Virus record (IMG/VR): IMGVR_UViG_2737471821_000001
Location: 1 to 37,988 of that record
Strand: one strand, 5' to 3'
Source of the DNA: a virus
Lineage: Duplodnaviria; Heunggongvirae; Uroviricota; Caudoviricetes
DNA: 37,988 bases
Shown here: positions 1 to 37,988 of the stretch, one piece after another
How positions within the stretch are numbered: the stretch's first letter is position 1
How the letters are laid out: each line of letters opens with the position of its first letter
Notes under the pieces: generated by a model
Seen by the model: only the letters and a program-made list of their open reading frames with translations
Told to the model about the DNA's origin: nothing
Databases searched by the model: none
Program-made: the position numbers and the translations under genes

Positions 1-352
1 GAAATATAGGGGCCAATCCATTCCCACCCAAACCAATAAGGACTAACATGACTTTTAACTGTGCCGCGTGCGCTTAGCCGCATTCACCGCATCACAAAAT
101 TCACTTTAAAAAGGGCGGACATCAGTCGAACTTCAAGAAAAAACTGATGCCGCCAAGACTACACACAGCAGTGTTGTTATCCACAACCGGAGGCGCACTC
201 CCACCATTTAAATTTAACAGACAAGACCGACTCTTTATGGATATCGGAAATGCGACTTCGTGTTGTGCCCGGTTTTATTTCACCACCTCCGGGCTTTGGT
301 GGTTTCTGCTATACCCCTACAGCGAGAATATTGAATTAATCCAAATAATGGA

Positions 353-505
353 TTAGCAAGTATTTCTGGCAAGCCAGCGACGTGCGCCCGTTTCAGTTTT
401 GAATGTCTTGCTTTTGGTATAAGTCATGGCAGTGAACGTTCCATCCTGGTTGGGGAACACGCCGCACCCCAGGGATTCGTTATTGCCGAGGTCGATTTTT
501 TGCAT
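353..505 (-). CDS. ydaF: small Rac prophage protein, YdaF-like (50 aa)
   Basis: Minus-strand ORF MQKIDLGNNESLGCGVFPNQDGTFTAMTYTKSKTFKTETGARRWLARNTC, below the ORF-track size cutoff. GAGGTG Shine-Dalgarno just upstream. Size and position next to racR match ydaF. Confidence 0.45.
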   Translation of the reverse strand: MQKIDLGNNESLGCGVFPNQDGTFTAMTYTKSKTFKTETGARRWLARNTC

Positions 506-515
506 TTTTCGCACC

Positions 516-650
516 TCACATTTTGTTGTTGCGGATAGAGGCTTCTGCCTGCCAGAGATCCCAGTCGTTGCTGCGTAAAGCCTGCACAGCCTGGTTGTAA
601 GTGATACCGCAACAATCCATCAAATACTGAACTACTTCGTAATGCACCAT
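516..650 (-). CDS. ydaG: small Rac prophage protein, YdaG-like (44 aa)
   Basis: Minus-strand ORF MVHYEVVQYLMDCCGITYNQAVQALRSNDWDLWQAEASIRNNKM with a strong AAGGGGAGAG Shine-Dalgarno. Sits between ydaF and racR as in Rac. Confidence 0.45.
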   Translation of the reverse strand: MVHYEVVQYLMDCCGITYNQAVQALRSNDWDLWQAEASIRNNKM

Positions 651-840
651 CTTATCTCTCCCCTTAACGCCGGGTGGCGGAACTAAAACCTACAGCGCCG
701 TGCTGCTTCTGCAATAATATTAGTTATATTCATATTGATGATCAACATAAATATGCATTTTGTTGATAAAAATGTACTATCCTAATGAAAATTTTAGTGT
801 TTTTTTTGATAAAAAAGTAAGGCGATGGGGGCGCAGGGGA

Positions 841-867
841 CAAAAAAACCGCCAGGGATGGCGGTTT
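841..867 (-). terminator. intrinsic terminator downstream of racR
   Basis: Hairpin ACCGCC-AGGGA-TGGCGGT preceded on the plus strand by an A-run, which is a T-run on the minus strand. Confidence 0.5.
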
Positions 868-886
868 AGTTACGAGGTAGTGGGGG

Positions 887-1351
887 CTATTTCTTTATGC
901 GTTTCTGAGCTGCCAGCATATTTTCAAACGCTTCTTTGTAGAGTTCATTCTGGCCTTTAAGCCTTTCGATTAGTTTTGCTTTTTCTGATTCGGGGAGGAT
1001 ATCAAAAAGATCCAGTAAATCAGCTTGTTGCTTGTTAACCATCCGCCACCCTTCGCCTTCGAAACTTTCGTCATAAGTTCCAGAGGAACGGACGTAATTC
1101 ATCAGATCAGCTAAATCAGGCCTCAAGTCTTCAGGCTTAACTCTTAGCAATACTGCGAATTTTAATGCCGCATCAGTGTTAAGTGGAGCCTTTCCGTTGA
1201 GATAGTGGCTAACCGTAGATTGCGTCTCAAAGCCCATTAGCTCGGCAGCAAGCTCCTGAGTCAATTTGAGCTCTCTTTTTTTTGCATCCCAGATTCCGCG
1301 TAGACGCTGCGTAGCTTCTGGCGATGCGATTTCTTCGCGTTTTCTTCTCAT
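887..1351 (-). CDS. racR: prophage repressor, HTH XRE family (RacR-like)
   Basis: 154-aa ORF with an N-terminal HTH region (LKLTQELAAELMGFETQSTVSHYLNG). Transcribed divergently from the cro-like ydaS, with an operator-like palindrome in the shared intergenic region. Confidence 0.75.
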   Translation of the reverse strand: MRRKREEIASPEATQRLRGIWDAKKRELKLTQELAAELMGFETQSTVSHYLNGKAPLNTDAALKFAVLLRVKPEDLRPDLADLMNYVRSSGTYDESFEGEGWRMVNKQQADLLDLFDILPESEKAKLIERLKGQNELYKEAFENMLAAQKRIKK

Positions 1352-1360
1352 ACCACCATC

Positions 1361-1379
1361 TTATGAACACAGCTCATAA
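1361..1379. promoter_or_regulatory. candidate operator, perfect inverted repeat TTATGA-N7-TCATAA in the racR/ydaS divergent region
   Basis: TTATGAACACAGCTCATAA read directly from the sequence, about 10 bp upstream of the racR start codon. Confidence 0.4.
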
Positions 1380-1455
1380 TCTCAAACTGATATAAGTATT
1401 GATCATTTAAATTAGTATAGTTAATATTTTGGCGAACATTACTAAGGTGACCCTT

Positions 1456-1731
1456 ATGACATTAGATGAATATTTGAAAAAAAATCGTGTACGACAGTCT
1501 TGTTTGGCCGCGCTGGCTGGTTGTTCGCAATCAATGATTAGCCTCGTTGCTACTGGACGTAGTCAGTTAAGCCCTGAAAAGGTATTGCGTATCGCAGAGG
1601 CTACGAATTTCGAGGTTACACCTCATGAACTCCGGCCTGATATCTACCCGAATCCGACCGATGGTTTACCTGTTGGATGTAAGGCTAACACACAAAATGC
1701 ACAGGAGTTGATTCATGAAAATCAGGCATGA
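1456..1731 (+). CDS. ydaS: Cro-like HTH protein YdaS
   Basis: ATG at 1456 preceded by AAGGTGA; the track ORF begins at 1429 but the RBS favours 1456. Protein MTLDEYLKKNRVRQSCLAALAGCSQSMISLVATG has an HTH. Its stop overlaps the ydaT start. Confidence 0.75.
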   Translation: MTLDEYLKKNRVRQSCLAALAGCSQSMISLVATGRSQLSPEKVLRIAEATNFEVTPHELRPDIYPNPTDGLPVGCKANTQNAQELIHENQA

Positions 1732-2137
1732 GCACATCGAATCAGTGCTGTTAGCCCTGGCCGCTGAAAAAGGGCAGGCATGGGTAGCCAATGCAATTAC
1801 TGAAGAATATCTGCGCCAGGGGGGCGGCGAATTGCCCCTGGTACCAGGCAAGGACTGGAATAATCAGCAGAACATCTATCACCGTTGGTTAAAAGGTGAA
1901 ACGAAAGCGCAAAGGGAAAAAATTCAGACACTGATCCCTGCGGTTCTGGCAATTCTTCCGCGCGAGCTGCGTCACCGACTCTGCATCTTCGATACCCTGG
2001 AACGCCGTGCATTACTGGCGGCGCAGGAAGCGTTGAGTACGGCAATTGATGCGCATGATGATGCAGTCCAGGCCGTTTACCGGAAAGCACATTTCAGCGG
2101 TGGTGGGTCGCCCGGTGATTCTGTCGTAGTGCATTGA
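1715..2137 (+). CDS. ydaT: YdaT-like prophage protein (toxic partner in the racR-ydaS-ydaT module)
   Basis: 140-aa ORF with AGGAG RBS, overlapping the ydaS stop. Position and size match ydaT. Confidence 0.7.
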   Translation: MKIRHEHIESVLLALAAEKGQAWVANAITEEYLRQGGGELPLVPGKDWNNQQNIYHRWLKGETKAQREKIQTLIPAVLAILPRELRHRLCIFDTLERRALLAAQEALSTAIDAHDDAVQAVYRKAHFSGGGSPGDSVVVH

Positions 2138-2214
2138 TTGAAATTAATCGTGCCGGATTGTTTTGTTCGGTATCAGTTAAATGTAACGCTGCGAGCGTTA
2201 CAAGGTGAAAACAA

Positions 2215-3003
2215 ATGGCTTCAAACTGGATAAAGCTCGAGGTTATTACGCCGGATAAGCCGGAAATATTCAGGCTTGCTGAGATTCTGAATATTGATCC
2301 AGATGCCGCATTAGGGAAGGTTATTCGCTTCTGGGCATGGGCGGATCAACAAATGATAGACGGTAATGCAGATTGTAACGCTCGCGGCGTTACAAAAAGT
2401 GCAATAGATCGCATCACTTTTATGGCTGGTTTTGCTGATGCGTTAATTCAGGTTGGATGGCTGGTCGAAAATGACGTTGGGCTTTCTCTACCTAACTTTG
2501 AACGCCATAACGGAAAAAGCTCTAAAAAACGGGCGGTTACAAACGAGCGAGTTACAAAAATACGTGAACTGAAACGAAAAGGTAACGCTGCCGGCGTTAC
2601 ACAAACGGATCAAAAAGCGCTACCAGAGGAAGAGGAAGAGGAAGATCTAAATACTGATCTCCCCCTAAATCCCCCTCGCCAAAAACGAGCGTCTAAAAAA
2701 TTCGAGCCGGAGGCTATTGAGCTGCCCGATTGGTTGCCGGAAACACTCTGGCATGAGTGGGTCCGGTTCAGACAGGCATTGCGAAAACCGATTCGAACGG
2801 AGCAGGGCGCTAACGGGGCGATACGGGAACTGGAAAAATTCCGTCAGCAGGGGTTTACACCTGAGCAGGTGATTCGACACAGCATCGCCAATGAATACCA
2901 GGGCCTGTTCGCGCCGAAAGGTGTTCGGCCTGAGACGTTGCTCCGACAGGTTAACACCGTCTCGTTGCCGGACAGTGCGATCCCGCCAGGCTTCAGGGGG
3001 TAA
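2215..3003 (+). CDS. ydaU: phage replication initiation protein (YdaU-like)
   Basis: 262-aa ORF immediately upstream of the DnaC-like loader. Contains an acidic EEEEEED linker and three GTAACGC/GCGTTAC palindromes in or just upstream of the gene. Confidence 0.6.
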   Translation: MASNWIKLEVITPDKPEIFRLAEILNIDPDAALGKVIRFWAWADQQMIDGNADCNARGVTKSAIDRITFMAGFADALIQVGWLVENDVGLSLPNFERHNGKSSKKRAVTNERVTKIRELKRKGNAAGVTQTDQKALPEEEEEEDLNTDLPLNPPRQKRASKKFEPEAIELPDWLPETLWHEWVRFRQALRKPIRTEQGANGAIRELEKFRQQGFTPEQVIRHSIANEYQGLFAPKGVRPETLLRQVNTVSLPDSAIPPGFRG

Positions 3004-3009
3004 CAGACC

Positions 3010-3756
3010 ATGAAAAATATTGCGACAGGAGGCGTTCTGGAGCGTATCCGCAGACTGACCCCACCACATGTAACCGCCCCATTCAGAACGGTTGCGGAGT
3101 GGCGCGAGTGGCAACTTGCTGAAGGCCAGAAACGTAGCGAGGAGATCAACCGCCTGAATCGCCAGTTGCGGGTGGAAAAAATTCTGAATCGCTCAGGCAT
3201 CCAGCCGTTGCACCGTAAATGCTCGTTTGCGAATTACCAGGTGCAGAACGACGGCCAGCGATACGCGTTAAGCCAGGCGAAATCCATCGCCGATGAACTG
3301 ATGACCGGGTGTACAAATTTTGCGTTCAGCGGAAAACCTGGTACCGGGAAGAATCACTTAGCGGCAGCTATCGGGAATCGCCTGCTGAAAGACGGTCAGA
3401 CAGTGATTGTGGTTACCGTGGCTGATGTTATGAGCGCCCTGCACGCCAGCTATGACGACGGGCAGTCAGGCGAAAAATTTTTGCGGGAACTGTGCGAAGT
3501 GGATCTGCTGGTTCTTGATGAAATTGGCATTCAGCGCGAGACGAAAAACGAGCAGGTGGTACTGCACCAGATTATTGATCGACGGACAGCGTCGATGCGT
3601 AGCGTGGGAATGCTGACAAACCTGAACTATGAGGCCATGAAAACATTGCTCGGCGAGCGGATTATGGATCGCATGACCATGAACGGCGGGCGCTGGGTGA
3701 ATTTTAACTGGGAGAGCTGGCGCCCGAATGTTGGTCAGCCAGGTATTGAAAAGTAA
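3010..3756 (+). CDS. ydaV: DnaC/IstB-like AAA+ helicase loader (YdaV-like)
   Basis: Walker A motif [15 protein letters not shown] and Walker B LLVLDEIG. 248 aa. Confidence 0.85.
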
Positions 3757-3776
3757 TTTTTACCGGGAGGAAATTT

Positions 3777-4538
3777 ATGGAGACTGTTTTTGACGCACTG
3801 AAAGCGATGGGAAAAGCCACGTCGGTAGAGCTGGCTGCGCGACTTGATATCAGTCGTGAAGAAGTACTGAACGAGCTGTGGGAACTGAAAAAGGCTGGCT
3901 TCGTTGATAAAAGCGCATACACCTGGCGTGTGGCTGATAACAACGTTCAGCAGGAACAGCCAGCGCCAGAAGAACAGCCGGAAGAAACCAGCACGGCGAC
4001 AGTAGCGAAAATCTCAGAGTGCGATTTAACCGCGACGATTGAACAACGCGGACCACAAACGGCGGATGAACTGGCTACATTGTTTGGTACCACATCACGC
4101 AAAGTGGCTTCAACGCTGGCAATGGCAATCAGCAAAGGTCGTCTGATTCGCGTAAATCAGGGCGGTAAATTTCGTTACTGCATACCGGGCGATAATTTAC
4201 CAGCAGAGCCGAAAGCAGCATCGGTAGCGGAAACTGATGGTAAGGCTTTTCCTCAGCCCGCAGGTGTTGCGTTACCAGTACAGGAGGCTGCAACACAGGA
4301 AGAAATTAAAACAGATACTGTAGCGGACATTGTGCAGTCGTTGCCATCGTTTACCGAAACGCGGGCGGATGATTTGATTTTGCCATCGCTGCATCTGGCA
4401 AACCGCAAACTGCGTCGGGCGAAAAGCCATGTCCAGAAGTGGGAGCGTGTCTGCGCCGCGCTGCGGGAGTTGAACAAGCACCGGGATATTGTTCGCCAGA
4501 TTACTGATTCTTCCCGCTGTGTTGTATCGGAAAAGTGA
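3777..4538 (+). CDS. hypothetical prophage protein (YdaW-position)
   Basis: 253-aa ORF with GGGAGG RBS; the N-terminal region looks like a winged-helix fold. No family recognised. Confidence 0.55.
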
Positions 4539-4553
4539 TTGCCGGAGGCGCTT

Positions 4554-4976
4554 ATGGCAAAAGTATTTACACAAGAAGAGCGGGAAAAAATTAAGGGGCA
4601 GGTTGTTGAACTCGTGCGCCAGAATGGGCGCGAGACGTTACGACAACTTGAAGCTAAGACAGGTGCGACAAGATATTTAATGAGCGTTCTCGCCAGAGAG
4701 CTGGTTGCCAGTGGCGATGTATATAACTCCGGCTACGGGCTATTTCCCTCTGAACAGGCTCGTAAGGACTGGCAAAACGCCCGCAAAAAACTATCGAGGG
4801 CAAAGGTGAAGAAAACGGCTGTGGTTGATCCGGACCTTATCAGGTCATTACCTGACGGAGAAATACGCCGCTACGACAGGCGTCAGAACATAATCTGTCG
4901 CGAGTGCCGGAAGAGTGAGGTTATGCAGCGAGTGCTGGCGTTTTATCAGGGGGAATTTCAGGAGGTGATGCTGTGA
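4554..4976 (+). CDS. hypothetical protein
   Basis: ATG at 4554 preceded by GGAGG; the track ORF begins at a TTG at 4539. Basic C-terminus. Confidence 0.5.
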   Translation: MAKVFTQEEREKIKGQVVELVRQNGRETLRQLEAKTGATRYLMSVLARELVASGDVYNSGYGLFPSEQARKDWQNARKKLSRAKVKKTAVVDPDLIRSLPDGEIRRYDRRQNIICRECRKSEVMQRVLAFYQGEFQEVML

Positions 4977-5227
4977 GCGAATCAAAATGTCAGGTTAATA
5001 GCAATCAGATAGAACCATGTGCGGTACTGGCAAAAGCCCTTGAGCATGATGCTGAATACACGACGCGAAAAGGTCTGCTGATATACAAAATCTGGAATGA
5101 GAATTTAACTCGCGACCATGATTTGGTGATGTTGCGTTCCGGTGAATTTTCTAAATTACCAGTGCGGGTTTCATTTTGTCCGTTCTGTGGTGAAAGTCTG
5201 AAAACGTGGGAGAACAGAAATGAATGA
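4973..5227 (+). CDS. hypothetical zinc-ribbon protein
   Basis: GTG start overlapping the upstream stop, GGAGG RBS, and Cys pairs (C..C and CPFCG). Confidence 0.45.
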   Translation: MSESKCQVNSNQIEPCAVLAKALEHDAEYTTRKGLLIYKIWNENLTRDHDLVMLRSGEFSKLPVRVSFCPFCGESLKTWENRNE

Positions 5228-5531
5228 AATTAAAGAAATACCAGTAGTACGTGATGAATATGGCTGCTGGACGCATCCTGAATATGAAAAATTCTGTGAT
5301 GGTAGAGAACATATTTCAACGGAAGAGTTTAACGCATGGATGGAGGAAAATAATCTTCAATGGACCATCAGAACTATGGATGAAGATGATTTTAATCTGG
5401 ACGCAGATGGTCCCGATATTGCCTCTTGGAAACCGGAGCGCCCGGAAGGTGAAGGCTGGTTCATTGGTTCCATTCATGACACTGAAGATGGTCCTGTTTG
5501 TGTATGGCTGAGAAATAAGACTGAAGCATAA
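5220..5531 (+). CDS. hypothetical protein
   Basis: 103-aa ORF whose ATG overlaps the upstream stop (translational coupling). Confidence 0.5.
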   Translation: MNEIKEIPVVRDEYGCWTHPEYEKFCDGREHISTEEFNAWMEENNLQWTIRTMDEDDFNLDADGPDIASWKPERPEGEGWFIGSIHDTEDGPVCVWLRNKTEA

Positions 5532-5661
5532 AGGCGATAAACCACCTGACAACAAAATACTGAAAATTTAAATCAGAAGTGAATTTTATTAAATCCTTAA
5601 CCGGAGGGATTTCTGCACCCTCAGAACATCAGGAGGCCGCCTGAAAGGGCGGTAATGAAAA

Positions 5662-6366
5662 ATGACTGAATTAACCAAAGAGCAATTAATCGAAGAAGCC
5701 AAATTAAAAATAGCGATTGCGAAATGCCACTCAAATTCAGGGATGGCGCAGGTAGAGGGCGAGTTATTCAAAATTGCACTGGCATCACTGGAAGCAGAGC
5801 CGGTGGCGTGGAAGGCAACCTTCACGCAAATTAACCATGAATGTAATACGTTCACCCTTATGAATTCTGACAAAGCAGAAATCGAACGGTGGGTGCGACT
5901 GCATAAAGTAGGTGATTTTCGGGCAGAAATAACACCGCTTTACGCAGCGCCGCCAGCGATGGTAGTGCCTGATGAAATGGATTTGCTTACCTGCCATCTC
6001 GACGGTGTAACTGAAACATATGCTGATGGCTGGAACGCCTGCCGTGTCGCCATGCTTCAGGCCGAAAACTTTCGGGAAAGTAAGAATTCGTCAACCAACA
6101 ATTTTCGGGAAATCTCGGAAACGTCAACCAGCTCTCCGGGAACTCCGGCTGGCTGGATAAGCTGTAGTGATGCAGTTCCTGCTGAATATTGCGATGTGAT
6201 TCTTCTCGATGATCTCGGGAATGTATTCCCCGGTTCCTGGGATAAGGTTTTTTGCCCCACTCGTGGCGGGAATAAGATGGCTTTTGTAGACAAAGACGGC
6301 GTCGAAGTAGAGAGCTCAACTCACTGGATGCCGCTACCAGAACCGCCGCAGGAGGTGAATCAATGA
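5662..6366 (+). CDS. prophage protein with C-terminal DUF551-like domain
   Basis: 234-aa ORF. The C-terminal segment (GWISCSD..THWMPLPEPP) resembles the DUF551 domain common in enterobacterial prophages. AGGAGG upstream. Confidence 0.5.
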   Translation: MTELTKEQLIEEAKLKIAIAKCHSNSGMAQVEGELFKIALASLEAEPVAWKATFTQINHECNTFTLMNSDKAEIERWVRLHKVGDFRAEITPLYAAPPAMVVPDEMDLLTCHLDGVTETYADGWNACRVAMLQAENFRESKNSSTNNFREISETSTSSPGTPAGWISCSDAVPAEYCDVILLDDLGNVFPGSWDKVFCPTRGGNKMAFVDKDGVEVESSTHWMPLPEPPQEVNQ

Positions 6367-6446
6367 CCCGGCCTGAGGCATTCACCACGGTAGGAATTGC
6401 GATGGCGGTGGCGCTGGTGGTGTATTCGATTTGCCGCTGGGGATAA
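6363..6446 (+). CDS. small hydrophobic peptide (27 aa), translationally coupled
   Basis: ATGA overlap with the upstream gene. MTRPEAFTTVGIAMAVALVVYSICRWG is a single predicted TM helix. Below the ORF-track cutoff. Confidence 0.25.
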   Translation: MTRPEAFTTVGIAMAVALVVYSICRWG

Positions 6447-6656
6447 AAACGGTTTGCGGGAAAAGGAGAGTTAAGTAGAATTGCTGCGGGTGCTTGAGGC
6501 TATCTGCCTCGGGCATGAACACCAAAGGCAGATAGAGAAAAGCCCCAGTTAACATTACGCGTCCTGCAAGACGCTTAACATTAATCTGAGGCCCAATCTA
6601 TGTCTCACAAATGTAGGTTAGCCTCTTACGTGCCGAAAGGCAAGGAGAAGCAGGCT

Positions 6657-6812
6657 ATGAAGCAGCAAAAGGCGATGTTAATCGCCCTGATCGTCATCTG
6701 TTTAACCGTCATAGTGACGGCACTGGTAACGAGGAAAGACCTCTGCGAGGTACGAATCCGAACCGGCCAGACGGAGGTCGCTGTCTTCACAGCTTACGAA
6801 CCTGAGGAGTAA
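6657..6812 (+). CDS. hok: Hok/Gef-family type I toxin (51 aa)
   Basis: MKQQKAMLIALIVICLTVIVTALVTRKDLCEVRIRTGQTEVAVFTAYEPEE matches the Hok/Gef/RelF family as recalled. AAGGAGAAG RBS. The track ORF starts at an in-frame upstream ATG at 6600. Confidence 0.8.
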   Translation: MKQQKAMLIALIVICLTVIVTALVTRKDLCEVRIRTGQTEVAVFTAYEPEE

Positions 6813-6882
6813 GAGACCAGGCGAGGGAGAAATCCCTCGCCGCCTATGATGTGTCAGGCATCTTCAACGCACCCGCACTTAA

Positions 6883-6911
6883 CCCGCTTCGGCGGGTTTT
6901 TGTTTTTATTT
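6883..6911 (+). terminator. intrinsic terminator downstream of hok
   Basis: CCCGC-TTCG-GCGGG hairpin followed by TTTTTGTTTTTATTTT. Confidence 0.7.
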
Positions 6912-7032
6912 TCAATACGTTTGAAGTTATGGACGATGCCGGAATAGAATCAAAAATACTTAAGTAGCGCGCAGGGAGAAGAGGGATGGACCCCGAACAG
7001 GGGGGTGCTATTTATCTGGAAGGATTCTGTTG

Positions 7033-7206
7033 ATGAAAATTGAAGAATTACGTGAAATTTTTAGTGAAAATGGCCTCTTTGCTGTGCGCGTTGAGAATGG
7101 GGAAGTTATCTACGCAACGTTAATCCCTGATAATCATGTAATTTTATCTATCGAGGCATTCATTGAATATCTTGAAAGGCTCGGTTTCAAGGTGATTCGG
7201 GAATGA
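7033..7206 (+). CDS. small hypothetical protein (57 aa)
   Basis: ATG preceded by GGAAGGA. MKIEELREIFSENGLFAVRVENGEVIYATLIPDNHVILSIEAFIEYLERLGFKVIRE. Below the ORF-track cutoff. Confidence 0.4.
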   Translation: MKIEELREIFSENGLFAVRVENGEVIYATLIPDNHVILSIEAFIEYLERLGFKVIRE

Positions 7207-7265
7207 GTTATAATTCGTAAGCCAGCCTGAACAACTGGCAACCTACAGCGCCATTGGAGACAGCA

Positions 7266-7865
7266 ATGGCGCATATACAACTGGTCAAACAAACCTCTTC
7301 CGGATTACTTCTCCCGGCGACGCCGGAGAGTTGCGATTTTTTGCATCAAATCAAAATAGGTGAGTGGATACACGCAGACTTTAAGCGTGTGCGTAACTAC
7401 TCATTCCACAAGCGTTTTTTCAAACTCCTGCAACTGGGATTCGATTACTGGACTCCGGTCGGTGGGGTGATCACGCCTCGCGAACGAGAACTGGTGTCCG
7501 GTTTCGTTGATTTCCTGTGCGAATCAGTAGGTCGGGAACATACGCCAGCCCTTAGTGATGCTGCAGAGCAATACCTTAACACCGTTGCGACTCGCAGAAC
7601 CCGGGATACGGCCTTACTCAAGTCATTTGACGCTTTTCGCGAATGGATAACCATTCAGGCCGGATTTTACACCGAGCATTTTTATCCGGACGGTAGCCGT
7701 GGACGCCGGGCGAAATCCATCGCTTTTGCGAATATGGACGAAACCGAGTTTCAGCAGGTTTATAAATCTGTACTGAATGTGCTGTGGAACTGGATCCTGT
7801 TCCGTAAATTTTCCTCTCCGGAGGAAGTCGAAAATGTGGTCGCACAGTTACTGGAGTTTGCGTAA
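7266..7865 (+). CDS. nin-region prophage protein (possibly DUF1367-like)
   Basis: ATG at 7266 with GGAGA RBS; the track ORF begins at a TTG at 7254. Position upstream of the YbcO-like and Q-like genes. Confidence 0.55.
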   Translation: MAHIQLVKQTSSGLLLPATPESCDFLHQIKIGEWIHADFKRVRNYSFHKRFFKLLQLGFDYWTPVGGVITPRERELVSGFVDFLCESVGREHTPALSDAAEQYLNTVATRRTRDTALLKSFDAFREWITIQAGFYTEHFYPDGSRGRRAKSIAFANMDETEFQQVYKSVLNVLWNWILFRKFSSPEEVENVVAQLLEFA

Positions 7866-8155
7866 TGGTGGATTTACGTAAAGCGGCGCGGGGGCAGATG
7901 TGCACCGTCAGAATTCCTGGCTACTGCAATCACAATCCCGAAACTTCTGTGCTGGCGCATTACCGACTGGCGGGGACGTGCGGAACAGCGGCAAAACCAC
8001 ACGATATGCAGGCAGCGATTGCCTGTAGATCGTGCCACGATTTAATCGACGGGCGGGTAAAAACCAGTGATTACACCAAAGAAGAATTACGCCTGATGCA
8101 TGCAGAAGGTGTTTTTCGCACACAAGAAATCTGGAGAAAGGAGGGATATTTATGA
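7865..8155 (+). CDS. YbcO-like prophage protein (DUF1364, Cys-rich putative nuclease)
   Basis: 96-aa protein with conserved Cys/His pattern (C..C...H...C..C) similar to lambdoid YbcO as recalled. TAATG overlap with the upstream gene. Confidence 0.55.
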   Translation: MVDLRKAARGQMCTVRIPGYCNHNPETSVLAHYRLAGTCGTAAKPHDMQAAIACRSCHDLIDGRVKTSDYTKEELRLMHAEGVFRTQEIWRKEGYL

Positions 8156-8694
8156 TTTACCCAACGAATACAGGAAAAAGCGGAGAACACCTTCGTCTCA
8201 CTACGCTGGAAAGTGTCTGGATTCAGGGAAAACTACGTATGTGGGGGCGCTGGTCATATATTGGTGGTGGCAGGTCAGGAAATATGTTCAATCAGTTGTT
8301 GGCATCCAAAAAATTGACGAAAACAGCCATCAATGAAGCCCTGCGCAGAATGAAAAAAGCGGGAATAGAGAAACCTGAGCTGGAAGCGTTTTTGCGAGAG
8401 ATGATCAATGGTAAGCAAAAGAGCTGGCTGGCGCATTGTACTGATGCAGAGGCGTTATGTATTGATCGGGTTATAAGTGAGGTGCTGGCAGAACATCCGG
8501 GATTGATTAGCATCCTCCGACAACGGTATGAGGGGCGAGGAATGAGTAAGAGAAGGATGGCCGGGTTACTAAACGAACAGTATCCAGAGTGTTGTTTTAG
8601 CACATGCGAAAAGCGAATTGCTAATTGGTTGGCTGTTGCTGAGTGTGCGCTATACATTCCCATGCGAGAATCATTTGCTCAAAAAATGGCTTGA
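8152..8694 (+). CDS. putative late-gene antiterminator (Q-like)
   Basis: 180-aa ORF at the end of the nin-like region, directly upstream of an intrinsic terminator and the late region. Cys-containing C-terminus; AAGGAGGG RBS. Assignment is positional. Confidence 0.45.
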   Translation: MIYPTNTGKSGEHLRLTTLESVWIQGKLRMWGRWSYIGGGRSGNMFNQLLASKKLTKTAINEALRRMKKAGIEKPELEAFLREMINGKQKSWLAHCTDAEALCIDRVISEVLAEHPGLISILRQRYEGRGMSKRRMAGLLNEQYPECCFSTCEKRIANWLAVAECALYIPMRESFAQKMA

Positions 8695-8778
8695 TTTCTT
8701 ACGCATAAACTGCTTCAATTCCGATACGCTTCGCAAAGCTGTATCGCGTGGCGAATTAATCGCATGAACTTCACCAGA

Positions 8779-8805
8779 ACCCGCCATTGAGCGGGTTTTG
8801 TTGTT
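8779..8805 (+). terminator. intrinsic terminator downstream of the Q-like gene (tR'-like)
   Basis: ACCCGC-CATTGA-GCGGGT hairpin followed by TTTGTTGTT. Confidence 0.55.
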
Positions 8806-9141
8806 ATGTTTAACCATCTACGGGAGAGCTGGCGCTCTACTGACTGGTATTTTGATAACGAAATCTTAAATATTTTATATTGTGATTGTTAGTTGTCTAA
8901 ATTTTATGTATGTTAAGCGGCACAGGATTCCTCCTGCGACGAAGTTTTAGTGGAATCATTATTTACTTTTCTTATGCCAGCCTTTCCTTGAGGTTGGTTT
9001 TTTTATACCTGAAAAAGCAGGTTGGTACGTTAAACTTTATGATGGCTATGCAATTTTAGTTTCTCCTTTCCTGAACCCTCTTGACTACATGGAATTTTCT
9101 TTGTTATGTAAAGCGAGTTAATGTTGTTAAGTTGTTAGAGG

Positions 9142-9861
9142 ATGATTATGGGTGACAGTACTCTGCTCAGGAATTCTTCACTTTTTGTTGCTTACATGGG
9201 GTGTCTTGGGTGGGGAAGTGCTTATTTCTATGGCTGGGGTACTTCCTTTTACTATGGCTTTCCATGGTGGGTTGTCGGGGCCGGTGTTGATGATGTGGCC
9301 AGAAGCCTGTTTTATGCTGTCACAGTTATCGTTATATTCTTGGCTGGATGGGGGATCGGTATTGTCTTCTTTCTGGGGATCAAACAAAAAAATAATATGA
9401 AGGATTTGAGTGCTGTCAGGCTTTTTCTTGCGATATTGTTGCTTTTTGTTCCTCCGGCTCTGGAGTTTTCGGTAATTCATCAGCACTTTGTACCAGATGC
9501 ATTGGTTTTATGCGCTATTGTGGCATTAATAATTACCATGTTCGTCAGAACGGGCAGGAAGTTTATTTACGTTAAATGTATTTCTGAAGTGTCTTTTATT
9601 CGGCATCACAAGATTGAGTGTGTTATGGCCGGATTCATGCTCTATTTCTGGTTGTTTTCGCTTATTGCTGGATGGTACAAACCTCAGTTTAAGAAGGAGT
9701 ATCAGACACTTCACTATGAGAGCGTTTGGTATTACGTTCTTGCTCGCTATGGTGATCGCTTGGTTTTATCAAAATCGTACAGGCACGGTAGTACGAATTT
9801 CGTTATACTTAATAGCGCACATACAGATGAATTTGAAATTAATATAGTCAAAGTGCGCTAA
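9142..9861 (+). CDS. integral membrane protein, cargo (moron) gene
   Basis: 239-aa ORF in an AT-rich island between the Q-like gene and the tRNA genes. Several hydrophobic segments and an aromatic/Gly-rich N-terminus (GWGSAYFYGWGTSFYYGFPWW). GAGG RBS. Confidence 0.55.
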   Translation: MIMGDSTLLRNSSLFVAYMGCLGWGSAYFYGWGTSFYYGFPWWVVGAGVDDVARSLFYAVTVIVIFLAGWGIGIVFFLGIKQKNNMKDLSAVRLFLAILLLFVPPALEFSVIHQHFVPDALVLCAIVALIITMFVRTGRKFIYVKCISEVSFIRHHKIECVMAGFMLYFWLFSLIAGWYKPQFKKEYQTLHYESVWYYVLARYGDRLVLSKSYRHGSTNFVILNSAHTDEFEINIVKVR

Positions 9862-10001
9862 AACATTATGAGTAACCGGGATATAGACTTTTCTGCTTGT
9901 TGTTCAGATATTTTTACTTGATTGTAGCTGACATACAAGATTTAAACGGTTGTGTTGGGTGGATTACAGCGCTAAACTGATTCAGTCAATATTTTTCAAT
10001 C

Positions 10002-10077
10002 GGCCCTTTAGCTCAGTGGTGAGAGCGAGCGACTCATAATCGCCAGGTCGCTGGTTCAAATCCAGCAAGGGCCACCA
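10002..10077 (+). tRNA. tRNA with CAU anticodon (Ile2/lysidine-type or Met; ileZ-like)
   Basis: Cloverleaf folded by hand: acceptor GGCCCTT/AAGGGCC, D-arm GCTC..GAGC, anticodon loop CTCATAA, T-arm GCTGG-TTCAAAT-CCAGC, encoded CCA. Confidence 0.8.
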
Positions 10078-10079
10078 TT

Positions 10080-10156
10080 CCGCCACTAGCTCATCGGGAT
10101 AGAGCATCAACCTTCTAAGTTGATTGTGCGAGGTTCGAGTCCTCGGTGGCGGACCA
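10080..10156 (+). tRNA. tRNA-Arg (UCU anticodon; argN/argO-like)
   Basis: Acceptor CCGCCAC/GTGGCGG, anticodon loop CTTCTAA, T-arm CGAGG-TTCGAGT-CCTCG, encoded CCA. Starts 3 nt after the previous tRNA. Confidence 0.7.
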
Positions 10157-10676
10157 TTCCATGCAAGTTTAGCTGGCAGCGCTATTAGCTCGGCGTAATA
10201 GGGCTATTCGTTAGGCTCTGTTAGTTCACCATATTTCGTCAAAACTTTTCTTTTCAACGCTACAGTTAACATTAATCATTACAAAAACTACTGTTGATGT
10301 AAGTCTTGTGAACTGTTATTTCTGAAGAGCTTACTGTGATTTATTGCGACAACGGAGTTAGCGTACTCCCAATTTGTTCATTTTTATGTTGTTTTTTTTC
10401 GCAATTTCCTGTGAGAAATCAGAAGTCTGGATGAAATAACATAAATTGTATGCGTCTGATACATATTTATACATATGTTTAAATATGAAAACTAATTAGT
10501 TTTTGATGTCATATAAATTATCGGTAATATTACTCTCGACCCGAAAGGCAGCAAGTTTCTGTTCACAGGGGTGTTACCCGCTGTCTTGCGGGTCATTGCT
10601 GGCATCCGTTTAATCATAATGAAGGGCTGTTATCAGTATCAGTGTCATTATTGTGGTTACGGAGGCCTGCTCTATA

Positions 10677-10747
10677 TGCAGGTATCGTATAGTGGTTATT
10701 ACATCAGCCTTAGGTTGGTAATGCCGGTTCGATTCCTGTTCTCCGCA
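10677..10747 (+). pseudogene. degenerate tRNA-like element related to the tRNA-Gly copy at 11461
   Basis: D-arm (ATCGTATAGTGGTTATTAC) and T-loop (GGTTCGATTCC) are conserved, but the anticodon stem cannot pair and the acceptor stem has mismatches. Confidence 0.4.
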
Positions 10748-11107
10748 ACTTCATTGTTTTTTGGACAAGTTTTTACAGCACTGGCGGTTTTCGTGAGGAA
10801 CAGATCTCTTTAATACCTTTATCGTCCCTCATTCTGTAATGGAGATCGGTTACAGACTCAGTGCTGTATTTTTTATGACACAGAAATGGCGCATTGCCCA
10901 CGAAAGGAAGCAGGATTTAGCGTGGAGTAACCAGTGATGCGCCATCTCTGTGTCGGAAAACATGAATTGGGGCGTTCCTCAGTGCGAGGGTGGTTTATAG
11001 AGTCGGTTTAGCGGGAAACCACAGTATCCACGTAAAGTGGAATACTTCGGGAGGCACCCGATGCCCCAAACCCAATAATCATTATAATATTGTGTCCTTT
11101 TATCGTT

Positions 11108-11175
11108 TTAGCCGCCGCCCCGGGCGGTTTTTTTATTCAGTTTTTATGGCTCGCCCTGGCGGGCCTTTTTCATTG
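11108..11175 (+). repeat. copy 1 of a ~65-bp terminator-containing direct repeat
   Basis: GCCGCCCCGGGCGGTTTTTTTATTCAGTTTTTATGGCTCGCCCTGGCGGGCCTTTTTCAT, two hairpin/T-run units; near-identical copy at 11780..11845. Confidence 0.6.
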
Positions 11176-11460
11176 TGTGCCGGAATTCTCAGCTGCCGGT
11201 GGGTGGTGATCAGACGGCAAAAGAGATAACTAAAGATTTTTAATTCGGTTATGATATGGCTTGTATATTTATGATACATATGTATACATATTTTCAAAAA
11301 TAAAAACCAAATATATTTTGGATATCTGAAAAACAGTTGTTAGTATTTTTGCGTCTGGAAGGTGTTTATCTTTTATGTTAGCAGGGGTGCTGTTTGCCAC
11401 CGGAAAGACCAGTGCGGGCTCTCTTGGTAATTCGTGTTATTCCGGGGGCCAGCACAGTAT

Positions 11461-11533
<73 letters not shown>

Positions 11534-11779
11534 AACAGTAACTAAGGCGAGATTGTGTTAGGCACTGACATAATATATGTAGGGTGTTTTTTATGGTTCC
11601 TTGCGCCCCCTGTTCTGTAATGAGTGATATTCGTTGCGGTTCCAGTGCCATTTTTTACACCATCGGAATAATGCATTATTAGCAAATATTTTTACTACTT
11701 TAAATGCATTATTCTGATGTTGTAAACATCGACAAAAACAAAACTGTGATTGGTCATATACTAAGCCAAGCCCGGAAAT

Positions 11780-11845
11780 ACATCCTTAACCGCCGCACCT
11801 GGCGGTTTTTTTTTATTCAGTTTTTTATGGCTCGCTCCGGCGGGC
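11780..11845 (+). repeat. copy 2 of the ~65-bp terminator-containing direct repeat
   Basis: CCGCCGCACCTGGCGGTTTTTTTTTATTCAGTTTTTTATGGCTCGCTCCGGCGGGCCTTTTTCAT, compare 11108..11175. Confidence 0.6.
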
Positions 11846-11937
11846 CTTTTTCATATCCGCGCCACGCCCGGCGCACATCACATCAGATAACACCACACAA
11901 AAGGCATCTGCGGGTGCCTTTGACAGGGTGTTTTTAC

Positions 11938-11960
11938 GGGCCGCTGGCGGCCCTTTTTTA
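11938..11960 (+). terminator. intrinsic terminator
   Basis: GGGCCGC-TGG-CGGCCC hairpin followed by TTTTTTATTT, immediately upstream of the holin-like gene. Confidence 0.55.
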
Positions 11961-11978
11961 TTTGTGGGAGGAAAAAGC

Positions 11979-12350
11979 ATGTCTGAACCCTTATCCGGTT
12001 CCGGTACGGCTGCGGCGCTCGGTGGGGCGACGGTATTTGGACTGTTTACCGGAACGGATTTCGGGATTGTGTTTGGTGCATTCGCCGGGGCGTTGTTTGT
12101 GGCGACGATACCCCAGCAGATTTCTGTCTGGCGTGTGGCGGCGCATTTTCTGGTGTCGTTTATCGTTGGCGTGCTGGGGGCGGATGTCATGGCGTCTTAT
12201 CTGGTCGAAAAACTGGGGCTACACAGCACATCTCTCGACGCGCTTTGCGCGGTACTGGTATCGGTGATTTCGGTGAAGATTCTGTCGTTCATCCACCAGC
12301 AGGATATTGCATCACTGGTATCGCAAACCATCCTGACGACGCAGTTCTGA
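11979..12350 (+). CDS. putative holin / small membrane protein
   Basis: 123-aa protein with Gly-rich hydrophobic helices (GGATVFGLFTGTDFGIVFGAFAGALFVA); GGGAGGA RBS. First gene of the late region, where lysis genes usually sit. Confidence 0.4.
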   Translation: MSEPLSGSGTAAALGGATVFGLFTGTDFGIVFGAFAGALFVATIPQQISVWRVAAHFLVSFIVGVLGADVMASYLVEKLGLHSTSLDALCAVLVSVISVKILSFIHQQDIASLVSQTILTTQF

Positions 12351-12388
12351 CGGAGGAGGACTTTAAATCGCGGATCGTCGGTAGCGTC

Positions 12389-13363
12389 ATGCTGCCGTAT
12401 ATCCGGGGTGATGAGGTATGGGCGGTGTGCCGCGTTTACCTCCAGAGCATTGTTGAAGAAATCACTGAGGGGGATGTTTCGACAAGCCCGTCGGCGGTGT
12501 TCAACAGCACATCAGGAAATGTGGAAGTACAGGAAGGTGACACCAATTTTTTAATCGAAGGCGTTCCTTTCCTTGTTGATCACATCGCCCTGGTGACGAA
12601 AGACCACGGCTCGCTGGGCGTGTGGGATAAAGACCGGATCCCCGCAGGGGTTGAAGTGACAAATACAGGTGAAATTGAGATGGAAAAAGAAGAACTCCAG
12701 GCCCTGTTACAGGGGGTGGTGAACGATGCCATGAGCGGAATTAATCAGAAAATCGATGGAGTAGTCACGCGCATGGACTCACTGGAACAGCGGGACAAAG
12801 CGCGGGCGGATGCCGAAGAGCAGGCGAAAAAAGAGGCCGAAGAAAAGGCCAAAGCCGATGAAGCCGCAGAGGAACAGCGTAAAGCTGATGAAGCTGCGGC
12901 AAAGGAGGCGGAAGAAAAAGCCAAAGCTGACGAGGAGGCAGAAAAAGAACGCAATGACTCTGCCCTGGCCGAAGCACAGGCAAAAGCCGACTCCGCATTC
13001 AGTGCCTGCGGTAAAAACGCGCCAGCACCGTTTTCTGGAGAAAATGCGCTGGACTACCGCAAGCGTGCGCTTATCGCTATGCAGAAACACTCTCCGGCAC
13101 ATAAGGACGTCAATATTCGCGCGATTGCGGATTCTGCAACTCTGGCTGTGCTTGAGGACGCAATTTTCAGTGCCGCCCGTCAGTCCATCGAAAAAGAAAT
13201 GATGAGTACGCAGGGGCAACTGCATAAACGTATCCGCAACGATGAAGCCGGGCGTCGCATTACTGAATATCAGGGCGATCCGAACGTCTGGCTGAGTGCC
13301 TTCAAAATTCCGGGGCGTCGTCTGGCAAAAATTAACACTCAAGGGAGCCTGAACAATGGCTGA
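12389..13363 (+). CDS. putative head scaffold-like protein with coiled-coil repeat, possibly 5'-truncated
   Basis: First ATG with a plausible context; the reading frame stays open upstream to 12245, overlapping the holin-like gene. Central Ala/Glu/Lys-rich coiled-coil (EEQAKKEAEEKAKADEAAEEQRKADEAAAKEAEEKAKADEEAEKER). Lies upstream of the capsid-like gene. Confidence 0.4.
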   Translation: MLPYIRGDEVWAVCRVYLQSIVEEITEGDVSTSPSAVFNSTSGNVEVQEGDTNFLIEGVPFLVDHIALVTKDHGSLGVWDKDRIPAGVEVTNTGEIEMEKEELQALLQGVVNDAMSGINQKIDGVVTRMDSLEQRDKARADAEEQAKKEAEEKAKADEAAEEQRKADEAAAKEAEEKAKADEEAEKERNDSALAEAQAKADSAFSACGKNAPAPFSGENALDYRKRALIAMQKHSPAHKDVNIRAIADSATLAVLEDAIFSAARQSIEKEMMSTQGQLHKRIRNDEAGRRITEYQGDPNVWLSAFKIPGRRLAKINTQGSLNNG

Positions 13364-13973
13364 TATTAACTTTCATCCGTTTAAAAACCGTGGAGCATTT
13401 GGTGGCCTTTTTAACGTCGAATCCCGTGGGCTGATGCAGGGGGATGCGCAGGATGATCCGGCAATTCGTCTGCAACTTTGCTCCGGACGACTGGACAGCA
13501 AAATCAGTGAACCGGTATGGGGTGGTGTCGGTGTTATCGAGTGCATCGCTCCCGCGAAAGACAGCGTTAACGGGGCGGTTATCAAGCAGGCCACGAATGA
13601 CGCCTGTAACGCCTTTACTGTCTTTAATCAGGCATTTCATGGCATTACCACGCCGGATAATCCGGTGCCGTTATATCTCGCGGGTGGCTTTGTTCACTAT
13701 TACCGCGTCGGTTCAGGTGCCCGCATTCCTCTCCCTGTCAGTGCAGAAGTTGTTGCGCTGGCTGATGGAAATAACACCGTTGCTGCCTGTGGTTTTGTGT
13801 GGGATCTGACGAAAAACATGATTGATGTTTATTCGGGATCACCCGGCACTAATCCGAAAGTGGATATTAAGCTGCTGATGGTTTCAGTTGACGGAAACCT
13901 GACGGTGAAAAAAGAGGATGGCGGTAACGTTGTCTGGGAAATCGGCAAACCGTGCGGCCTGTTTTTAATTTAA
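13356..13973 (+). CDS. putative virion head protein (decoration/accessory-like)
   Basis: 205-aa ORF overlapping the upstream stop, between the scaffold-like and capsid-like genes. Confidence 0.4.
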   Translation: MADINFHPFKNRGAFGGLFNVESRGLMQGDAQDDPAIRLQLCSGRLDSKISEPVWGGVGVIECIAPAKDSVNGAVIKQATNDACNAFTVFNQAFHGITTPDNPVPLYLAGGFVHYYRVGSGARIPLPVSAEVVALADGNNTVAACGFVWDLTKNMIDVYSGSPGTNPKVDIKLLMVSVDGNLTVKKEDGGNVVWEIGKPCGLFLI

Positions 13974-13987
13974 GGGGATATTAATTA

Positions 13988-15016
13988 ATGAGCGCATTTA
14001 CTCCTGCGACTACTATTGTGTCGCCGTCAATGGTGCTGCCGGAAATGATCGTGCAACAGAGCATGGCTTCCGGGGCGTTTGAAGTCCTGGCTGGTGGTGC
14101 TCCGGCAGTAAAAATCAGTTCCAGTGATTTGATGGTCTATCAGAAATATCTGCGCATGACCTCGCAGGCGCAGGTCAGCCAGTCTCTGCCGGGCCAGTTA
14201 CCGTCTTCCAGTATCTCTGGTGGCTATGACGGGATGATGACTTATCGAATTTCTTCCCGCTCGCAATACAGCTATCTCGATACTGATGCAGCAGATCGCT
14301 GGGGCTATTCTCTGATTGAAGGCCTGCGCTTGGCTAACCGCCAGGGACACGCTCAAATGTTGCGTAATATGCTGCTGTACGGTGTTGAAGCGAAGAATAA
14401 CGAAGGGATCACCAACTCCCCGAATGCAGTGACGCTGAATCTGGGCAACGACAGCAAAGGTAACGATTCGTACACCACCTGGGATTCCGGCGAGATGGCT
14501 AAATTTATGCTTGGCCTGATTGCTGACCAGAAAACCCGCATGTTGCTGCTGGGGCAGCCATTAACGACTGTTATTCTGAGTCCACAGCGATTCATGAAGG
14601 CGCTGGAGTGGACAGGAATTGTTGAGCTGACCAGTTATCAGCGTCCTGGTGGTGGTACCGGAACGGTGGGAACGATGGTTAAAGATGTCGCCGATAAGGC
14701 GACAGGCGACGACATCATTTTCTGCCAGGACGACACGCTGATCGGTAAAGGCGCTGGTGGTAATGACCTGATCATCGTTACGAACCCGACGATTGAGGTT
14801 CCGGAAGCGCGTCATACCATTAACACCAATATTTTCTCCACGCTGGTTCCTAACCAGCAGGCCGTCAACGTGATGTTCTGTGATATGGCAGCGCCGACGG
14901 AAATACCATCCCCTATGCCGGATGGTGGCCTGACCACGTTGTATACCATGCGCGCGACGCCGGGCTGGAACTTCCGCCCTGAGGGGATCACCCTGTTGTC
15001 TGCCAAATACGCATAA
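13988..15016 (+). CDS. putative major capsid protein
   Basis: 342-aa ORF with AAGGGGA RBS, followed by a strong intrinsic terminator. Assignment by size and position after the scaffold-like gene; no family match could be made. Confidence 0.4.
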   Translation: MSAFTPATTIVSPSMVLPEMIVQQSMASGAFEVLAGGAPAVKISSSDLMVYQKYLRMTSQAQVSQSLPGQLPSSSISGGYDGMMTYRISSRSQYSYLDTDAADRWGYSLIEGLRLANRQGHAQMLRNMLLYGVEAKNNEGITNSPNAVTLNLGNDSKGNDSYTTWDSGEMAKFMLGLIADQKTRMLLLGQPLTTVILSPQRFMKALEWTGIVELTSYQRPGGGTGTVGTMVKDVADKATGDDIIFCQDDTLIGKGAGGNDLIIVTNPTIEVPEARHTINTNIFSTLVPNQQAVNVMFCDMAAPTEIPSPMPDGGLTTLYTMRATPGWNFRPEGITLLSAKYA

Positions 15017-15033
15017 ACGTTCAACCTGATAAC

Positions 15034-15060
15034 GCGGGGAGCTAAATGCTCCCCTTTTTT
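15034..15060 (+). terminator. intrinsic terminator after the capsid-like gene
   Basis: GCGGGGAGC-TAAAT-GCTCCCC hairpin followed by TTTTTT. Confidence 0.7.
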
Positions 15061-15073
15061 GTGGGAAAAATTT

Positions 15074-15544
15074 ATGAAGCTCTACATCGCTAACTGCTCA
15101 CGTCAGCCGCACACGTTCAACTACAAACTCCCCGAAAAAACGCAGTCGTTCGGTGTGACAATTCCGTCCGGACGTCAGCATATGATCGAAAATCAGTCCG
15201 ATATTATCGACCACATCATCCGACAGCATGAGCCTTACGGATTCCAGCGTTGTGACAAGGTGGACAAGAATTTTTCTGGTATCTGCTATTCCATCGATAA
15301 ACCTGTGAGCGTTGGTCGCATTGAGGATTGCGCGGAGCAGAAAACGGAAAATCTGGAATCCCTGTCAGAAGAAATTCTCGCAGCCAGCGCCGTATCGCTG
15401 AATAACGCAGTGGATCAGGCAGTGATTCAGAGTGGCGAAAAACCTCAACCAGGTGGTATTGAAATGGAAATCACCGGGGAAGCGGTTAACACCGAACAGG
15501 AAAATCCGCCCAGCACAAAGCGAAATATTAAGGTTAAAAAATAA
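15074..15544 (+). CDS. putative head-tail connector / virion protein
   Basis: ATG at 15074 (the track ORF begins at a TTG at 15059); operon-like packing with neighbours. Confidence 0.4.
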   Translation: MKLYIANCSRQPHTFNYKLPEKTQSFGVTIPSGRQHMIENQSDIIDHIIRQHEPYGFQRCDKVDKNFSGICYSIDKPVSVGRIEDCAEQKTENLESLSEEILAASAVSLNNAVDQAVIQSGEKPQPGGIEMEITGEAVNTEQENPPSTKRNIKVKK

Positions 15545-15984
15545 TGACCCTGCGTCCGTCACTGGAGGGGTTTATTCGCTTTGTTCGTGACGACATGAAA
15601 GTACCGGTTCACGCTATTGCTGACGATGATCCGACACTGGAATGTTGCTTTCAGTCTGCGATGGAGCTAATCCCTCACGATCAGGGGCTGGAGCGTTTAC
15701 CCATCATCTATGTGCGAACGGTTTATAACGCTGCCGCCTCATTTCTCCTGAATTTCGCTCCCGGCTCGTGGTTTGCCGACCTGAGAAAAAAACTCAACCT
15801 TGGGAAACTGGCTACCGGGCTTGTCAGCGCGGCAGCAGACCAGGGGACATCGGGTTCGATCACCATCAGCGACGCGCTGAGTAATCTGTCTTTGCTGGAT
15901 TTGCAGATGTTACAGGATCCGTATGGACGACAGGTTGTTGCGGTGCTGATGCAGATGGGCACGGTATGGGGTTACACGCCATGA
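15544..15984 (+). CDS. putative head-tail joining protein
   Basis: 146-aa ORF whose start overlaps the upstream stop. Confidence 0.4.
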   Translation: MTLRPSLEGFIRFVRDDMKVPVHAIADDDPTLECCFQSAMELIPHDQGLERLPIIYVRTVYNAAASFLLNFAPGSWFADLRKKLNLGKLATGLVSAAADQGTSGSITISDALSNLSLLDLQMLQDPYGRQVVAVLMQMGTVWGYTP

Positions 15985-16421
15985 AACTTTGTTTTGGGGT
16001 TATCGACCAGCCGTATGACTACGGCGACGAACCGGGAAAAACCACGTTTGACGTGGCCTGTGACCTCGAGGAGCGATACGAAATTTTTACGCACTTCTGG
16101 GAAATGCATAAGGACGAGATTATCCAGGAGGCAGGTACTGAACTGGCGTACCAGTTGGTCAATCACTTCAAGTATAAGGCTCCGCTACCTGGCGAGCATT
16201 TTCTGGAAGGGACCGGGAAGATTTTCCATATATTTCTTGAAACCGAAGAAATGGCCGGAATGACGATCAACGGAAATCAGGTCCCAACCCAGGCTGCGTT
16301 ACAGGGTGTTAACTCAAGGCTTAAGGACAAATATATCGGGGAGCGGCGCCCGTCATTCATAGATGGCGGCCTGTTTAAGGGCAGCTTTATAGCGTGGATA
16401 GATAACAATGCCGAGTCTTGA
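15981..16421 (+). CDS. putative tail completion / neck protein
   Basis: ATGA overlap with the upstream gene at 15981 (the track ORF begins at 15966). Confidence 0.4.
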   Translation: MKLCFGVIDQPYDYGDEPGKTTFDVACDLEERYEIFTHFWEMHKDEIIQEAGTELAYQLVNHFKYKAPLPGEHFLEGTGKIFHIFLETEEMAGMTINGNQVPTQAALQGVNSRLKDKYIGERRPSFIDGGLFKGSFIAWIDNNAES

Positions 16422-17352
16422 AGAATTAGCCGGACAGCACAGTTCGCAGCTCTCGTCCGTTCTTAAATCCGCAGTTGAAACCATCTCGTCAGACCAGGAA
16501 ATCACGTTCAGGCTCTATGTCCGGCAGGTTCTGCCGCTGGATGGTTTTGTCTATTGGGTTAATGCGGAAATCATCAGTTGCGATGAACTGTGTCGTCTGA
16601 ATATTGAGTCACCAACTCGTCTGAAAATCAAAGGCAGCCTGCATCGTCAGGTTATTGCGATTCAGGACGAGTCTGTCTCGAAGGATGTGAACAACATTAT
16701 TTTCACGCCTGTTCAGCAGGTTGATGATTTTAATGTGGAAAATCCCGATGCGATCTATCTCGGTGAGTACGGCGGCGTCCAGTTCGCTTTTTCTCGAATG
16801 GAGAGCCGCTATCAGCAGTCGGGTATTTTTCATTATCGCGGCATGGCGATTTTGCCAACCATGCGTTCCCAGATTATCGACTGCGAGGAGGATATCAGCG
16901 ACGAGCAGATCATATCCAACAGCATCCCGATCTGGCTGCAAATGAAAGATGCCGCGACCGTGTATCCGTCTTACCTGGTACCGCAGAACCTTCGCCCTCC
17001 GTATATCGCGGTGGATGTTCGCAACAGTATTCCTTTGCAGATGGCTCCCGTTGTTTTCGGTGGTGAGCGATTCCAGCTCGTCCAGGATTCGGTTCGCCTG
17101 ACGCTTTACGGATTCAGCAACAAAATGGCGCTGGATCTTGTCGACTCGGTGGTGAACAGGGCGCTGGAGGAGGAAAAGTTTGGTGTAACCAATATTCCGG
17201 TGGTTCAGGACGCAAAGTCGGGACAGGTTGAAATCAACGCTCTGGCGAAGAAAAAGATTGTCGATTTTGACGTGAATTACTACCAGAGCACCGCCCGGGA
17301 AATATCCCGGCAGTTGATTGAAAAAGTCATTTGTAAATATGAGGTTAAATAA
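16408..17352 (+). CDS. putative virion structural protein
   Basis: 314-aa ORF overlapping both neighbours, directly upstream of the sheath-like gene. Confidence 0.4.
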   Translation: MPSLEELAGQHSSQLSSVLKSAVETISSDQEITFRLYVRQVLPLDGFVYWVNAEIISCDELCRLNIESPTRLKIKGSLHRQVIAIQDESVSKDVNNIIFTPVQQVDDFNVENPDAIYLGEYGGVQFAFSRMESRYQQSGIFHYRGMAILPTMRSQIIDCEEDISDEQIISNSIPIWLQMKDAATVYPSYLVPQNLRPPYIAVDVRNSIPLQMAPVVFGGERFQLVQDSVRLTLYGFSNKMALDLVDSVVNRALEEEKFGVTNIPVVQDAKSGQVEINALAKKKIVDFDVNYYQSTAREISRQLIEKVICKYEVK

Positions 17353-26533: not shown

Positions 26534-27760
26534 ATGTCAGAAATACCAATTACTATGACCAGTGCGGGGGCGCAGCCTACGCCACCCAATGATTTGCTCG
26601 CGAATCTTATCACCAGAGTTGCCGAAAAAGTACCTGGATATACAGCCAACCTTCCGGCGGGGCTTATTACAGACCTTGCCAGCACGGCTGTCGGGGCGCT
26701 GGCATTAATAGACCAGGCGCGGGTGGACCTTATTAACTCCGTAAGCCCATACGGCGCAAATATTCCGTTACTGATGCAACTCGGAAACATTTATGGAGCA
26801 CAGAAGGGATTAAGTACAAATACGGCGGTATACGTGGTGTTTGAGGCGTTGCCGGGGTTTGGTATCCCTAAAGGATTTGTTGTCGGTGACGGCAACTACC
26901 AGTATGCAGTTTCCCGCGATACGGTGGTGCCGGAAAGCGGGCAGACTGAGCCAGTCTACTGTGTGGCCACAACGTCAGGCTCATGGGCTGTACCGGAAGG
27001 AACCGTAACGCAGGTCATTACATCGGTACCCAAAGATCAGCCTGTAAAATGCACGAACCTTACCGCAGGGATGCCAGGTCAGGAGGCGCAAACGTGGGCA
27101 TCTTACCGCGCCGAAGTCATGGAGTCCGGCATGTTTGGTGTGCAGGGAACACCGGATTGCTTTAAAGCGATGCTCAAATCAGTAAGCGGTGTGCGAGAAA
27201 ACCTGATTTCTTTCCGGCAGTCGTCGCTGGGGAAATGGGTTGCGGTTGTTGGTGGCGGTGATCCGTATGATGTGGCTTATGCTATTTACAAATCTGTACC
27301 GGATATTTCGAAACTGACCAACGATGTTAGCAATCCATCTGGTGCGGCAGTGGAAAAACGCACGGTTTCAATAACCGTTTCGCCAGATGTTTATCAGGTA
27401 CCGTTCGTTATCCCGTCATCACAAAACGTCATGGTGCTAATCACCTGGAACACTGTATCTGATGATTATGTTGATCCGGCGGGTATTGCTATGGCTGTGC
27501 AGCAAAACGTTGCTGATTACATCAATTCTATTGAAGTCGGACACCCGATAAATCTGCTGCGAATCCAGGATATTTTTACCAGTTCCGTCAGATTGTTGGT
27601 TGATGCGACGTTGATCTCAACAATCAGTGTGAGCATTGGCATTAATGGCCATATTGTTCCTCCGGCAAAAGACACAAGCCTGGTTTATGGCGATACCTAT
27701 TCCTATTTTTCGACGGTGGTATCACAGGTTCAAGTTAACAAGTATGCAATATCTGACTGA
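26534..27760 (+). CDS. putative baseplate J-like protein
   Basis: 408-aa ORF with GGAG RBS, followed by an overlapping I-like gene and the tail fibre gene. Confidence 0.5.
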   Translation: MSEIPITMTSAGAQPTPPNDLLANLITRVAEKVPGYTANLPAGLITDLASTAVGALALIDQARVDLINSVSPYGANIPLLMQLGNIYGAQKGLSTNTAVYVVFEALPGFGIPKGFVVGDGNYQYAVSRDTVVPESGQTEPVYCVATTSGSWAVPEGTVTQVITSVPKDQPVKCTNLTAGMPGQEAQTWASYRAEVMESGMFGVQGTPDCFKAMLKSVSGVRENLISFRQSSLGKWVAVVGGGDPYDVAYAIYKSVPDISKLTNDVSNPSGAAVEKRTVSITVSPDVYQVPFVIPSSQNVMVLITWNTVSDDYVDPAGIAMAVQQNVADYINSIEVGHPINLLRIQDIFTSSVRLLVDATLISTISVSIGINGHIVPPAKDTSLVYGDTYSYFSTVVSQVQVNKYAISD

Positions 27761-28370
27761 AAAAATTCTCCCTGCTTATCCGTTTGTGCAGTACAGAGAT
27801 GATCCGAATGTTGTTGCGTTCTTTGATGCATACAATGAAATTGCTCAGGAATACCTCGATTCACTCAACAATCTGGCATTGCCATGCTGGACATCGGAAT
27901 CAATAACCGGGCAATTGCTGGACTGGATTGCTCTCGGGATTTATGGCGTTGAAAGGCCTTTACTACAGGTTTCCGAGGAGGCTATTGCACGCGGCGCATA
28001 CGATACCATTGAATACAATACAATCCCTTATGCGGCAATGCGGAATTATGTTCCGGGGCAGGCATCGTATGTTCCGGATGATTATTTCAAGCGAATATTA
28101 ACTTGGAATTTTTATAAGGCTGACGGTTCGCATTTCTGCATTGACTGGTTAAAGCGCCGTGTGGCACGGTTCATTCATGGGAAAAACGGAATAGACCCGC
28201 CGTTGCAGCACACTTTTGATGTGAGCGTGACTGTATCGGACAGTGTTTTTTCTATTCAGATACCAGAATATGGTGATGGTATAGGCTATTTTCTGAAAGA
28301 TGCCATTGACCAGAAATATGTAAAACTCCCTTTTATTTATTCCTATGCAACAACGGTGATTCAAAAATGA
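27744..28370 (+). CDS. putative tail/baseplate protein I-like (YmfQ/DUF2313-like)
   Basis: ATG at 27744 (the track ORF begins at 27636). N-terminus MQYLTEKILPAYPFVQYRDDPNVVAFFDAYNE resembles the gpI/DUF2313 family as recalled. Confidence 0.5.
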   Translation: MQYLTEKILPAYPFVQYRDDPNVVAFFDAYNEIAQEYLDSLNNLALPCWTSESITGQLLDWIALGIYGVERPLLQVSEEAIARGAYDTIEYNTIPYAAMRNYVPGQASYVPDDYFKRILTWNFYKADGSHFCIDWLKRRVARFIHGKNGIDPPLQHTFDVSVTVSDSVFSIQIPEYGDGIGYFLKDAIDQKYVKLPFIYSYATTVIQK

Positions 28371-29920
28371 TTCTTGGATTCGGAAATAACGTTGTTTCAG
28401 CACTGGCTGGTGATATTACGACGATTCAGACTGATATTCCGGTGATGCCGGGCACGGGAGCTAAATTTGCAAAATTGCTTTCTGCCGATTTTGAAAATAA
28501 ATCGAACGGGCAACGCGTCTATGCAAAAATTACGCTTACCGATAATAAAGAGTCTGCATTTGAGATTTGTCACCTGGTATCGGTAAGCGGTGATGTGCTG
28601 AAAGTCATTCGTGGGCAGGAAGGAACAACCGCGAAAGGTTGGTCCCTTAATGACGTTGTGGCTAACTTTGCCACGCGTGGATCGGAAAACTATTTCGTAC
28701 AGATAGCGCAGCTTCAGAGCGGTCATTATATTGCGGGTGTTACTGGTGGCACTGCAAACGCACTGACGCTGGAACTTCCCTCGACGTTTTTTGTTAATGG
28801 AGGTACAGATTGGACGCTACGAACTCCGATTATAGTTTTCCCCGTTCAGAACAATACCAACGCGGCGACACTTCAACTAACACTAGGCGGAAAGGTTCTT
28901 GGTACGTTCCCACTTTATAAGGGGAACAAGTCCGAGCTGGTAGCGAATGATATCATTAAGGGTATTCCTTTGATTTGCCTTCTTGATAGCGAGAAAAGCT
29001 ATTTCAGTGTGATAAACCCCGGCAATATCTATTCAGATTTTGATCTGCGATATGTAAAAAAATCTGGTGATTTGATGACCGGGGAGCTGAAAATACGTGG
29101 TGTTAATGCATTGAGGATTTTTAACGAGGCTTTTGGCCTTATTTTTCGCCGTTCTGAAGAGTGCCTGCACCTTATCCCTACTAGTGAAGGTCAGGGCGAG
29201 AATGGAGATATTGGTCCCCTGCGTCCGCTCACCATTAATTTGCGGACAGGAGAGATATCCATGTCGCATAAAGTGTCTGTTGGCGGTGGTTCTCAGGTCA
29301 ATGGTGCACTGGGTATCGGCGTTAAGAACGCGCTGGGCGGAAACTCAATTGCTTTCGGGGATAACGATACAGGTATAAAACAAAACGGCGACGGCATTCT
29401 GGATGTTTATGCGAATGGACAGCATGTATTTCGTTTCCAGAATGGTGTGGCGATAGCGTTAAAAAATATTCAGGCCGGAAATGCTAAAAAATTCACGTTA
29501 TCCAGCGCCAACAACTCCACGAAAAACGCAACGTTTAATTTATGGGGTAATTCATCCCGACCTGTAGTTGCAGAGCTTGGTGATGATTCCGGCTGGCATT
29601 TTTACAGCCAGAGAAATACCGATGGCAGTATCACATTCGCTGTAAACGGACAGATGACCCCATCAAACTATGGAAATTTCGATGCCCGTTATCAGCAGCG
29701 AAATGGCGGCGTGCAGGATGTGCGCTATGGTTCCGAAATGTATTACAAACCTGGCAGCAATGTAATCTCCTGGACATATCACGCTCCTGCGGGACACGGA
29801 TTGTCAGGGATATCGATATCGGATACTGGTAAAAATTCAGCGGATAACGTCAACGGCGTGTATTACCGACCGCTTCAGAAACTGATTAACGGCACCTGGT
29901 ATAACGTGGCGAGTGTTTAA
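28367..29920 (+). CDS. putative tail fibre protein
   Basis: 517-aa ORF between the baseplate genes and the Tfa gene; Gly/Asn/Thr-rich C-terminal half. ATGA overlap with the upstream gene. Confidence 0.55.
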   Translation: MILGFGNNVVSALAGDITTIQTDIPVMPGTGAKFAKLLSADFENKSNGQRVYAKITLTDNKESAFEICHLVSVSGDVLKVIRGQEGTTAKGWSLNDVVANFATRGSENYFVQIAQLQSGHYIAGVTGGTANALTLELPSTFFVNGGTDWTLRTPIIVFPVQNNTNAATLQLTLGGKVLGTFPLYKGNKSELVANDIIKGIPLICLLDSEKSYFSVINPGNIYSDFDLRYVKKSGDLMTGELKIRGVNALRIFNEAFGLIFRRSEECLHLIPTSEGQGENGDIGPLRPLTINLRTGEISMSHKVSVGGGSQVNGALGIGVKNALGGNSIAFGDNDTGIKQNGDGILDVYANGQHVFRFQNGVAIALKNIQAGNAKKFTLSSANNSTKNATFNLWGNSSRPVVAELGDDSGWHFYSQRNTDGSITFAVNGQMTPSNYGNFDARYQQRNGGVQDVRYGSEMYYKPGSNVISWTYHAPAGHGLSGISISDTGKNSADNVNGVYYRPLQKLINGTWYNVASV

Positions 29921-29922
29921 CA

Positions 29923-30468
29923 ATGTTGCATTTAAAAAATATTACTGCAGGCAATCCGAAAACCGCAGAACAATATCAGATGACAAAACAACATGGTATC
30001 ACCTGGCTTTTTTCGGAAGATGACAAAAACTGGTATGAAGAGCTGAAAAATTTTGCCAGTGACACCATAAAAATGGTTTACACCGGAGACGGGCGCGTGG
30101 TTTGGGTCGGTAAGGATGTGACAGGCATTGAACCCCGTAACGCCAGTGTTATTGAAGTTCCTGATATTACCGCTAACCGCCGTATTACCGTGCCTGGTTA
30201 CTGGTTTTACCGCGACGATAAATTTGTCTTCGACTACAAACTTAAAGCGGAAGATGAGCGCGATGCCCTGTTACAACGGGTCAGCATCATGACCAGCGAA
30301 TGGGAAAAAGACCTGCTGCTGGGATTAATCAGTGACGACGACAGGGAGAAGCTGAAAGCGTACCGCATTTACGCGAAATCGCTGCAGGCGATGGATTTCA
30401 GCACCATCACTGATAAAACCTCATATAACGCCATTGAATGGCCCGTCTCTCTGGAAGCCTCTTCCTGA
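29923..30468 (+). CDS. tail fibre assembly protein (Tfa family)
   Basis: 181-aa protein downstream of the fibre gene, with a Tfa-like C-terminal region (DERDALLQRVSIMTSEWEKDLLLGLISDDDREKLKAYRIYAKSLQAMDFS). Confidence 0.65.
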   Translation: MLHLKNITAGNPKTAEQYQMTKQHGITWLFSEDDKNWYEELKNFASDTIKMVYTGDGRVVWVGKDVTGIEPRNASVIEVPDITANRRITVPGYWFYRDDKFVFDYKLKAEDERDALLQRVSIMTSEWEKDLLLGLISDDDREKLKAYRIYAKSLQAMDFSTITDKTSYNAIEWPVSLEASS

Positions 30469-30491
30469 TTTAATTTATCGCGAGAAAAACT

Positions 30492-31225
30492 ATGTCTGTA
30501 GTGATATCAGGTGCACTGATTGATGGCGCAGGCATCCCCATGTACGGATGCCACATAACTCTGAAATCCCGGGTAAACACCTCAGAGGTGTGATGCGCAC
30601 AGTTGCCGATGTGGTGACAGGAAACTGTGGTGCAGGCGCAGCAGAGCGCGAAACAGCACAGGGACGAGGCGCAATGGATAGTTGATGATCTGAAGGGAAG
30701 CAATGCTTCCACGACAAAAAAGGTCTGGCGCAACTCTGTAGTGATACAGACAACGACAGCGAAGAACTGGCAGCCACGCCAAAGGCTGTCAAAACCGTCA
30801 CGGACGAGACGAAAACAAAAGCGCCACTGGACAGCCCTGCATTCACCGTCACGTCAGAACTTATCGCCGTGGGAAAGGATGCCAGAAAGCGGGAAATCGA
30901 GGTGTGGAGCACAGAACAGGAAGCGCAGCCGTTCACGTTCGAATGGAACGGTCGCACCTGGAATGCTGGCCCCGACTCAATGGCTCGTCTTTATCCGGCA
31001 GTAATGGCATCAAAGTCTGACACAGCGCGAAAAACCATGGTATGGGGCGATGCGGAAAACCAGCAGGTGAAGCTGTCAATGCCGGAACCGGAAGAACTGG
31101 CAGCAGCAATGGCGCAGGCTGTTGTTGAACGCAATGACGAGATTTATCGCCGTCAGCGAGAGAAGAAAGAAGCGTTAGACACTCTGGAGGATTTAGATGC
31201 GATACGAGCATTTAATGTTGAGTAA
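30492..31225 (+). pseudogene. degenerate lambdoid side-tail-fibre (Stf)-like gene remnant, frameshifted
   Basis: ORF opens with MSVVISGALIDGAGIPMYGCHITLKSRVNTSEV then a stop at 30591, resembling the lambda Stf N-terminus. Another frame carries ATPKAVKTVTDETKTKAPLDSPAFT, resembling an internal Stf motif. Reading shifts between three frames. Confidence 0.5.
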
Positions 31226-31396
31226 CGAATAGGTCGCAGTGAGTTGTTCTGGTATCTGAAGAATGAGGCTCCGGTTGCTGGCTGCAGTCGGAGGTTTATG
31301 ATGTGTACTCTCACATTGTTGAAGAAATCAATTGCGCAATTGGAGAGCAGGAACGTAAGAAAACAAGAGAAAGTCTACAATCGCTTGTAGGGTGTC

Positions 31397-31439
31397 ACTT
31401 CTTGATTTTTTCATAAATTTTATGATAAAATCAAGAAGT
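31397..31439. promoter_or_regulatory. 43-bp near-perfect palindrome (candidate operator/promoter) upstream of the two-gene cargo operon
   Basis: ACTTCTTGATTTTTTCATAAA-T-TTTATGATAAAATCAAGAAGT, one mismatched pair; contains TTGATT and TATGAT hexamers. Confidence 0.5.
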
Positions 31440-31461
31440 AAAAGTGATGGGAGAAACTTTC

Positions 31462-32133
31462 ATGAATATGCCTCATTGTGTTCTGCATACAGGAATTGAT
31501 TCGGATTTTGTACTTAGTAAACTGGGCTTTACAGAAAATGATATTCGCGATGCGTTAATGTCTGCTTTATACGAGCGACGCAAATCCAGTAAGCTCCACC
31601 CTAAAGTGGATGCTGGATTCCGCTTTTGGAGTGAGATGGTTGCCGCGCTTCGCCGTATTCTGATTGGTAAGGGTAACGGCTGGTCTTCTGAAGTAGTCAA
31701 TCGCATGGAAATGGTCGTTAATTCAAGCAAAGGGGTTAATCTGATTATTACCTCAGGTGACGGACATACCGGGCGTCCTGATGGATTGCCTAAAACCAAA
31801 AATGCAAAGGGAGAGGCAACTCGCTCGATTGTTCACAACAATCCGGGTACATTCGATATGTTCCAAGCAGATACCTTACATTCAGGCAAAGCTGAGATCA
31901 CGCCGATAGATAGCACCCGAACTTATATCGTTCTGTATTATTATGATGCGGCAAATAAAGAAATTCGCTGTGAGGTGTCGTATCCGGTAGGGATGGTGAA
32001 TCAGGACGGATTTGCCAGAGTAAGCGCGTGGAGTGAGCGAATTATTTTAGCTCCTCTGCAATTTGAAGGTGCGGATATTTTCCCTGAACAGGATTTTGAT
32101 GATGACATATCAATTTCAGTTGAAAGCAAATGA
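31462..32133 (+). CDS. hypothetical protein, upstream partner of the HTH-ImmA gene (candidate effector/toxin)
   Basis: ATG at 31462 with GGGAGA RBS (the track ORF begins at a GTG at 31444). 223 aa, no family recognised. Stop overlaps the next start (ATGA). Confidence 0.5.
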   Translation: MNMPHCVLHTGIDSDFVLSKLGFTENDIRDALMSALYERRKSSKLHPKVDAGFRFWSEMVAALRRILIGKGNGWSSEVVNRMEMVVNSSKGVNLIITSGDGHTGRPDGLPKTKNAKGEATRSIVHNNPGTFDMFQADTLHSGKAEITPIDSTRTYIVLYYYDAANKEIRCEVSYPVGMVNQDGFARVSAWSERIILAPLQFEGADIFPEQDFDDDISISVESK

Positions 32134-33236
32134 GTAACACTGTTGATGATGTCAAACGTCTTTTTAATCCGTCTCGACTAAAGCTAGCGCGGATCAGACG
32201 CAAACTGACCTTGGCAGAACTGGCGAGGCGAACCGGGTTATCTAGTCGTATCGTAATTGAATACGAAAAAGATTATTGTCTTTATGCACCCACGGCAGAG
32301 ACGGTACGCGCATACGCTAGTGCTTTAAATTATCCAGAGGCTTTTTTCTTTGGCGATGATGTTGAAACAATTGATCCATTGACTGTTTCATTTCGTTCAT
32401 TACGCACAACAAAAGCTGCTGACCAGCATGCGGCAATTGGTGCAGGTGCTTTAGGGGTTATGCTTAGCGATTATTTTAATGCTCGCTTTACTCTTCCTTC
32501 GCCTCAATTGCCGAATCTCCGTGGAAGTGAGCCTGAGGTCGCTGCCCAAGCGATACGCGAGGCTTGGGGGATTGGTAAGAAGAGTATCACCAATGTTGTT
32601 CATCTACTTGAGAAATTTGGAGTTAAGGTGTTCTGGCTTTCAGAGGAAACAGCGAGTATTGATGCTTTTTCGTTCTGGAAAGATGATGTCCCTTATATCT
32701 TTCTTAACACACGCAAGTCAGGTGAACGCAGCCGTTTTGATGCCGCACATGAATTGGCTCACCTAGTACTTCATCGTCAAGGGGAAGTCAAAGGGCAGGA
32801 TGCTGAGCGTGAAGCGGATGCTTTTGCTTCTGCATTTCTAATGCCTCAGGAAAACGTGATGGCCGTTAAGATGGTGGTCCCGACGTTTGATAAAATTGTG
32901 CAATTGAAATCACTCTGGAAAGTTTCGGCTATGGCCCTGATTGTCAGAATGCGCAATCTAAATATGCTGACGGAATGGCAGTATAATAGTTTGATACGTG
33001 ATGCGACGGCAAAGGGGTATCGAACCGGCGAGCCGGGGGGAATTGAGCGCGAAAGATCACTCGTTATAGAAAAAATGATGACTGCTCTGGCTGGAGACGG
33101 CATTTATCTGGCTCAGTTGAGTGATGAGCTTAACGTACCTCTCGATGAATTGAGTAGTTTGCTTTATGGAGTTGCGGCAATTAGTGGCGGAAATAGCAAA
33201 AGAACACCATCAAGGGCTTCGCTCCGACTAGTATGA
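32130..33236 (+). CDS. fusion of HTH-XRE DNA-binding domain and ImmA/IrrE-type zinc metallopeptidase (COG2856-like)
   Basis: N-terminal HTH (LKLARIRRKLTLAELARRTGLSSRIVIEYE) and central HEXXH motif (AAHELAHLVLH). Confidence 0.7.
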   Translation: MSNTVDDVKRLFNPSRLKLARIRRKLTLAELARRTGLSSRIVIEYEKDYCLYAPTAETVRAYASALNYPEAFFFGDDVETIDPLTVSFRSLRTTKAADQHAAIGAGALGVMLSDYFNARFTLPSPQLPNLRGSEPEVAAQAIREAWGIGKKSITNVVHLLEKFGVKVFWLSEETASIDAFSFWKDDVPYIFLNTRKSGERSRFDAAHELAHLVLHRQGEVKGQDAEREADAFASAFLMPQENVMAVKMVVPTFDKIVQLKSLWKVSAMALIVRMRNLNMLTEWQYNSLIRDATAKGYRTGEPGGIERERSLVIEKMMTALAGDGIYLAQLSDELNVPLDELSSLLYGVAAISGGNSKRTPSRASLRLV

Positions 33237-33411
33237 CCCGTAAATGCTCACATCTGGAGTCGTAGTGAACGTCTTTTGGGCCTGAAAAGTAAATCCCCAG
33301 TTGTTGCTGACAACTGGGGATTTTTATAACAGCATATAAATCGTAAAGGATATTGTCATATGCCTTATTCAAGAACGTGCTGAGGTTGAGAAGTTTTGGA
33401 ATTTTTTCGGT

Positions 33412-33457
33412 GGCAAAAATGGGGCAAAACGCTGCAAAAGGGGCAAAAATGGGGCAA
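33412..33457. repeat. two direct copies of GGCAAAAATGGGGCAA near the prophage/core junction
   Basis: Copies at 33412..33427 and 33442..33457, read directly from the sequence. Confidence 0.5.
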
Positions 33458-33755
33458 CAAAAGAGTGGATTATCGTAGCTTATTGTTGTTGCTGATAACA
33501 CTTAACGCATTGAAAAATAAATAAAACTCTTACACCTCAGATGGTTGTGATTTTTGCCCTTACTTGTTCAGGTTGTATTGTTCTTTCTTACTAATTTCTT
33601 GATTTTGCGACATTTAAAAGCGACTCAATTCGTTATATGGCATCAGAAGAGTATGCGTCATGCCGGAACGCCCAGCATAAGAAATCTGATATAAAAAACT
33701 GTGGCGTGTATGGTACGGATTAGAGGGGAAAATGTCAGCACATTTGCGAAATGAA

Positions 33756-33782
33756 TCAAAAAGCCCGCAGCAATGTGCGGGC
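33756..33782 (-). terminator. intrinsic terminator downstream of uspF
   Basis: GCCCGCAGCAATGTGCGGGC hairpin with a T-run on the minus strand. Confidence 0.6.
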
Positions 33783-33789
33783 GTTAGTG

Positions 33790-34305
<516 letters not shown>

Positions 34306-34330
34306 TTAGATCAAAGGAGGAAGAATAAGC

Positions 34331-34357
34331 AGAAAAAGCCCGCCATAACAGCGGGCA
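34331..34357 (-). terminator. intrinsic terminator downstream of ompN
   Basis: GCCCGC-CATAACAG-CGGGC hairpin with a T-run on the minus strand. Confidence 0.6.
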
Positions 34358-34364
34358 GGAGGAT

Positions 34365-35498
34365 TTAGAACTGATAAACCAGACCTAAAGCGACAATATC
34401 ATCGGTAGAGATGCCATTGGCAGCGTAGAAGCTGTCATCTTCATCCAACAGGTTGATTTTATAGTCAACGTAGGTGGACATGTTTTTATTGAAATAGTAA
34501 GTCGCGCCAATATCGGCGTATTTAACCAGATCTTTATCATCAACACCTGCCGGGTTGTCTGCACCACCCGCAGCGTGCAGGTCACGGCCTTTAGACATCA
34601 GGAAAGAGACTGCCGGACGCAGACCAAAATCAAACTGGTACTGTGCAGTGACTTCAAAATTCTGGGTTTTGTTTGCCACAGCATAATCGCTGTCGCCAAA
34701 CGGGGTCATATTACGCGTTTCTGAATACATGGTTGCCAGGTAAATATTGTTAGCATCGTATTTTAGCCCAGCAGTCCACGCGTCTGCTTTATCACCACCC
34801 GCCGCAGTATGGTTAACCTGGTCATTGGTGCGGTCAGAAGAGGTGTATGCCGCACCAGCGCTAAAGCCCATGCCTAAATCATATGTTGTGGAAAGACCCC
34901 AGCCGTCACCGTTTTCATGGCGAACATCACGTCCGTTGTTGGTGCCTTCCTGACCATTACTGGCTCCTTCGTTGTTACCTTGATACTGCACCGCGAAGTT
35001 CAGACCATTTACCAGACCGAAGAAATCAGTATTACGATAAGTCGCGACGCCATTGGCTCGACCAGTCATAAAGTTGTCTGCATTGGTATAAGCGTCACCG
35101 CCAAATTCAGGCAGCATATCGGTCCAGCCTTCGATGTCGTACATTACGCCATAATTACGTCCGTAATCGAAAGAACCGTAATCTGCAAATTTCAGCCCGG
35201 CAAATGCCAGACGGGTCCATGACTGGTTTTTTGAAGATTCAGTGTTGTTTGCCTGAATATTGTATTCCCATTGACCGTAGCCAGTGAGTTGATCGTTAAT
35301 TTGGGTTTCGCCTTTAAAACCCAGACGCGCATAGCTCTGGTCGCCATCTTTCGCTGAATTATCAGAAAAATAATGCAGGCCATCAACTTTGCCATACAGA
35401 TCTAATTTGTTGCCGTCTTTATTATAAACTTCGGCTGCATGTGCAGCACCAGCGGCGAGCAGGGCAGGAATTAAAAGTGCCAGTACTTTGCTTTTCAT
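34365..35498 (-). CDS. ompN: outer membrane porin OmpN (OmpC/OmpF family)
   Basis: 377-aa protein with signal peptide [21 protein letters not shown] and C-terminal GLVYQF typical of general porins; sits between uspF and ydbK. Confidence 0.85.
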
Positions 35499-35725
35499 TG
35501 AATAAATCCTTTAGTTATTTTATTTGCCTTTTATCCCCATTTCGGGGAGTGAAAACATCCTAAAGGAGAAGTTCAGTTAGCCGATAAATATCATTTGTTA
35601 CGCCTTAAGTAAAACCTTAATCAAATAATTCCTCTGAAATGATAATAAGTCTGGTGAATGTATCGAAGATAATACATACAAAATAAAAATTATACTTTTA
35701 ATTTGCTATACGTTATTCTGCGCGG

Positions 35726-35836
35726 GTTATATGCCTTTATTGTCACAGATTTTATTTTCTGTTGGGCCATTGCATTGCCACTGATTTTCCAACATATAAA
35801 AAGACAAGCCCGAACAGTCGTCCGGGCTTTTTTTTT
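35726..35836 (+). ncRNA. micC: MicC small regulatory RNA
   Basis: Sequence GTTATATGCCTTTATTGTCACAGATTTTATTTTCTGTTGGGCCATTGCATTGCCACTGATTTTCCAACATATAAAAAGACAAGCCCGAACAGTCGTCCGGGCTTTTTTTTT matches MicC as recalled, ending in its intrinsic terminator; lies in the ompN-ydbK intergenic region. Confidence 0.75.
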
Positions 35837-35864
35837 AGAATTGGATAATCCTTATCCAGAGCAT

Positions 35865-37979
35865 TTAATCGGTGTTGCTTTTTTCCGCTTTTCCGGCCAT
35901 TTGTGCCAGGAAGTCATAGCGTTTTTGCAAATCAGCTGCAGCATCTTTCCATAACTGTTCTGCCACTTCTGGCTGCTGCGAATTCAGCCGACGGAAACGT
36001 TGCTCGTGAAGTAACGTTTCTTCCAGTGCTTCTGACGGCGGGCGTGAATCCAAGGCCAGCGGCAGTTTGCCTTCATCGGCACGACGCGGATCAAAGCGAT
36101 ATAGCGGCCAGAAGCCGGTAGCTGTGAGTTGGCGCATCTGGTCGTGGCTGAGTGCCAGATCGTAACCATGCTCTTCACACGGGCTATAAGCAATGATCAG
36201 CGATGGCCCCGGATACGCTTCCGCTTCCTGAATCGCTTTCACCGTCTGGTTCAGCTGCGCGCCGAGAGAAATCTGCGCCACATAAACATGACCGTACATC
36301 ATCATACTGACGCCAAGATCTTTACGCGCTTTACGTTTGCCGTGCTCGCCAAATTTAGTTACTGCACCCAGCGGTGTCGCTTTCGACGCCTGACCACCGG
36401 TGTTGGAATAGCATTGCGTATCCAGCACCAGAATGTTGACGTTTTCCGTCAAACTCAATACATGATCCAGACCGCCAAAGCCGATATCGTAAGCCCAGCC
36501 ATCACCACCAATCAGCCAGATTGATTTTTCCACCAGTGCATCTGCATCACGTAGCAGTTCATGTGCTTCGGCAACATCGTTGAGTTGCTGGCGTAAAGCT
36601 GCAACCTGTTCACGACGAACCTCTGGCGTGGCGTCTGATTTCAACGCCGTCAGTAATTCCGCCGGGATTTTATCGGCAAATTGATCCAGCAGACGCAGCA
36701 CGCGGACACGGTGTTGATCGACCGTCAGGCGGAAACCAAGGCCAAATTCGGCATTATCTTCAAATAGAGAGTTCGCCCATGCCGGCCCACGACCGTTGGC
36801 ATCGGTGGTATACGGTGTAGAGGGCAGGTTACCGCCATAAATTGAAGAACAGCCAGTGGCGTTAGCGATCAACATCCGGTCGCCATAGAGCTGAGTCAGT
36901 AATTTAATATACGGCGTCTCGCCACAACCGGAGCAAGCACCTGAATATTCAAACAGCGGTGTAATCAGCTGCGATGTACGAATATCAATACGTTCCAGTT
37001 TGCTACGGTCGATTTCTGGCAGGTTGAGGAAGAAATCGTAATTGATTTTCTCTTCTTCGACATGTTCCAGGCGAGACATCATATTGATGGCTTTAATCTC
37101 TGGATTCTGACGGTCTTTCGCCGGGCAAACTTCGACGCACAGGTTACAACCGGTGCAATCTTCCGGTGCCACCTGCAAGACATATTTCTGCCCGCGCATA
37201 TCACGCGATTTCACATCCAGCGAATGCAGGCTGGCAGGGGCGTTTTCCATCGCTTCAGGCGGCACCACTTTTGCGCGAATAGCTGAGTGTGGGCAAGCGG
37301 CAACGCAGTGGTTACATTGGGTACAGAGTTCCTCTTTCAAGATGGGGATCTCTTCGGCGATATTGCGTTTTTCCCAGCGCGTAGTGCCCATCGGCCAGGT
37401 GCCGTCTGGCGGCAGCGCCGAAACGGGGAGGGCGTCACCAAGCCCGGCGAGCATCGCAGCGGTTACGGTTTTCACGAAATCAGGGGCGGCATCGGAAACC
37501 ACTGGCGGTCGATTGGCGCTGTGCGGATTTACCGGTTGCAACGGAACTTCTTCTACGGATTCACGCGCCAGCGCCAGAGCCTGCCAGTTGCGTTCCACCA
37601 GATCCTGGCCTTTGCTACTGTAACTTTTGGCAATCGCACCCTGCAATTCTGCGAGGGCGCTATCGCCAGGCAGAATTTGCGTCAGATGGAAAAAAGCCAT
37701 CTGCATGACGGTATTAATACGGGCCGCCAGGCCACATTCGCGGGCGATTTTCGCCGCGTTAATCACATAGAAGCGCGCTTTTTTCTGGTTTAACACGGCC
37801 TGAACTTCTTGCGGCAAGCGCGACCACACTTCATCTGCGCTGTACGGCGTGTTGAGCAGGAAAATGCCGCCAGGTTTTAAACGCTCAGCCATCTGATATT
37901 TATCGATAAACTGCAACTGGTGGCAGCCAACAAAATCAGCCTGGGAAATGAGATAAGCGGAACGAATCGGCTGTGTGTG
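35865..37979 (-). CDS. ydbK: pyruvate:flavodoxin/ferredoxin oxidoreductase, C-terminal ~700 codons (partial; the N-terminal part lies beyond the window edge)
   Basis: 4Fe-4S ferredoxin motifs (CTQCNHCVAACP, CTGCNLCVEVCP) and a TPP-binding region (GGDGWAYDIGFGGLDHV). The frame is open upstream of the track start to 37979. Confidence 0.85.
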   Translation of the reverse strand, partial: HTQPIRSAYLISQADFVGCHQLQFIDKYQMAERLKPGGIFLLNTPYSADEVWSRLPQEVQAVLNQKKARFYVINAAKIARECGLAARINTVMQMAFFHLTQILPGDSALAELQGAIAKSYSSKGQDLVERNWQALALARESVEEVPLQPVNPHSANRPPVVSDAAPDFVKTVTAAMLAGLGDALPVSALPPDGTWPMGTTRWEKRNIAEEIPILKEELCTQCNHCVAACPHSAIRAKVVPPEAMENAPASLHSLDVKSRDMRGQKYVLQVAPEDCTGCNLCVEVCPAKDRQNPEIKAINMMSRLEHVEEEKINYDFFLNLPEIDRSKLERIDIRTSQLITPLFEYSGACSGCGETPYIKLLTQLYGDRMLIANATGCSSIYGGNLPSTPYTTDANGRGPAWANSLFEDNAEFGLGFRLTVDQHRVRVLRLLDQFADKIPAELLTALKSDATPEVRREQVAALRQQLNDVAEAHELLRDADALVEKSIWLIGGDGWAYDIGFGGLDHVLSLTENVNILVLDTQCYSNTGGQASKATPLGAVTKFGEHGKRKARKDLGVSMMMYGHVYVAQISLGAQLNQTVKAIQEAEAYPGPSLIIAYSPCEEHGYDLALSHDQMRQLTATGFWPLYRFDPRRADEGKLPLALDSRPPSEALEETLLHEQRFRRLNSQQPEVAEQLWKDAAADLQKRYDFLAQMAGKAEKSNTD

Positions 37980-37988
37980 TCACGAAGG

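Follow-up and report, generated by a model that had tools for sequence, protein, structure and literature searches.

Replisome-organiser initiators with an internal origin are found in SPP1 (G38P/oriL) and in lactococcal P335-type phages, where an initiator with a winged-helix N-domain binds repeats carried by the gene that encodes it and then passes control to a helicase loader. These are Gram-positive systems with direct-repeat boxes, and we know of neither a polypurine tract nor deep conservation of the site sequence among them. The iterons of phage lambda are 19-bp imperfect inverted repeats that occupy, together with an AT-rich tract, the central part of O (PMC7466680), and the origin is likewise inside the initiator open reading frame (ORF) in the Stx phages P27 and 933W (PMC7466680). 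The Rac prophage is reported to have an active origin, oriJ (PMC3945230), although another paper describes K-12 Rac as replication-defective (PMC11014345).

The window analysed here (the whole stretch of 37,988 nucleotides) represents a Rac-like prophage carried by E. coli RM11911, and the position and gene order of its replication region are those of K-12 Rac (repressor, ydaS, ydaT, initiator, ydaV, DUF1627). The initiator gene (2215..3003, + strand) encodes 262 aa, which comprise a winged-helix-like N-domain (aa ~10-95), a basic helix (aa 101-123), a disordered linker (aa 127-150; pLDDT <50 in AF2) and a YdaU-like C-domain (aa ~176-230). RefSeq lists the protein as 'hypothetical protein' (WP_010358686.1) and the K-12 counterpart as 'YdaU family protein'. 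The gene name ydaU, used in a preliminary description of this DNA, is imprecise: only the C-terminal third is YdaU-like, and the N-domain belongs to a large family without a Pfam model. BLASTP with K-12 YdaU aligned aa 96-262 only (64% identity over 179 aa, E 8e-74), and Pfam and NCBIfam searches with the initiator returned no family and no DUF1376/YdaU domain. PHROG 6451 matched aa 126-262 and PHROG 678 ('replication initiation O-like') aa 100-236 only, while PHROG 2509 ('replication initiation protein') extended over aa 1-262 (E 8.5e-89) and was also matched by the N-domain alone (E 4.1e-66). In its DNA-binding half the initiator is not of the YdaU family.

The initiator family is very large (~6,500 clusters at 50% identity) and includes epsilon15-like phages, TL-2011b, Xanthomonas CP2 and many Rac-like prophages; epsilon15, TL-2011b and CP2 are members of PHROG 2509, and tblastn yielded 59 phage records. 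No sequence relative of the initiator was found in PDB. In the searchable literature, no experimental binding or replication datum was found for the family, the ydaU papers retrieved held nothing on an origin, and a search on the replication origin of epsilon15 gave nothing relevant. Immediately downstream, the ORF at 3010..3756 (+ strand), labelled ydaV, ATP-binding protein, in RefSeq, encodes a DnaC-like helicase loader (Pfam IstB_IS21, E 5.4e-20; Bac_DnaA, E 1.1e-8), which is presumed to be the partner of the initiator C-domain.

The preliminary description had reported three near-identical palindromes, the first upstream of the ribosome-binding site (RBS) and two within the initiator gene, and this was borne out. 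The sequence GTAACGC-N5-GCGTTAC occurs exactly at 2183-2201, 2375-2393 and 2582-2600, which are its sole matches in the 37,988 bases, and 100 dinucleotide-preserving shuffles of the window contained none. The bare 7-mer half-site is also enriched (13 occurrences versus 4.0 expected), with 6 of the 13 inside the three dyads. A spacer of N3-5 had been proposed; a common geometry (7+5+7 = 19 bp) holds for all three dyads, and the apparent range reflects only the choice of arm extension (consensus GTAACGCT-N3-AGCGTTAC).

Each site, to which no strand is assigned, is an exact match. Site 1 (2182..2202; TGTAACGCT-GCG-AGCGTTACA) lies in the gap between ydaT and the initiator gene, and its end (2202) adjoins the Shine-Dalgarno sequence AGGTGA (2203-2208), followed by the initiator ATG at 2215. 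Site 2 (2374..2394; TGTAACGC-TCGCG-GCGTTACA) is in the N-domain coding region, where it codes for a loop that joins helices 2 and 3 and is modelled with low confidence (AF2, aa 49-60, pLDDT ~63), and site 3 (2581..2601; GGTAACGC-TGCCG-GCGTTACA) is in the region encoding the disordered interdomain linker. The repeated N-A-x-G-V-T peptides noted earlier are present as NARGVT at site 2 (C-N-A-R-G-V-T, aa 54-60) and NAAGVT at site 3 (G-N-A-A-G-V-T, aa 123-129). Start-to-start distances between consecutive palindromes are 192 and 207 bp.

Conservation of the sites was followed in 81 homologous loci (42-98% protein identity) that span Enterobacterales, Planctomycetota, Verrucomicrobiota and Burkholderiales, with a site called when at least 12 of 14 bases matched. 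A counterpart of site 2 was found in 68 of the 81 loci at +135..+175 (+148/+160) and one of site 3 in 66 at +320..+430 (observed at +337..+412); both intragenic dyads occupy the same offsets in 61 loci, and only three further dyad matches were found anywhere in 494 kb. The upstream site was present in 17 of the 81, almost only in Enterobacterales, and absent from the other phyla. Within Enterobacterales it is positioned at -32..-44 although the sequences upstream of it differ, and in many cases another half-site precedes it by 12 bp. On this distribution the two intragenic sites are ancestral and the upstream site is specific to Enterobacterales; the trio of evenly spaced palindromes described earlier is lineage-specific. 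Distances between the counterparts of sites 2 and 3 are 189, 198, 207-209, 219, 231 and 264 bp, and helical phasing of the two is not conserved. A verrucomicrobial subgroup of the homologues (L054, L056, L057, L060, L061, L063, L068, L075, L076, L079 and L081) has neither clear dyads nor the polypurine tract described below, thus the arrangement is not obligatory for the fold.

Comparison of DNA with protein conservation had been put forward as a check in the preliminary description, where loss of the palindromes from homologues with the same protein would have counted as refutation. The outcome was the opposite: conservation of the palindromes exceeds that of the protein, extends to synonymous positions and reaches across phyla. 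Of the 19 site bases, 14 are shared by prophages of E. coli, Planctomycetota and Akkermansia; the central spacer is free to vary, and T2, A4, C5 and G6 are nearly invariant over phyla. Codons of the motif are fixed to a large extent (GGT 83%, GCT 79%, GTT 79%, ACA 56%), compared with 2-34% for the corresponding codons in other conserved G/A/V/T columns of the same genes.

Additional elements surround the sites. A degenerate half-site, GTAATGC (2363..2369, no strand assigned; one mismatch), precedes the left arm of site 2 by 12 bp; together with site 2 it codes for G-N-A-D-C-N-A-R-G-V-T, and this 12-bp direct spacing recurs in homologues. In the basic-helix coding region are a half-site-like GAGTTAC (2549..2555, + strand; one mismatch) and a weaker one, CGGTTAC (2534-2540). 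The former contains the GTT codon of V113 (2551-2553) and reads CGCGTTACA in enterobacterial relatives; outside these relatives GTT is the V113 codon in just 31%, and GAGTTAC is not universally kept as DNA. Around site 3, half-sites in direct repeat with a 12-bp period are found in many homologues.

Downstream of site 3 an extra half-site, GCGCTAC (2617..2623, + strand; GCGTTAC in close relatives), directly abuts the polypurine tract AGAGGAAGAGGAAGAGGAAGA (2625..2645, + strand), which codes for EEEEEE and is proposed as a DNA-unwinding element. Purine runs of at least 12 nt (median 23) were found at +330..+500 in 49 of 59 non-redundant homologues, against 0.03 expected, and most of these 49 have, at the end of the nine bases that precede the tract, a half-site followed by C or CT. 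The peptide encoded by the tract is variable (EEEEEE, EKRREEK, EGEGEGE), while the Arg codons inside it are AGA in 86 of 86 cases; in the remainder of these genes the share of AGA is 6%, and the GC content of the loci is 43-68%. Strand asymmetry is strong, with an AT skew of +0.5 to +0.59 over 2500-2660. Two GATC (Dam) sites (2644-2647 and 2656-2659, no strand assigned), read from the sequence, mark the right edge of the tract, and a C5-TAAAT-C5 element (2661..2675, + strand; coding for P-L-N-P-P) forms the putative right boundary of the cassette. This likely origin core (2617-2675) had been overlooked in the preliminary description. A search for DnaA boxes near the palindrome region found none.

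The combination of half-site and tract is widespread: it was detected in >120 viral contigs, and in all 76 of those with enough upstream DNA the N-domain is encoded on the same strand ~387 nt upstream. No paper that prints the combined sequence was found in the open literature.

Half-sites fall into classes. The variants GTCACGC, GTGACGC, GTTGCGC and CTAACGC replace GTAACGC in some lineages, and both arms and both sites of one genome change together (an asymmetric pair, GTGACGC/GCGTAAC, was also seen). The tract-adjacent half-site switches with the class as well (GCGTGACC, GCGTCACC and GCGCAACC). In epsilon15 and phiPSA1 the dyad is GTCCGC-N7-GCGGAC, and the distal dyad is elsewhere in the gene (+65), with the proximal architecture unchanged. 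The class is linked to one residue of the basic helix, residue 113: in the genome set the association is perfect (mutual information 0.75 of 0.75 bits), and in an independent viral set, selected solely by a half-site adjoining the tract, residue 113 is V in 54 of 62 members of the GTAAC class and Q or K in 32 of 32 members of the GTCAC class (Fisher p 5.9e-18). In this viral set, distal dyad and proximal class agree in 50 of 56 and 28 of 28 cases, respectively (p 8.8e-17). The V113 codon itself is not under constraint as DNA (GTT in 31%). On these sequence data the co-variation would amount to proof of a co-evolving binder, but it does not separate 'origin' from 'operator'.

We consider the dyads to be, with a probability of roughly 0.7, recognition sites of the protein encoded by their own gene, which together with the sequence downstream of site 3 would form the replication origin of the prophage. 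This reading is favoured by the DNA-level conservation, by the co-variation of arms, sites and residue 113 and by the strict linkage of core and N-domain; by the placement of the sites in change-tolerant protein parts (loop and disordered linker); by the finding that no other regulator travels with the sites; and by the parallel with the layout of ori-lambda, including the loader gene that follows. It is weakened by the distance between full dyads (190-260 bp, not tandem as in lambda), by the composition of the tract, which at 43-52% GC in the window is not classically AT-rich, by the verrucomicrobial homologues that do without the arrangement and by the description of K-12 Rac as replication-defective. 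The earlier suggestion of iterons in an origin embedded in the initiator gene, as in lambda, thereby gains support from conservation, co-variation and an origin-like core, from which we infer physical binding, oligomerisation or looping, unwinding of the tract and origin activity.

A possible course of initiation is as follows. Initiator dimers would bind the 19-bp dyads GTAACGC(T)-N3/5-(A)GCGTTAC, each monomer contributing its winged-helix-like N-domain followed by the basic helix, whose side chain at 113 possibly recognises base 3 in every half-site. The proximal cluster (site 3, as the proximal initiator site, with its flanking half-sites and that at 2617-2623) might nucleate an oligomeric complex against the polypurine/polypyrimidine tract at 2625-2645, which would then be opened, and the C-terminal domain could bring in the DnaC-like loader (the ydaV product) and host DnaB. 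Site 2, at ~207 bp upstream, and in Enterobacterales also site 1, another 192 bp away and perhaps an accessory distal initiator site, may be drawn in by looping or wrapping; these distal dyads could also damp transcription entering the gene.

Compared with lambda, the locus is alike in that the proposed origin is inside the initiator ORF, with site 3 and the tract in the disordered linker between a presumed N-terminal origin-binding part and a presumed C-terminal loader-recruiting part, in the inverted repeats of ~19 bp (here 7+5+7), in a strand-asymmetric tract beside them, which here may serve for unwinding, in the loader gene that immediately follows, and in the placement of the unit after cro- and cII-like genes. 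It differs in that the N-domain has no detectable sequence relation to O; that one full core dyad plus half-sites with a 12-bp period stands in place of 4-6 tandem iterons, with further dyads ~200 and ~400 bp upstream; that the tract is a GA-repeat polypurine rather than an AT-rich one; that the loader is DnaC-like rather than P; and that the site sequence is kept across phyla. With the replisome-organiser type it shares repeats in the own gene, a winged-helix-like N-domain and the presumed hand-over to a loader, yet its sites are dyads rather than direct-repeat boxes.

The strongest competing explanation, unlikely in our view, is that the dyads are purely autoregulatory operators or roadblocks, bound by the initiator or another repressor, with the origin elsewhere. 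In its favour, the Shine-Dalgarno sequence directly follows site 1, a dispersed spacing of 190-260 bp is more like that of looping operators than of tandem iterons, and co-variation with residue 113 fits any function that depends on initiator binding. However, a promoter scan found no sigma-70-like promoter overlapping any of the three sites, and the pair conserved across phyla is the intragenic one, not the upstream site; moreover, the proximal site is part of a half-site array ending on the conserved, N-domain-linked polypurine tract, for which a role in repression is not obvious. Origin and operator functions are not mutually exclusive, and site 1 in particular could be an operator.

It is improbable that the palindromes instead function in the early mRNA, as RNA hairpins with a 7-bp stem and a 5-nt loop that affect translation, stability or termination. 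Changes in one arm are indeed compensated in the other, site 1 adjoins the RBS, and single-strand folding predicts the hairpin of site 3, which with a T-run on the minus strand also obtains a terminator-like score, although that score simply reflects the palindrome. Yet the sequence itself is kept and not pairing alone, as seen in the near-invariant T2, A4, C5 and G6; G-T wobble is almost absent from the arms (2 of ~680 pair cells) and the loop is free. Furthermore, the isolated direct half-sites with the 12-bp period cannot pair and still co-vary in class, and the class follows a residue of a DNA-binding-like protein.

Less probable again is that a different regulator, encoded by phage or host, binds the sites; the CII-like YdaT, the repressor and some host transcription factor would be candidates. 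Binding of inverted repeats by YdaT-family proteins is mentioned in PMC11014345, and ydaT is immediately upstream; but K-12 Rac, with a 96% identical YdaT, is without GTAACGC dyads in ydaU and in the ydaT-ydaU region. Homologues of YdaT, YdaS and the repressor were each found in at most 10 of the 81 loci, as were those of YdaV, hence YdaT was rejected as the binder for want of co-occurrence with the sites. Nor would the switches that track residue 113 be explained by a host factor whose conservation extends from E. coli to Planctomycetota.

That the palindromes are a by-product of a conserved peptide (G-N-A-x-S/G-V-T) combined with codon preference agrees with the conservation of the peptide in the protein alignment, but is effectively refuted by a codon choice departing strongly from that at other conserved columns, by peptides that shift with the DNA class (GHAxGVT, GDAPHVT, GCAPSAT, TNATCVS) and by the epsilon15 distal dyad in a different part of the protein, and is further opposed by the non-coding position of site 1 and the location of the motif in a loop and a disordered linker.

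Returning to the own-gene origin, a more far-reaching version, which is possible but which we hold only tentatively, sees in the cassette an ancient self-contained replicon module of temperate phages of Proteobacteria, Planctomycetota and Verrucomicrobiota, with a residue-113 code and polypurine opening. The basic-helix side chain at 113 would set base 3 of the half-site (V for A-T, Q or K for C-G), and opening would take place not at an AT-rich element but at the conserved polypurine tract, (GAGAA)n, which is part of the initiator transcript itself, perhaps through an R-loop or triplex formed by transcription of the gene. If true, this would provide a readable and re-programmable recognition code and a defined sequence basis for the 'transcriptional activation' of a phage origin.

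As a rule, the sites of an origin diverge rapidly along with its initiator. The few lineages here with clean switches that track one residue represent a natural mutational series, useful for studies of protein-DNA recognition and of origin incompatibility. A concrete, testable candidate origin and recognition sequence are now at hand for a phage initiator family that is very large and lacks a Pfam model, and the coding is clearly dual, with two peptide segments and an acidic or basic 'linker' being largely translations of DNA signals. The arrangement (N-domain, two dyads, half-site plus polypurine tract) suggests a rule for the annotation of prophage origins, which could also guide the design of broad-host replicons.

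The K-12 Rac locus offers the nearest comparison. Its initiator is homologous over the C-terminal 120-180 aa (64%) and its ydaV is 95% identical, whereas the DUF1376-type N-terminal half of K-12 ydaU is entirely different and the gene carries linker repeats of its own, (A/G)TGTTCAAAC (L001, 2294-2410), that are entirely different too. As both the N-terminal half and the repeats differ, the whole module has been swapped. Plasmids based on oriJ were reportedly characterised by Potrykus et al. in 2000, and oriJ itself probably lies inside K-12 ydaU. The K-12 repeats are followed by an A-rich stretch with GATC and C7-TAAAT-C6 (C7-TAAAT-C6-G5); a GATC occurs at the equivalent place in enterobacterial relatives and in K-12 ydaU, and homology to K-12 ydaU begins at the C5-TAAAT-C5 element of the window. 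Paired C-tracts, often then followed by AAGGGG, are present in 13 of the 59 homologues.

The 37,988-base window holds just three copies of the palindrome GTAACGC-N5-GCGTTAC, at 2183–2201, 2375–2393 and 2582–2600 (sites 1, 2 and 3, respectively; 192 and 207 bp apart, start to start), and the dyad pattern was matched in 0 of 100 dinucleotide-preserving shuffles. The 7-mer by itself is likewise enriched (13 versus 4.0 expected), with six of the 13 copies lying in the three sites. Site 1 ends one base short of the Shine-Dalgarno AGGTGA of the open reading frame (ORF) at 2215–3003; sites 2 and 3 lie in frame within it and are translated as C-N-A-R-G-V-T and G-N-A-A-G-V-T. The preliminary description of the palindromes was accurate.

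A prophage of E. coli RM11911 matches the window at 100% identity, and the genes follow the Rac order: an HTH repressor gene (887–1351, minus strand), a YdaS/Cro-like gene (1456–1731), a YdaT/CII-like gene (1715–2137), the initiator gene (2215–3003), a DnaC-like loader gene (3010–3756) and then a DUF1627 gene. The name ydaU, earlier given to the initiator gene, holds for the C-terminal part of the product but not for its N-terminal half: Pfam search of the ORF found no family, the RefSeq label is hypothetical, and BLASTP alignment to K-12 YdaU is limited to residues 96–262. The N-terminal half corresponds to PHROG 2509 ('replication initiation protein'; E 8.5e-89), with members in phages TL-2011b, CP2 and PAN70 and in a number of Ralstonia and Vibrio phages; epsilon15, SPN1S and phiPSA1 carry more distant ones. 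Exhaustive HMMER search (E<=0.001) put the initiator family at 6,539 50%-identity clusters. The immunity region (repressor plus cro-like gene; 887–1731) differs from the K-12 racR/ydaS pair (588–1484 of L001, the K-12 Rac locus), and DNA similarity to K-12 Rac begins only near 1709, within ydaT; the prophage is thus mosaic, with exchange at three or more points (immunity; initiator N-terminal half plus putative origin; the rest).

The comparative set comprised 80 loci from one-genome-per-species contigs (Enterobacterales, Planctomycetota, Verrucomicrobiota including Akkermansia, Burkholderiales and others) with 42–98% identity in the winged-helix-like N-domain; counts are given over 81 loci. 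Exact GTAAC-N9-GTTAC was found in most loci at the same two intragenic offsets (~+148/+160 and +337 to +412). At a match of at least 12/14 to the half-site class (the sequence variant of the 7-bp arm) of the locus itself, site 2 was present in 68, site 3 in 66 and both in 61 of the 81 loci, with only 3 extra dyad matches in 494 kb. The upstream site (17 of 81) is essentially limited to Enterobacterales, where it is retained although the DNA around it upstream differs, and in many cases one more half-site precedes it by 12 bp. Within the N-domain family, one verrucomicrobial subgroup (L054, L056, L057, L060, L061, L063, L068, L075, L076, L079 and L081) carries N-D-L-N-V-T in place of G-N-A-x-S-V-T; neither clear dyads nor a polypurine tract was found there, although the fold is present, and in some of these loci a weak site (12/14) lies at −57. 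The subgroup may use a different type of origin or consist of domesticated copies.

Whether homologues conserve the DNA or the protein was assessed in 59 sequences filtered to <80% identity, where the motif codons proved fixed beyond other conserved columns (GGT 83%, GCT 79%, GTT 79% and ACA 56%, versus 2–34% for these codons where Gly, Ala, Val or Thr is conserved elsewhere in the genes). The position matrix of the dyad is GTAACGCT-N3-AGCGTTAC, with a free centre. Codon usage thus indicates that the constraint on the dyads is on DNA, not protein, and the peptide G-N-A-x-[S/G/C]-V-T is simply what the dyad encodes, because GTT is the reverse complement of AAC, and NGC that of GCN. In an AlphaFold model, which is weak structural evidence, site 2 encodes a low-confidence loop (residues 49–60), and site 3 and the tract after it a disordered linker (127–150).

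Loci without GTAACGC have other dyads, and within a genome the two arms and the two sites change alike: GTCACGC/GCGTGAC (L038, L070, L074, L077 and L082), GTGACGC/GCGTCAC (L078), GTTGCGC/GCGCAAC (L049) and CTAACGC/GCGTTAG (L069). The asymmetric GTGACGC/GCGTAAC is identical at both sites of L039, and in L043 is found at site 2 only, site 3 being symmetric GTTACGC/GCGTAAC. In epsilon15 and phiPSA1 (34% identity), the dyad is GTCCGC-N7-GCGGAC; the distal copy at +65 falls in another part of the protein, the N-domain coding region, and the proximal region contains four half-sites, two direct and two inverted, that run at a 12-bp period up to the same polypurine tract. The epsilon15 dyads (L164) lie at +65 and +344 (about 35244 and 35523 of NC_004775.2, a record with no origin annotation), the proximal one within a four-half-site array of 12-bp period adjoining CAGAGAAGAGAAGAGAAGAG. 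These comparisons point to a conserved architecture in which dyad sequence and distal position are changeable; the dyads as a by-product of a peptide motif were therefore ruled out.

The protein binding the dyad sites, for whatever purpose, is very probably the initiator. YdaT, YdaS, the repressor, YdaV and even the C-domain each occur in at most 10 of the 81 loci, and K-12 Rac, with a YdaT of 96% identity, lacks such dyads. Among alignment columns, initiator residue 113, in a predicted basic helix (residues 101–123), carries all the information on half-site class (0.75/0.75 bits): V is found with GTAAC, Q/K with GTCAC and M/N with rarer classes. In terms of general protein-DNA chemistry, Val/Thr facing a thymine methyl group and Lys/Gln a guanine would be a sensible pairing. 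The V113 codon itself is free of DNA constraint (GTT 31%) and is not fixed as GTT outside Enterobacterales, which places the association at the level of protein; in the window this codon (2551–2553) sits inside a half-site-like GAGTTAC. In an independent test, viral contigs were chosen solely by the tract-adjoining half-site. With GCGTTACC..., V113 was found in 54 of 62 distinct proteins and a GTAAC distal dyad in 50 of 56; with CGTGACC..., residue 113 was Q or K in 32/32 and the distal dyad GTCAC in 28/28 (Fisher p = 5.9e-18 and 8.8e-17 for residue and dyad, respectively, shared ancestry being ignored). Within one subclade, L067 has T113 and GTAAC, whereas L070, L074 and L082 have K or Q and GTCAC.

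Anchored on site 3 is a layout common across phyla: direct half-sites (12-bp period), the dyad, 4–10 bases, and a last half-site directly adjoining CAGAGAAGAGAAGAGAAGAG, often followed by paired C-tracts and AAGGGG. In the window, half-site GCGCTAC (2617–2623) precedes the polypurine tract (2625–2645), GATC at 2644–2647 and 2656–2659, and C5-TAAAT-C5 (2661–2675), where homology to K-12 ydaU starts; AT skew is +0.5 to +0.59 across 2500–2660. Of 59 non-redundant loci, 49 carry 12 or more consecutive purines (median 23 nt) between +330 and +500, versus 0.03 expected. Arg codons within the tract are AGA in 86/86 cases versus 6% elsewhere in the same genes (loci of 43–68% GC), and the tract peptide varies by lineage (EEEEEE, EKRREEK, EGEGEGE) while the purine run stays; such patterns argue firmly for strong DNA-level constraint. 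The half-site-plus-tract element was found in >120 viral contigs, and in all 76 that extend far enough upstream, the N-domain is encoded on the same strand at a median distance of 387 nt before the element.

Dyad conservation, co-variation and the origin-like core make a lambda-kind initiator-plus-origin cassette, as the preliminary description had proposed by likeness to ori-lambda, the best-supported reading (probability about 0.7). In it, the initiator would bind 19-bp dyads within its own gene, the proximal cluster would sit against a putative unwinding tract, and the variable C-domain would match the helicase loader encoded downstream. The kind is already known, since origins within lambdoid initiator genes are textbook; the family-specific architecture, the cross-phylum conservation of site plus tract and the clean one-residue-linked specificity switches appear undescribed in the accessible literature searched. 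In lambda, the documented iterons are imperfect inverted repeats of 19 bp that lie, with an AT-rich tract, midway through O (PMC7466680). Unlike lambda, the cassette has an unrelated N-domain, dispersed dyads, a half-site array at 12 bp and a GA-repeat tract where lambda has the AT-rich one. Pure autoregulation by the dyads, possible for site 1, leaves the tract unexplained and is improbable. That the dyads act as RNA hairpins is highly unlikely, because sequence and not pairing alone is kept, there are hardly any wobble pairs, and half-sites that have no pairing partner co-vary in class as well.

Several features accompany the putative initiator-plus-origin cassette. In two close relatives on the Shigella flexneri (L004) and E. 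coli (L005) chromosomes (gene at 3001), the tract is 6 nt shorter, the ORF just 210 residues and the C-domain out of frame, and many database proteins in the initiator's cluster are 93–218 residues long; such short ORFs suggest that the initiator often decays in cryptic prophages, with the dyads persisting. A perfect DnaA-box consensus, TTATCCACA, lies at 177–185, near the left end and far from the proposed origin, one of two matches, a number within chance expectation. On the minus strand, site 3 followed by CTTTTCGTTT (2582–2610) scored as intrinsic-terminator-like and could stop antisense transcription entering the N-domain region; alternatively, the score may arise by chance from the A-rich coding strand. 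Paired C-tracts (CCCCCC-N3-5-CCCCCC, often then AAGGGG; translated P-P-x-x-P-P-K-G) mark the right end of the cassette in the window (2661–2675), L001 (about 2455–2478) and 13 of 59 homologues, coincide exactly with the point where K-12 ydaU homology resumes, and may represent either a recombination junction or a structural element of an origin. Relative to the window, K-12 Rac ydaU represents a whole-module swap. This DUF1376-type gene (L001 2294–2475, DH1 chromosome) has its own linker repeats, (A/G)TGTTCAAAC at 2331 and 2364, TGTTGAAG at 2376 and inverted TGTTTGAACA at 2390; next come an A-rich stretch containing two GATC sites and C7-TAAAT-C6-G5. This arrangement is a plausible core of the historical oriJ.

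Follow-up and report, generated by a model that had tools for sequence, protein, structure and literature searches.

A probably intact hok/mok/sok type I toxin–antitoxin cassette (hokD/hokW subfamily) in a lambdoid prophage at the Rac site of Escherichia coli

The locus at positions 6447-6911 of the window, i.e. the whole stretch of 37,988 nucleotides of viral DNA analysed here (IMG/VR record IMGVR_UViG_2737471821_000001), is very probably an intact hok/mok/sok type I toxin–antitoxin cassette that belongs to the hokD/hokW subfamily and forms a moron in a lambdoid E. coli prophage at the Rac site. All regulatory elements of the hok/sok family are present, ordered and conserved across 25 loci, from Escherichia to Erwinia: the -10 box and transcription start, tac, the metastable hairpin, ucb, mok with its Shine-Dalgarno sequence (SD), the dcb/target hairpin, the 3' protective hairpin, fbi and the terminator. 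The element is ordinary in kind; both the kind and essentially the same sequence are already known, common, annotated and studied.

The related loci gathered number 61, with one genome per species; the alignment, which runs from the transcription start as far as fbi, comprises 25 distinct full-length loci (Escherichia, Shigella, Kluyvera, Pseudocitrobacter, Pantoea and Erwinia). The elements are defined according to Le Rhun et al. 2022 (PMC9841398). In that scheme, the full-length mRNA is closed by the tac/fbi pairing, with ucb acting as the anti-SD of mok; 3' trimming leads to tac/ucb pairing and to pairing of the mok SD (SDmok) with dcb; and the metastable hairpin sequesters tac while transcription runs. 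The consensus fold of the 25 loci, including tac/fbi, ucb/SDmok and the 3' hairpin, comprises 83 predicted pairs, 20 of which exhibit two-sided compensatory changes. To note, tac, fbi, ucb, SDmok and dcb are invariant among these loci, and thus display conservation but almost no two-sided covariation.

The toxin gene hok (6657-6812, plus strand) appears in the ORF list of the window as a 51-codon ORF. Its product is matched by the Pfam family PF01848 (Hok/Gef) with an E value of 1.2e-23 and 82.9 bits (cutoff 22) and is identical over all 51 residues to HokD/RelF of E. coli K-12, which bears out the Hok/Gef assignment made by eye in the preliminary description; PGAP names the gene hokD. The NCBIfam Hok models stay below their curated cutoffs on this product (48.5 vs 73 bits for the PRK09738 subfamily, 40.2 vs 89 for the HokA equivalog). 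By these scores the protein belongs neither to HokA nor to the PRK09738 subfamily, its membership of the Hok family, backed by Pfam, being unaffected. The hok AUG is preceded at a distance of 9 nt by a GGAG that reads as its SD (6644-6647, plus strand), AAGGAG being conserved in the homologues.

At Tyr47, the coding sequence harbors a TACG motif (6795-6798, plus strand), read from the sequence and from the homologues as a candidate TadA A-to-I editing site (Tyr to Cys). The codon at this position is TAC in 22 of the 25 homologues and TGC in the other three, and a covarying 3-bp stem flanks the motif in their consensus fold. A-to-I editing of hokD has been reported (PMC5630033). According to a 2025 preprint, 42 of 45 Hok homologues proved toxic in its assay; HokD figures there among the previously characterised controls and is absent from the three listed as non-toxic. 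A 27-aa hydrophobic ORF located just upstream (6363-6446) was considered as an extra small membrane protein and rejected: it is frameshifted in prophage Sp5 and missing upstream of the other homologues.

A TAnnnT motif stands exactly 6 nt before GGGTGC in 31 of 31 distinct homologue upstream regions. Since it is kept at a fixed distance in otherwise unrelated flanks, it supports a transcription start near 6488, and conservation designates TAGAAT (6476-6481, plus strand), 6 nt 5' of that start, as the -10 box of the hok promoter. The putative -35 box, TTGCGG (6454-6459, plus strand, 16-nt spacer), suggested by the sequence only, is weak: it scores 3/6 against the consensus and is unconserved between homologue groups. 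A sigma-70 scan flagged neither the hok nor the Sok promoter, both falling under its 9/12 threshold; their match to the consensus is poor, 7/12 in the case of Sok.

The full-length hok mRNA (6488-6905, plus strand) would be about 415 nt long, with a 5' end placed at position 1 of the Rfam model and a 3' end in the T run past the terminator. This 418-nt stretch has a minimum free energy (MFE) of -172 kcal/mol (z-score -8.3), and none of 100 shuffles folds as well. The covariance-model search advised in the preliminary description returns, in an Rfam scan of the whole window, one match of RF01794 (“sok”), at 6488-6662 on the plus strand, covering the full model (1-157) with 117.7 bits and an E value of 2e-26 (gathering score 59). 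An R1-type plasmid hok/sok locus (L066) scores 87.2 bits with the same model. In both loci, the “sok” model matches the strand of the hok mRNA and ends at the hok AUG; the match therefore documents the leader and lends Sok indirect support only. This leader extends over 169 nt, from the start at 6488 to the hok AUG at 6657, and is shorter than the ~200 bp first proposed, 6447-6487 being promoter; the fold-back structures proposed with it are upheld.

The leader inverted repeat picked out at first sight, AGGCTATCTGCCT at 6497-6509 and AGGCAGATAG at 6526-6535, indeed possesses a perfect 10-bp core (6500-6509/6526-6535) with an imperfect extension (6489-6509/6526-6546). The core corresponds to the long 5' hairpin (6500-6535, plus strand), retrieved by Rfam, by the repeat search and by the consensus fold, with compensatory changes at two pairs (AU/UA/GC and CG/UA). 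The translational activator element tac, GGGUGCUUGAGG (6488-6499, plus strand), is invariant in the 25 loci and has several predicted partners: fbi in the MFE structure and the consensus fold, ucb in the Rfam structure, i.e. the truncated form, and a segment at 6506-6516 (plus strand) that pairs with 6490-6500 in the metastable co-transcriptional hairpin. The latter is backed by folding, as it is the MFE state of the 3'-truncated RNA, and by conservation: 99.6% of the cells are paired across the 25 loci, vs 32-43% when the pairing is slid, and 8 of its 11 pairs vary on the non-tac side only, with pairing kept. The anti-SD box ucb (6540-6547, plus strand), defined by the consensus fold, faces the mok SD in the full-length mRNA and tac in the truncated one. 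In the former, 6542-6547 pairs with 6587-6592, with a compensatory change at one pair (16 loci with AU, 9 with GC).

The SD of mok, GAGG (6588-6591, plus strand), is located 8 nt 5' of the mok AUG, is invariant in the 25 loci and is predicted to be sequestered by ucb. It precedes a leader ORF of 70 codons, mok (6600-6812, plus strand, from the ORF list), in frame with hok; the preliminary description had overlooked this ORF as well as fbi. Since mok is in frame here, Mok would be, as read from the sequence, HokD with an N-terminal extension. A leader ORF begins at the aligned mok AUG in 24 of the 25 loci, in a frame relative to hok that varies (0, +1 or +2): frame +1 yields a long overlapping ORF, and frame +2 a 19-codon ORF stopping at the hok start. 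This pattern fits a role of mok in which translation through the region, rather than the peptide, is conserved, and fits translational coupling with hok.

In the activated mRNA, the Rfam structure places the Sok-target hairpin at 6588-6625 (plus strand). It assembles the SDmok/dcb helix (6588-6592 with 6621-6625), an upper stem (6595-6603 with 6611-6619), in which an AU/CG compensation occurs among the 25 loci, and a CUCACAA loop (6604-6610). The loop opens with CUCA, fitting YUNR, a motif presumed to play its part in this target loop. A long-range helix links UCUUAC (6624-6629) to GUAAGA (6809-6814, plus strand), inside which lies the stop codon; in the consensus fold it is 100% paired and invariant across the 25 loci.

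The 3' region comprises the two hairpins announced in the preliminary description, with fbi in between. The first (6820-6841, plus strand) is a perfect 9-bp stem (6820-6828/6833-6841) with compensatory changes at three pairs; by analogy with R1 (PMC9841398), it is presumed to block 3' exonucleolytic trimming and would thus define the end of the truncated mRNA. The second, as foreseen, is the intrinsic terminator of the hok mRNA (6881-6908, plus strand), retrieved by a terminator search: a 7-bp stem with a TTCG loop (6881-6898), followed by the T run TTTGTTTTT. The fold-back inhibitory element fbi, CUUCAACGCACCC (6862-6874, plus strand), is identified by the MFE structure and the consensus fold. 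The first 12 bases of the mRNA pair with it, forming in the MFE structure 12 bp with one bulged C. This tac/fbi helix is 99% paired in the 25 loci despite the divergence of the 3' UTR around fbi, and is devoid of two-sided covariation because tac is invariant.

The alternative, truncated form is likewise conserved in the 25 loci: the tac/ucb helix is 99% paired and SDmok/dcb 100% paired. Its helices together (tac/ucb, 5' hairpin, SDmok/dcb and upper target stem) have 88.9% of their cells paired, vs 35-55% with slides of 1-3 columns. The MFE structure of the 3'-truncated mRNA (6488-6860) does not contain the tac/ucb stem, ucb remaining paired with the mok SD and tac with its partner in the metastable hairpin. 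The switch between both forms is hence argued from conservation and homology, not from energies.

Opposite the mok start, the sequence features indicate a Sok gene with its own promoter and terminator hairpin. The Sok antisense RNA (6538-6608, minus strand), 71 nt long, is positioned by alignment with the sokW misc_RNA of AP000422.1. Its predicted fold, with -29.2 kcal/mol and a z-score of -5.3, leaves 14 nt at the 5' end single-stranded, followed by a long hairpin and a terminal UUUU; this 5' tail is complementary to 6595-6608, a segment covering the mok AUG together with the 5' half of the CUCACAA loop. The -10 box TAACCT (6615-6620, minus strand) and the -35 box TTGCCT (6638-6643, minus strand, 17-nt spacer), the latter read from the sequence, are both identical in sokW; the homologues carry TTGCCT or TTGACC at the -35 position. 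In the case of sokW, primer YO-421 replaces this same -10 hexamer, and the mutant has no antitoxin activity (PMC8621323). An antisense RNA on the minus strand had been anticipated at roughly 6560-6660: the strand holds, both by homology to sokW and by strand bias, but the span does not, as it takes in the promoter and the 5' two thirds of Sok and misses its terminator end.

The strand bias is marked. Across the 25 loci, 460 of the 506 cells of the Sok hairpin are paired on the minus strand (91%), vs 349 on the plus strand (69%), because at several positions a plus-strand C-A mismatch reads as a G-U pair on the minus strand; 6545/6589 is C-A on the plus strand in 25/25 loci. Conversely, every helix of the hok mRNA pairs at least as well on the plus strand, the metastable hairpin reaching 100% on plus vs 73% on minus. 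This comparison indicates that selection acts on a minus-strand RNA at the Sok hairpin.

The position of the cassette in the prophage agrees with the nin-like region first suggested: the replication genes flank it on one side and DUF1367/YbcO on the other, a position equivalent to that of lambda nin. Upstream are found repressor-like, Cro-like, ydaT, ydaV-like ATPase, DUF1627, DUF977 and DUF551 genes; downstream are DUF1367, YbcO and a DUF1133 gene with a Phage_antitermQ match (28.4 bits vs a cutoff of 26), then tRNAs and lysis genes. The distance from the hok locus to the Q-antiterminator-like gene downstream of it is about 1.3 kb. Chromosomal DNA forms the right end of the window, with a porin gene, MicC and a pyruvate-flavodoxin oxidoreductase gene, which fits a prophage at the Rac site. 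The best whole-window matches are E. coli VG48B2, with 100% across 89% of the query, and three strains at 99.9%, RM13745, RM13752 and RM11911; with RM11911 the identity is complete up to ~10400. A MicC inside a phage baseplate gene, as suggested when the annotation of RM11911 is applied to the whole window, was considered and discarded, the identity with that genome ending at ~10400 and MicC being here in its normal chromosomal setting between the porin and oxidoreductase genes.

Of 5426 complete E. coli genomes, 4726 carry matches to the 465-bp locus, annotated hokD. A genome has a median of 2 such places and at most 10, and in four genomes the match is 100%. It also occurs in 110 phage records, including Stx phages, phage Rac and P1-like phage-plasmids, under the names hok/mok, MokW, “host killer protein” or RelF. 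The 2025 preprint catalogues 44,248 Hok homologues and describes their enrichment in prophages.

A mechanism can be proposed for the cassette, in which we infer the transcript ends, the 3' trimming and refolding, and the biological role in the prophage, while toxicity, Sok function and its promoter, the involvement of RNase III and Hfq, and activation on induction would be as in the 94%-identical hokW-sokW. As conservation suggests, a weak constitutive promoter (-10 at 6476-6481) would yield a stable mRNA of about 415 nt from near 6488, the nascent 5' tac being kept in the metastable hairpin, whose conservation is described above. In the finished mRNA, tac/fbi (6862-6874) and ucb over the mok ribosome-binding site would, according to the predicted fold and its conservation, prevent both translation and Sok binding. 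By homology to plasmid R1, slow 3' trimming would remove the terminator and fbi and halt at 6820-6841. Then, again as in R1, tac would switch to ucb and the mok SD to the target hairpin, a step that energy minimisation alone does not reproduce.

The short-lived 71-nt Sok would bind the target loop and the mok start via its 5' tail, thereby blocking mok and hence the coupled translation of hok, and would trigger RNase III cleavage, as established experimentally for the 94%-identical sokW. Once Sok is no longer replenished, possibly upon prophage induction, transcription arrest or loss of the element, Mok and Hok would be translated and HokD would depolarise the inner membrane. In Sp5, Hok release advances lysis and doubles phage release, and it may play the same role here. 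TadA editing of Tyr47 to Cys, reported for the K-12 hokD mRNA with the same coding sequence, probably tunes toxicity.

A more specific proposal, tentative and rather doubtful, is that the Sok 5' tail and target loop (6595-6610), with the MSHK start of mok, form a separate specificity class, selected to differ from co-resident copies, within a hokW-like, induction-coupled lysis accelerator. The Sok of a given prophage would then act on the hok of that prophage only. Among otherwise near-identical loci, the leader varies most in two parts, one of which is 6595-6610, and four copies residing in one E. coli genome (L003, L009, L012 and L032) all differ in that stretch. Against strict insulation stand the stretch ATGCTGAACACATGTAG, common to hokW and hokC, and the general freedom of loops to vary.

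The cassette might also be intact but physiologically silent, transcribed and fully repressed, Hok never being released naturally: a selfish passenger with no role in the prophage cycle. Its very wide spread, with a median of two and up to ten copies per genome, fits such a passenger. According to the 2025 preprint, which summarises Pedersen and Gerdes 1999, chromosomal hokA, hokB and hokC have been reported unable to mediate post-segregational killing, so that sequence integrity is no proof of activity. The 94%-identical hokW-sokW of Sp5 is nevertheless switched on by mitomycin C and influences both the timing of lysis and the phage yield, and the retention of all regulatory elements across genera argues for continued selection on regulated expression. 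Silence is thus unlikely.

An abortive-infection or phage-exclusion module, in which an infecting phage would shut off host transcription, deplete Sok and release Hok to the benefit of the lysogen, is considerably less probable still. Exclusion of T4 by hok/sok, reportedly observed by Pecota and Wood in 1996, counts in its favor; the 2025 preprint found hok not to be enriched near defence systems, which counts against it. Such a role would not exclude one linked to induction. Finally, a decayed orphan hok, i.e. a toxin ORF with no functional mok, Sok or fold-back control, named in the preliminary description as the refuting alternative, is made conceivable by PGAP marking only the hokD CDS, neither mok nor Sok, and by the K-12 gene with the identical protein being such a remnant, but can be dismissed with near certainty, as the window keeps the 155 nt missing in K-12, with -10, tac, ucb, SDmok, the mok AUG and all of Sok, and these elements all match the family model and the homologues.

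The intact, regulated cassette being retained as the preferred reading, its importance is small beyond correct annotation. RefSeq marks the hokD CDS only, while the window carries the complete hok, mok and Sok module and the reference hokD of K-12 is truncated; the added value lies in the element map, the corrected Sok coordinates and the intact counterpart of K-12 hokD. A working copy could affect lysis timing and phage yield on induction, as shown for hokW of Sp5, and the region could be hard to clone without the antisense promoter.

Among known systems, the closest is hokW-sokW-mokW of the Stx2 prophage Sp5 (VT2-Sakai), also found in phage 933W, with 93.8% DNA identity over 6447-6884. Both loci possess a 70-aa in-frame mok, a 51-aa Hok and a 71-nt Sok. 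The Sok promoter (TTGCCT-17-TAACCT) and the Sok hairpin are identical, as are tac, ucb, SDmok and dcb; in fbi a single base, 6863, is different, forming a G-U pair here vs a G-C pair in Sp5. The differences include five positions in the 14-nt complement of the Sok 5' tail, four of them in a row at the target loop (6603-6606), the mok start (MSHK here, MLNT in Sp5) and the Hok C-terminus (FTAYEPEE here, FVDYESEK in HokW). Homology stops just past fbi, the terminators being unrelated, and the cassette is located near the right prophage end in Sp5 and upstream of the Q-like gene here. This different place and the end of homology after fbi suggest that the cassette behaves as a mobile moron.

The Sp5 locus has been characterised experimentally by Takada et al. 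2021 (PMC8621323). HokW is toxic and is neutralised by sokW expressed from its own promoter; mutation of the sokW -10 box abolishes protection, RNase III and Hfq contribute, and both the hokW and sokW RNAs are detected by Northern blot (PMC8621323). For this pair, repression of hokW by an unstable sokW and a stable hokW mRNA with 3' processing have been demonstrated (PMC8621323). Upon mitomycin C treatment, sokW is lost and HokW appears in the inner membrane, and in a hokW-sokW deletion, growth arrest is delayed and phage release halved (PMC8621323).

The hokD gene (relF) of E. coli K-12, which follows relBE in the cryptic prophage Qin, is nearly identical in DNA sequence from 6643 through the terminator, including fbi, and its terminator is identical to that of the window. 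In contrast, everything upstream of ~6643 (the hok SD region) is absent: the hok promoter, tac, ucb, SDmok, the mok start, Sok and the Sok -10 box, the place of this missing 5' part being occupied by relE. From this sequence comparison, K-12 hokD is a 5'-truncated remnant, of which the copy in the window is the intact form. Five of the fetched loci carry a similar 5' truncation.

E. coli hokC (gef)/mokC/sokC shares the same architecture, with about 74% DNA identity, an in-frame mok of 69 aa and invariant tac and fbi. It differs by a Hok of 50 aa and by lacking a 16-18-nt palindromic insertion, GCGTCCTGCAAGACGC (6559-6574), which lengthens the Sok hairpin in the hokD/hokW clade; a K-12-type hokC copy (L021) has lost fbi. 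The R1-type hok/sok locus (parB; L066), of plasmid R1 and its IncF relatives, is likewise matched by RF01794 on the strand of the hok mRNA and has its elements in the same order: tac (GGCGCUUGAGG), the 5' hairpin, ucb, SDmok, the target hairpin, CUUACC/GGUAAG, the 3' hairpin and fbi (GAAGCGCC), with TTGCGC/TATCCT as Sok promoter. The Sok of R1 is shorter, at 64 nt. Its mok, as read from L066, is out of frame with hok, unlike that of the window. The Hok of R1 is about 44% identical, a value given for HokW (PMC8621323), and R1 hok/sok, being plasmid-borne, acts in post-segregational killing.

RF01794, which Rfam lists under the name "sok antitoxin", was found by Rfam search on the hok-mRNA strand of the window, from 6488 to 6662 (+), the match ending at the hok AUG. 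On the R1-type plasmid locus (L066), it likewise matches the hok-mRNA strand (232-403, +) and ends at the hok AUG. This family models the hok leader and not the antisense Sok RNA itself.

The antisense Sok RNA maps by homology to 6608..6538 (-). In the hokD/hokW clade, an inserted palindrome of 16-18 nt (GCGTCCTGCAAGACGC, 6559-6574) makes the Sok hairpin longer than in hokC, R1 and the Rfam consensus. In one homologous locus, L037, a compensatory change from G-C to A-U is found inside this insertion. Among the 12 closest loci, most of the leader is nearly invariant, and variability is concentrated in two parts: the 5' hairpin loop (6512-6527) and the segment 6594-6615, which comprises mok codons 1-6 and the complement of the Sok 5' tail. 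Four copies that share one genome (L003, L009, L012 and L032) all differ within the latter segment. In an alignment of 25 distinct full-length hok loci (region matching window 6600-6659), the mok leader ORF also varies in its frame relative to hok: mok is found in frame, in +1 with a long overlap, or in +2 as a 19-codon ORF terminating at the hok start. In locus L019 of this alignment, ATA replaces ATG at the aligned mok start.

Within the toxin gene, the Tyr47 codon TAC is followed by G and forms a TadA editing motif, TACG, at 6795-6798. Editing at the corresponding Tyr has been reported for the K-12 hokD mRNA (PMC5630033), and Tyr47 of the window aligns with the hard-coded Cys of HokB. The codon is TAC in 22 of the 25 homologues and TGC in the other three (L046, L048 and L059). 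The 3-bp stem flanking the motif covaries, with AU in 12 loci and GC in 9.

As to the surroundings of the cassette, region 5662-6366 is a single open ORF of 234 amino acids in the window, with a DUF551 domain at its C-terminus; PGAP annotates the identical sequence of E. coli RM11911 as two pseudogene fragments and a short DUF551 CDS. tRNA genes are located 3' of the Q-like gene, within 10002-10156 and 11461-11533: CAT (Met according to ARAGORN, Ile according to PGAP), Arg-TCT and Gly-TCC. A fourth match, at 10678-10747, is weak (Rfam, 31.8 bits) and is not called by ARAGORN. In the chromosomal flank (34365-37916), the MicC sRNA (35723-35843, 125 bits) lies between a porin gene on the minus strand and a pyruvate-flavodoxin oxidoreductase gene, consistent with a Rac-site prophage ending left of ~34300.

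Near-identical copies of this E. coli cassette occur in assemblies (L008, L011, L039, L050 and L057) labelled Veillonella parvula (a MAG), Xanthomonas pisi, Acinetobacter idrijaensis, a Haemophilus MAG and another MAG, as well as in PP818812.1, labelled "Actinobacillus phage". Several of these copies sit on very short contigs, and contamination or mis-binning likely accounts for the labels.

Despite the variability of the mok start/Sok-tail stretch, hokC and hokW of the Stx2 prophage Sp5 have ATGCTGAACACATGTAG in common there. Homology between the window and Sp5 hokW (L002) stops directly after fbi (window 6875-6915 versus L002 1928-1990). The terminator AACCCGCTTCGGCGGGTT is shared by the window, K-12 hokD and several other loci, whereas the 3' ends beyond fbi in Sp5, L009 and L016-L018 are unrelated to it, indicating that the 3' boundary of the cassette is modular. 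K-12 hokD, located 3' of relBE in the Qin prophage (L065 1020-1400, -), encodes a protein identical to HokD of the window, but the DNA is common only from ~6643 onward; the K-12 copy is therefore devoid of promoter, tac, ucb, mok start and Sok, a truncation point shared with L013, L014, L015, L052 and L056.

Follow-up and report, generated by a model that had tools for sequence, protein, structure and literature searches.

The gene at positions 9148–9861 of the phage DNA analysed here (a stretch of 37,988 nucleotides, hereafter the window) is, judged by its homologues, a member of the family that is listed as PF27470 TfpB in Pfam, as 'STM1630 family protein' in RefSeq and as phrog_1521 in the PHROGs. 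It appears to be a moron, self-contained cargo with a candidate promoter of its own in the form of a conserved upstream element. We read its product, tentatively, as a non-enzymatic envelope factor, with a predicted topology of N-terminus in and C-terminus in the periplasm, whose gene would be transcribed from its own promoter and which would serve the lysogen in an animal niche. As the initial annotation had placed it, the gene lies between a Q-like gene and a tRNA cluster, and the features of the locus are as follows.

8152–8694, + strand: Q-like antiterminator gene of the DUF1133 type, the upstream neighbour (Pfam DUF1133, E 1.2e-104)
8775–8800, + strand: terminator-like hairpin just past the Q-like gene (10-pair stem with 6 GC pairs, T-rich tail)
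8852–8881, + strand: promoter-like TTGATA-18-TATATT (10 of 12 consensus positions, the best + strand match in the region)
8976–9005, + strand: terminator-like hairpin with T run (9-pair stem, then TTTTTTT)
9081–9110, + strand: sigma-70-like element TTGACT-N13-TTTGTTATG, conserved, candidate own promoter of the gene
9137–9141, + strand: Shine-Dalgarno AGAGG, read from the sequence as serving the ATG at 9148
9148–9861, + strand: coding sequence of the predicted TfpB/STM1630-family inner-membrane protein, 237 aa (the 239-aa open reading frame minus two codons)
10002–10077 and 10080–10156, + strand: pair of tRNAs, one with a CAT anticodon and one tRNA-Arg (TCT), called by ARAGORN, Rfam and RefSeq
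11110–11165, + strand: two strong terminator-like hairpins, the first ones past the gene and the tRNAs

The 239-aa open reading frame at 9142–9861 (+) and its aromatic/Gly-rich N-terminus were found as initially described, but the start of translation probably has to be moved. The true start is most likely the ATG at 9148, with a product of 237 rather than 239 aa, because the ATG at 9142 overlaps the AGAGG (9137–9141) whereas that at 9148 lies 6 nt past it, because the RefSeq start of the identical gene in strain RM11911 is the equivalent of 9148, and because the methionine at 9148 is the point from which all homologues align. With more than 100 homologous clusters for the 9148–9861 protein and a dN/dS of 0.13–0.18 between alleles of the gene (at dS 0.6–0.8), which indicates purifying selection, the reading frame is, by these comparisons, not a chance one. 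The exact protein sequence is already public as 'membrane protein [E. coli]', and protein and family stand in RefSeq, Pfam and the PHROGs; the sequence is thus not new.

The initial annotation could assign no family, yet one exists. The profile of phrog_1521, a family of unknown function, is matched at E 1.7e-85 by residues 19–239 against profile positions 1–221 of 222, and E. coli alleles that are 80% identical at the DNA level are labelled 'STM1630 family protein' in RefSeq. PF27470 is precomputed on every homologue among the matches listed, including a cluster representative that is 97% identical; membership of the window protein in PF27470 is read via these homologues, since the Pfam set that we scanned directly comes without that model and gave only one match, to an Apicomplexa microprotein, which at 16 bits falls short of the cut-off of 27 and is put down to chance. 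NCBIfam gave no match for the window protein. The family profile recovers the Moraxella loci at E 1e-58 to 2e-46, a Moraxella protein named 'protein tfpB' by JGI carries PF27470, and the primer used for the deletion of STM1630 encodes NSSMLLAYLGGLGWG, which is the N-terminus of the family.

The earlier description of a polytopic membrane protein with several hydrophobic helices is borne out by the structural predictions. A hydropathy scan gives three broad hydrophobic blocks, and the AlphaFold2 model built on a diverse alignment to which distant members had been added (pLDDT 84, pTM 0.79) contains five long helices (10–36, 47–82, 88–111, 116–136 and 155–181) and a five-strand beta domain (184–235); a first model from a shallow alignment reached a pLDDT of only 61 and was discarded. 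Across the family, the N-terminus (+0.7), loop 2 (+1.9) and loop 4 (+3.0) carry a positive net charge, loop 1 (−0.6) a negative one and loop 3 none (0). Four distant full-length members, which have named relatives in Gallibacterium, Avibacterium and Neisseria, share a PC...C cysteine pair in their C-terminal domain. The loop charges and the conserved cysteine pair thus point to a C-terminal beta domain in the periplasm. The model is that of an inner-membrane protein with a cytoplasmic N-terminus, five transmembrane helices and an aromatic-rich loop, YYGFPWW, that would face the periplasm, as the SH3-like beta domain of about 55 residues probably does. Distant members, at 230–262 aa, can be aligned end to end, and the model of the window protein shows the architecture of the family (about 230–260 aa, five hydrophobic helices and a short beta-rich C-terminus with a YY(V/I)L strand).

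In the TfpB family as a whole, no block is better conserved than the aromatic/Gly motif. Its hallmark, A-Y-x-Y-G-W-G-x3-Y-Y-G-(F/Y)-P-W-W at residues 25–41, followed by A-R-S-L at 51–54 (237-aa numbering), consists of columns that are invariant or nearly so in two family alignments. Nearly invariant residues are confined to A, Y, W, G, P, F and L plus two Arg, and none of the positions conserved across the family alignments is D, E, H or K. With no conserved polar catalytic residue, an 'envelope-modifying' role in the enzymatic sense, as had been suggested, is unlikely. No homology to a housekeeping transporter was encountered. No PDB sequence was picked up by a profile search at E up to 10. 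With Foldseek, neither PDB nor BFVD contained a match at E ≤ 0.001, the top PDB matches being MscS (E 0.4–1.5, TM-scores below 0.2). Single family members matched bPH_10 and MscS_TM weakly in Pfam (E about 0.05). The structural matches to MscS and to SH3-like domains (KorB, the integrase C-terminal domain) are weak and were judged non-specific.

The upstream neighbour is recognised as a Q gene on several grounds, its product matching PHROG 753 'anti-termination protein Q-like' (E 1.3e-77) and, weakly, Phage_antitermQ (28.4 bits, cut-off 26), in addition to DUF1133. By analogy with lambda, whose layout is matched by a position between Q and the next terminator, the promoter-like sequence at 8852–8881 may be the late promoter (a pR' analogue), and the hairpin at 8976–9005 is a candidate tR' analogue. 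This hairpin aligns with the post-Q terminator of phage 434 and of E. coli strain 135, and it forms the left edge of a block common to other prophages: DNA homology to strain 135, at 80%, starts at 8993, and the whole of 8993–10156 is 80% identical there, behind a different Q gene. The CAT-anticodon member of the tRNA pair is Met according to ARAGORN and Ile according to RefSeq. By sequence comparison, the pair and the gene belong to one exchangeable block in many prophages, and tRNAs lie within 700 nt downstream of the gene in 18 of 72 IMG/VR loci. There is no terminator-like site between 9861 and 10002, so transcripts from 9081–9110 would run through the tRNAs and stop at 11110–11165 unless antiterminated. 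The prophage in the window is at the Rac site: on the right it ends at ompN and ydbK of the host, and on the left it has matches to recE/kilR/ydaT/ydaV-type genes in strain RM11911.

The element at 9081–9110 is composed of a −35 hexamer, TTGACT (9081–9086), a variable spacer, a TG (9102–9103) and a −10 hexamer, TATGTA (9105–9110). The −10 hexamer is weak, and a simple promoter scan missed the site because its last base is not T; the promoter call rests on conservation. TTGAC(T/G)-N13-TTTGTTATG is found 37–39 nt upstream of the ATG in 70 of the 72 IMG/VR loci, among alleles that are 55–100% identical and with a spacer that varies, and TTGAC-N13-TTTGTTATG is kept on an enterotoxigenic E. coli (ETEC) plasmid despite an unrelated upstream context. 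Among the element matches listed, TfpB is downstream at 29 sites, 28 of which have a recognisable Q gene upstream (from three Q families), and the element was never found behind Q without TfpB. We considered a Q-specific late promoter and rejected it, because the element accompanies three Q families, is also present on a plasmid that lacks Q and, in the sample scanned, never stands behind Q in the absence of the gene. Since the element accompanies the gene behind three Q families, the gene has the character of a promoter-bearing moron.

Other traits of morons are present in part. Relatives are found in 3 of 50,697 deposited phage records, namely phage 434 and phage 2B8 (the latter twice); phage 434B, which is without the region, is still propagated as a phage; and the gene occurs with different Q genes and precedes three different lysis cassettes. 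It is thus both sporadic and dispensable for the phage. No terminator follows it directly, the first terminator-like sites being those at 11110–11165, and it is therefore not a textbook promoter-gene-terminator moron. Its composition is unlike that of its neighbours, with a GC content of 41.3% against 46–51% in the three upstream genes, 53–55% in the two downstream genes and 47.4% in the window, and rare codons are enriched: ATA accounts for 5 of 18 Ile codons (54 of 349 in the other phage open reading frames) and AGA/AGG for 6 of 10 Arg codons (49 of 271). The GC and codon comparisons agree with what had been expected of the gene. The AT-rich zone extends beyond it and takes in the entire 8.5–11.5 kb stretch. 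The view of the gene as cargo at the Q-to-lysis position is strengthened by this composition, by the conserved promoter-like element and by the gene's absence from most related phages.

A close phage-borne counterpart is gp68 of phage 434 (CPT_434_68, 'putative membrane protein'), which is 58% identical and is also present in phage 2B8 and in O157:H7 prophages. It is likewise the first gene past Q and its terminator and has the same upstream element, but the Q gene is of another family, and a DUF3927 gene and a sialate-esterase-like gene follow it in place of tRNAs. Expert curators using HHpred found no function for gp68. The insertion zone and the lower GC content are shared with the lambdoid Q-to-lysis morons, such as stx in Stx phages and LT-II in Rac-like prophages, which are also linked to ileZ/argN-type tRNA genes, and the LT-II phages are likewise at the Rac site (PMC5917428). 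The products of those morons, on the other hand, are secreted toxins, whereas the protein studied here would be retained by the cell in its membrane.

The family as a whole comprises only 70 representatives among 1.84 billion proteins, all of them in animal-associated members of the Enterobacteriaceae, Pasteurellaceae, Neisseriaceae and Moraxellaceae. It is common in prophages, with relatives in 186 IMG/VR contigs, and 1197 of 5426 complete E. coli genomes (about a fifth) have detectable DNA similarity, which is full-length in about 8%. In Pasteurellaceae and Neisseriaceae, the relatives are single genes amid unrelated housekeeping genes. Several other copies have neighbours with a role in infection: the ETEC plasmid copy adjoins eltAB (the LT toxin genes), that of Shigella pINV is a few kb from spa40, and that of Glaesserella adjoins a cdtA-like gene. 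In Klebsiella, a remote member is located in accessory DNA at the edge of a prophage, beside umuDC and a reverse transcriptase. In Moraxella bovis and M. lacunata, from which PF27470 takes its name, tfpB belongs to the invertible pilin segment, where it is flanked by two pilin genes and adjoins the piv recombinase gene; these proteins form a distant group, only about 22–27% identical to the window protein and with no phage context, but they have the same architecture and retain AYxYGWGxxxYxGYPWW and ARSL.

STM1630 of Salmonella Typhimurium (SL1344_1560) is the sole family member with any experimental data. It has the same Pfam model, PF27470, the same length (238 aa) and the same N-terminal motif, and the Salmonella cluster P0252 is about 46% identical to the window protein. 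It too is AT-rich, of horizontal origin and under a promoter of its own, but it is chromosomal and outside any prophage, and its upstream region, unlike that of the window gene, does not contain TTGAC-N13-TTTGTTATG. STM1630 sits between the effector genes steB and sseJ, is bound by H-NS, is expressed in SPI-2-inducing medium and in macrophages, and is co-regulated with the SPI-2 regulon (PMC2639726); its promoter is inactivated in ST313 strains. Mutants were reported as attenuated in calves and chickens in a signature-tagged screen, and deletion raises replication in macrophages. Hypermotility was reported from a screen (PMC4219756), but STM1630 was not among the altered-motility mutants when clean deletions were re-tested (PMC4534456). 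The phenotypes are modest and partly contradictory, with attenuation in a screen yet more replication in macrophages.

Taken together, these data suggest to us, as a plausible though far from secured reading, an envelope factor that is brought to the lysogen as cargo. The gene would have been dropped just downstream of a Q antiterminator module and its terminator, and the sigma-70-type promoter at 9081–9110 would drive it in the lysogen; as in Salmonella, this promoter is probably silenced by H-NS and active only under certain conditions. After induction, Q-modified polymerase may provide a second, strong round of transcription. The protein would act alone, since its Pasteurellaceae and Neisseriaceae relatives are solitary genes, at the periplasmic face of the inner membrane, and would bind some membrane-anchored or periplasmic component; it would do so without catalysis, since the nearly invariant residues include no D, E, H or K. 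This would be a case of lysogenic conversion, in which the protein serves the bacterial host in an animal niche and not the multiplication of the phage. The link to the animal host is drawn from the STM1630 data, from the eltAB, spa40 and cdtA-like neighbours and from the confinement of the family to animal-associated bacteria. Adjacency to toxin and effector genes may, however, reflect only the clustering of AT-rich horizontally acquired DNA, and the fact that in phage 434 and an O157 prophage the gene simply opens the late operon also fits a role in the lytic cycle.

A factor for superinfection exclusion or anti-phage defence, as initially proposed, would block the entry of incoming phage DNA or abort infection, to the benefit of the lysogen or the lysing cell. 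P22 SieA and HK97 gp15 are precedents for membrane exclusion factors that consist of one protein, and a prophage moron with a candidate promoter that encodes a predicted inner-membrane protein with a conserved periplasmic face would suit such a role, as would the many prophage contigs and E. coli genomes with relatives and the surroundings of the Klebsiella member. However, PADLOC-DB gave no family at E up to 1, and no annotated PHROG exclusion family was matched, the matches being four PHROGs of unknown function that are all pieces of the same protein. Moreover, the segments of the gene have a dN/dS of 0.07–0.31 throughout, with no fast-evolving segment at the level of regions, and we have set aside an arms-race signature because the regional values indicate purifying selection only. 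Many members are lone genes among housekeeping genes, outside defence islands, no phage phenotype has been reported, and the one relative that has been studied belongs to a SPI-2 and macrophage regulon, tied to infection of the host. The proposal is left unsupported by these results, and we consider exclusion or defence unlikely.

An accessory of type IV pilins or pseudopilins, a role at which the name of the founding member hints and which would bind the membrane-anchored pilin pool and tune the assembly of a pilus or a secretion pseudopilus, seems improbable. The Moraxella linkage and the range of the family across Moraxella, Neisseria and Pasteurellaceae, which are rich in type IV pili, argue for it, as does the location of the conserved residues, in TM1-loop-TM2 and at the periplasmic side of the protein, the places at which contact with a pilin stem would be made. 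Unrelated TfpY/FimB-like membrane proteins work in a comparable way (PMC11841053). Those of the TfpY/TfpZ/FimB-like group (Pseudomonas, Dichelobacter, Acinetobacter, Neisseria) are of similar size (235–245 aa), share an inner-membrane location, a periplasmic C-terminal domain and the absence of a recognisable catalytic domain, and find a parallel in the one pilin-linked TfpB member; but they are always encoded beside the major pilin gene, while in our set only Moraxella has such neighbours, no pilin gene being present in the window or in the examined enterobacterial (Salmonella, E. coli, Shigella), Pasteurellaceae or Conchiformibius loci. When the two are compared by architecture, TfpY-like proteins combine three transmembrane helices with a large alpha/beta domain in the periplasm (PMC11841053), against five helices and a 55-residue all-beta domain here, and the literature on Moraxella tfpB yielded no experiment. 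Least probable of all is an accessory to late phage functions, for example one that regulates lysis timing or readies the membrane, with the Q-dependent late transcript as the only source of its expression. It draws on the position of the gene, which comes first past Q and the terminator in the window as well as in phage 434 and an O157:H7 prophage and which, as a gene for a membrane protein, lies just upstream of holin genes. Against it stand the growth of phage 434B without the gene, the unrelated nature of the three lysis cassettes that follow it, the plasmid and chromosomal relatives with no phage genes nearby, and a conserved promoter-like element that travels with the gene and not with Q. 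A holin or antiholin role was rejected in view of the varied lysis cassettes and the non-phage members.

A decidedly speculative reading is that TfpB/STM1630 proteins are a so far unrecognised class of mobile, promoter-equipped inner-membrane factors that bind the membrane stem of an envelope machine, either type IV pilins or pseudopilins or a component of phage DNA entry. If so, phage-borne copies would give the lysogen a new surface or exclusion phenotype, and one mechanism would cover the linkage to pilin genes in Moraxella, the phenotypes seen in Salmonella infection and the cargo position in prophages. What is new here is the connection between records that had been annotated separately: the E. 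coli gene, gp68 of phage 434, the LT-adjacent ETEC gene, the Shigella pINV gene, STM1630 and Moraxella tfpB are linked as one family with one predicted fold, whose phage copies share one promoter-like element. The Salmonella data hint at an effect on colonisation or the envelope; if the family has one, it would be a widespread and as yet uncharacterised lysogenic-conversion factor of enteric pathogens.

An open reading frame at 9142–9861 (+) is present, and its translation is as quoted in the initial annotation, which had described an AT-rich cargo gene for a polytopic membrane protein of 239 amino acids. The start, and with it the length, needs revision. Because the ATG at 9142 overlaps an AGAGG ribosome-binding sequence (9137–9141) and a second ATG at 9148 lies 6 nt downstream of it, because RefSeq starts the identical gene of E. 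coli RM11911 at the equivalent of 9148, and because the Met encoded there is where the alignment begins for all homologues, we take the gene as 9148–9861, encoding 237 amino acids. Judged from sequence comparison, the ORF is a real gene, since it has homologues in more than 100 protein clusters and pairwise dN/dS is 0.13–0.18 at dS 0.6–0.8; the N-terminal third is the most constrained (0.07–0.11). It lies where it had been placed, with a DUF1133-type Q-like antiterminator upstream (8152–8694) and two tRNAs, of anticodons CAT and TCT, directly 3′. Its GC content is 41.3%, against 47.4% for the window, 46–51% for the three upstream genes and 53–55% for the downstream genes. ATA supplies 5 of its 18 Ile codons, and AGA/AGG 6 of its 10 Arg codons, compared with 49 of 271 in the other phage ORFs. 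The reported AT-richness is borne out by GC content and characterises the entire 8.5–11.5 kb interval, not this gene alone; the composition, including this over-use of rare codons, fits a foreign origin. A real cargo gene had been correctly observed.

No family had been assigned. The protein is indeed uncharacterised but it is not uncatalogued, as a family exists under the names phrog_1521, PF27470 (TfpB) and STM1630. phrog_1521 (unknown function) matches along the entire protein (E 1.7e-85). PF27470, named ‘TfpB’ in genome-context records, is precomputed on every listed homologue, so that membership is read from the homologues' annotation and not from a score on the window protein. ‘STM1630 family protein’ is the RefSeq label of several E. 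coli alleles, 80% identical at the DNA level, and the exact 237-residue sequence is already public as ‘membrane protein [Escherichia coli]’. The family is small (at 50% identity, 70 representatives in a set of 1.84 billion proteins), and its members all come from Enterobacteriaceae, Pasteurellaceae, Neisseriaceae and Moraxellaceae.

From close homologues alone, AlphaFold2 produced a poor model (pLDDT 61); once distant members were included, pLDDT rose to 84, with pTM 0.79. Helices are predicted at residues 10–36, 47–82, 88–111, 116–136 and 155–181, followed by five strands (184–235). Net loop charges across the family (N-terminus +0.7, then −0.6, +1.9, 0 and +3.0) fit a topology in which the N-terminus and loops 2 and 4 would face the cytoplasm and the C-terminal domain would lie outside. 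A PC-x8-10-C pair is retained in the C-terminal domain of four distant full-length members (named relatives: Gallibacterium, Avibacterium and Neisseria); it is suggestive of a disulfide and so of a domain in the periplasm. On this topology, conservation is concentrated at the periplasmic ends of TM1, TM2 and TM5 and on strand 2 of the beta domain. The (nearly) invariant residues of the family are limited to A, Y, W, G, P, F, L and two Arg, and catalysis is unlikely, because the family alignments contain no conserved acid, His or Lys. A profile search of PDB sequences was empty, and Foldseek against PDB and BFVD returned nothing at E ≤ 0.001, the best PDB matches (MscS; SH3-like domains) having E 0.4–1; in these searches the model resembles no solved structure.

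Between the Q-like gene and the ATG, the following features are predicted:
8775–8800, hairpin terminator
8852–8881, promoter-like site
8976–9005, second hairpin with a T run
9081–9110, conserved element TTGACT-N13-TTTGTTATGTA, with TTGACT at 9081–9086

The terminator at 8976–9005 aligns with the post-Q terminators of phage 434 and of E. coli strain 135, which carries an 80%-identical block behind a different Q gene; DNA homology to that strain begins at 8993. Together with the promoter-like site, this terminator would be a candidate pR′/tR′ pair. The conserved element lies 37–39 nt 5′ of the ATG in 70 of 72 IMG/VR loci whose proteins are 55–100% identical to the window protein, with variable spacer and flanks, and is retained on an ETEC plasmid despite wholly unrelated upstream sequence. 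When IMG/VR was scanned for the pattern, TfpB was downstream at 29 element sites among the matches listed, 28 of them with a recognisable Q upstream; these Q genes belong to three families with no cross-matches between them. The same listed matches include no site with the element behind a Q without TfpB, and the other 51 are chance matches in unrelated contigs. Because each Q protein is specific to its own late promoter, yet the element stands behind three Q families, we read it as tied to the TfpB gene and probably its own promoter, with −35 TTGACT, an extended −10 TG and a weak −10 TATGTA. No terminator-like site was found between the gene and the tRNAs.

The CAT-anticodon tRNA (10002–10077) is ‘Met’ according to ARAGORN and tRNA-Ile in RefSeq for the identical gene, an ambiguity usual for ileZ-type tRNAs, in which C34 carries the lysidine modification. 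Together, this tRNA and tRNA-Arg(TCT) would decode ATA and AGA/AGG, the codons over-used by the adjacent membrane-protein gene. Further downstream, a sequence of about 800 nt is present as two diverged direct copies (10446–11250 and 11261–12000). Each contains an AT-rich palindromic segment and two strong terminator-like hairpins, as well as a tRNA or tRNA-like sequence. One carries a tRNA-like sequence at 10678–10747 (Rfam 31.8 bits, threshold 29; no ARAGORN call) and the other tRNA-Gly(TCC) at 11461–11533.

Compared with the matching RM11911 prophage (L001), the window lacks about 8 kb (junction 12319–12322; compare L001 15624–23656) and is otherwise 99.97% identical. The absent segment covers the end of the first holin gene along with a second holin, an M15 endolysin, the two terminase subunits and, adjoining the terminase genes, a large gene (Acb1-family protein in RefSeq). 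Because these lysis and terminase genes are missing, neither cell lysis nor DNA packaging should be possible for this prophage. The truncated holin ORF (11928–12350) runs into a DUF2213-type gene fragment (12245–13363), and the Ala/Glu/Lys-rich repeat in the DUF2213-type protein differs slightly in length between the two prophages (window 12905–12952; L001 24288–24314), which looks like repeat-number variation. A second AT-rich cargo-like ORF (25318–26493, +, 391 aa), within a stretch of 35–39% GC at 25.0–26.5 kb in the structural-gene region, directly upstream of a baseplate-J-like gene, has an HSDR_N (restriction-endonuclease-like N-terminal) domain (E 5.6e-14) and matches nothing in PADLOC; we regard it as a candidate nuclease or defence moron. 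The right end (34365–37916, −) encodes a general porin (377 aa, Porin_1 E 3e-145) and a pyruvate:flavodoxin-oxidoreductase-type protein. If these are host ompN and ydbK, as we read them, the prophage occupies the Rac integration site, which agrees with the recE/kilR/ydaT/ydaV-type left arm in L001.

The exact allele occurs in 5 complete E. coli genomes, and both inspected prophages with it have the order Q, gene, tRNA-Ile, tRNA-Arg. A relative is detectable by blastn in 1197 of 5426 E. coli genomes, and one is encoded on 186 IMG/VR viral contigs. Of the phages with deposited genomes, only 434 and 2B8 have a relative (58% identity). That of phage 434, CPT_434_68 (‘putative membrane protein’), is the first gene after a Q82-like gene and terminator, a layout shared by an O157:H7 prophage; the phage 434 curators used HHpred and named no function for it. 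In the variant 434B, the whole CPT_434_68 region is swapped for DLP12 DNA, and 434B gave no tblastn match; since 434B is still a phage, the gene is dispensable for phage growth. A remote Klebsiella member lies at a prophage edge, adjoining umuDC and a reverse transcriptase.

Relatives are also carried by 156 plasmids, 106 of them from Shigella. On S. flexneri pINV (L031, 6001–6717) the relative is flanked by IS1 on one side and by the spa40 end of the type III secretion genes on the other. Porcine ETEC plasmids have a member directly beside the LT enterotoxin genes eltAB; on pUMNK88_Ent (L032, 3987–6714) this is an 80% allele, divergently oriented, and its retention of the phage-type promoter element hints that the segment may derive from a lambdoid prophage. 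In Moraxella, the relative (‘protein tfpB’ according to JGI) is placed between piv, a gene for an IS110-type recombinase (322 aa), and pilin genes. It is intact in M. bovis and has a frameshift or stop after residue 195 in the pilin inversion region of M. lacunata NCTC10359 (L007, 7001–7760); no experimental paper on Moraxella tfpB was found. In Pasteurellaceae and Conchiformibius (Neisseriaceae), relatives are single genes flanked by unrelated housekeeping genes (smc/ftsK, a PTS gene, tsaB, thiF, rplY, plsB), some genomes having two copies.

The Salmonella relative, adjoining sseJ, is STM1630, whose published deletion primer encodes NSSMLLAYLGGLGWG, the N-terminus of the family, and it is the only member for which we found experimental data. 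Its function is called unknown; it lies between the effector genes steB and sseJ, is absent from S. Typhi, is bound by H-NS, is expressed by strain 4/74 in SPI-2-inducing medium and macrophages, and is silent in ST313 owing to two SNPs in the −10 box (Text S1, PMC6785131). Attenuation of mutants in calves and in chickens has been reported (Morgan 2004, cited in PMC6785131), and deletion in 4/74 gave more replication in macrophages (Text S1, PMC6785131). STM1630 belongs to a group of genes co-regulated with SPI-2 (PMC2639726). Hypermotility was seen in a screen (PMC4219756); when clean deletions were re-tested, STM1630 was not among the mutants with altered motility (PMC4534456).

What the protein does can be weighed against this background. 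The initial proposal of superinfection exclusion or defence is possible but rather unlikely, as the PHROG match, the PADLOC search and dN/dS offer nothing positive for it. A pilin-accessory role, to which the Moraxella context is the only pointer, is doubtful at best: the TfpY/FimB-like accessory proteins combine three transmembrane helices with a large periplasmic domain (PMC11841053), whereas five helices and five strands are modelled here. A role in lysis or another late function is disfavoured and the least probable of these, given 434B and the three different lysis cassettes found 3′ of the gene. We tentatively favour, at somewhat short of even odds, a promoter-bearing moron encoding a non-enzymatic envelope factor that would serve the lysogen in the animal host, because the family acts alone outside phages, the gene is dispensable for phage 434, relatives accompany toxin and effector loci, and the sole studied relative, STM1630, is in an infection regulon. 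There is good support for family membership, for the predicted fold, for mobility and for the conserved upstream element, and the useful outcome is that scattered annotations are unified as one family.

Follow-up and report, generated by a model that had tools for sequence, protein, structure and literature searches.

A Rac-SA53-type prophage in E. coli very probably lost its distal lysis genes and proximal head genes in one recent, microhomology-mediated deletion of 8,035 bp. The window analyzed here, a stretch of 37,988 bp taken at its full length, is the entire contig JUCP01000079.1 of the E. coli assembly GCA_000797595.1, a short-read draft. The 5' end of the contig falls within the prophage, at a point flanked by the kilR and racR-like regions. 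At the other side, the location of the attR core (Table 1) assigns everything up to its last base to the prophage and the remainder to the host. The host genes beyond attR are uspF, ompN, and nifJ/ydbK, which are also annotated at this place in strain RM13745. Integration next to uspF-ompN-nifJ (ydbK), established by the att core and these host genes, together with the synteny of the early, late-regulatory, head, and tail genes, identifies the element as a Rac-type prophage.

The first-pass annotation had proposed SfV-like or lambdoid genomes for the alignment; the actual relatives are Rac-SA53-like prophages at the Rac site rather than SfV-like ones. Rac-SA53 (KU052037) is the closest named phage. 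It shares the exact 26-bp attachment core and a gene order that runs from the immunity region to Q, lysis genes, TerS/TerL, portal, DUF2213, capsid, and contractile tail, with DNA identity of 83–98% by segment (95–98% over the head and proximal tail genes). Closer still, with 99.9% identity and full colinearity outside the deletion, is the prophage of RM13745 (NZ_CP044312.1, 2.064–2.112 Mb), which is essentially the same phage and is found in RM13752 and RM11911 as well. It occupies the Rac site, flanked by ttcA/intR/xisR on one side and uspF/ompN/nifJ on the other, and it carries identical accessory genes and the same fragmentary second tail fiber. Compared with the window, the RM13745 prophage keeps the 8,035 bp and has 24 extra codons in an E/A/K repeat of the DUF2213 gene, a repeat-length difference of 72 nt.

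Alignment with these intact genomes located the breakpoint to the base. With the RM13745 locus (L001) as blastn reference, a left arm (window 8355–12322, L001 1–3969, 99.92% identity) and a right arm (window 12319–31000, L001 12001–30754) are separated by a single clean gap that corresponds to L001 3970–12004, so that exactly 8,035 bp are absent. Both breakpoints were reproduced in comparison with strain GmM062, and the right breakpoint was reproduced with Rac-SA53 as well. The deletion begins at codon 115 of the gene for holin 1 and extends to codon 69 of the DUF2213 gene. The two arms share the 4 bp TATC; the chance of a microhomology of at least 4 bp under random joining is P = 0.016. The event looks like illegitimate, microhomology-mediated recombination. 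An internal deletion that joined a 5'-truncated head gene to the lysis region had been suspected in the first-pass annotation, and the comparison bears this out. The boundary between the scaffold-like frame and the holin gene was likewise the right region in which to place the junction, but the breakpoint lies at the TATC rather than at position 12245, where the open frame begins. Three other origins of the junction were considered and rejected. The junction is devoid of any IS element, which argues against an IS-mediated deletion. Homologous recombination between repeats would require more than the 4 bp shared by the arms, and no longer repeat is present at the junction. An in-frame gene fusion is contradicted by the frames of the holin and head genes, which differ.

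Table 1 Features of the window and genes of the deleted segment, in the order of the intact relative
Feature	Position	Strand	Basis
Prophage, right-hand 33.6 kb, lambdoid Rac-SA53 type with contractile tail, Rac site (ttcA/uspF)	1..33589	+	
Q-like late antiterminator (DUF1133), 5' of the late operon	8152..8694	+	Pfam DUF1133; faint Phage_antitermQ match
Chimeric holin 1, 123 aa	11979..12350	+	Pfam Phage_holin_8; phrog_198 'holin'
Accidental frame extension (alternative frame of the holin gene, not head gene)	12245..12319	+	aligns to RM13745 holin gene
Deletion junction, 4-bp microhomology TATC	12319..12322	none	TATC at both breakpoints of intact relative
Holin 1, last 15 codons	lost		alignment
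Second holin	lost		Phage_holin_3_7
M15 endolysin	lost		Peptidase_M15_4; phrog_465
Small lipoprotein, 60 aa, lipobox LVGC	lost		translation
ynaK pseudogene/remnant	lost		annotation
TAGT-like glycosyltransferase	lost		Pfam TAGT
69-aa ORF	lost		annotation
TerS	lost		Terminase_2; phrog_51
TerL	lost		Terminase_6N; phrog_2
Portal	lost		Phage_portal_3; phrog_146
Head-morphogenesis protein	lost		phrog_324
DUF2213 gene, first 69 codons	lost		alignment
5'-truncated DUF2213 gene, codons 70–440 of intact gene, no native start	12320..13363	+	
Head-module protein, role unassigned, 205 aa, intact	13356..13973	+	phrog_6268 6.8e-99; 100% vs RM13745
Major capsid protein (probable), 342 aa, intact	13988..15016	+	phrog_6671 1e-183; phrog_264 'major head protein' 6.6e-9
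Four intact ORFs between capsid and sheath genes	15074..17352	+	phrog_6737, 6356, 6560, 6359 (families without assigned function); 99.3–100% vs RM13745
Contractile-tail module: sheath, tube-region genes, tape measure, baseplate, one fiber and assembly protein	17352..30468	+	
HSDR_N-domain moron inside tail module	25333..26493	+	
Second tail-fiber gene pair (Rac-SA53 tail3/tail4), fragments	30492..31225	+	tblastn
attR core, 26 bp	33564..33589	none	exact match to att site annotated in Rac-SA53

The order of the lost genes in RM13745 is common to strain GmM062 and Rac-SA53. The stretch between the endolysin and TerS genes is variable among relatives, and in Rac-SA53 it holds LT-IIa toxin genes. 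The cargo lost by the direct ancestor of the window prophage was presumably that of the 99.9%-identical RM13745 element. The 60-aa protein with a lipobox is possibly a spanin. The RM13745 portal, WP_001559065.1, is labeled 'anti-CBASS protein Acb1 family protein' by PGAP; the TerL and M15 endolysin of that strain are WP_061354756.1 and WP_000014549.1. Pfam and PHROGs gave no terminase, portal, endolysin, or spanin match for any ORF between 11.9 and 18.7 kb. Searches with tblastn over the whole window returned nothing for the TerS, TerL, portal, endolysin, second holin, and head-morphogenesis proteins (best E 0.4) and no significant match for the small lipoprotein (best E 0.025). These results agree with the earlier observation that no ORF between the holin and capsid genes is large enough for a terminase large subunit or portal and that no endolysin or Rz-like gene follows the holin. 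The pattern did not arise by chance; it coincides with the precise 8,035-bp gap seen against intact relatives. That one of the ORFs at 15.0–17.4 kb is a portal or terminase was considered and rejected, as intact relatives encode both proteins separately upstream. The window has thus lost virion and lysis genes that are indispensable, and the breakpoints cut two genes that are full-length in relatives, leaving 115 of 130 residues of the holin and a DUF2213 gene without codons 1–69; both are marks of a defective prophage.

Formally, an indel is symmetrical, and the 8-kb block could be read as an insertion in the relatives with the arrangement of the window as the ancestral one. The symmetry is all that favors this reading. 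A functional phage of this type cannot do without the terminase, portal, and endolysin genes that the block carries; family profiles and 50 homologs show that the border genes are whole in the long form but truncated in the short one; and the long form occurs in 83 finished genomes as well as in phage Rac-SA53. The truncation of both flanking genes refutes an insertion, the probability of which is close to negligible, and we treat the short form as derived by deletion.

At the left breakpoint, the deletion generated a chimeric holin. The protein scores 73.7 bits against Pfam Phage_holin_8 (gathering cut-off 26.4), covering profile positions 1–110 of 121, and matches phrog_198 with an E-value of 7.5e-39. 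Its first 115 residues are native. They are followed by eight foreign residues (QTILTTQF) and a TGA stop at 12348–12350, since the holin frame continues past the junction into the head gene in the wrong reading frame. In the intact relative, holin 1 consists of 130 amino acids and ends in the charged tail GLFSRLRDGGGGNVR, which is gone from the chimera. This exchange of the last 15 codons for 8 foreign ones is damage that the first-pass annotation had not described. The hydrophobic stretches (approximately residues 9–46, 48–76, and 83–107) all lie upstream of the junction and are kept. The score and the several hydrophobic segments place the chimera in the Phage_holin_8 family, and it may still form holes. 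The Shine-Dalgarno match of the gene scores −10.2 kcal/mol.

At the right breakpoint, the deletion decapitated the DUF2213 head gene. Starting at TTG 12245, the frame stays open for 372 codons, to 13363, and shares 106 nt with the holin gene; this matches the earlier description of an open frame with an overlap of about 100 nt. TTG 12245 has no Shine-Dalgarno match (+0.4 kcal/mol). The first in-frame ATG, at 12389, had been described as lacking a good ribosome-binding site, and indeed its match is weak and interrupted (−4.2 kcal/mol, compared with the value given above for the holin and −8.3 for the capsid gene). A better match (−6.9 kcal/mol) precedes the in-frame GTG 12425. The remnant begins at position 182 of 545 in phrog_6216. 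Pfam DUF2213 gives no match to the remnant because a third of the domain is missing; the domain is seen only on the intact relative. The intact 440-aa protein also gives weak matches to two PHROG 'head maturation protease' families.

The identity of the intact protein had to be sought in its fold. A sequence search of solved structures with the intact DUF2213 protein returned only coiled-coil noise (V-ATPase subunit G, erlin) and no similarity to proteases; the relation to proteases required a fold comparison. In that comparison, the predicted model of the N-terminal domain proved assemblin-like: on the model, the DUF2213 N-domain has the prohead-protease fold of T4 gp21 and herpesvirus assemblin. 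For homologs, a word-indexed search gave mostly fragments, and an exhaustive HMMER search of representatives was used instead. It yielded 772 relatives; within their first ~195 residues, conservation sets in at residue 3. In 50 aligned homologs, 22 positions of the N-domain are invariant, among them H73, S125, and H157. The spacing of these three residues resembles that of the His/Ser/His triad of assemblin, and a catalytic role for them is putative. The C-terminal half consists of an E/A/K-rich coiled coil followed by a conserved end, and the gene lies directly 5' of the capsid genes. Protease-scaffold fusions, P2 gpO among them, have this layout of a protease domain with a coiled coil and a conserved end behind it. 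H73, S125, and H157 may be catalytic, and the C-terminal part may serve as a scaffold. The likeness to P2 gpO, lambda gpC/Nu3, and T4 gp21/assemblin is one of predicted fold and layout, with no detectable sequence similarity to solved proteases. The first-pass annotation had called the gene scaffold-like; this holds for the coiled-coil part, but the gene appears to be more than a scaffold, namely a prohead-protease fusion that has lost residues 1–69.

In the model, those 69 residues comprise one helix and four core strands of the protease domain. The remnant lacks 9 of the 22 invariant positions, and translation restarted at either canonical codon (ATG 12389, which is M93, or GTG 12425, which is V105) loses H73. 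The remnant would be unable to act as a working protease. Public records name the DUF2213 gene 'DUF2213', 'TolA protein', or 'NUDIX hydrolase', and the 324-aa protein labeled 'NUDIX hydrolase' corresponds to the decapitated prohead protease/scaffold gene. We found no function assigned to DUF2213 in the literature; in Burkholderia, the domain is called 'essential' by one Tn-seq paper.

Outside the deletion, the prophage is largely intact. The immunity region, replication genes, Q-like antiterminator, and late promoter region are all retained, and genes for YdaT, a DnaC-like protein, hok, Rem, and the DUF1133 protein were found in the window. The counterpart of the DUF1133 gene in Rac-SA53 is annotated 'antitermination protein Q', and downstream of the gene in the window lie a promoter-like site (8852–8881) and terminator-like hairpins. 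The accessory genes are a TfpB-like gene, three tRNAs, the HSDR_N-domain moron, and a Rosmer defense pair. All 20 remaining late-gene products are full-length and 99.3–100% identical to those of RM13745. From the holin to the capsid-like gene there are just the 12245–13363 frame and the 205-aa ORF. The capsid gene, which has a weak Pfam Major_capside match, is 100% identical to that of RM13745. By their position, the four ORFs between the capsid and sheath genes may be head-completion or neck genes. In the tail module, where all products are full-length and 99.9–100% identical to RM13745, the sheath matches phrog_205 'tail sheath' (1.3e-54), and matches to Baseplate_J and HSDR_N were also found; the intact fiber of 517 aa is accompanied by its assembly protein, a chaperone. 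A complete tail module had been expected, and the sheath, tube, tape measure, baseplate, and one fiber/chaperone pair are in fact intact. The second long-fiber pair, however, is in fragments: tblastn detects residues 1–47 and 209–286 of the 1,061 residues of tail3 and residues 61–187 of the 187 residues of tail4. This lesion is older than the deletion; it is common to RM13745, in which PGAP annotates a 33-aa remnant.

In comparison with Rac-SA53, the window thus lacks the interval from the 3' end of the holin 1 gene to DUF2213 codon 69, has only a fragmentary second tail fiber, and is without LT-II or pertussis-like toxin genes. In their place it carries the accessory genes listed above.

The exact 123-aa chimeric holin is found on 6–7 contigs from independent assemblies, under the four NCBI protein accessions KHH89733.1, EFO3887621.1, EHV2461847.1, and EQA1134457.1. 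The carriers include GCA_000797595.1, GCA_020381785.1, and the Logan assembly of run SRR2239619, with contigs of up to 104 kb, and two chimera-bearing contigs are 99.985% and 100% identical to the DNA of the window. In a megablast search of 5,426 complete E. coli genomes the junction was found in none; each half was present separately, never joined to the other. The intact TerS-to-DUF2213 block occurs in 83 complete E. coli genomes. The exact 41-nt junction was also absent from a set with one genome per species, a result that carries no information given the rarity of the allele within E. coli. The deletion allele is rare and probably clonal, and its carriers may all be one clone.

A junction that is missing from every finished genome and that was read from a short-read draft contig might have been created by an assembler that collapsed or mis-joined parts of an intact prophage. 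We consider such an artifact extremely unlikely. The 4-bp overlap of the arms is far too short to mislead an assembler, the identical junction protein recurs in separate NCBI assemblies and in the independent Logan assembly SRR2239619 on contigs of differing length, and no copy of the deleted DNA exists elsewhere on the contig. The carrier assemblies confirm that the junction is real; being nearly identical and possibly of one clone, they do not confirm selective maintenance.

The age of the deletion can be gauged from sequence divergence. When the deletion and one repeat region are left out, the prophage differs from that of RM13745 at about 8 positions in 33.4 kb, whereas the adjacent host DNA has 37 differences in 4.3 kb. 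Divergence rises from ~0.02% to 0.86% just past attR. Since the prophage is far less diverged than the host flank, the last common ancestor of the two prophages is much younger than that of the chromosomes at this locus. These figures suggest that an active phage lysogenized the host recently and that the deletion came afterwards; alternatively, the host flank may have recombined. Judging from the remaining late genes, which are 99–100% identical to RM13745 at the protein level, the deletion is recent. Their intactness is attributable to the youth of the prophage rather than to demonstrable selection.

This bears on the proposal that the short form is a selected, functional derivative, either a tailocin-like producer of tails or an element that borrows terminase, portal, and lysis functions from a co-resident phage. 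In its favor, the remaining head and tail genes are intact, the holin-like gene and the Q-like regulator are kept, and the allele is present in several isolates; moreover, the absence of terminase, portal, and lysis genes applies to the window, and a co-resident phage could supply them. We nevertheless judge the proposal to be improbable. With so few differences from RM13745, age explains the intactness, and no purifying selection is discernible. Two genes are cut at the breakpoints, arbitrarily and out of frame. R-type tailocin loci have no capsid genes and possess their own holin and endolysin, whereas this locus keeps the capsid gene and five other head-module genes and has no endolysin. 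TerS, where the packaging site is usually located, is deleted. In addition, the sheath gene is called in two pieces in one deletion-bearing assembly, possibly as a result of a sequencing error. A related idea is that the host retains the short form as a 'locked-in' derivative and would thereby gain immunity, the Rosmer pair, and RecET-type functions without the risk of lysis; induction would then produce nothing, tails or empty shells, or packaging by a helper. The near-zero divergence and the probably clonal distribution speak neither for nor against this idea, to which we assign a similarly small probability. The preferred explanation remains recent deletion in an otherwise intact prophage.

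These considerations suggest a model in which the ancestor was a Rac-SA53-type prophage at the Rac site, intact as in RM13745. Joining of TATC to TATC would have dropped the segment from the 3' end of the holin 1 gene through codon 69 of the DUF2213 gene. Upon induction, the late Q-dependent transcript would pass the hairpins 5' of the holin gene, read the chimeric holin, and go straight on to the decapitated protease/scaffold gene, followed by the capsid and tail genes. Possible products are tails and perhaps aberrant, portal-less shells. Lack of TerS/TerL, portal, head-morphogenesis protein, and protease would prevent DNA packaging, and lack of the endolysin and its partners would leave the wall undegraded and the cell unlysed. 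A prophage capable of neither packaging nor lysis would be locked in the chromosome. Immunity, replication, the Rosmer defense genes, and the other accessory genes would stay with the host, and harm to the cell may still come from the holin or from early functions of the kil type. Deletions of this kind are expected to be neutral or favorable to the host because lysis after induction is abolished.

The cryptic Rac prophage of K-12 has lost nearly all of its structural genes. It resembles the prophage of the window in its ttcA-uspF site, in an early region of the racR/ydaS/ydaT type, and in the loss of morphogenetic genes by deletion. In contrast to K-12 Rac, the window represents a far earlier stage, in which a single deletion has occurred and the rest is intact. 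The position of the K-12 Rac locus between ttcA and uspF is given in PMC5917428; the same paper cites Jobling 2016 (its reference 3) for full-sized Rac-like prophages of E. coli.

This is ordinary decay of a young prophage, of a known phage type and at a known locus, mapped to the base. The current understanding of phage biology is unchanged, and the value of the result lies mainly in annotation and bookkeeping. For annotation of the locus, the element is a defective prophage, which accounts for two gene calls that mislead, namely a 'holin' whose tail is foreign and a 'NUDIX hydrolase'. As a by-product, the DUF2213 proteins, widely annotated as unknown, TolA, or NUDIX proteins, are assigned a predicted prohead-protease fold. 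For the Rac locus itself, the window provides a clean and datable case of the first step of decay, in which lysis and packaging were lost together and the rest was left pristine.

In the window, two adjacent genes at the prophage's right-hand end match the PADLOC models for RmrT and RmrA and adjoin attR on its prophage side. Together, these model matches identify them as a predicted Rosmer anti-phage defence pair. In Rac-SA53, the closest named phage, the same slot is occupied by long tail-fibre genes.

Coordinates of accessory features in the window.
Feature	Position	Strand	Details
Predicted membrane protein, 237 aa	9148-9861	+	Pfam TfpB (precomputed calls); phrog_1521
tRNA, CAT anticodon	10002-10077		Met (ARAGORN); Ile (PGAP)
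tRNA Arg-TCT	10080-10156		
tRNA Gly-TCC	11461-11533		
Direct repeat	11108-11173 and 11786-11854		~69 bp, 88% identical
Third hairpin	11938-11953		upstream of the holin gene
HSDR_N, HSDR_N_2 protein, 386 aa	25333-26493	+	carries the nuclease-like domain found N-terminally in R subunits of type I restriction systems
Remnants of second tail-fibre gene and assembly gene	30492-31225		frame-shifting fragments of Rac-SA53 tail3, tail4
RmrT match	31444-32133	+	PADLOC model, 1.3e-59
RmrA match	32130-33236	+	PADLOC model, 1e-142; HTH_3 + Peptidase_M78/IrrE

The HSDR_N gene is inserted within the baseplate module, and comparison of its product with PADLOC models returned no match. In this slot Rac-SA53 instead carries an antirepressor and two further genes on the opposite strand, so the site looks like a moron hot spot. 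Only residues 1-47 and 209-286 of tail3 (1,061 aa in Rac-SA53) and residues 61-187 of the fibre assembly gene tail4 are left in the window. This second fibre pair is in the same fragmentary state in the otherwise intact prophage of E. coli RM13745. In another assembly with the same deletion junction as the window (GCA_020381785.1, locus L004), the sheath gene (14790-16128, the counterpart of window 17352-18689) is called in two pieces of 327 and 114 aa, and its alignment to the window opens two gaps. Either the sequence contains an error here, or the split marks the onset of secondary decay in the defective prophage.

The interval from the Q-like gene to the holin gene contains all three tRNA genes (10002-11533), an arrangement usual in lambdoid late regions. 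The copies of the direct repeat, each of which contains two terminator-like hairpins, flank tRNA-Gly upstream of the holin gene. The TfpB-like gene has the late promoter region on one side and the tRNA genes on the other; at this position Rac-SA53 has pertussis-like toxin genes.

Compared with RM13745, the DUF2213 gene is shorter by 72 nt (24 codons), in frame, within its E/A/K-rich coiled-coil stretch (window ~12880-12950); the Rac-SA53 protein has a third length (430 aa in total). These differences represent repeat-number polymorphism. The NCBI name of the N-terminally truncated protease/scaffold remnant (WP_225857790.1, window 12389-13363) is "NUDIX hydrolase", and related entries are named "TolA protein". 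In many DUF2213 relatives the N-terminus is extended by ~125-135 aa, and the NUDIX name may derive from this extension. DUF2213 was termed an "essential domain" in a Burkholderia Tn-seq study (PMC8770471), an odd label for a prophage prohead protease. Naming also affects the portal of the intact relatives in RM13745 (L001, 9600-11036) and strain GmM062 (L002), a gene that is not in the window. PGAP names this protein "anti-CBASS protein Acb1 family protein". Its matches to Phage_portal_3 in Pfam and to phrog_146 in PHROGs (7e-75) mark it as a portal. The PGAP name is probably an artefact, or the Acb1 part is just a local domain.

Finally, divergence between the window and RM13745 rises ~40-fold at attR, from ~8 differences in 33.4 kb of prophage (21-33400) to 37 differences in 4.3 kb of host flank (33590-37974). 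This step suggests that the prophage is a recent arrival acquired separately by each of the two host lineages, or that recombination has affected the host flank.

Follow-up and report, generated by a model that had tools for sequence, protein, structure and literature searches.

Probable remnant of a two-gene second tail-fibre cassette behind the Tfa gene of a contractile-tail prophage at the Rac attachment site of Escherichia coli

Introduction

Which fibre gene decayed behind the Tfa gene of the prophage described here, and from what kind of phage did it come? The window, that is, the whole 37,988-nucleotide stretch of DNA that was analysed (IMG/VR record IMGVR_UViG_2737471821_000001), contains a series of broken reading frames at 30492-31225. 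The initial annotation, made from the letters alone, regarded them as frameshifted remnants of a lambdoid side tail fibre gene (stf), which it took for the original fibre gene, stranded on the acquisition of a contractile-tail module. Comparison with intact homologues supported the decay but not the origin. The relic is very probably the non-functional remnant of a two-gene second-fibre cassette native to contractile-tailed temperate phages of the Rac-SA53/pPE4/phiP27 type. The families represented in the relic (PF08400, PF03406, and PF14301) are already known, and the intact counterparts have been deposited and annotated in GenBank. Tail-fibre gene decay is common in prophages, and the process seen here is ordinary pseudogene decay.

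Results

Chromosomal and prophage setting

The stretch belongs to an E. coli chromosome; five complete genomes, RM11911 among them, are 100% identical to it over the query region. Of the prophage, the right two-thirds lie within the window, ending at an att core that matches the one of Rac-SA53 exactly (33564-33589), beyond which uspF, ompN, MicC, and nifJ are found. The prophage occupies the Rac attachment site and its early genes are Rac-like. Compared with RM11911, about 8 kb are gone (the 3′-end of the holin gene, the endolysin, both terminase subunits, and the portal), and the prophage is defective anyway.

The relic is located 3′ of a baseplate-J/fibre/Tfa module that includes a tail sheath gene (17352-18689; phrog_205, E=1.3e-54) and also encodes a baseplate hub and a baseplate J/wedge protein. 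The gene of the 517-aa primary fibre (28367-29920) lies upstream of an intact tfa gene (29923-30468, + strand), whose 181-aa product is a tail fibre assembly protein (PF02413 Caudo_TAP, E=6.4e-22). Thus, the position downstream of a myovirus Tfa gene, as originally proposed, was confirmed by the PF02413 match and by the sheath of the same contractile-tail module. The tfa gene shows 94-97% nucleotide identity to those of C7, PapRG-04-4, and pPE4. It is followed by a conserved 23-bp tfa–stf spacer, TTTAATTTATCGCGAGAAAAACT (30469-30491, + strand), which is identical in P13-6, where the intact stf begins directly after it according to a base-by-base check, as well as in EC11 and in loci L013 and L014.

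The Rfam scan of the whole window gave no match within 30400-31450, and elsewhere only sok, four tRNAs, and MicC were detected. Promoter and terminator predictions between 30300 and 31600 remained at chance-level counts, with one notable site outside the relic, beside a palindrome upstream of rmrT. A RosmerTA-like pair, representing defence cargo, lies downstream of the relic.

Stf pieces and the five lesions

In P13-6, a prophage with P2-type tail genes, the same position is occupied by tfa, the 23-bp spacer, a gene for a 1,044-aa “prophage tail fiber N-terminal domain” protein, and a gene for a 195-aa DUF4376 protein. The window aligned to this intact stf and DUF4376 pair in four collinear segments of 84-96% identity (blastn, tblastn). 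In the blastn comparison, window positions 30400-30630 corresponded to 5001-5232 of the P13-6 locus (L003; 96%, one 1-bp gap), 30619-30653 to 5412-5446 (89%, no gaps), 30640-30856 to 5736-5953 (95%, one 1-bp gap), and 30842-31194 to 8431-8783, within the DUF4376 gene (84%, no gaps). The alignment to intact homologues suggested in the initial annotation was carried out and revealed two 1-bp deletions and deletions of 191, 303, and 2,492 bp, these sizes being measured against present-day long alleles (P13-6, Rac-SA53, and pPE4), not against the parent allele. The claim of a frameshifted and deleted Stf-type remnant at 30492-31225 was therefore borne out, with five lesions relative to six intact homologues.

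The first piece (30492-30593, + strand) is the ORF MSVVISGALIDGAGIPMYGCHITLKSRVNTSEV*, comprising Stf codons 1-33 and a TGA stop at 30591-30593. It represents the start of the PF08400 anchor (“Prophage tail fibre N-terminal”), matching profile positions 1-33 of 134 with E=3.9e-11 and 43.5 bits (gathering cut-off 26.6). In lesion (i), one G is missing from GTGGTG between 30589 and 30590, and this creates the TGA at codon 34; this single-base gap was seen against the intact P13-6 stf and against all six intact homologues. Codons 34-47, VMRTVADVVTGNCG (30590-30631, + strand), are out of frame with the ATG and are 100% identical to residues 34-47 of P13-6 Stf in a different frame (tblastn). The PF08400 domain is consequently not complete in one frame: codons 1-47 are left, split by the 1-bp deletion with its TGA at codon 34, and a further stretch, residues 48 to ~110, is deleted.

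Two adjacent deletion junctions follow at 30619-30650 (+ strand), as established by comparison with 5222-5232, 5412-5446, and 5730-5745 of L003. Lesion (ii) is the 191-bp deletion at the direct repeat AGGAAAnnGTGG (30619-30630), and lesion (iii) is the 303-bp in-frame deletion at the repeat AGCAGAGCGCG (30640-30650). Approximately residues 48-212 of Stf are lost to these two deletions, including most of the anchor domain and a coiled-coil-like region. The spacing of the segments around the two lesions does not differ between Rac-SA53 and P13-6 and agrees within a few bases in pPE4, while the first of these intervals is also equal in the short alleles of phiP27, C7, and PapRG-04-4. The gap spacing of lesions (i) and (ii) was the same against six of the six intact homologues. 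The 303-bp in-frame difference could be natural length variation rather than a lesion.

The ATG frame is regained in KQHRDEAQWIVDDLKGSNASTT (30651-30716, + strand; Stf residues ~217-240), which ends at lesion (iv), the loss of the G of ACAGAAAAAGG between 30716 and 30717. The next piece (30717-30856, + strand) covers Stf residues ~241-286 with the Phage_fiber_2 repeat (…LAATPKAVKTVTDETKTKAPLDSPAFT); in the 30725-31225 frame, PF03406 was recognized with E=5.7e-10 and 39.1 bits (cut-off 22). The Stf-like segments that had been placed in other frames were found again as tblastn matches to intact Stf-type fibres, with E values of 1e-13 to 1e-25 for ..VQAQQSAKQHRDEAQ.. (ORF 30627-31004) and ATPKAVKTVTDETKTKAPLDSPAFT (frame of 30725). 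Their assignment to frames needs correction, however: QQSAKQHRDEAQ lies in the reading frame of the ATG at 30492, to which it returns because the bases lost in lesions (i) and (ii) add up to 192 bp, and only the ATPKAVK segment is elsewhere.

Lesion (v), the 2,492-bp deletion, has its junction at 30842-30856 (+ strand), where the blastn segments ending and starting at L003 5939-5953 and 8431-8445 overlap. The site shows 15 bp of imperfect (~80%) homology (window, TTCACCGTCACGTCA; P13-6 stf, TTCACCGGCACGCCA; P13-6 DUF4376 gene, TTCACCGTCACGCCT). Frame arithmetic indicated that Stf residue ~286 is joined in frame to DUF4376 residue 64. All of Stf past residue ~286 is lost. Altogether, ~365 bp of the ~3.1-kb stf and 127 of the ~189 chaperone codons are retained. 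The three larger deletions are at short direct repeats of 10-15 bp; slippage during replication or recombination across short homologies probably produced them, and slippage probably also accounts for the single-base losses.

The DUF4376 chaperone part

The initial annotation noted an open C-terminal frame ending at 31225 and took it as part of the fibre gene. The frame is indeed open, from 30689 onwards, but 30842-31225 (+ strand) encodes the C-terminal 127 codons and the stop of a DUF4376-type tail-fibre chaperone, not Stf. The match to PF14301 extended over profile positions 3-104 of 106 (E=1.6e-13, 51.5 bits, cut-off 25), and the segment corresponds to about residues 64-189 of the separate DUF4376 gene (tblastn E ~1e-72 to 1e-79). 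Amino acid identity was 87% to the C7 protein and 77% to both Rac-SA53 tail4 and phiP27 L57. In an alignment of eight DUF4376 alleles (A1), the C-terminal two-thirds, which are strongly conserved, were seen to be retained in the relic, while the N-terminal ~62 residues of the chaperone are absent and Stf sequence stands in their place.

The DUF4376 protein gp27 of Alteromonas phage V22 was proved by experiment to be a required tail-fibre chaperone, and DUF4376 proteins of CJIE1-like prophages of Campylobacter were likewise shown experimentally to be tail-fibre chaperones (PMC7289586, PMC7882524, PMC10579305). These proteins have the same C-terminal domain family as the relic, and their genes are also located directly 3′ of the fibre gene they serve. 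However, they are needed for fibre function, whereas the relic has lost both the N-terminal part of the chaperone and the tip of the cognate fibre.

Intact relatives of the cassette

Intact fibre and DUF4376 pairs occur after the same tfa in phiP27 (L56/L57), Rac-SA53 (tail3/tail4), and pPE4 (gp69/gp70), and further ones in P13-6, C7, and PapRG-04-4, the last two being sister prophages at the same uspF-ompN-nifJ locus. The intact fibres are 474-1,061 aa long between constant ends. The gene order in phiP27, Rac-SA53, and pPE4 is primary fibre/Tfa, spacer, Stf-type fibre, and then a 187-188-aa DUF4376 protein. These three are called contractile-tail phages here on the basis of annotated sheath and baseplate genes and module similarity, not microscopy: tail sheath, tube, and baseplate are annotated in phiP27, while Rac-SA53 and pPE4 have ~95% nucleotide identity to the sheath- and baseplate-containing tail module of the window. 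In the literature, no report was found of the intact second fibre assembled onto contractile-tail virions.

The closest relatives of the relic genes are tail3/tail4 of Rac-SA53 and the copies in C7. Rac-SA53 (KU052037), C7/C3, and PapRG-04-4 share the prophage family and the tfa gene with the window, and Rac-SA53, C7, and PapRG-04-4 also share its chromosomal site; fibre codons 1-33 are 91-94% identical to the relic and the DUF4376 partner is 72-87% identical. A RosmerTA-like pair of the window's kind lies downstream in C7 and PapRG-04-4. The copies in these prophages are intact (fibres of 474-1,061 aa, chaperones of 187-189 aa), unlike the relic with its five lesions. In C7, the same locus of the same prophage encodes an intact fibre of 477 aa and a chaperone of 189 aa, together with a downstream gene pair of the window's kind. 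In phiP27 (Stx2e phage, NC_003356; L56/L57) and vB_Apl-pPE4 (gp69/gp70), codons 1-33 are 94% identical to the relic, and the second fibre followed by the DUF4376 protein comes directly after the contractile-module fibre/Tfa pair, as at the relic. Both copies are intact, and phiP27 differs in having a Mu/SfV-like tail module and a shorter, 490-aa fibre. The relic shares with the L56/tail3-type genes the MSVVISGALIDGAG… anchor subtype after tfa and the spacer, as well as the DUF4376 partner, and lacks their intact frame including the C-terminal receptor-binding part. Since the same junction and intact cassettes are found in these phages, the relic is therefore best regarded as a regular second fibre decayed in place.

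Origin of the fibre and alternative readings

An origin from a lambdoid, siphovirus-type side fibre, stranded when the contractile-tail module replaced lambda-like tail genes of a Rac-like prophage, has a certain appeal. The prophage is integrated at the Rac site, with an exact att core and Rac-like early genes, K-12 Rac carries the lambda-like lomR-stfR-tfaR at that chromosomal site, and lambda Stf (orf-401/orf-314 in lambda PaPa) and K-12 StfR have the PF08400 anchor family and the Phage_fiber_2 repeat, as does the relic. The Stf-like start with a stop after 33 codons, noted initially, is real insofar as the PF08400 match and the TGA are concerned, but relic codons 1-33 are identical to the N-terminus of lambda Stf/StfR (MAVKISGVLKDGTGKPVQNCTIQLK…) at only 16 of 33 positions (~45-48%), versus 30-31 of 33 (91-94%) for the fibres of phiP27 (L56), pPE4 (gp69), Rac-SA53 (tail3), C7, and PapRG-04-4, and the label “lambdoid” had to be abandoned. 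When the intact 134-aa anchor was compared with 50,697 phage records by tblastn, the 306 records with a match showed a bimodal distribution of identity: 97-99% was reached only in phiP27, vB_Apl-pPE4, and Rac-SA53, and all others, lambdoid and Stx phages, remained at or below 52%, typically 44-46%, over residues 1-106. The proposed tblastn searches with lambda Stf and Rac StfR/TfaR were run and did not favour the lambdoid assignment. Lambda orf-401 matched the fibre repeat only (residues 360-395; E=6e-8 in the whole window and 4e-11 in the region), K-12 StfR matched the same generic repeat only (E=1e-8; repeat matches 36-39 aa long), and lambda orf-314, lambda Tfa, and TfaR gave no match to the window or the region, nor was any N-terminal match obtained. 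In lambda and K-12 Rac, the tail module is non-contractile, the fibre genes come after J/lom, and the chaperone is a Caudo_TAP Tfa; the relic lacks this setting, its partner is a DUF4376 gene rather than a lambda-type Tfa, and no lom, J, or other siphovirus remnants were found in its flanks. Moreover, the exact tfa–spacer–stf junction with an intact fibre is present in phiP27, pPE4, and altogether three kinds of contractile-tail module, against the idea of an original fibre left behind. With the fibre repeat as the sole tblastn match and no N-terminal or Tfa similarity, the lambda/K-12 Rac origin was rejected as very improbable. The Rac site, the K-12 lomR-stfR-tfaR genes, and the PF08400 kinship make an older exchange of anchors between siphovirus- and myovirus-type temperate phages plausible; an anchor-domain exchange that far back is possible, but it is a separate claim. 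Judged by sequence comparison, the subtype appears to travel with contractile-tail modules, and the relic fibre does not appear to be a lambda leftover.

The fused frame raised the question of whether the relic still yields a product. It runs without interruption for 178 codons, from 30689 to its stop at 31225, in both the window and the EC11 relic alleles, which differ by ~20% in their 3′ half; the 2,492-bp deletion is in frame, the DUF4376 domain is retained complete, and PGAP annotates two CDSs: one of 33 aa, named a “prophage tail fiber N-terminal domain” protein, and one of 166 aa, named a “DUF4376 protein” and starting with CTG at 30725. An expressed and selected protein of 166-178 aa (30689/30725-31225), such as a truncated chaperone or a decoy, is nevertheless unlikely. 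No ATG, GTG, or TTG start codon was found in this frame before 30869, which leaves the annotated CTG, and no convincing Shine-Dalgarno sequence was found for the fused ORF. Translational coupling is lost, as the ORF lies 3′ of a gene with a premature stop, and neither the first ~62 residues of the chaperone nor the fibre to be served is left. Synonymous and non-synonymous codon differences in the DUF4376 part were about 1:1 in relic-versus-intact and intact-versus-intact comparisons alike; therefore, there is no sign of relic-specific selection. Presumably no functional fibre or chaperone is made from the relic, and expression of a functional product from the fused frame is improbable. A sequencing or assembly error in a really intact gene could also be considered, as single-base indels are typical of errors and one of them is beside an A run. 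Three deletions of ~3 kb in total are, however, beyond base-calling error, and the relic is identical in five independently assembled complete genomes, with the five lesions present in ten more that have diverged elsewhere. The initial annotation had named a single intact frame as the finding that would speak against decay; with the relic in 15 complete genomes, this is not so, and error was rejected on the multi-genome agreement as having practically no probability.

Discussion

Returning to the preferred reading, decay of a second-fibre cassette, the proposed cassette would consist of an Stf-type fibre, with the PF08400 anchor and the Phage_fiber_2 repeat, and a DUF4376-type fibre chaperone, placed as in the intact relatives directly after the primary fibre/Tfa pair. 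The 1-bp deletion giving the TGA at codon 34, the 191-bp and 303-bp deletions, the second 1-bp deletion, and the 2,492-bp deletion would have inactivated it, the last one eliminating the entire receptor-binding portion of the fibre together with ~62 residues from the N-terminus of the chaperone, and fusing both genes in frame. The two CDSs predicted by PGAP would be better annotated as a single pseudogene relic of two genes. Intact, the cassette may give the phages a second receptor specificity, by analogy with lambda Stf and the published work on DUF4376 chaperones.

The closest analogy for the event is the stf frameshift of lambda PaPa, where the side fibre is split into two ORFs (orf-401/orf-314) and an accessory side fibre was lost. 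Hendrix and Duda reportedly observed in 1992 that laboratory lambda lacks Stf owing to a single-base frameshift. By this analogy, loss of an accessory fibre need not kill the phage.

A broader role for the cassette can be proposed only tentatively. It is possible, though we would not yet favour it, that the lambda-Stf-family anchor fibre serves as a second receptor-binding fibre on the contractile-tail baseplate, that the cassette is swappable, and that relics are retained landing pads. The left arm of such a cassette would be the 3′-end of tfa with the anchor domain, and the right arm the C-terminal domain of DUF4376, with the hypervariable fibre tip and the chaperone N-terminus between them. 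Via the relic pads, fibre tips or defence cargo, such as RosmerTA in the window or the YadA-like gene of EC11, might be exchanged or restored by recombination. The fibres of 474-1,061 aa between constant ends, the independent collapses between the arms, and the post-lesion mosaic breakpoints inside the DUF4376 domain described below are consistent with a swappable cassette. A modest question raised by the locus is where the lambda-Stf-family anchor docks on a myovirus baseplate.

Spread of the relic and related relics

The tfa-to-stf junction was detected in 119 of 5,426 complete E. coli genomes. The contiguous relic was present in 15 complete genomes, being identical in five, while the same five lesions occurred in the ten that diverged elsewhere; among the junction matches listed, the 1-bp-shorter span was found only in the 15 genomes with at least 99% identity. 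The relic has existed for long enough to spread. The EC11-type relic has all five lesions and is ~99% identical up to ~30936 and ~80% identical thereafter. Its 3′ side consists of a different DUF4376 3′-end followed by a tfa fragment and a YadA-like gene, and the 3′ part of the window, from 30892 onwards, is 96% identical to C7. As the lesions are common to both alleles and the 3′ part of the window is C7-like, the right flank was evidently exchanged after the lesions had been formed, by recombination inside the DUF4376 domain. The conserved ends of the relic are thus still substrates of recombination.

Two further chromosomal loci, ydfJ and yecD, harbour Mu/SfV-like prophages with a relic of independent type; in these, a different deletion at the repeat ATGGCGCAGGC links stf codon ~14 with the final ~120 bp of the DUF4376 gene. 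Collapse of the cassette by short-repeat deletion recurs in different prophage lineages, and the locus is a clear case of such repeated collapse.

The right prophage end and its cargo

At 33564–33589 of the window, the att core that is annotated in Rac-SA53 (TTGTTCAGGTTGTATTGTTCTTTCTT) recurs as an exact 26-bp copy, which marks the right end of the prophage; therefore, both the fibre relic and the neighbouring RosmerTA-type gene pair are located inside the prophage. The pair occupies 31444–33236, between the relic and attR, and consists of two genes. Its 229-aa protein matched RmrT of PADLOC (E = 1.3e-59), while the 368-aa protein, which carries an HTH and a Peptidase_M78 domain, matched RmrA (E = 1e-142). 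The pair is a candidate anti-phage defence or toxin–antitoxin cargo at the prophage end. The prophages of E. coli strains C7 and PapRG-04-4, like the window, contain a gene pair of the RosmerTA kind, whereas in EC11, which carries the sister relic, a YadA-like gene is found in its place.

Just upstream of rmrT, a near-perfect 43-bp palindrome was identified at 31397–31439, consisting of two 21-nt arms that are 95% complementary and separated by a single nucleotide. It overlaps the sole sigma-70-like site of the region (31402–31431), and this palindrome is possibly the operator for the HTH protein RmrA.

Comparison with related prophages

The prophage of strain RM11911 is 99.8–99.97% identical to that of the window apart from approximately 8 kb absent from the latter, which comprises the 3′-end of the holin gene and the genes of the endolysin, the small and large terminase subunits and the portal protein (the last named “anti-CBASS Acb1 family” by PGAP). 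Relative to RM11911, the deletion junction maps to approximately 12319–12322, at a GGT(T)ATC microhomology, and the window prophage is incapable of packaging by itself. Within the baseplate module, a 391-aa endonuclease-like gene (25318–26493; phrog_4225, E = 4.7e-149) is labelled “type I restriction endonuclease” by PGAP, whereas at this position Rac-SA53 and vB_Apl-pPE4 have an antirepressor gene together with one or two small genes encoded on the other strand; compared with these relatives, the segment is a moron swap midway through the tail operon.

The record of the latter phage (PP818812.1) was deposited as “Actinobacillus phage vB_Apl-pPE4” with Actinobacillus pleuropneumoniae as host. 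This assignment looks doubtful, as the record shows about 95% nucleotide identity to the E. coli Rac-type prophage of the window across 86% of an 18.8-kb structural region.

A second, independent kind of cassette relic was detected in two comparison loci, L013 (5193–5343) and L014 (5173–5320), where about 42 bp of stf is fused to the final approximately 120 bp of the DUF4376 gene with ATGGCGCAGGC as the junction repeat. These relics lie in Mu/SfV-like prophages, located at ydfJ and yecD, and an evenly spaced sample of matching genomes suggests that relics of this type occur in dozens of E. coli genomes.

RNA genes

Rfam models identified the sok antitoxin RNA adjoining hokD (6488–6662), four tRNA genes in the late region of the prophage (10002–11532) and the MicC sRNA adjoining ompN (35723–35843).

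Follow-up and report, generated by a model that had tools for sequence, protein, structure and literature searches.

Genes and genomic context

The window, the whole stretch of 37,988 nucleotides that was analysed, is a prophage of E. coli. It carries baseplate, tail-fibre and tail-fibre-assembly genes, and its right end adjoins uspF, ompN and nifJ/ydbK. The prophage/chromosome junction is at approximately 33383-33386, from where the sequence is again homologous to E. coli K-12. Among 5,426 complete genomes of E. coli, only 8 carry the stretch 31230-33800. The interval from the last tail gene to the junction is filled by two overlapping genes on the plus strand. The first gene, rmrT (31462-32133; 223 aa from the ATG at 31462), matches the PADLOC model of the Rosmer toxin RmrT (PDLC03935, E=1.3e-59 over 13-229) and has no family match in Pfam, NCBIfam or PHROGs. 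The second gene, rmrA (32130-33236; 368 aa), overlaps the stop codon of rmrT by 4 nt and matches the model of the Rosmer antitoxin RmrA over its full length (PDLC03949, E=1e-142). RmrA combines an XRE-type helix-turn-helix (HTH) in residues 17-72 (32178-32345, plus strand; Pfam PF01381, HTH_3, E=3.8e-10), with the recognition helix predicted at about S38-E46, with an M78 (ImmA/IrrE-type) zinc-peptidase domain in residues 161-274 (32610-32951, plus strand; Pfam PF06114, E=4.6e-21), in which H207-E208-x-x-H211 is invariant throughout the RmrA alignment. With an M78 antitoxin that carries an N-terminal HTH and an adjoining RmrT-family toxin gene joined to it by a 4-nt overlap, the two genes, which an earlier note on this DNA had called a cargo operon, form a Rosmer (RmrT/RmrA) anti-phage toxin-antitoxin pair, situated at the prophage's right end. 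The same note had placed an HTH domain two genes downstream of a palindrome in front of the operon; the HTH is indeed encoded by the second gene downstream of the palindrome, rmrA, and not two genes beyond the first gene, and no other DNA-binding domain is predicted in the operon.

Anti-phage toxin-antitoxin pairs of the Rosmer family are widespread. In other Rosmer systems, neutralization of RmrT toxicity by RmrA and protection against phages have been demonstrated (10.1101/2022.05.11.491447; PMC10440598), a ΔrmrA mutant proved impossible to transform, perhaps on account of toxicity (10.1101/2022.05.11.491447), and cleavage of the HTH has been proposed as a regulatory mechanism in Rosmer-like systems (PMC10440598). 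Among solved structures, a single-sequence search with RmrA gave no match and a profile search of the PDB recovered domain-level relatives only, namely CapP and CapH-type structures (7t5t, 7t5u), an ImmR-type structure (7t8i, E=3.4e-5) and IrrE (3dte, E=0.03); for the best PDB match, 9vzy, no associated paper was found in the literature.

Downstream of rmrA, direct reading identifies a strong intrinsic terminator on the plus strand (33291-33325), consisting of a 13-bp stem (AAATCCCCAGTTG / CAACTGGGGATTT), a 7-nt loop and a T-run, which is absent from the list of the consensus scan. With a predicted promoter, a proposed operator and a terminator of its own, rmrTA is a self-contained transcription unit approximately 60 bp from the prophage end. 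Short GGCAAAA/GGGGCAAAA repeats run over approximately 33408-33460, just inside the prophage/chromosome junction. On the other side of the operon, the region 30470-31230, from the tail-fibre assembly gene to the operator, holds overlapping open reading frames on both strands and short tail-fibre remnants, annotated by PGAP as a 33-aa 'prophage tail fiber N-terminal domain' CDS and a DUF4376 protein, and has the appearance of a tail-fibre cassette, beside the cargo, that has decayed or recombined.

The palindrome and the promoter within it

The proposed rmrTA operator is a 43-bp dyad at 31397-31439 with its centre at 31418. Read directly, its sequence is ACTTCTTGATTTTTTCATAAA-T-TTTATGATAAAATCAAGAAGT, and a repeat finder delimits the same two arms (31397-31417 and 31419-31439) of 21 nt each, 95% complementary and 1 nt apart, the sole mismatch being T at 31410 against T at 31426. 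While 20 of 21 positions pair in the palindrome, the best palindromes in 30 shuffles of the whole 38-kb window that preserved local composition reached 14-16 of 21; the 43-bp palindrome is thus confirmed as real and far above chance. The arms of 21 bp with one mismatch and the centre about 45 bp upstream of the first gene, as noticed earlier from the letters, are both borne out, with position 31418 lying 44 nt 5' of the ATG at 31462. A scan of the whole window for inverted repeats with a seed of 9 and a short loop misses the palindrome, which is an artefact of the parameters, as the exact seeds are the outer 13 nt, 17 nt apart. A second copy of the half-site pair does not occur within the window, and on this ground the site was judged not to be copied from the immunity operators of the prophage itself.

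The dyad comprises two outer arms and an inner core. The left outer arm, ACTTCTTGATTT (31397-31408), holds the -35 hexamer; the right outer arm, AAATCAAGAAGT (31428-31439), which reads AAATCATGAAGT in relatives, holds the predicted transcription start; and the inner symmetric core, CATAAATTTTATG (31412-31424), is situated in the promoter spacer, with CAT-N7-ATG invariant in close relatives. As the only plus-strand promoter-like site 5' of the operon, a promoter scan independently lists, inside the palindrome, the -35 hexamer TTGATT (31402-31407), a spacer of 18 nt and the extended -10 TG-a-TAAAAT (31423-31431; hexamer TAAAAT at 31426-31431), in agreement with the overlap with promoter-like hexamers described before. 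In this region the scan gave 8 promoter-like matches, with 5.3 expected, and such matches in themselves are no rarity; the promoter assignment rests on conservation. By the positions of the hexamers, the dyad begins shortly 5' of the -35 and extends to about +1. Its lone mismatch falls on the first T of the -10 (31426), and the mirror-image hexamer on the minus strand reads AAAAAT, an asymmetry which favours transcription towards rmrT. Deduced from the end of the -10 hexamer at 31431, transcription would start near 31438, at the right edge of the dyad.

Several close relatives possess a poor -10 in the register of the window (TGAAAT, TTAAAT) together with an alternative central -10-like hexamer, which in some of them outscores the hexamer at the modal position. 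The single best sigma-70 match per locus is noisy, with hexamers at the modal positions in only about 40% of loci, and the promoter register was therefore taken from the family consensus described below.

A ribosome-binding site, GGGAGA (31449-31454, plus strand), ends 7 nt before the ATG at 31462, and the arrangement GGAGA-N7-ATG is kept in 7 aligned sequences with RmrA at least 87% identical, while the two most distant sequences (L010 and L011) diverge there. In the 100%-identical record NZ_CP128584, PGAP starts rmrT at the ATG at 31447. Given the conservation of GGAGA-N7-ATG, this start is probably five codons too long, and transcription predicted to start near 31438 would leave an ATG at 31447 without a ribosome-binding site. 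The likely start codon of rmrT is thus the ATG at 31462.

A palindrome of this length might alternatively function as a nucleic-acid hairpin, either as a DNA cruciform or, in transcripts that read through from the upstream tail-fibre genes, as an RNA element for termination, insulation or processing, and the sequence would fold stably both as RNA (-19.6 kcal/mol, z=-4.5) and as DNA (-14.9 kcal/mol, z=-6.9). However, with the predicted promoter inside the dyad, the operon's own transcript would start in the right arm and lack the left arm. Furthermore, the A+T-rich stem is accompanied by a T-run on neither strand and is not listed by the terminator scan, and Rfam yields only sub-threshold matches, to eukaryotic miRNA hairpins.

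Conservation in close relatives

Eleven loci with RmrA relatives were taken from genomes and viral contigs. Counting the window, the dyad occurs at the same position in all 12 of the 12 non-redundant loci with RmrA at least 69% identical, and in every fetched locus of this identity both half-sites are found at an offset of 33 nt, directly 5' of rmrT. Across these relatives the dyad keeps 34-42 of its 43 bases, with flanks that are unalignable and at random levels of identity. This can be seen at the far end of the range, where in four loci with RmrA 69-85% identical (L095, L013, L010 and L011) 34-35 of 43 bases of the dyad are identical as compared with 6-16 of 43 in the upstream flank (anchored, ungapped); in L010 and L011, RmrT itself is only about 52-55% identical. 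Invariant in 9 of 9 aligned sequences (RmrA 69-100%), with diverging flanks, are the left outer arm ACTTCTTGATTT, CAT.A...TTATG and AAATCA(T/A)GAAGT. Position 31434 is A in the window and in two viral contigs (L176 and L177, 695-737) and T in all other relatives (ATCATGAAGT); as this A re-pairs with the first T of the -35, the window carries the most perfect palindrome of the clade. As judged from the alignment, conservation applies to the outer and inner blocks as a set rather than to complete complementarity. Host-factor boxes were considered and rejected, as by eye the invariant bases misfit the consensuses of LexA, CRP and Fur.

A search of 2.9 million viral contigs with the invariant pattern gave 9 matching contigs, in 9 of 9 of which rmrT follows immediately. 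Together with the single copy in the window, this indicates a site that is specific to the rmrTA operon, with no regulon. The search for the palindrome upstream of homologous operons, which had been put forward as a check on the operator reading, thus found it in 12 of 12 close loci and a homologous dyad in 58% of 134 loci of the wider family. The refuting condition named in the note, absence from homologous loci, is not borne out, and the outcome favours the operator reading.

These data bear on two alternatives to a protein-binding site. For a hairpin, it is unexpected that the sequence itself, beyond its pairing, is invariant over 12+12 outer bases down to 69% identity, and that the dyad accompanies rmrTA through unrelated upstream contexts. 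The conservation could also reflect promoter hexamers only; the symmetry would then be incidental, or would be left over from movement of the cassette, for example from a site of recombination or the edge of an insertion. Some of the invariant bases do belong to the -35 and the extended -10, promoter-like matches are, as seen above, not rare nearby, and the DNA-level homology of L010 and L011 starts and stops exactly at the dyad. Nevertheless, the invariant ACTTC 5' of the -35, the GAAGT 3' of the -10 and the CAT/ATG of the spacer are not needed by sigma-70, no second copy lies beyond the other side of the cassette, and the 3' end of the cassette is an ordinary terminator. Considering also the joint change of the outer arms across the family described in the following, which promoter function does not need, this explanation is very improbable.

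Dyad design and joint change of the arms in the wider family

With the RmrA alignment, a further 160 loci were retrieved from metagenomes and viral contigs. In nearly all relatives, a gene of approximately 200-300 aa (mostly 215-240 aa) is located directly 5' of rmrA. With a dyad defined by at least 15 of 23 complementary pairs in a 145-nt region, 78 of 134 non-redundant loci (58%) carry a dyad upstream of rmrT, of 38-46 bp and over the promoter, with RmrA down to approximately 40% identity. The same threshold is reached by 2% of shuffled upstream regions (0.15% reach at least 16 pairs), by 1% of regions inside rmrA, 1% of regions inside rmrT and 14% of regions downstream of rmrA, where terminators are expected. 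The remaining 42% of the upstream regions, below the threshold, include start-codon misassignments as well as different arrangements, such as those of locus L005 and of a clade at 30% identity.

The family consensus of the dyad is TATTTCCTGTTTTTTAACCTCAA-ATGAGGTATAAAAAAAGGAAATA. It places a -35 of (C/T)TGTTT in the left arm, a CCTCA-N2-TGAGG core in a spacer of 17 nt and a -10 of TATAAA in the right arm, with the expected start site within the right outer arm; both hexamers are in the register of those of the window, and the core is the positional counterpart of the inner core at 31412-31424. Compared at this level of sequence, the family dyads are homologous in design. Counted from the centre, pairing amounts to 79-94% at positions 2-6, 75-97% at positions 10-14 and 94-100% at positions 18-21, and positions 7-9 and 15-17 are mostly unpaired across the family. 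The outer arms vary by subclade (ACTTCTTGAT, ATTTCTTGTT, TACTTCCGGTT, GTTCCGGTT, TGTTGATTTT, TCCTATAAAC and TCCTGAAATT) and are mirrored within each locus. Since centring on the whole dyad biases the comparison, only the inner 14 positions were used to set the centre; on this basis, pairing at positions 17-22 amounts to 74% within a locus and 40% between loci (permutation p=0.0002).

Such a joint change of the arms is characteristic of either a two-fold symmetric ligand with diversified specificity or a stem. Paired changes that keep complementarity are equally expected of a stem, but mismatches in the family dyads are not enriched for G·U (0.205 observed, 0.186 expected) and the unpaired stretches at positions 7-9 and 15-17 interrupt it. 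In view of these observations and those on promoter position and sequence invariance, a hairpin function of the palindrome is highly unlikely.

The inner core reads (A)CCTCA-N2-TGAGG(T) in most of the family, CCTAC..GTAGG in some members and TCATAA..TTATGA in the clade of the window (for example as compared with L089, L129 and L048). From these variants, the inner core has switched at least two times, with outer ACTTC arms retained in several clades. In the most distant RmrA clade (L155-L167; approximately 30% identity, HTH ..ISRQAISSFEKG..) no dyad is found; in its place, two direct copies of TGGTTGACA approximately 31 nt apart lie 5' of the toxin gene (for example in L155), which suggests a different operator architecture in this branch. 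L005, from an acidobacterium (Acidobacteriota; RmrA 45% identical), carries the perfect half-sites TACAAGAAAT and ATTTCTTGTA at 2244-2253 and 2328-2337, which point away from each other, 74 nt apart, without forming a compact dyad.

The candidate binding protein

Recognition helix and arm sequence may run in parallel to some extent. The recognition-helix string GLSSRIVIEYEK is common to all loci with ACTTCWTGAT arms, save for S39N or V42I in a few, and ..T(I/L)TR(L/I).. recognition helices accompany TGTTGATTTT arms. Across the family, distances between HTHs and distances between operators are correlated (Mantel r=0.33, p=5e-4), and among 254 alignment columns, residue 41 of RmrA, in the recognition helix, comes first for the outer and A/T blocks and second for the inner core. 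Mutual information between RmrA and the dyad gives striking z-scores, yet in a control with the full protein many columns outside the HTH equal them, and the HTH columns as a group show operator covariation no higher than the rest of RmrA (Mann-Whitney p about 0.3). As the HTH columns are not enriched, shared ancestry accounts for most of the correlation between HTH and operator, and the covariation at the level of residues is no more than suggestive. It is by parsimony and by analogy with related systems, and not by clean covariation, that RmrA would be the protein that binds the dyad.

Half-sites are approximately 34 bp apart for the outer arms and approximately 8 bp apart for the inner core, which together are more than a simple XRE dimer would bind, so that binding by RmrA needs a tetramer or another contact surface. 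Likely candidates are an RmrA tetramer, as in CapH (10.1101/2022.04.27.489752), or a contribution by RmrT.

An involvement of RmrT could take the form of an RmrT-RmrA complex on the dyad, or of RmrT on the outer arms with an HTH dimer on the core, in either case with a binder that is not RmrA alone. Classical type II toxin-antitoxin systems provide a precedent in the conditional cooperativity exerted by the toxin-antitoxin complex. The three symmetric blocks per half (positions 2-6, 10-14 and 18-22) extend beyond the contacts of one HTH dimer, many subclades with different outer arms keep the inner core CCTCA-N2-TGAGG, and the missing enrichment of the HTH columns as a group extends to the covariation with the outer arms. 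Yet RmrT has no recognizable DNA-binding domain, in line with its lack of a Pfam, NCBIfam or PHROG match, the top column for the outer arms is the recognition-helix residue 41 of RmrA, and a tetrameric HTH protein on its own can bind an extended site, as described for CapH (10.1101/2022.04.27.489752). A binder other than RmrA alone is considered unlikely, if somewhat less so than a hairpin or promoter hexamers alone.

A model for regulation of the operon

The dyad overlaps the operon's own core promoter and is conserved with, and confined to, rmrTA, as would be expected of an autoregulatory operator. With a probability of roughly three in four, the palindrome is the promoter-operator of rmrTA, bound by a symmetric RmrA oligomer through its XRE HTH, so that the operon would repress itself. 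The operator and autorepression reading of the earlier note is thereby supported by conservation, promoter register and cis-linkage to rmrTA, with binding by RmrA as the inferred part; that autorepression is tight, as the note had it, can equally be no more than inferred from the arrangement.

According to this promoter-operator model, a two-fold symmetric site would enclose a sigma-70 promoter, the left arm supplying the -35, the right arm the extended -10 and the right edge of the site the transcription start. An RmrA oligomer on the DNA from -35 to +1 would exclude RNA polymerase, and the toxin-first operon would be held at a low, self-limited level of expression. Upon activation of the fused M78 peptidase, or upon loss of RmrA, the HTH might leave the DNA, in analogy to ImmR/ImmA, DdrO/IrrE and CapH/CapP, whereupon the operon would be derepressed at the same time as the toxin is freed.

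A more elaborate version of this model is conceivable, though doubtful in its entirety. It would see in the dyad a tripartite site of approximately 45 bp, made up of outer arms, A/T tracts and inner core, with an RmrA tetramer that wraps the promoter, arms that have diversified against cross-regulation and a self-cleavage that both derepresses the operon and releases the toxin. If so, cleavage would occur upon phage sensing, one protein would be sensor, repressor and antitoxin, and the diversification of the arms would keep co-resident Rosmer systems from cross-regulating each other.

Significance

In the literature searched, no description of an RmrA operator or of the rmrTA site was found; cleavage of the HTH is proposed there for Rosmer, with no DNA target defined. 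While autoregulation of this sort is ordinary, the particular rmrTA site seems to be previously undescribed, and, unsurprising in principle, it is marked by unusually wide conservation and by its extended three-block dyad. The promoter-operator is precisely delimited and conserved from Enterobacteria to Methylococcales and beyond, with natural specificity variants available, for example in the ACTTC, ATTTC, GTTCC and TGTTGA arms. It can serve as a substrate for binding, reporter and cleavage assays, by which the proposed coupling of repressor, antitoxin and protease in one protein becomes directly testable, and should be useful to researchers of Rosmer and of the regulation of defence systems.

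Comparison with known systems

Among toxin-antitoxin systems, HigBA and MqsRA are toxin-first operons with an XRE-HTH antitoxin that repress themselves from palindromic operators overlapping their own -35 and -10, an organization that rmrTA would share. Their operators are two separate short palindromes with one antitoxin dimer on each, whereas the arms of the rmrTA site pair symmetrically across approximately 34 bp around a third symmetric core, and RmrA adds a protease domain. ImmR/ImmA of ICEBs1 and DdrO/IrrE of Deinococcus employ the two domains of RmrA, with a COG2856/M78 protease that inactivates an XRE repressor acting on palindromic operators. In these systems, however, repressor and protease are separate proteins that control element excision or a DNA-repair regulon and not one toxin-antitoxin operon, and their palindromes of approximately 17 bp are found at many loci, in contrast to the rmrTA site at its own operon only.

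RipAB (Spr1630/Spr1629) of S. pneumoniae likewise consists of a Rosmer-type toxin followed by an HTH-M78 antitoxin, the antitoxin function of which has been demonstrated (10.1101/2025.09.02.673660). Residues 12-344 of RmrA match the corresponding model NF052239, 'spr1629 family repressor/antitoxin' (E=1.3e-36), with 126 bits, far below the cut-off of 335, so that RmrA does not belong to this equivalog and is a distant relative. RipAB also differs in its toxin, and no operator is defined for it in 10.1101/2025.09.02.673660.

A further parallel in mode of action is offered by CapH/CapP. There, the HTH protein CapH acts as a repressor on a conserved site in the promoter of its operon, and the M78 peptidase CapP cleaves it; CapH-CapP fusions are also mentioned (10.1101/2022.04.27.489752). 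RmrA matches the capP model (E=1.3e-19) as well as the capH model (E=1e-5). As in CapH/CapP, which governs CBASS and other defence operons, an XRE HTH and an M78 peptidase would control a toxic anti-phage operon from a conserved promoter-proximal site. Unlike CapH and CapP, RmrA fuses HTH and peptidase in one polypeptide, which is also the antitoxin; rmrA is the second, co-directional gene inside the regulated operon, whereas CapH and CapP are encoded by separate genes that lie divergently upstream; and the rmrTA site is a dyad of 43 bp over -35 to +1, as compared with a CapH site of 22 bp upstream of the -35. Thus, rmrTA would resemble CapH/CapP in its working but departs from the gene layout that defines that system, of which it is not a member.

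Follow-up and report, generated by a model that had tools for sequence, protein, structure and literature searches.

A Probable RosmerTA Phage-Defense Module Just Inside attR of a Rac-Type Escherichia coli Prophage

The window, a 37,988-nt stretch of viral DNA (IMGVR_UViG_2737471821_000001:1-37988), carries two co-oriented ORFs on the plus strand, gene 1 (rmrT) followed by gene 2 (rmrA). We estimate a probability of about 0.85 that the pair is a RosmerTA (RmrT/RmrA) phage-defense module, a self-contained cassette that forms cargo of a Rac-type E. coli prophage and lies just within its attR. RosmerTA is here an already known kind of system in a typical location, and because gene 1 belongs to a recognized family, RmrT, the module is not a new one.

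Identity of the Two Genes

Both genes match RosmerTA models of PADLOC. The 223-aa product of rmrT (31462–32133, +), the predicted toxin/effector, matches the RmrT model PDLC03935 over positions 10–206 of 207 (E = 1.4e-59) and a second RmrT model, PDLC03932, at 5e-11. The 368-aa product of rmrA (32130–33236, +), the predicted antitoxin/regulator, matches the RmrA model PDLC03949 over positions 2–362 of 363 (E = 1e-142). We also compared the pair to one experimentally verified RosmerTA, that of E. coli OLC-716, whose sequences Millman et al. (10.1101/2022.05.11.491447) give in their supplement. Identity to the verified RmrT is 29% for gene 1, over 211 residues (E = 4e-19), and gene 2 aligns along its whole length with the verified RmrA at 44% identity (E = 1e-106). 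At the level of sequence, the locus has an RmrA, an adjacent RmrT, a co-oriented operon, and an intact metallopeptidase site, which are the features expected of a RosmerTA. By analogy with homologs, RmrT is predicted to be toxic and RmrA to neutralize it, and the OLC-716 and Kita systems suggest that this ortholog may protect against phages.

The sequence-only reading had proposed a toxin–antitoxin-like or defense pair, with the HTH–peptidase protein as regulator or antitoxin and the upstream protein as effector, and the full-length RmrT and RmrA matches and the homology to the OLC-716 pair bear this out. Its view that the upstream 223-aa protein lacks a recognizable family was mistaken, because the protein is an RmrT and an exhaustive profile search at E ≤ 1e-3 places it in a family of at least 1,485 clusters at 50% identity, nearly all with members of 210–235 aa. 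All 142 sampled members of the family match the same two PADLOC RmrT models. Neither gene 1 nor any member of a diverse set of 142 relatives has a Pfam family, and NCBIfam and PHROGs gave no match for gene 1.

RmrA joins an XRE-type HTH to an ImmA/IrrE-type peptidase, a fusion that had been read from the sequence and that Pfam confirms with two domains above gathering score. HTH_3 spans residues 17–72 (nt 32178–32345) and Peptidase_M78 spans residues 161–274 (nt 32610–32951), followed by a C-terminal region of residues 275–368. The HEXXH motif lies at residues 207–211 (nt 32748–32762), inside AAHELAHLVLH, and E228, in an EADxFA motif, is likely the third zinc ligand. H207, E208, H211, and E228 are invariant across nine sequences, the verified RmrA included.

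Operon Structure and Control Region

Gene 1 ends at 32133 and has three candidate starts, GTG 31444, ATG 31447, and ATG 31462. RefSeq uses ATG 31447, which gives 228 aa; the start kept among orthologs from eight other species is ATG 31462, which gives the 223-aa version. A Shine-Dalgarno sequence read from the DNA, GGGAGA (31449–31454, +), is 7 nt 5' of this ATG, and closer orthologs (L002–L007) have a GGAG equivalent at the same spacing. The start of rmrA overlaps the stop of rmrT in an ATGA, and the overlap is kept at all orthologous loci examined. The ORFs are as first described, two translationally coupled genes. One promoter-like site 5' and one terminator 3' of the pair are consistent with a single operon. 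The intrinsic terminator (33291–33325, +) is a 15-bp hairpin followed by UUUUU, with a predicted fold of −22.2 kcal/mol (z = −6.3) that none of 200 shuffled sequences equaled. A terminator-like stem-loop with a weak T-tail, picked up by consensus scan only, is located between the tail-fiber-related genes and the operon (31269–31293, +) and may shield the operon from late transcription of the phage. The operon had also been called AT-rich, which is true to a mild degree and not a marked one, given a GC content of 44.6% compared to 47.3% for the prophage part of the window and 46.1% for the tail-fiber genes.

The long palindrome that had been noticed 5' of the operon is real and occupies 31397–31439, immediately before position 31440, from which the operon region had been delimited. 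Its two 21-nt arms (31397–31417 and 31419–31439) are 1 nt apart and 95% complementary, and its outer half-sites are CACTTCTTGATTT and AAATCATGAAGTG. In ten other loci of the close subfamily (L002–L009, L012, and L013) the palindrome recurs between −65 and −70 relative to the ATG, in flanking DNA that is unrelated among these loci. A palindrome with 22-nt arms and TTCTTG in the left arm also precedes both the verified OLC-716-type system and L016, a distant locus, and in each case 0 of 200 shuffles reach the observed score. At two other loci, L017 and L018, the upstream palindrome is weak or absent.

A sigma-70-like promoter, recognized by consensus match only, is located wholly within the palindrome (31402–31431, +). 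It has a −35 of TTGATT, an 18-nt spacer, and an extended −10 of TG-n-TAAAAT, and scores 9 of 12 relative to the consensus, with the TG present. The palindrome is presumed to be an operator bound by a dimer of the RmrA HTH. Because it covers both promoter hexamers, autorepression of the operon by the RmrA HTH would be the natural expectation.

Prophage Setting

Of 5,426 complete E. coli genomes, eight carry the 2-kb region of the operon with an identity of at least 99.5%, and in each it is chromosomal. In strain VG48B2, the surrounding element is a Rac-type prophage with the order ttcA–intR–xisR–ralR–recT–recE, followed later by tail genes, a tail-fiber assembly gene, a DUF4376 gene, gene 1, and gene 2, and with the host genes uspF, ompN, and nifJ beyond gene 2. 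The attR site is a 43-nt ttcA-derived stretch (33564–33606) found by blastn against the ttcA/intR junction of the VG48B2 prophage. Its core is TTGTTCAGGTTGTAT (33564–33578), and the site marks the right boundary of the Rac-type prophage, with uspF and ompN beyond it. The operon is therefore the last cargo within the prophage, ∼330 bp from the right boundary, and the match of the attR core to the VG48B2 junction agrees with the right-end position that the sequence-only reading had given it. Between rmrA and attR, and not part of the module, are two AAATGGGGCAA(A) repeats (33417–33457; copies at 33417–33428 and 33447–33457). The same 11–12-mer adjoins intR at attL in VG48B2, and because the motif is thus present at the other prophage end as well, the repeats are probably integrase arm-type sites of attR. 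The operon DNA had no match in the GenBank phage collection, including at low stringency.

Several other features of the prophage were observed. The segment between the tail-fiber assembly gene and rmrT (30470–31225) holds a short remnant annotated as a tail-fiber N-terminal domain and a DUF4376 protein (30869–31225), and has an unusually high GC content (54%) and an AT skew of +0.32. It looks like a decayed second tail-fiber cassette, which implies that the right end of the prophage has been rearranged. Farther upstream, amid a block of baseplate genes, a 391-aa protein (25318–26493, +; upstream ORF at 24836–25183) stands alone, and its sole recognizable domain is HSDR_N, the N-terminal nuclease domain of type I restriction R subunits (E = 5.6e-14). 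RefSeq labels it "type I restriction endonuclease" and PADLOC gives no match. The gene looks like a second cargo gene, in the tail module, for defense or counter-defense. Three tRNA genes on the plus strand (10002–10077, 10080–10156, and 11461–11533) have a CAT anticodon, Arg-TCT, and Gly-TCC, respectively. The first was called Met by ARAGORN and, since RefSeq annotates the same gene as tRNA-Ile, it is probably of the lysidine-modified Ile2 type. Directly after the terminase genes, where a portal gene is expected, RefSeq annotates a truncated "anti-CBASS protein Acb1 family protein" pseudogene (2524–3708 of locus L001, corresponding to about 13823–15007 of the window). The window ORF at 13988–15016 has no Pfam or PADLOC match.

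Relatives and Their Genomic Context

We examined 16 relatives, comprising eight species-representative genomes, one locus with a protein that sources assign to Rouxiella badensis, three Serratia loci, and four distant members (25–34% identity; one in a Chloroflexota MAG). Across a range of 87% to 25% identity, a gene encoding HTH and M78 domains is directly 3' of the rmrT homolog in every one, and every one of the loci is in a mobile element or a defense island. In L012 the cassette is flanked by a Gabija-like OLD-TOPRIM/UvrD pair on one side and a type I R-M system on the other; it is in the nin region of lambdoid prophages in L013–L015, beside a serine recombinase and a terminase gene in L016, and among conjugation genes in L017. 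Integrases are also among its neighbors. The recurrence of homologous pairs in mobile or defense settings, raised as a possibility by the sequence-only reading, is therefore seen throughout, prophages and defense islands among them, and a gene 1 homolog in a core genome context without its partner was found in none of the 16 relatives.

The close RmrT subfamily is small and confined to Enterobacterales, with members of at least 90% identity on hundreds of contigs of E. coli and Salmonella. The partial E. coli matches H9–H12 were set aside as intact systems because they hold only a 96-aa RmrA remnant. In E. coli strain 1105 (L010, 6016–6306), this RmrA-like peptidase remnant has 86% DNA identity to part of rmrA and is located in a defense island of a CP4-57-like element, adjoining a HamA C-terminal-domain protein, a ComF-family protein, and an AAA ATPase. 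Remnants of the L010 type are evidence of decay of Rosmer cassettes in place. In two prophages of Serratia marcescens (L013 and L015, 8750–9781), RmrA is called as 343 aa with the peptidase domain only and a 72-nt gap after rmrT; the third Serratia locus has the usual 368-aa RmrA and keeps the overlap. The shorter calls may reflect a lesion of the N-terminal HTH or a difference in gene calling.

Predicted Structure and Conserved Residues of RmrT

An AF2 model of RmrT (pLDDT 88.7) has N-terminal helices, a sheet of six strands, and a C-terminal tail that is disordered and acidic, is conserved across the family, and ends in two basic residues. Searches of PDB sequences with shallow and deep RmrT profiles, and with RmrA, gave no match; the sole marginal match, to 2c1l/BfiI (E = 0.14), was judged not meaningful. 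Foldseek of the RmrT model against PDB likewise gave no significant match. Polar residues conserved across the family are R64, D/N100, K/R113, K116, N127, D162, E167, R169, E171 (100%), S173, and R193 (100%). In the model, E167, R169, E171, and S173 lie on one strand and, together with D162, R193, K116, and R64, form an invariant polar patch that sits away from canonical nuclease positions.

RmrT may weakly resemble the restriction-endonuclease fold, with its alpha-beta-beta-beta-alpha-beta core, and "nuclease-like" is a lead rather than an assignment for RmrT. The absence of a significant Foldseek match in PDB and the unconserved catalytic positions argue against the nuclease-like reading. 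We rejected a PD-(D/E)xK nuclease as a firm assignment because the canonical catalytic positions, an acidic residue opening core strand 2 and a (D/E)xK motif in core strand 3, are not conserved among 147 family members, in which position 83 is Glu in ∼35% and the strand at 92–98 is hydrophobic and ends in S-G-(D/N). A comparison by hhalign of the RmrT profile to the window's own HSDR_N protein returned nothing. A membrane target is unlikely because the model is a compact globular arrangement of helices and sheet and no long hydrophobic stretch is apparent by eye. The leading guess is that RmrT has a target related to nucleic acids or replication. More speculatively, RmrT could be a strongly diverged restriction-endonuclease-like fold that lacks the canonical PD-(D/E)xK site and has a new catalytic or binding surface on one face of strand 5 (E167-x-R169-x-E171-x-S173, D162, R193, and K116), acting on DNA or the replication machinery, with the acidic tail as a possible element of control by the RmrA peptidase or by ClpXP. 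We hold this proposal tentatively and consider it more doubtful than probable.

Proposed Mode of Action and Closest Known Systems

The conserved palindrome suggests how the module may be controlled. The XRE-type HTH of RmrA, presumably as a dimer, would bind the 43-bp palindrome spanning the −35 and −10 and would thereby keep expression of the bicistronic operon, with its two translationally coupled genes, low and autoregulated. RmrA would neutralize RmrT, as it does in homologous systems, by binding it, by cleaving it with the M78 peptidase, or by handing it to ClpXP. Based on the family, phage infection is predicted to break this control such that free RmrT stops the cell and the infection is aborted.

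Several parts of this scheme have precedents. RosmerTA protects E. coli from phages and a delta-rmrA version is not transformable (10.1101/2022.05.11.491447). In three Pectobacteriaceae strains that carry the system rmrA is essential, and clpX is essential only in those strains. Gordonia phage Kita carries a RosmerTA that defends against some BASEL phages and has a membrane-depolarizing toxin (PMC10440598). RipA, a pneumococcal toxin placed among the Rosmer toxins, targets the DnaN clamp and requires ClpX for its control, and in E. coli E101 a prophage toxin–antitoxin pair renders clpP essential, with suppressors that had lost the prophage. The toxins of these systems are unlike each other, and they therefore do not reveal what the present RmrT does.

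The OLC-716 RosmerTA (Millman et al. 2022; RmrT WP_000286846.1 and RmrA WP_000483388.1) is likewise a toxin-first operon of two genes on a mobile element. Its RmrA has the same architecture of HTH, M78, and C-terminal region, and a TTCTTG-containing palindrome likewise covers its promoter region. It is nonetheless of a different subfamily, its host is a P4-like satellite rather than the end of a Rac-type prophage, and its genes are 9 nt apart rather than overlapping in an ATGA. OLC-716-type systems are about as rare as the present subfamily, being in 10 of 5,426 complete E. coli genomes. In E. coli 2011C-4251 (L019, 4904–6745) such a system is in a P4-like satellite, with a gene of the DNA primase family and an Icd-like gene nearby.

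In Streptococcus pneumoniae, the antitoxin of RipA/RipB (Spr1630/Spr1629) is also a fusion of an XRE HTH and an ImmA-like peptidase, and its authors class the system as Rosmer. The present RmrA matches NCBIfam NF052239 (spr1629) over its full length with 126.5 bits, far below the equivalog cut-off of 335, and by this measure is related to the spr1629 family and is not an equivalog. Targeting of the DnaN clamp and the need for ClpX are features of RipA, not established for the present RmrT family. No homology between RmrT and RipA was established, and a database search with a deep alignment returned 34 proteins, none from Streptococcus. The Kita RosmerTA (RmrT-D5/RmrA-D25; Ernits et al. 2023) is, like the present one, phage-borne with an M78-protease antitoxin, and its defense is of narrow spectrum (PMC10440598). 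Its toxin has a membrane-localized C-terminus and depolarizes the membrane, whereas the present RmrT is modeled as compact and globular with an acidic tail. In E101_02645/E101_02644 of E. coli E101 (Rousset et al.), a prophage-borne toxin precedes its antidote as it does here, and a later paper cites the pair as an RmrT system. Compared by accession rather than sequence, it differs from both the present pair and the verified OLC-716 pair.

More distant comparisons are to systems that use the same two domains. In ImmR/ImmA of ICEBs1, IrrE/DdrO of Deinococcus, and CapH/CapP of CBASS, an XRE HTH repressor is coupled to a stress-responsive M78 zinc peptidase. In these, repressor and protease are encoded separately, and the outcome is relief of transcriptional repression. 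In contrast, the present HTH and M78 domains are fused and paired with a toxin.

Alternative Explanations

An architecture like that of a toxin–antitoxin pair, with a coupled and putatively autoregulated operon, would also suit an addiction or stabilization module that retains the prophage or the DNA adjacent to attR, with phage defense as an incidental effect. The operon is close enough to attR to be lost upon excision, and the E101 prophage toxin with its downstream partner, described above, shows the corresponding dependence on clpP and its relief by prophage loss. However, the same cassette is in non-prophage defense islands between Gabija-like and type I R-M genes, and homologous systems protect directly against phages. 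We regard this explanation as unlikely, and note that both roles are compatible. Decay of the operon into a nonfunctional remnant would fit the tail-fiber remnants in the adjoining DNA and the four other E. coli genomes that retain only the 96-aa RmrA fragment, but is scarcely credible for a locus in which both ORFs are full length relative to the HMMs, nothing is missing from the catalytic residues, the overlap, the putative operator, or the terminator, and identity is at least 99.5% in eight complete genomes.

It is also very improbable, though less so than decay, that gene 2 is a prophage switch like ImmR/ImmA or CapH/CapP, governing induction or late genes, and that the product of gene 1 is no toxin but an accessory phage protein under regulation. 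ImmA/ImmR and CapP/CapH share their M78 peptidase and XRE HTH domains with RmrA, and PADLOC reports partial matches to capP (1.3e-19) and capH (1e-5), but the full-length match to RmrA (1e-142) is far stronger. The two domains are fused in a single 368-aa polypeptide, so the locus does not have the separate proteins of an ImmR/ImmA- or CapH/CapP-type pair, and the neighboring gene encodes RmrT rather than an HTH repressor. The prophage also has its own XRE-type repressor candidate (887–1351), and the cassette is independent of phage type, being found in conjugative and integrative elements as well. We retain the RosmerTA defense module as the preferred reading of the pair.

Significance

RosmerTA has been cataloged since 2022 and standard defense-finder models detect the present locus, which adds little as a system. 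Its value is as a clean and compact pair of defense cargo genes beside attR of a Rac-type prophage, with a promoter-overlapping putative operator that the close subfamily conserves, as do some, not all, of the distant Rosmer loci examined. The activity of RmrT and the role of the peptidase are a question for the family rather than for this locus. RmrT represents the commonest "unknown" kind of Rosmer toxin, a soluble protein whose structure is predicted with confidence, that has no solved relative, and whose invariant residues are well defined, and these residues are targets for a first biochemical study of the toxin family.
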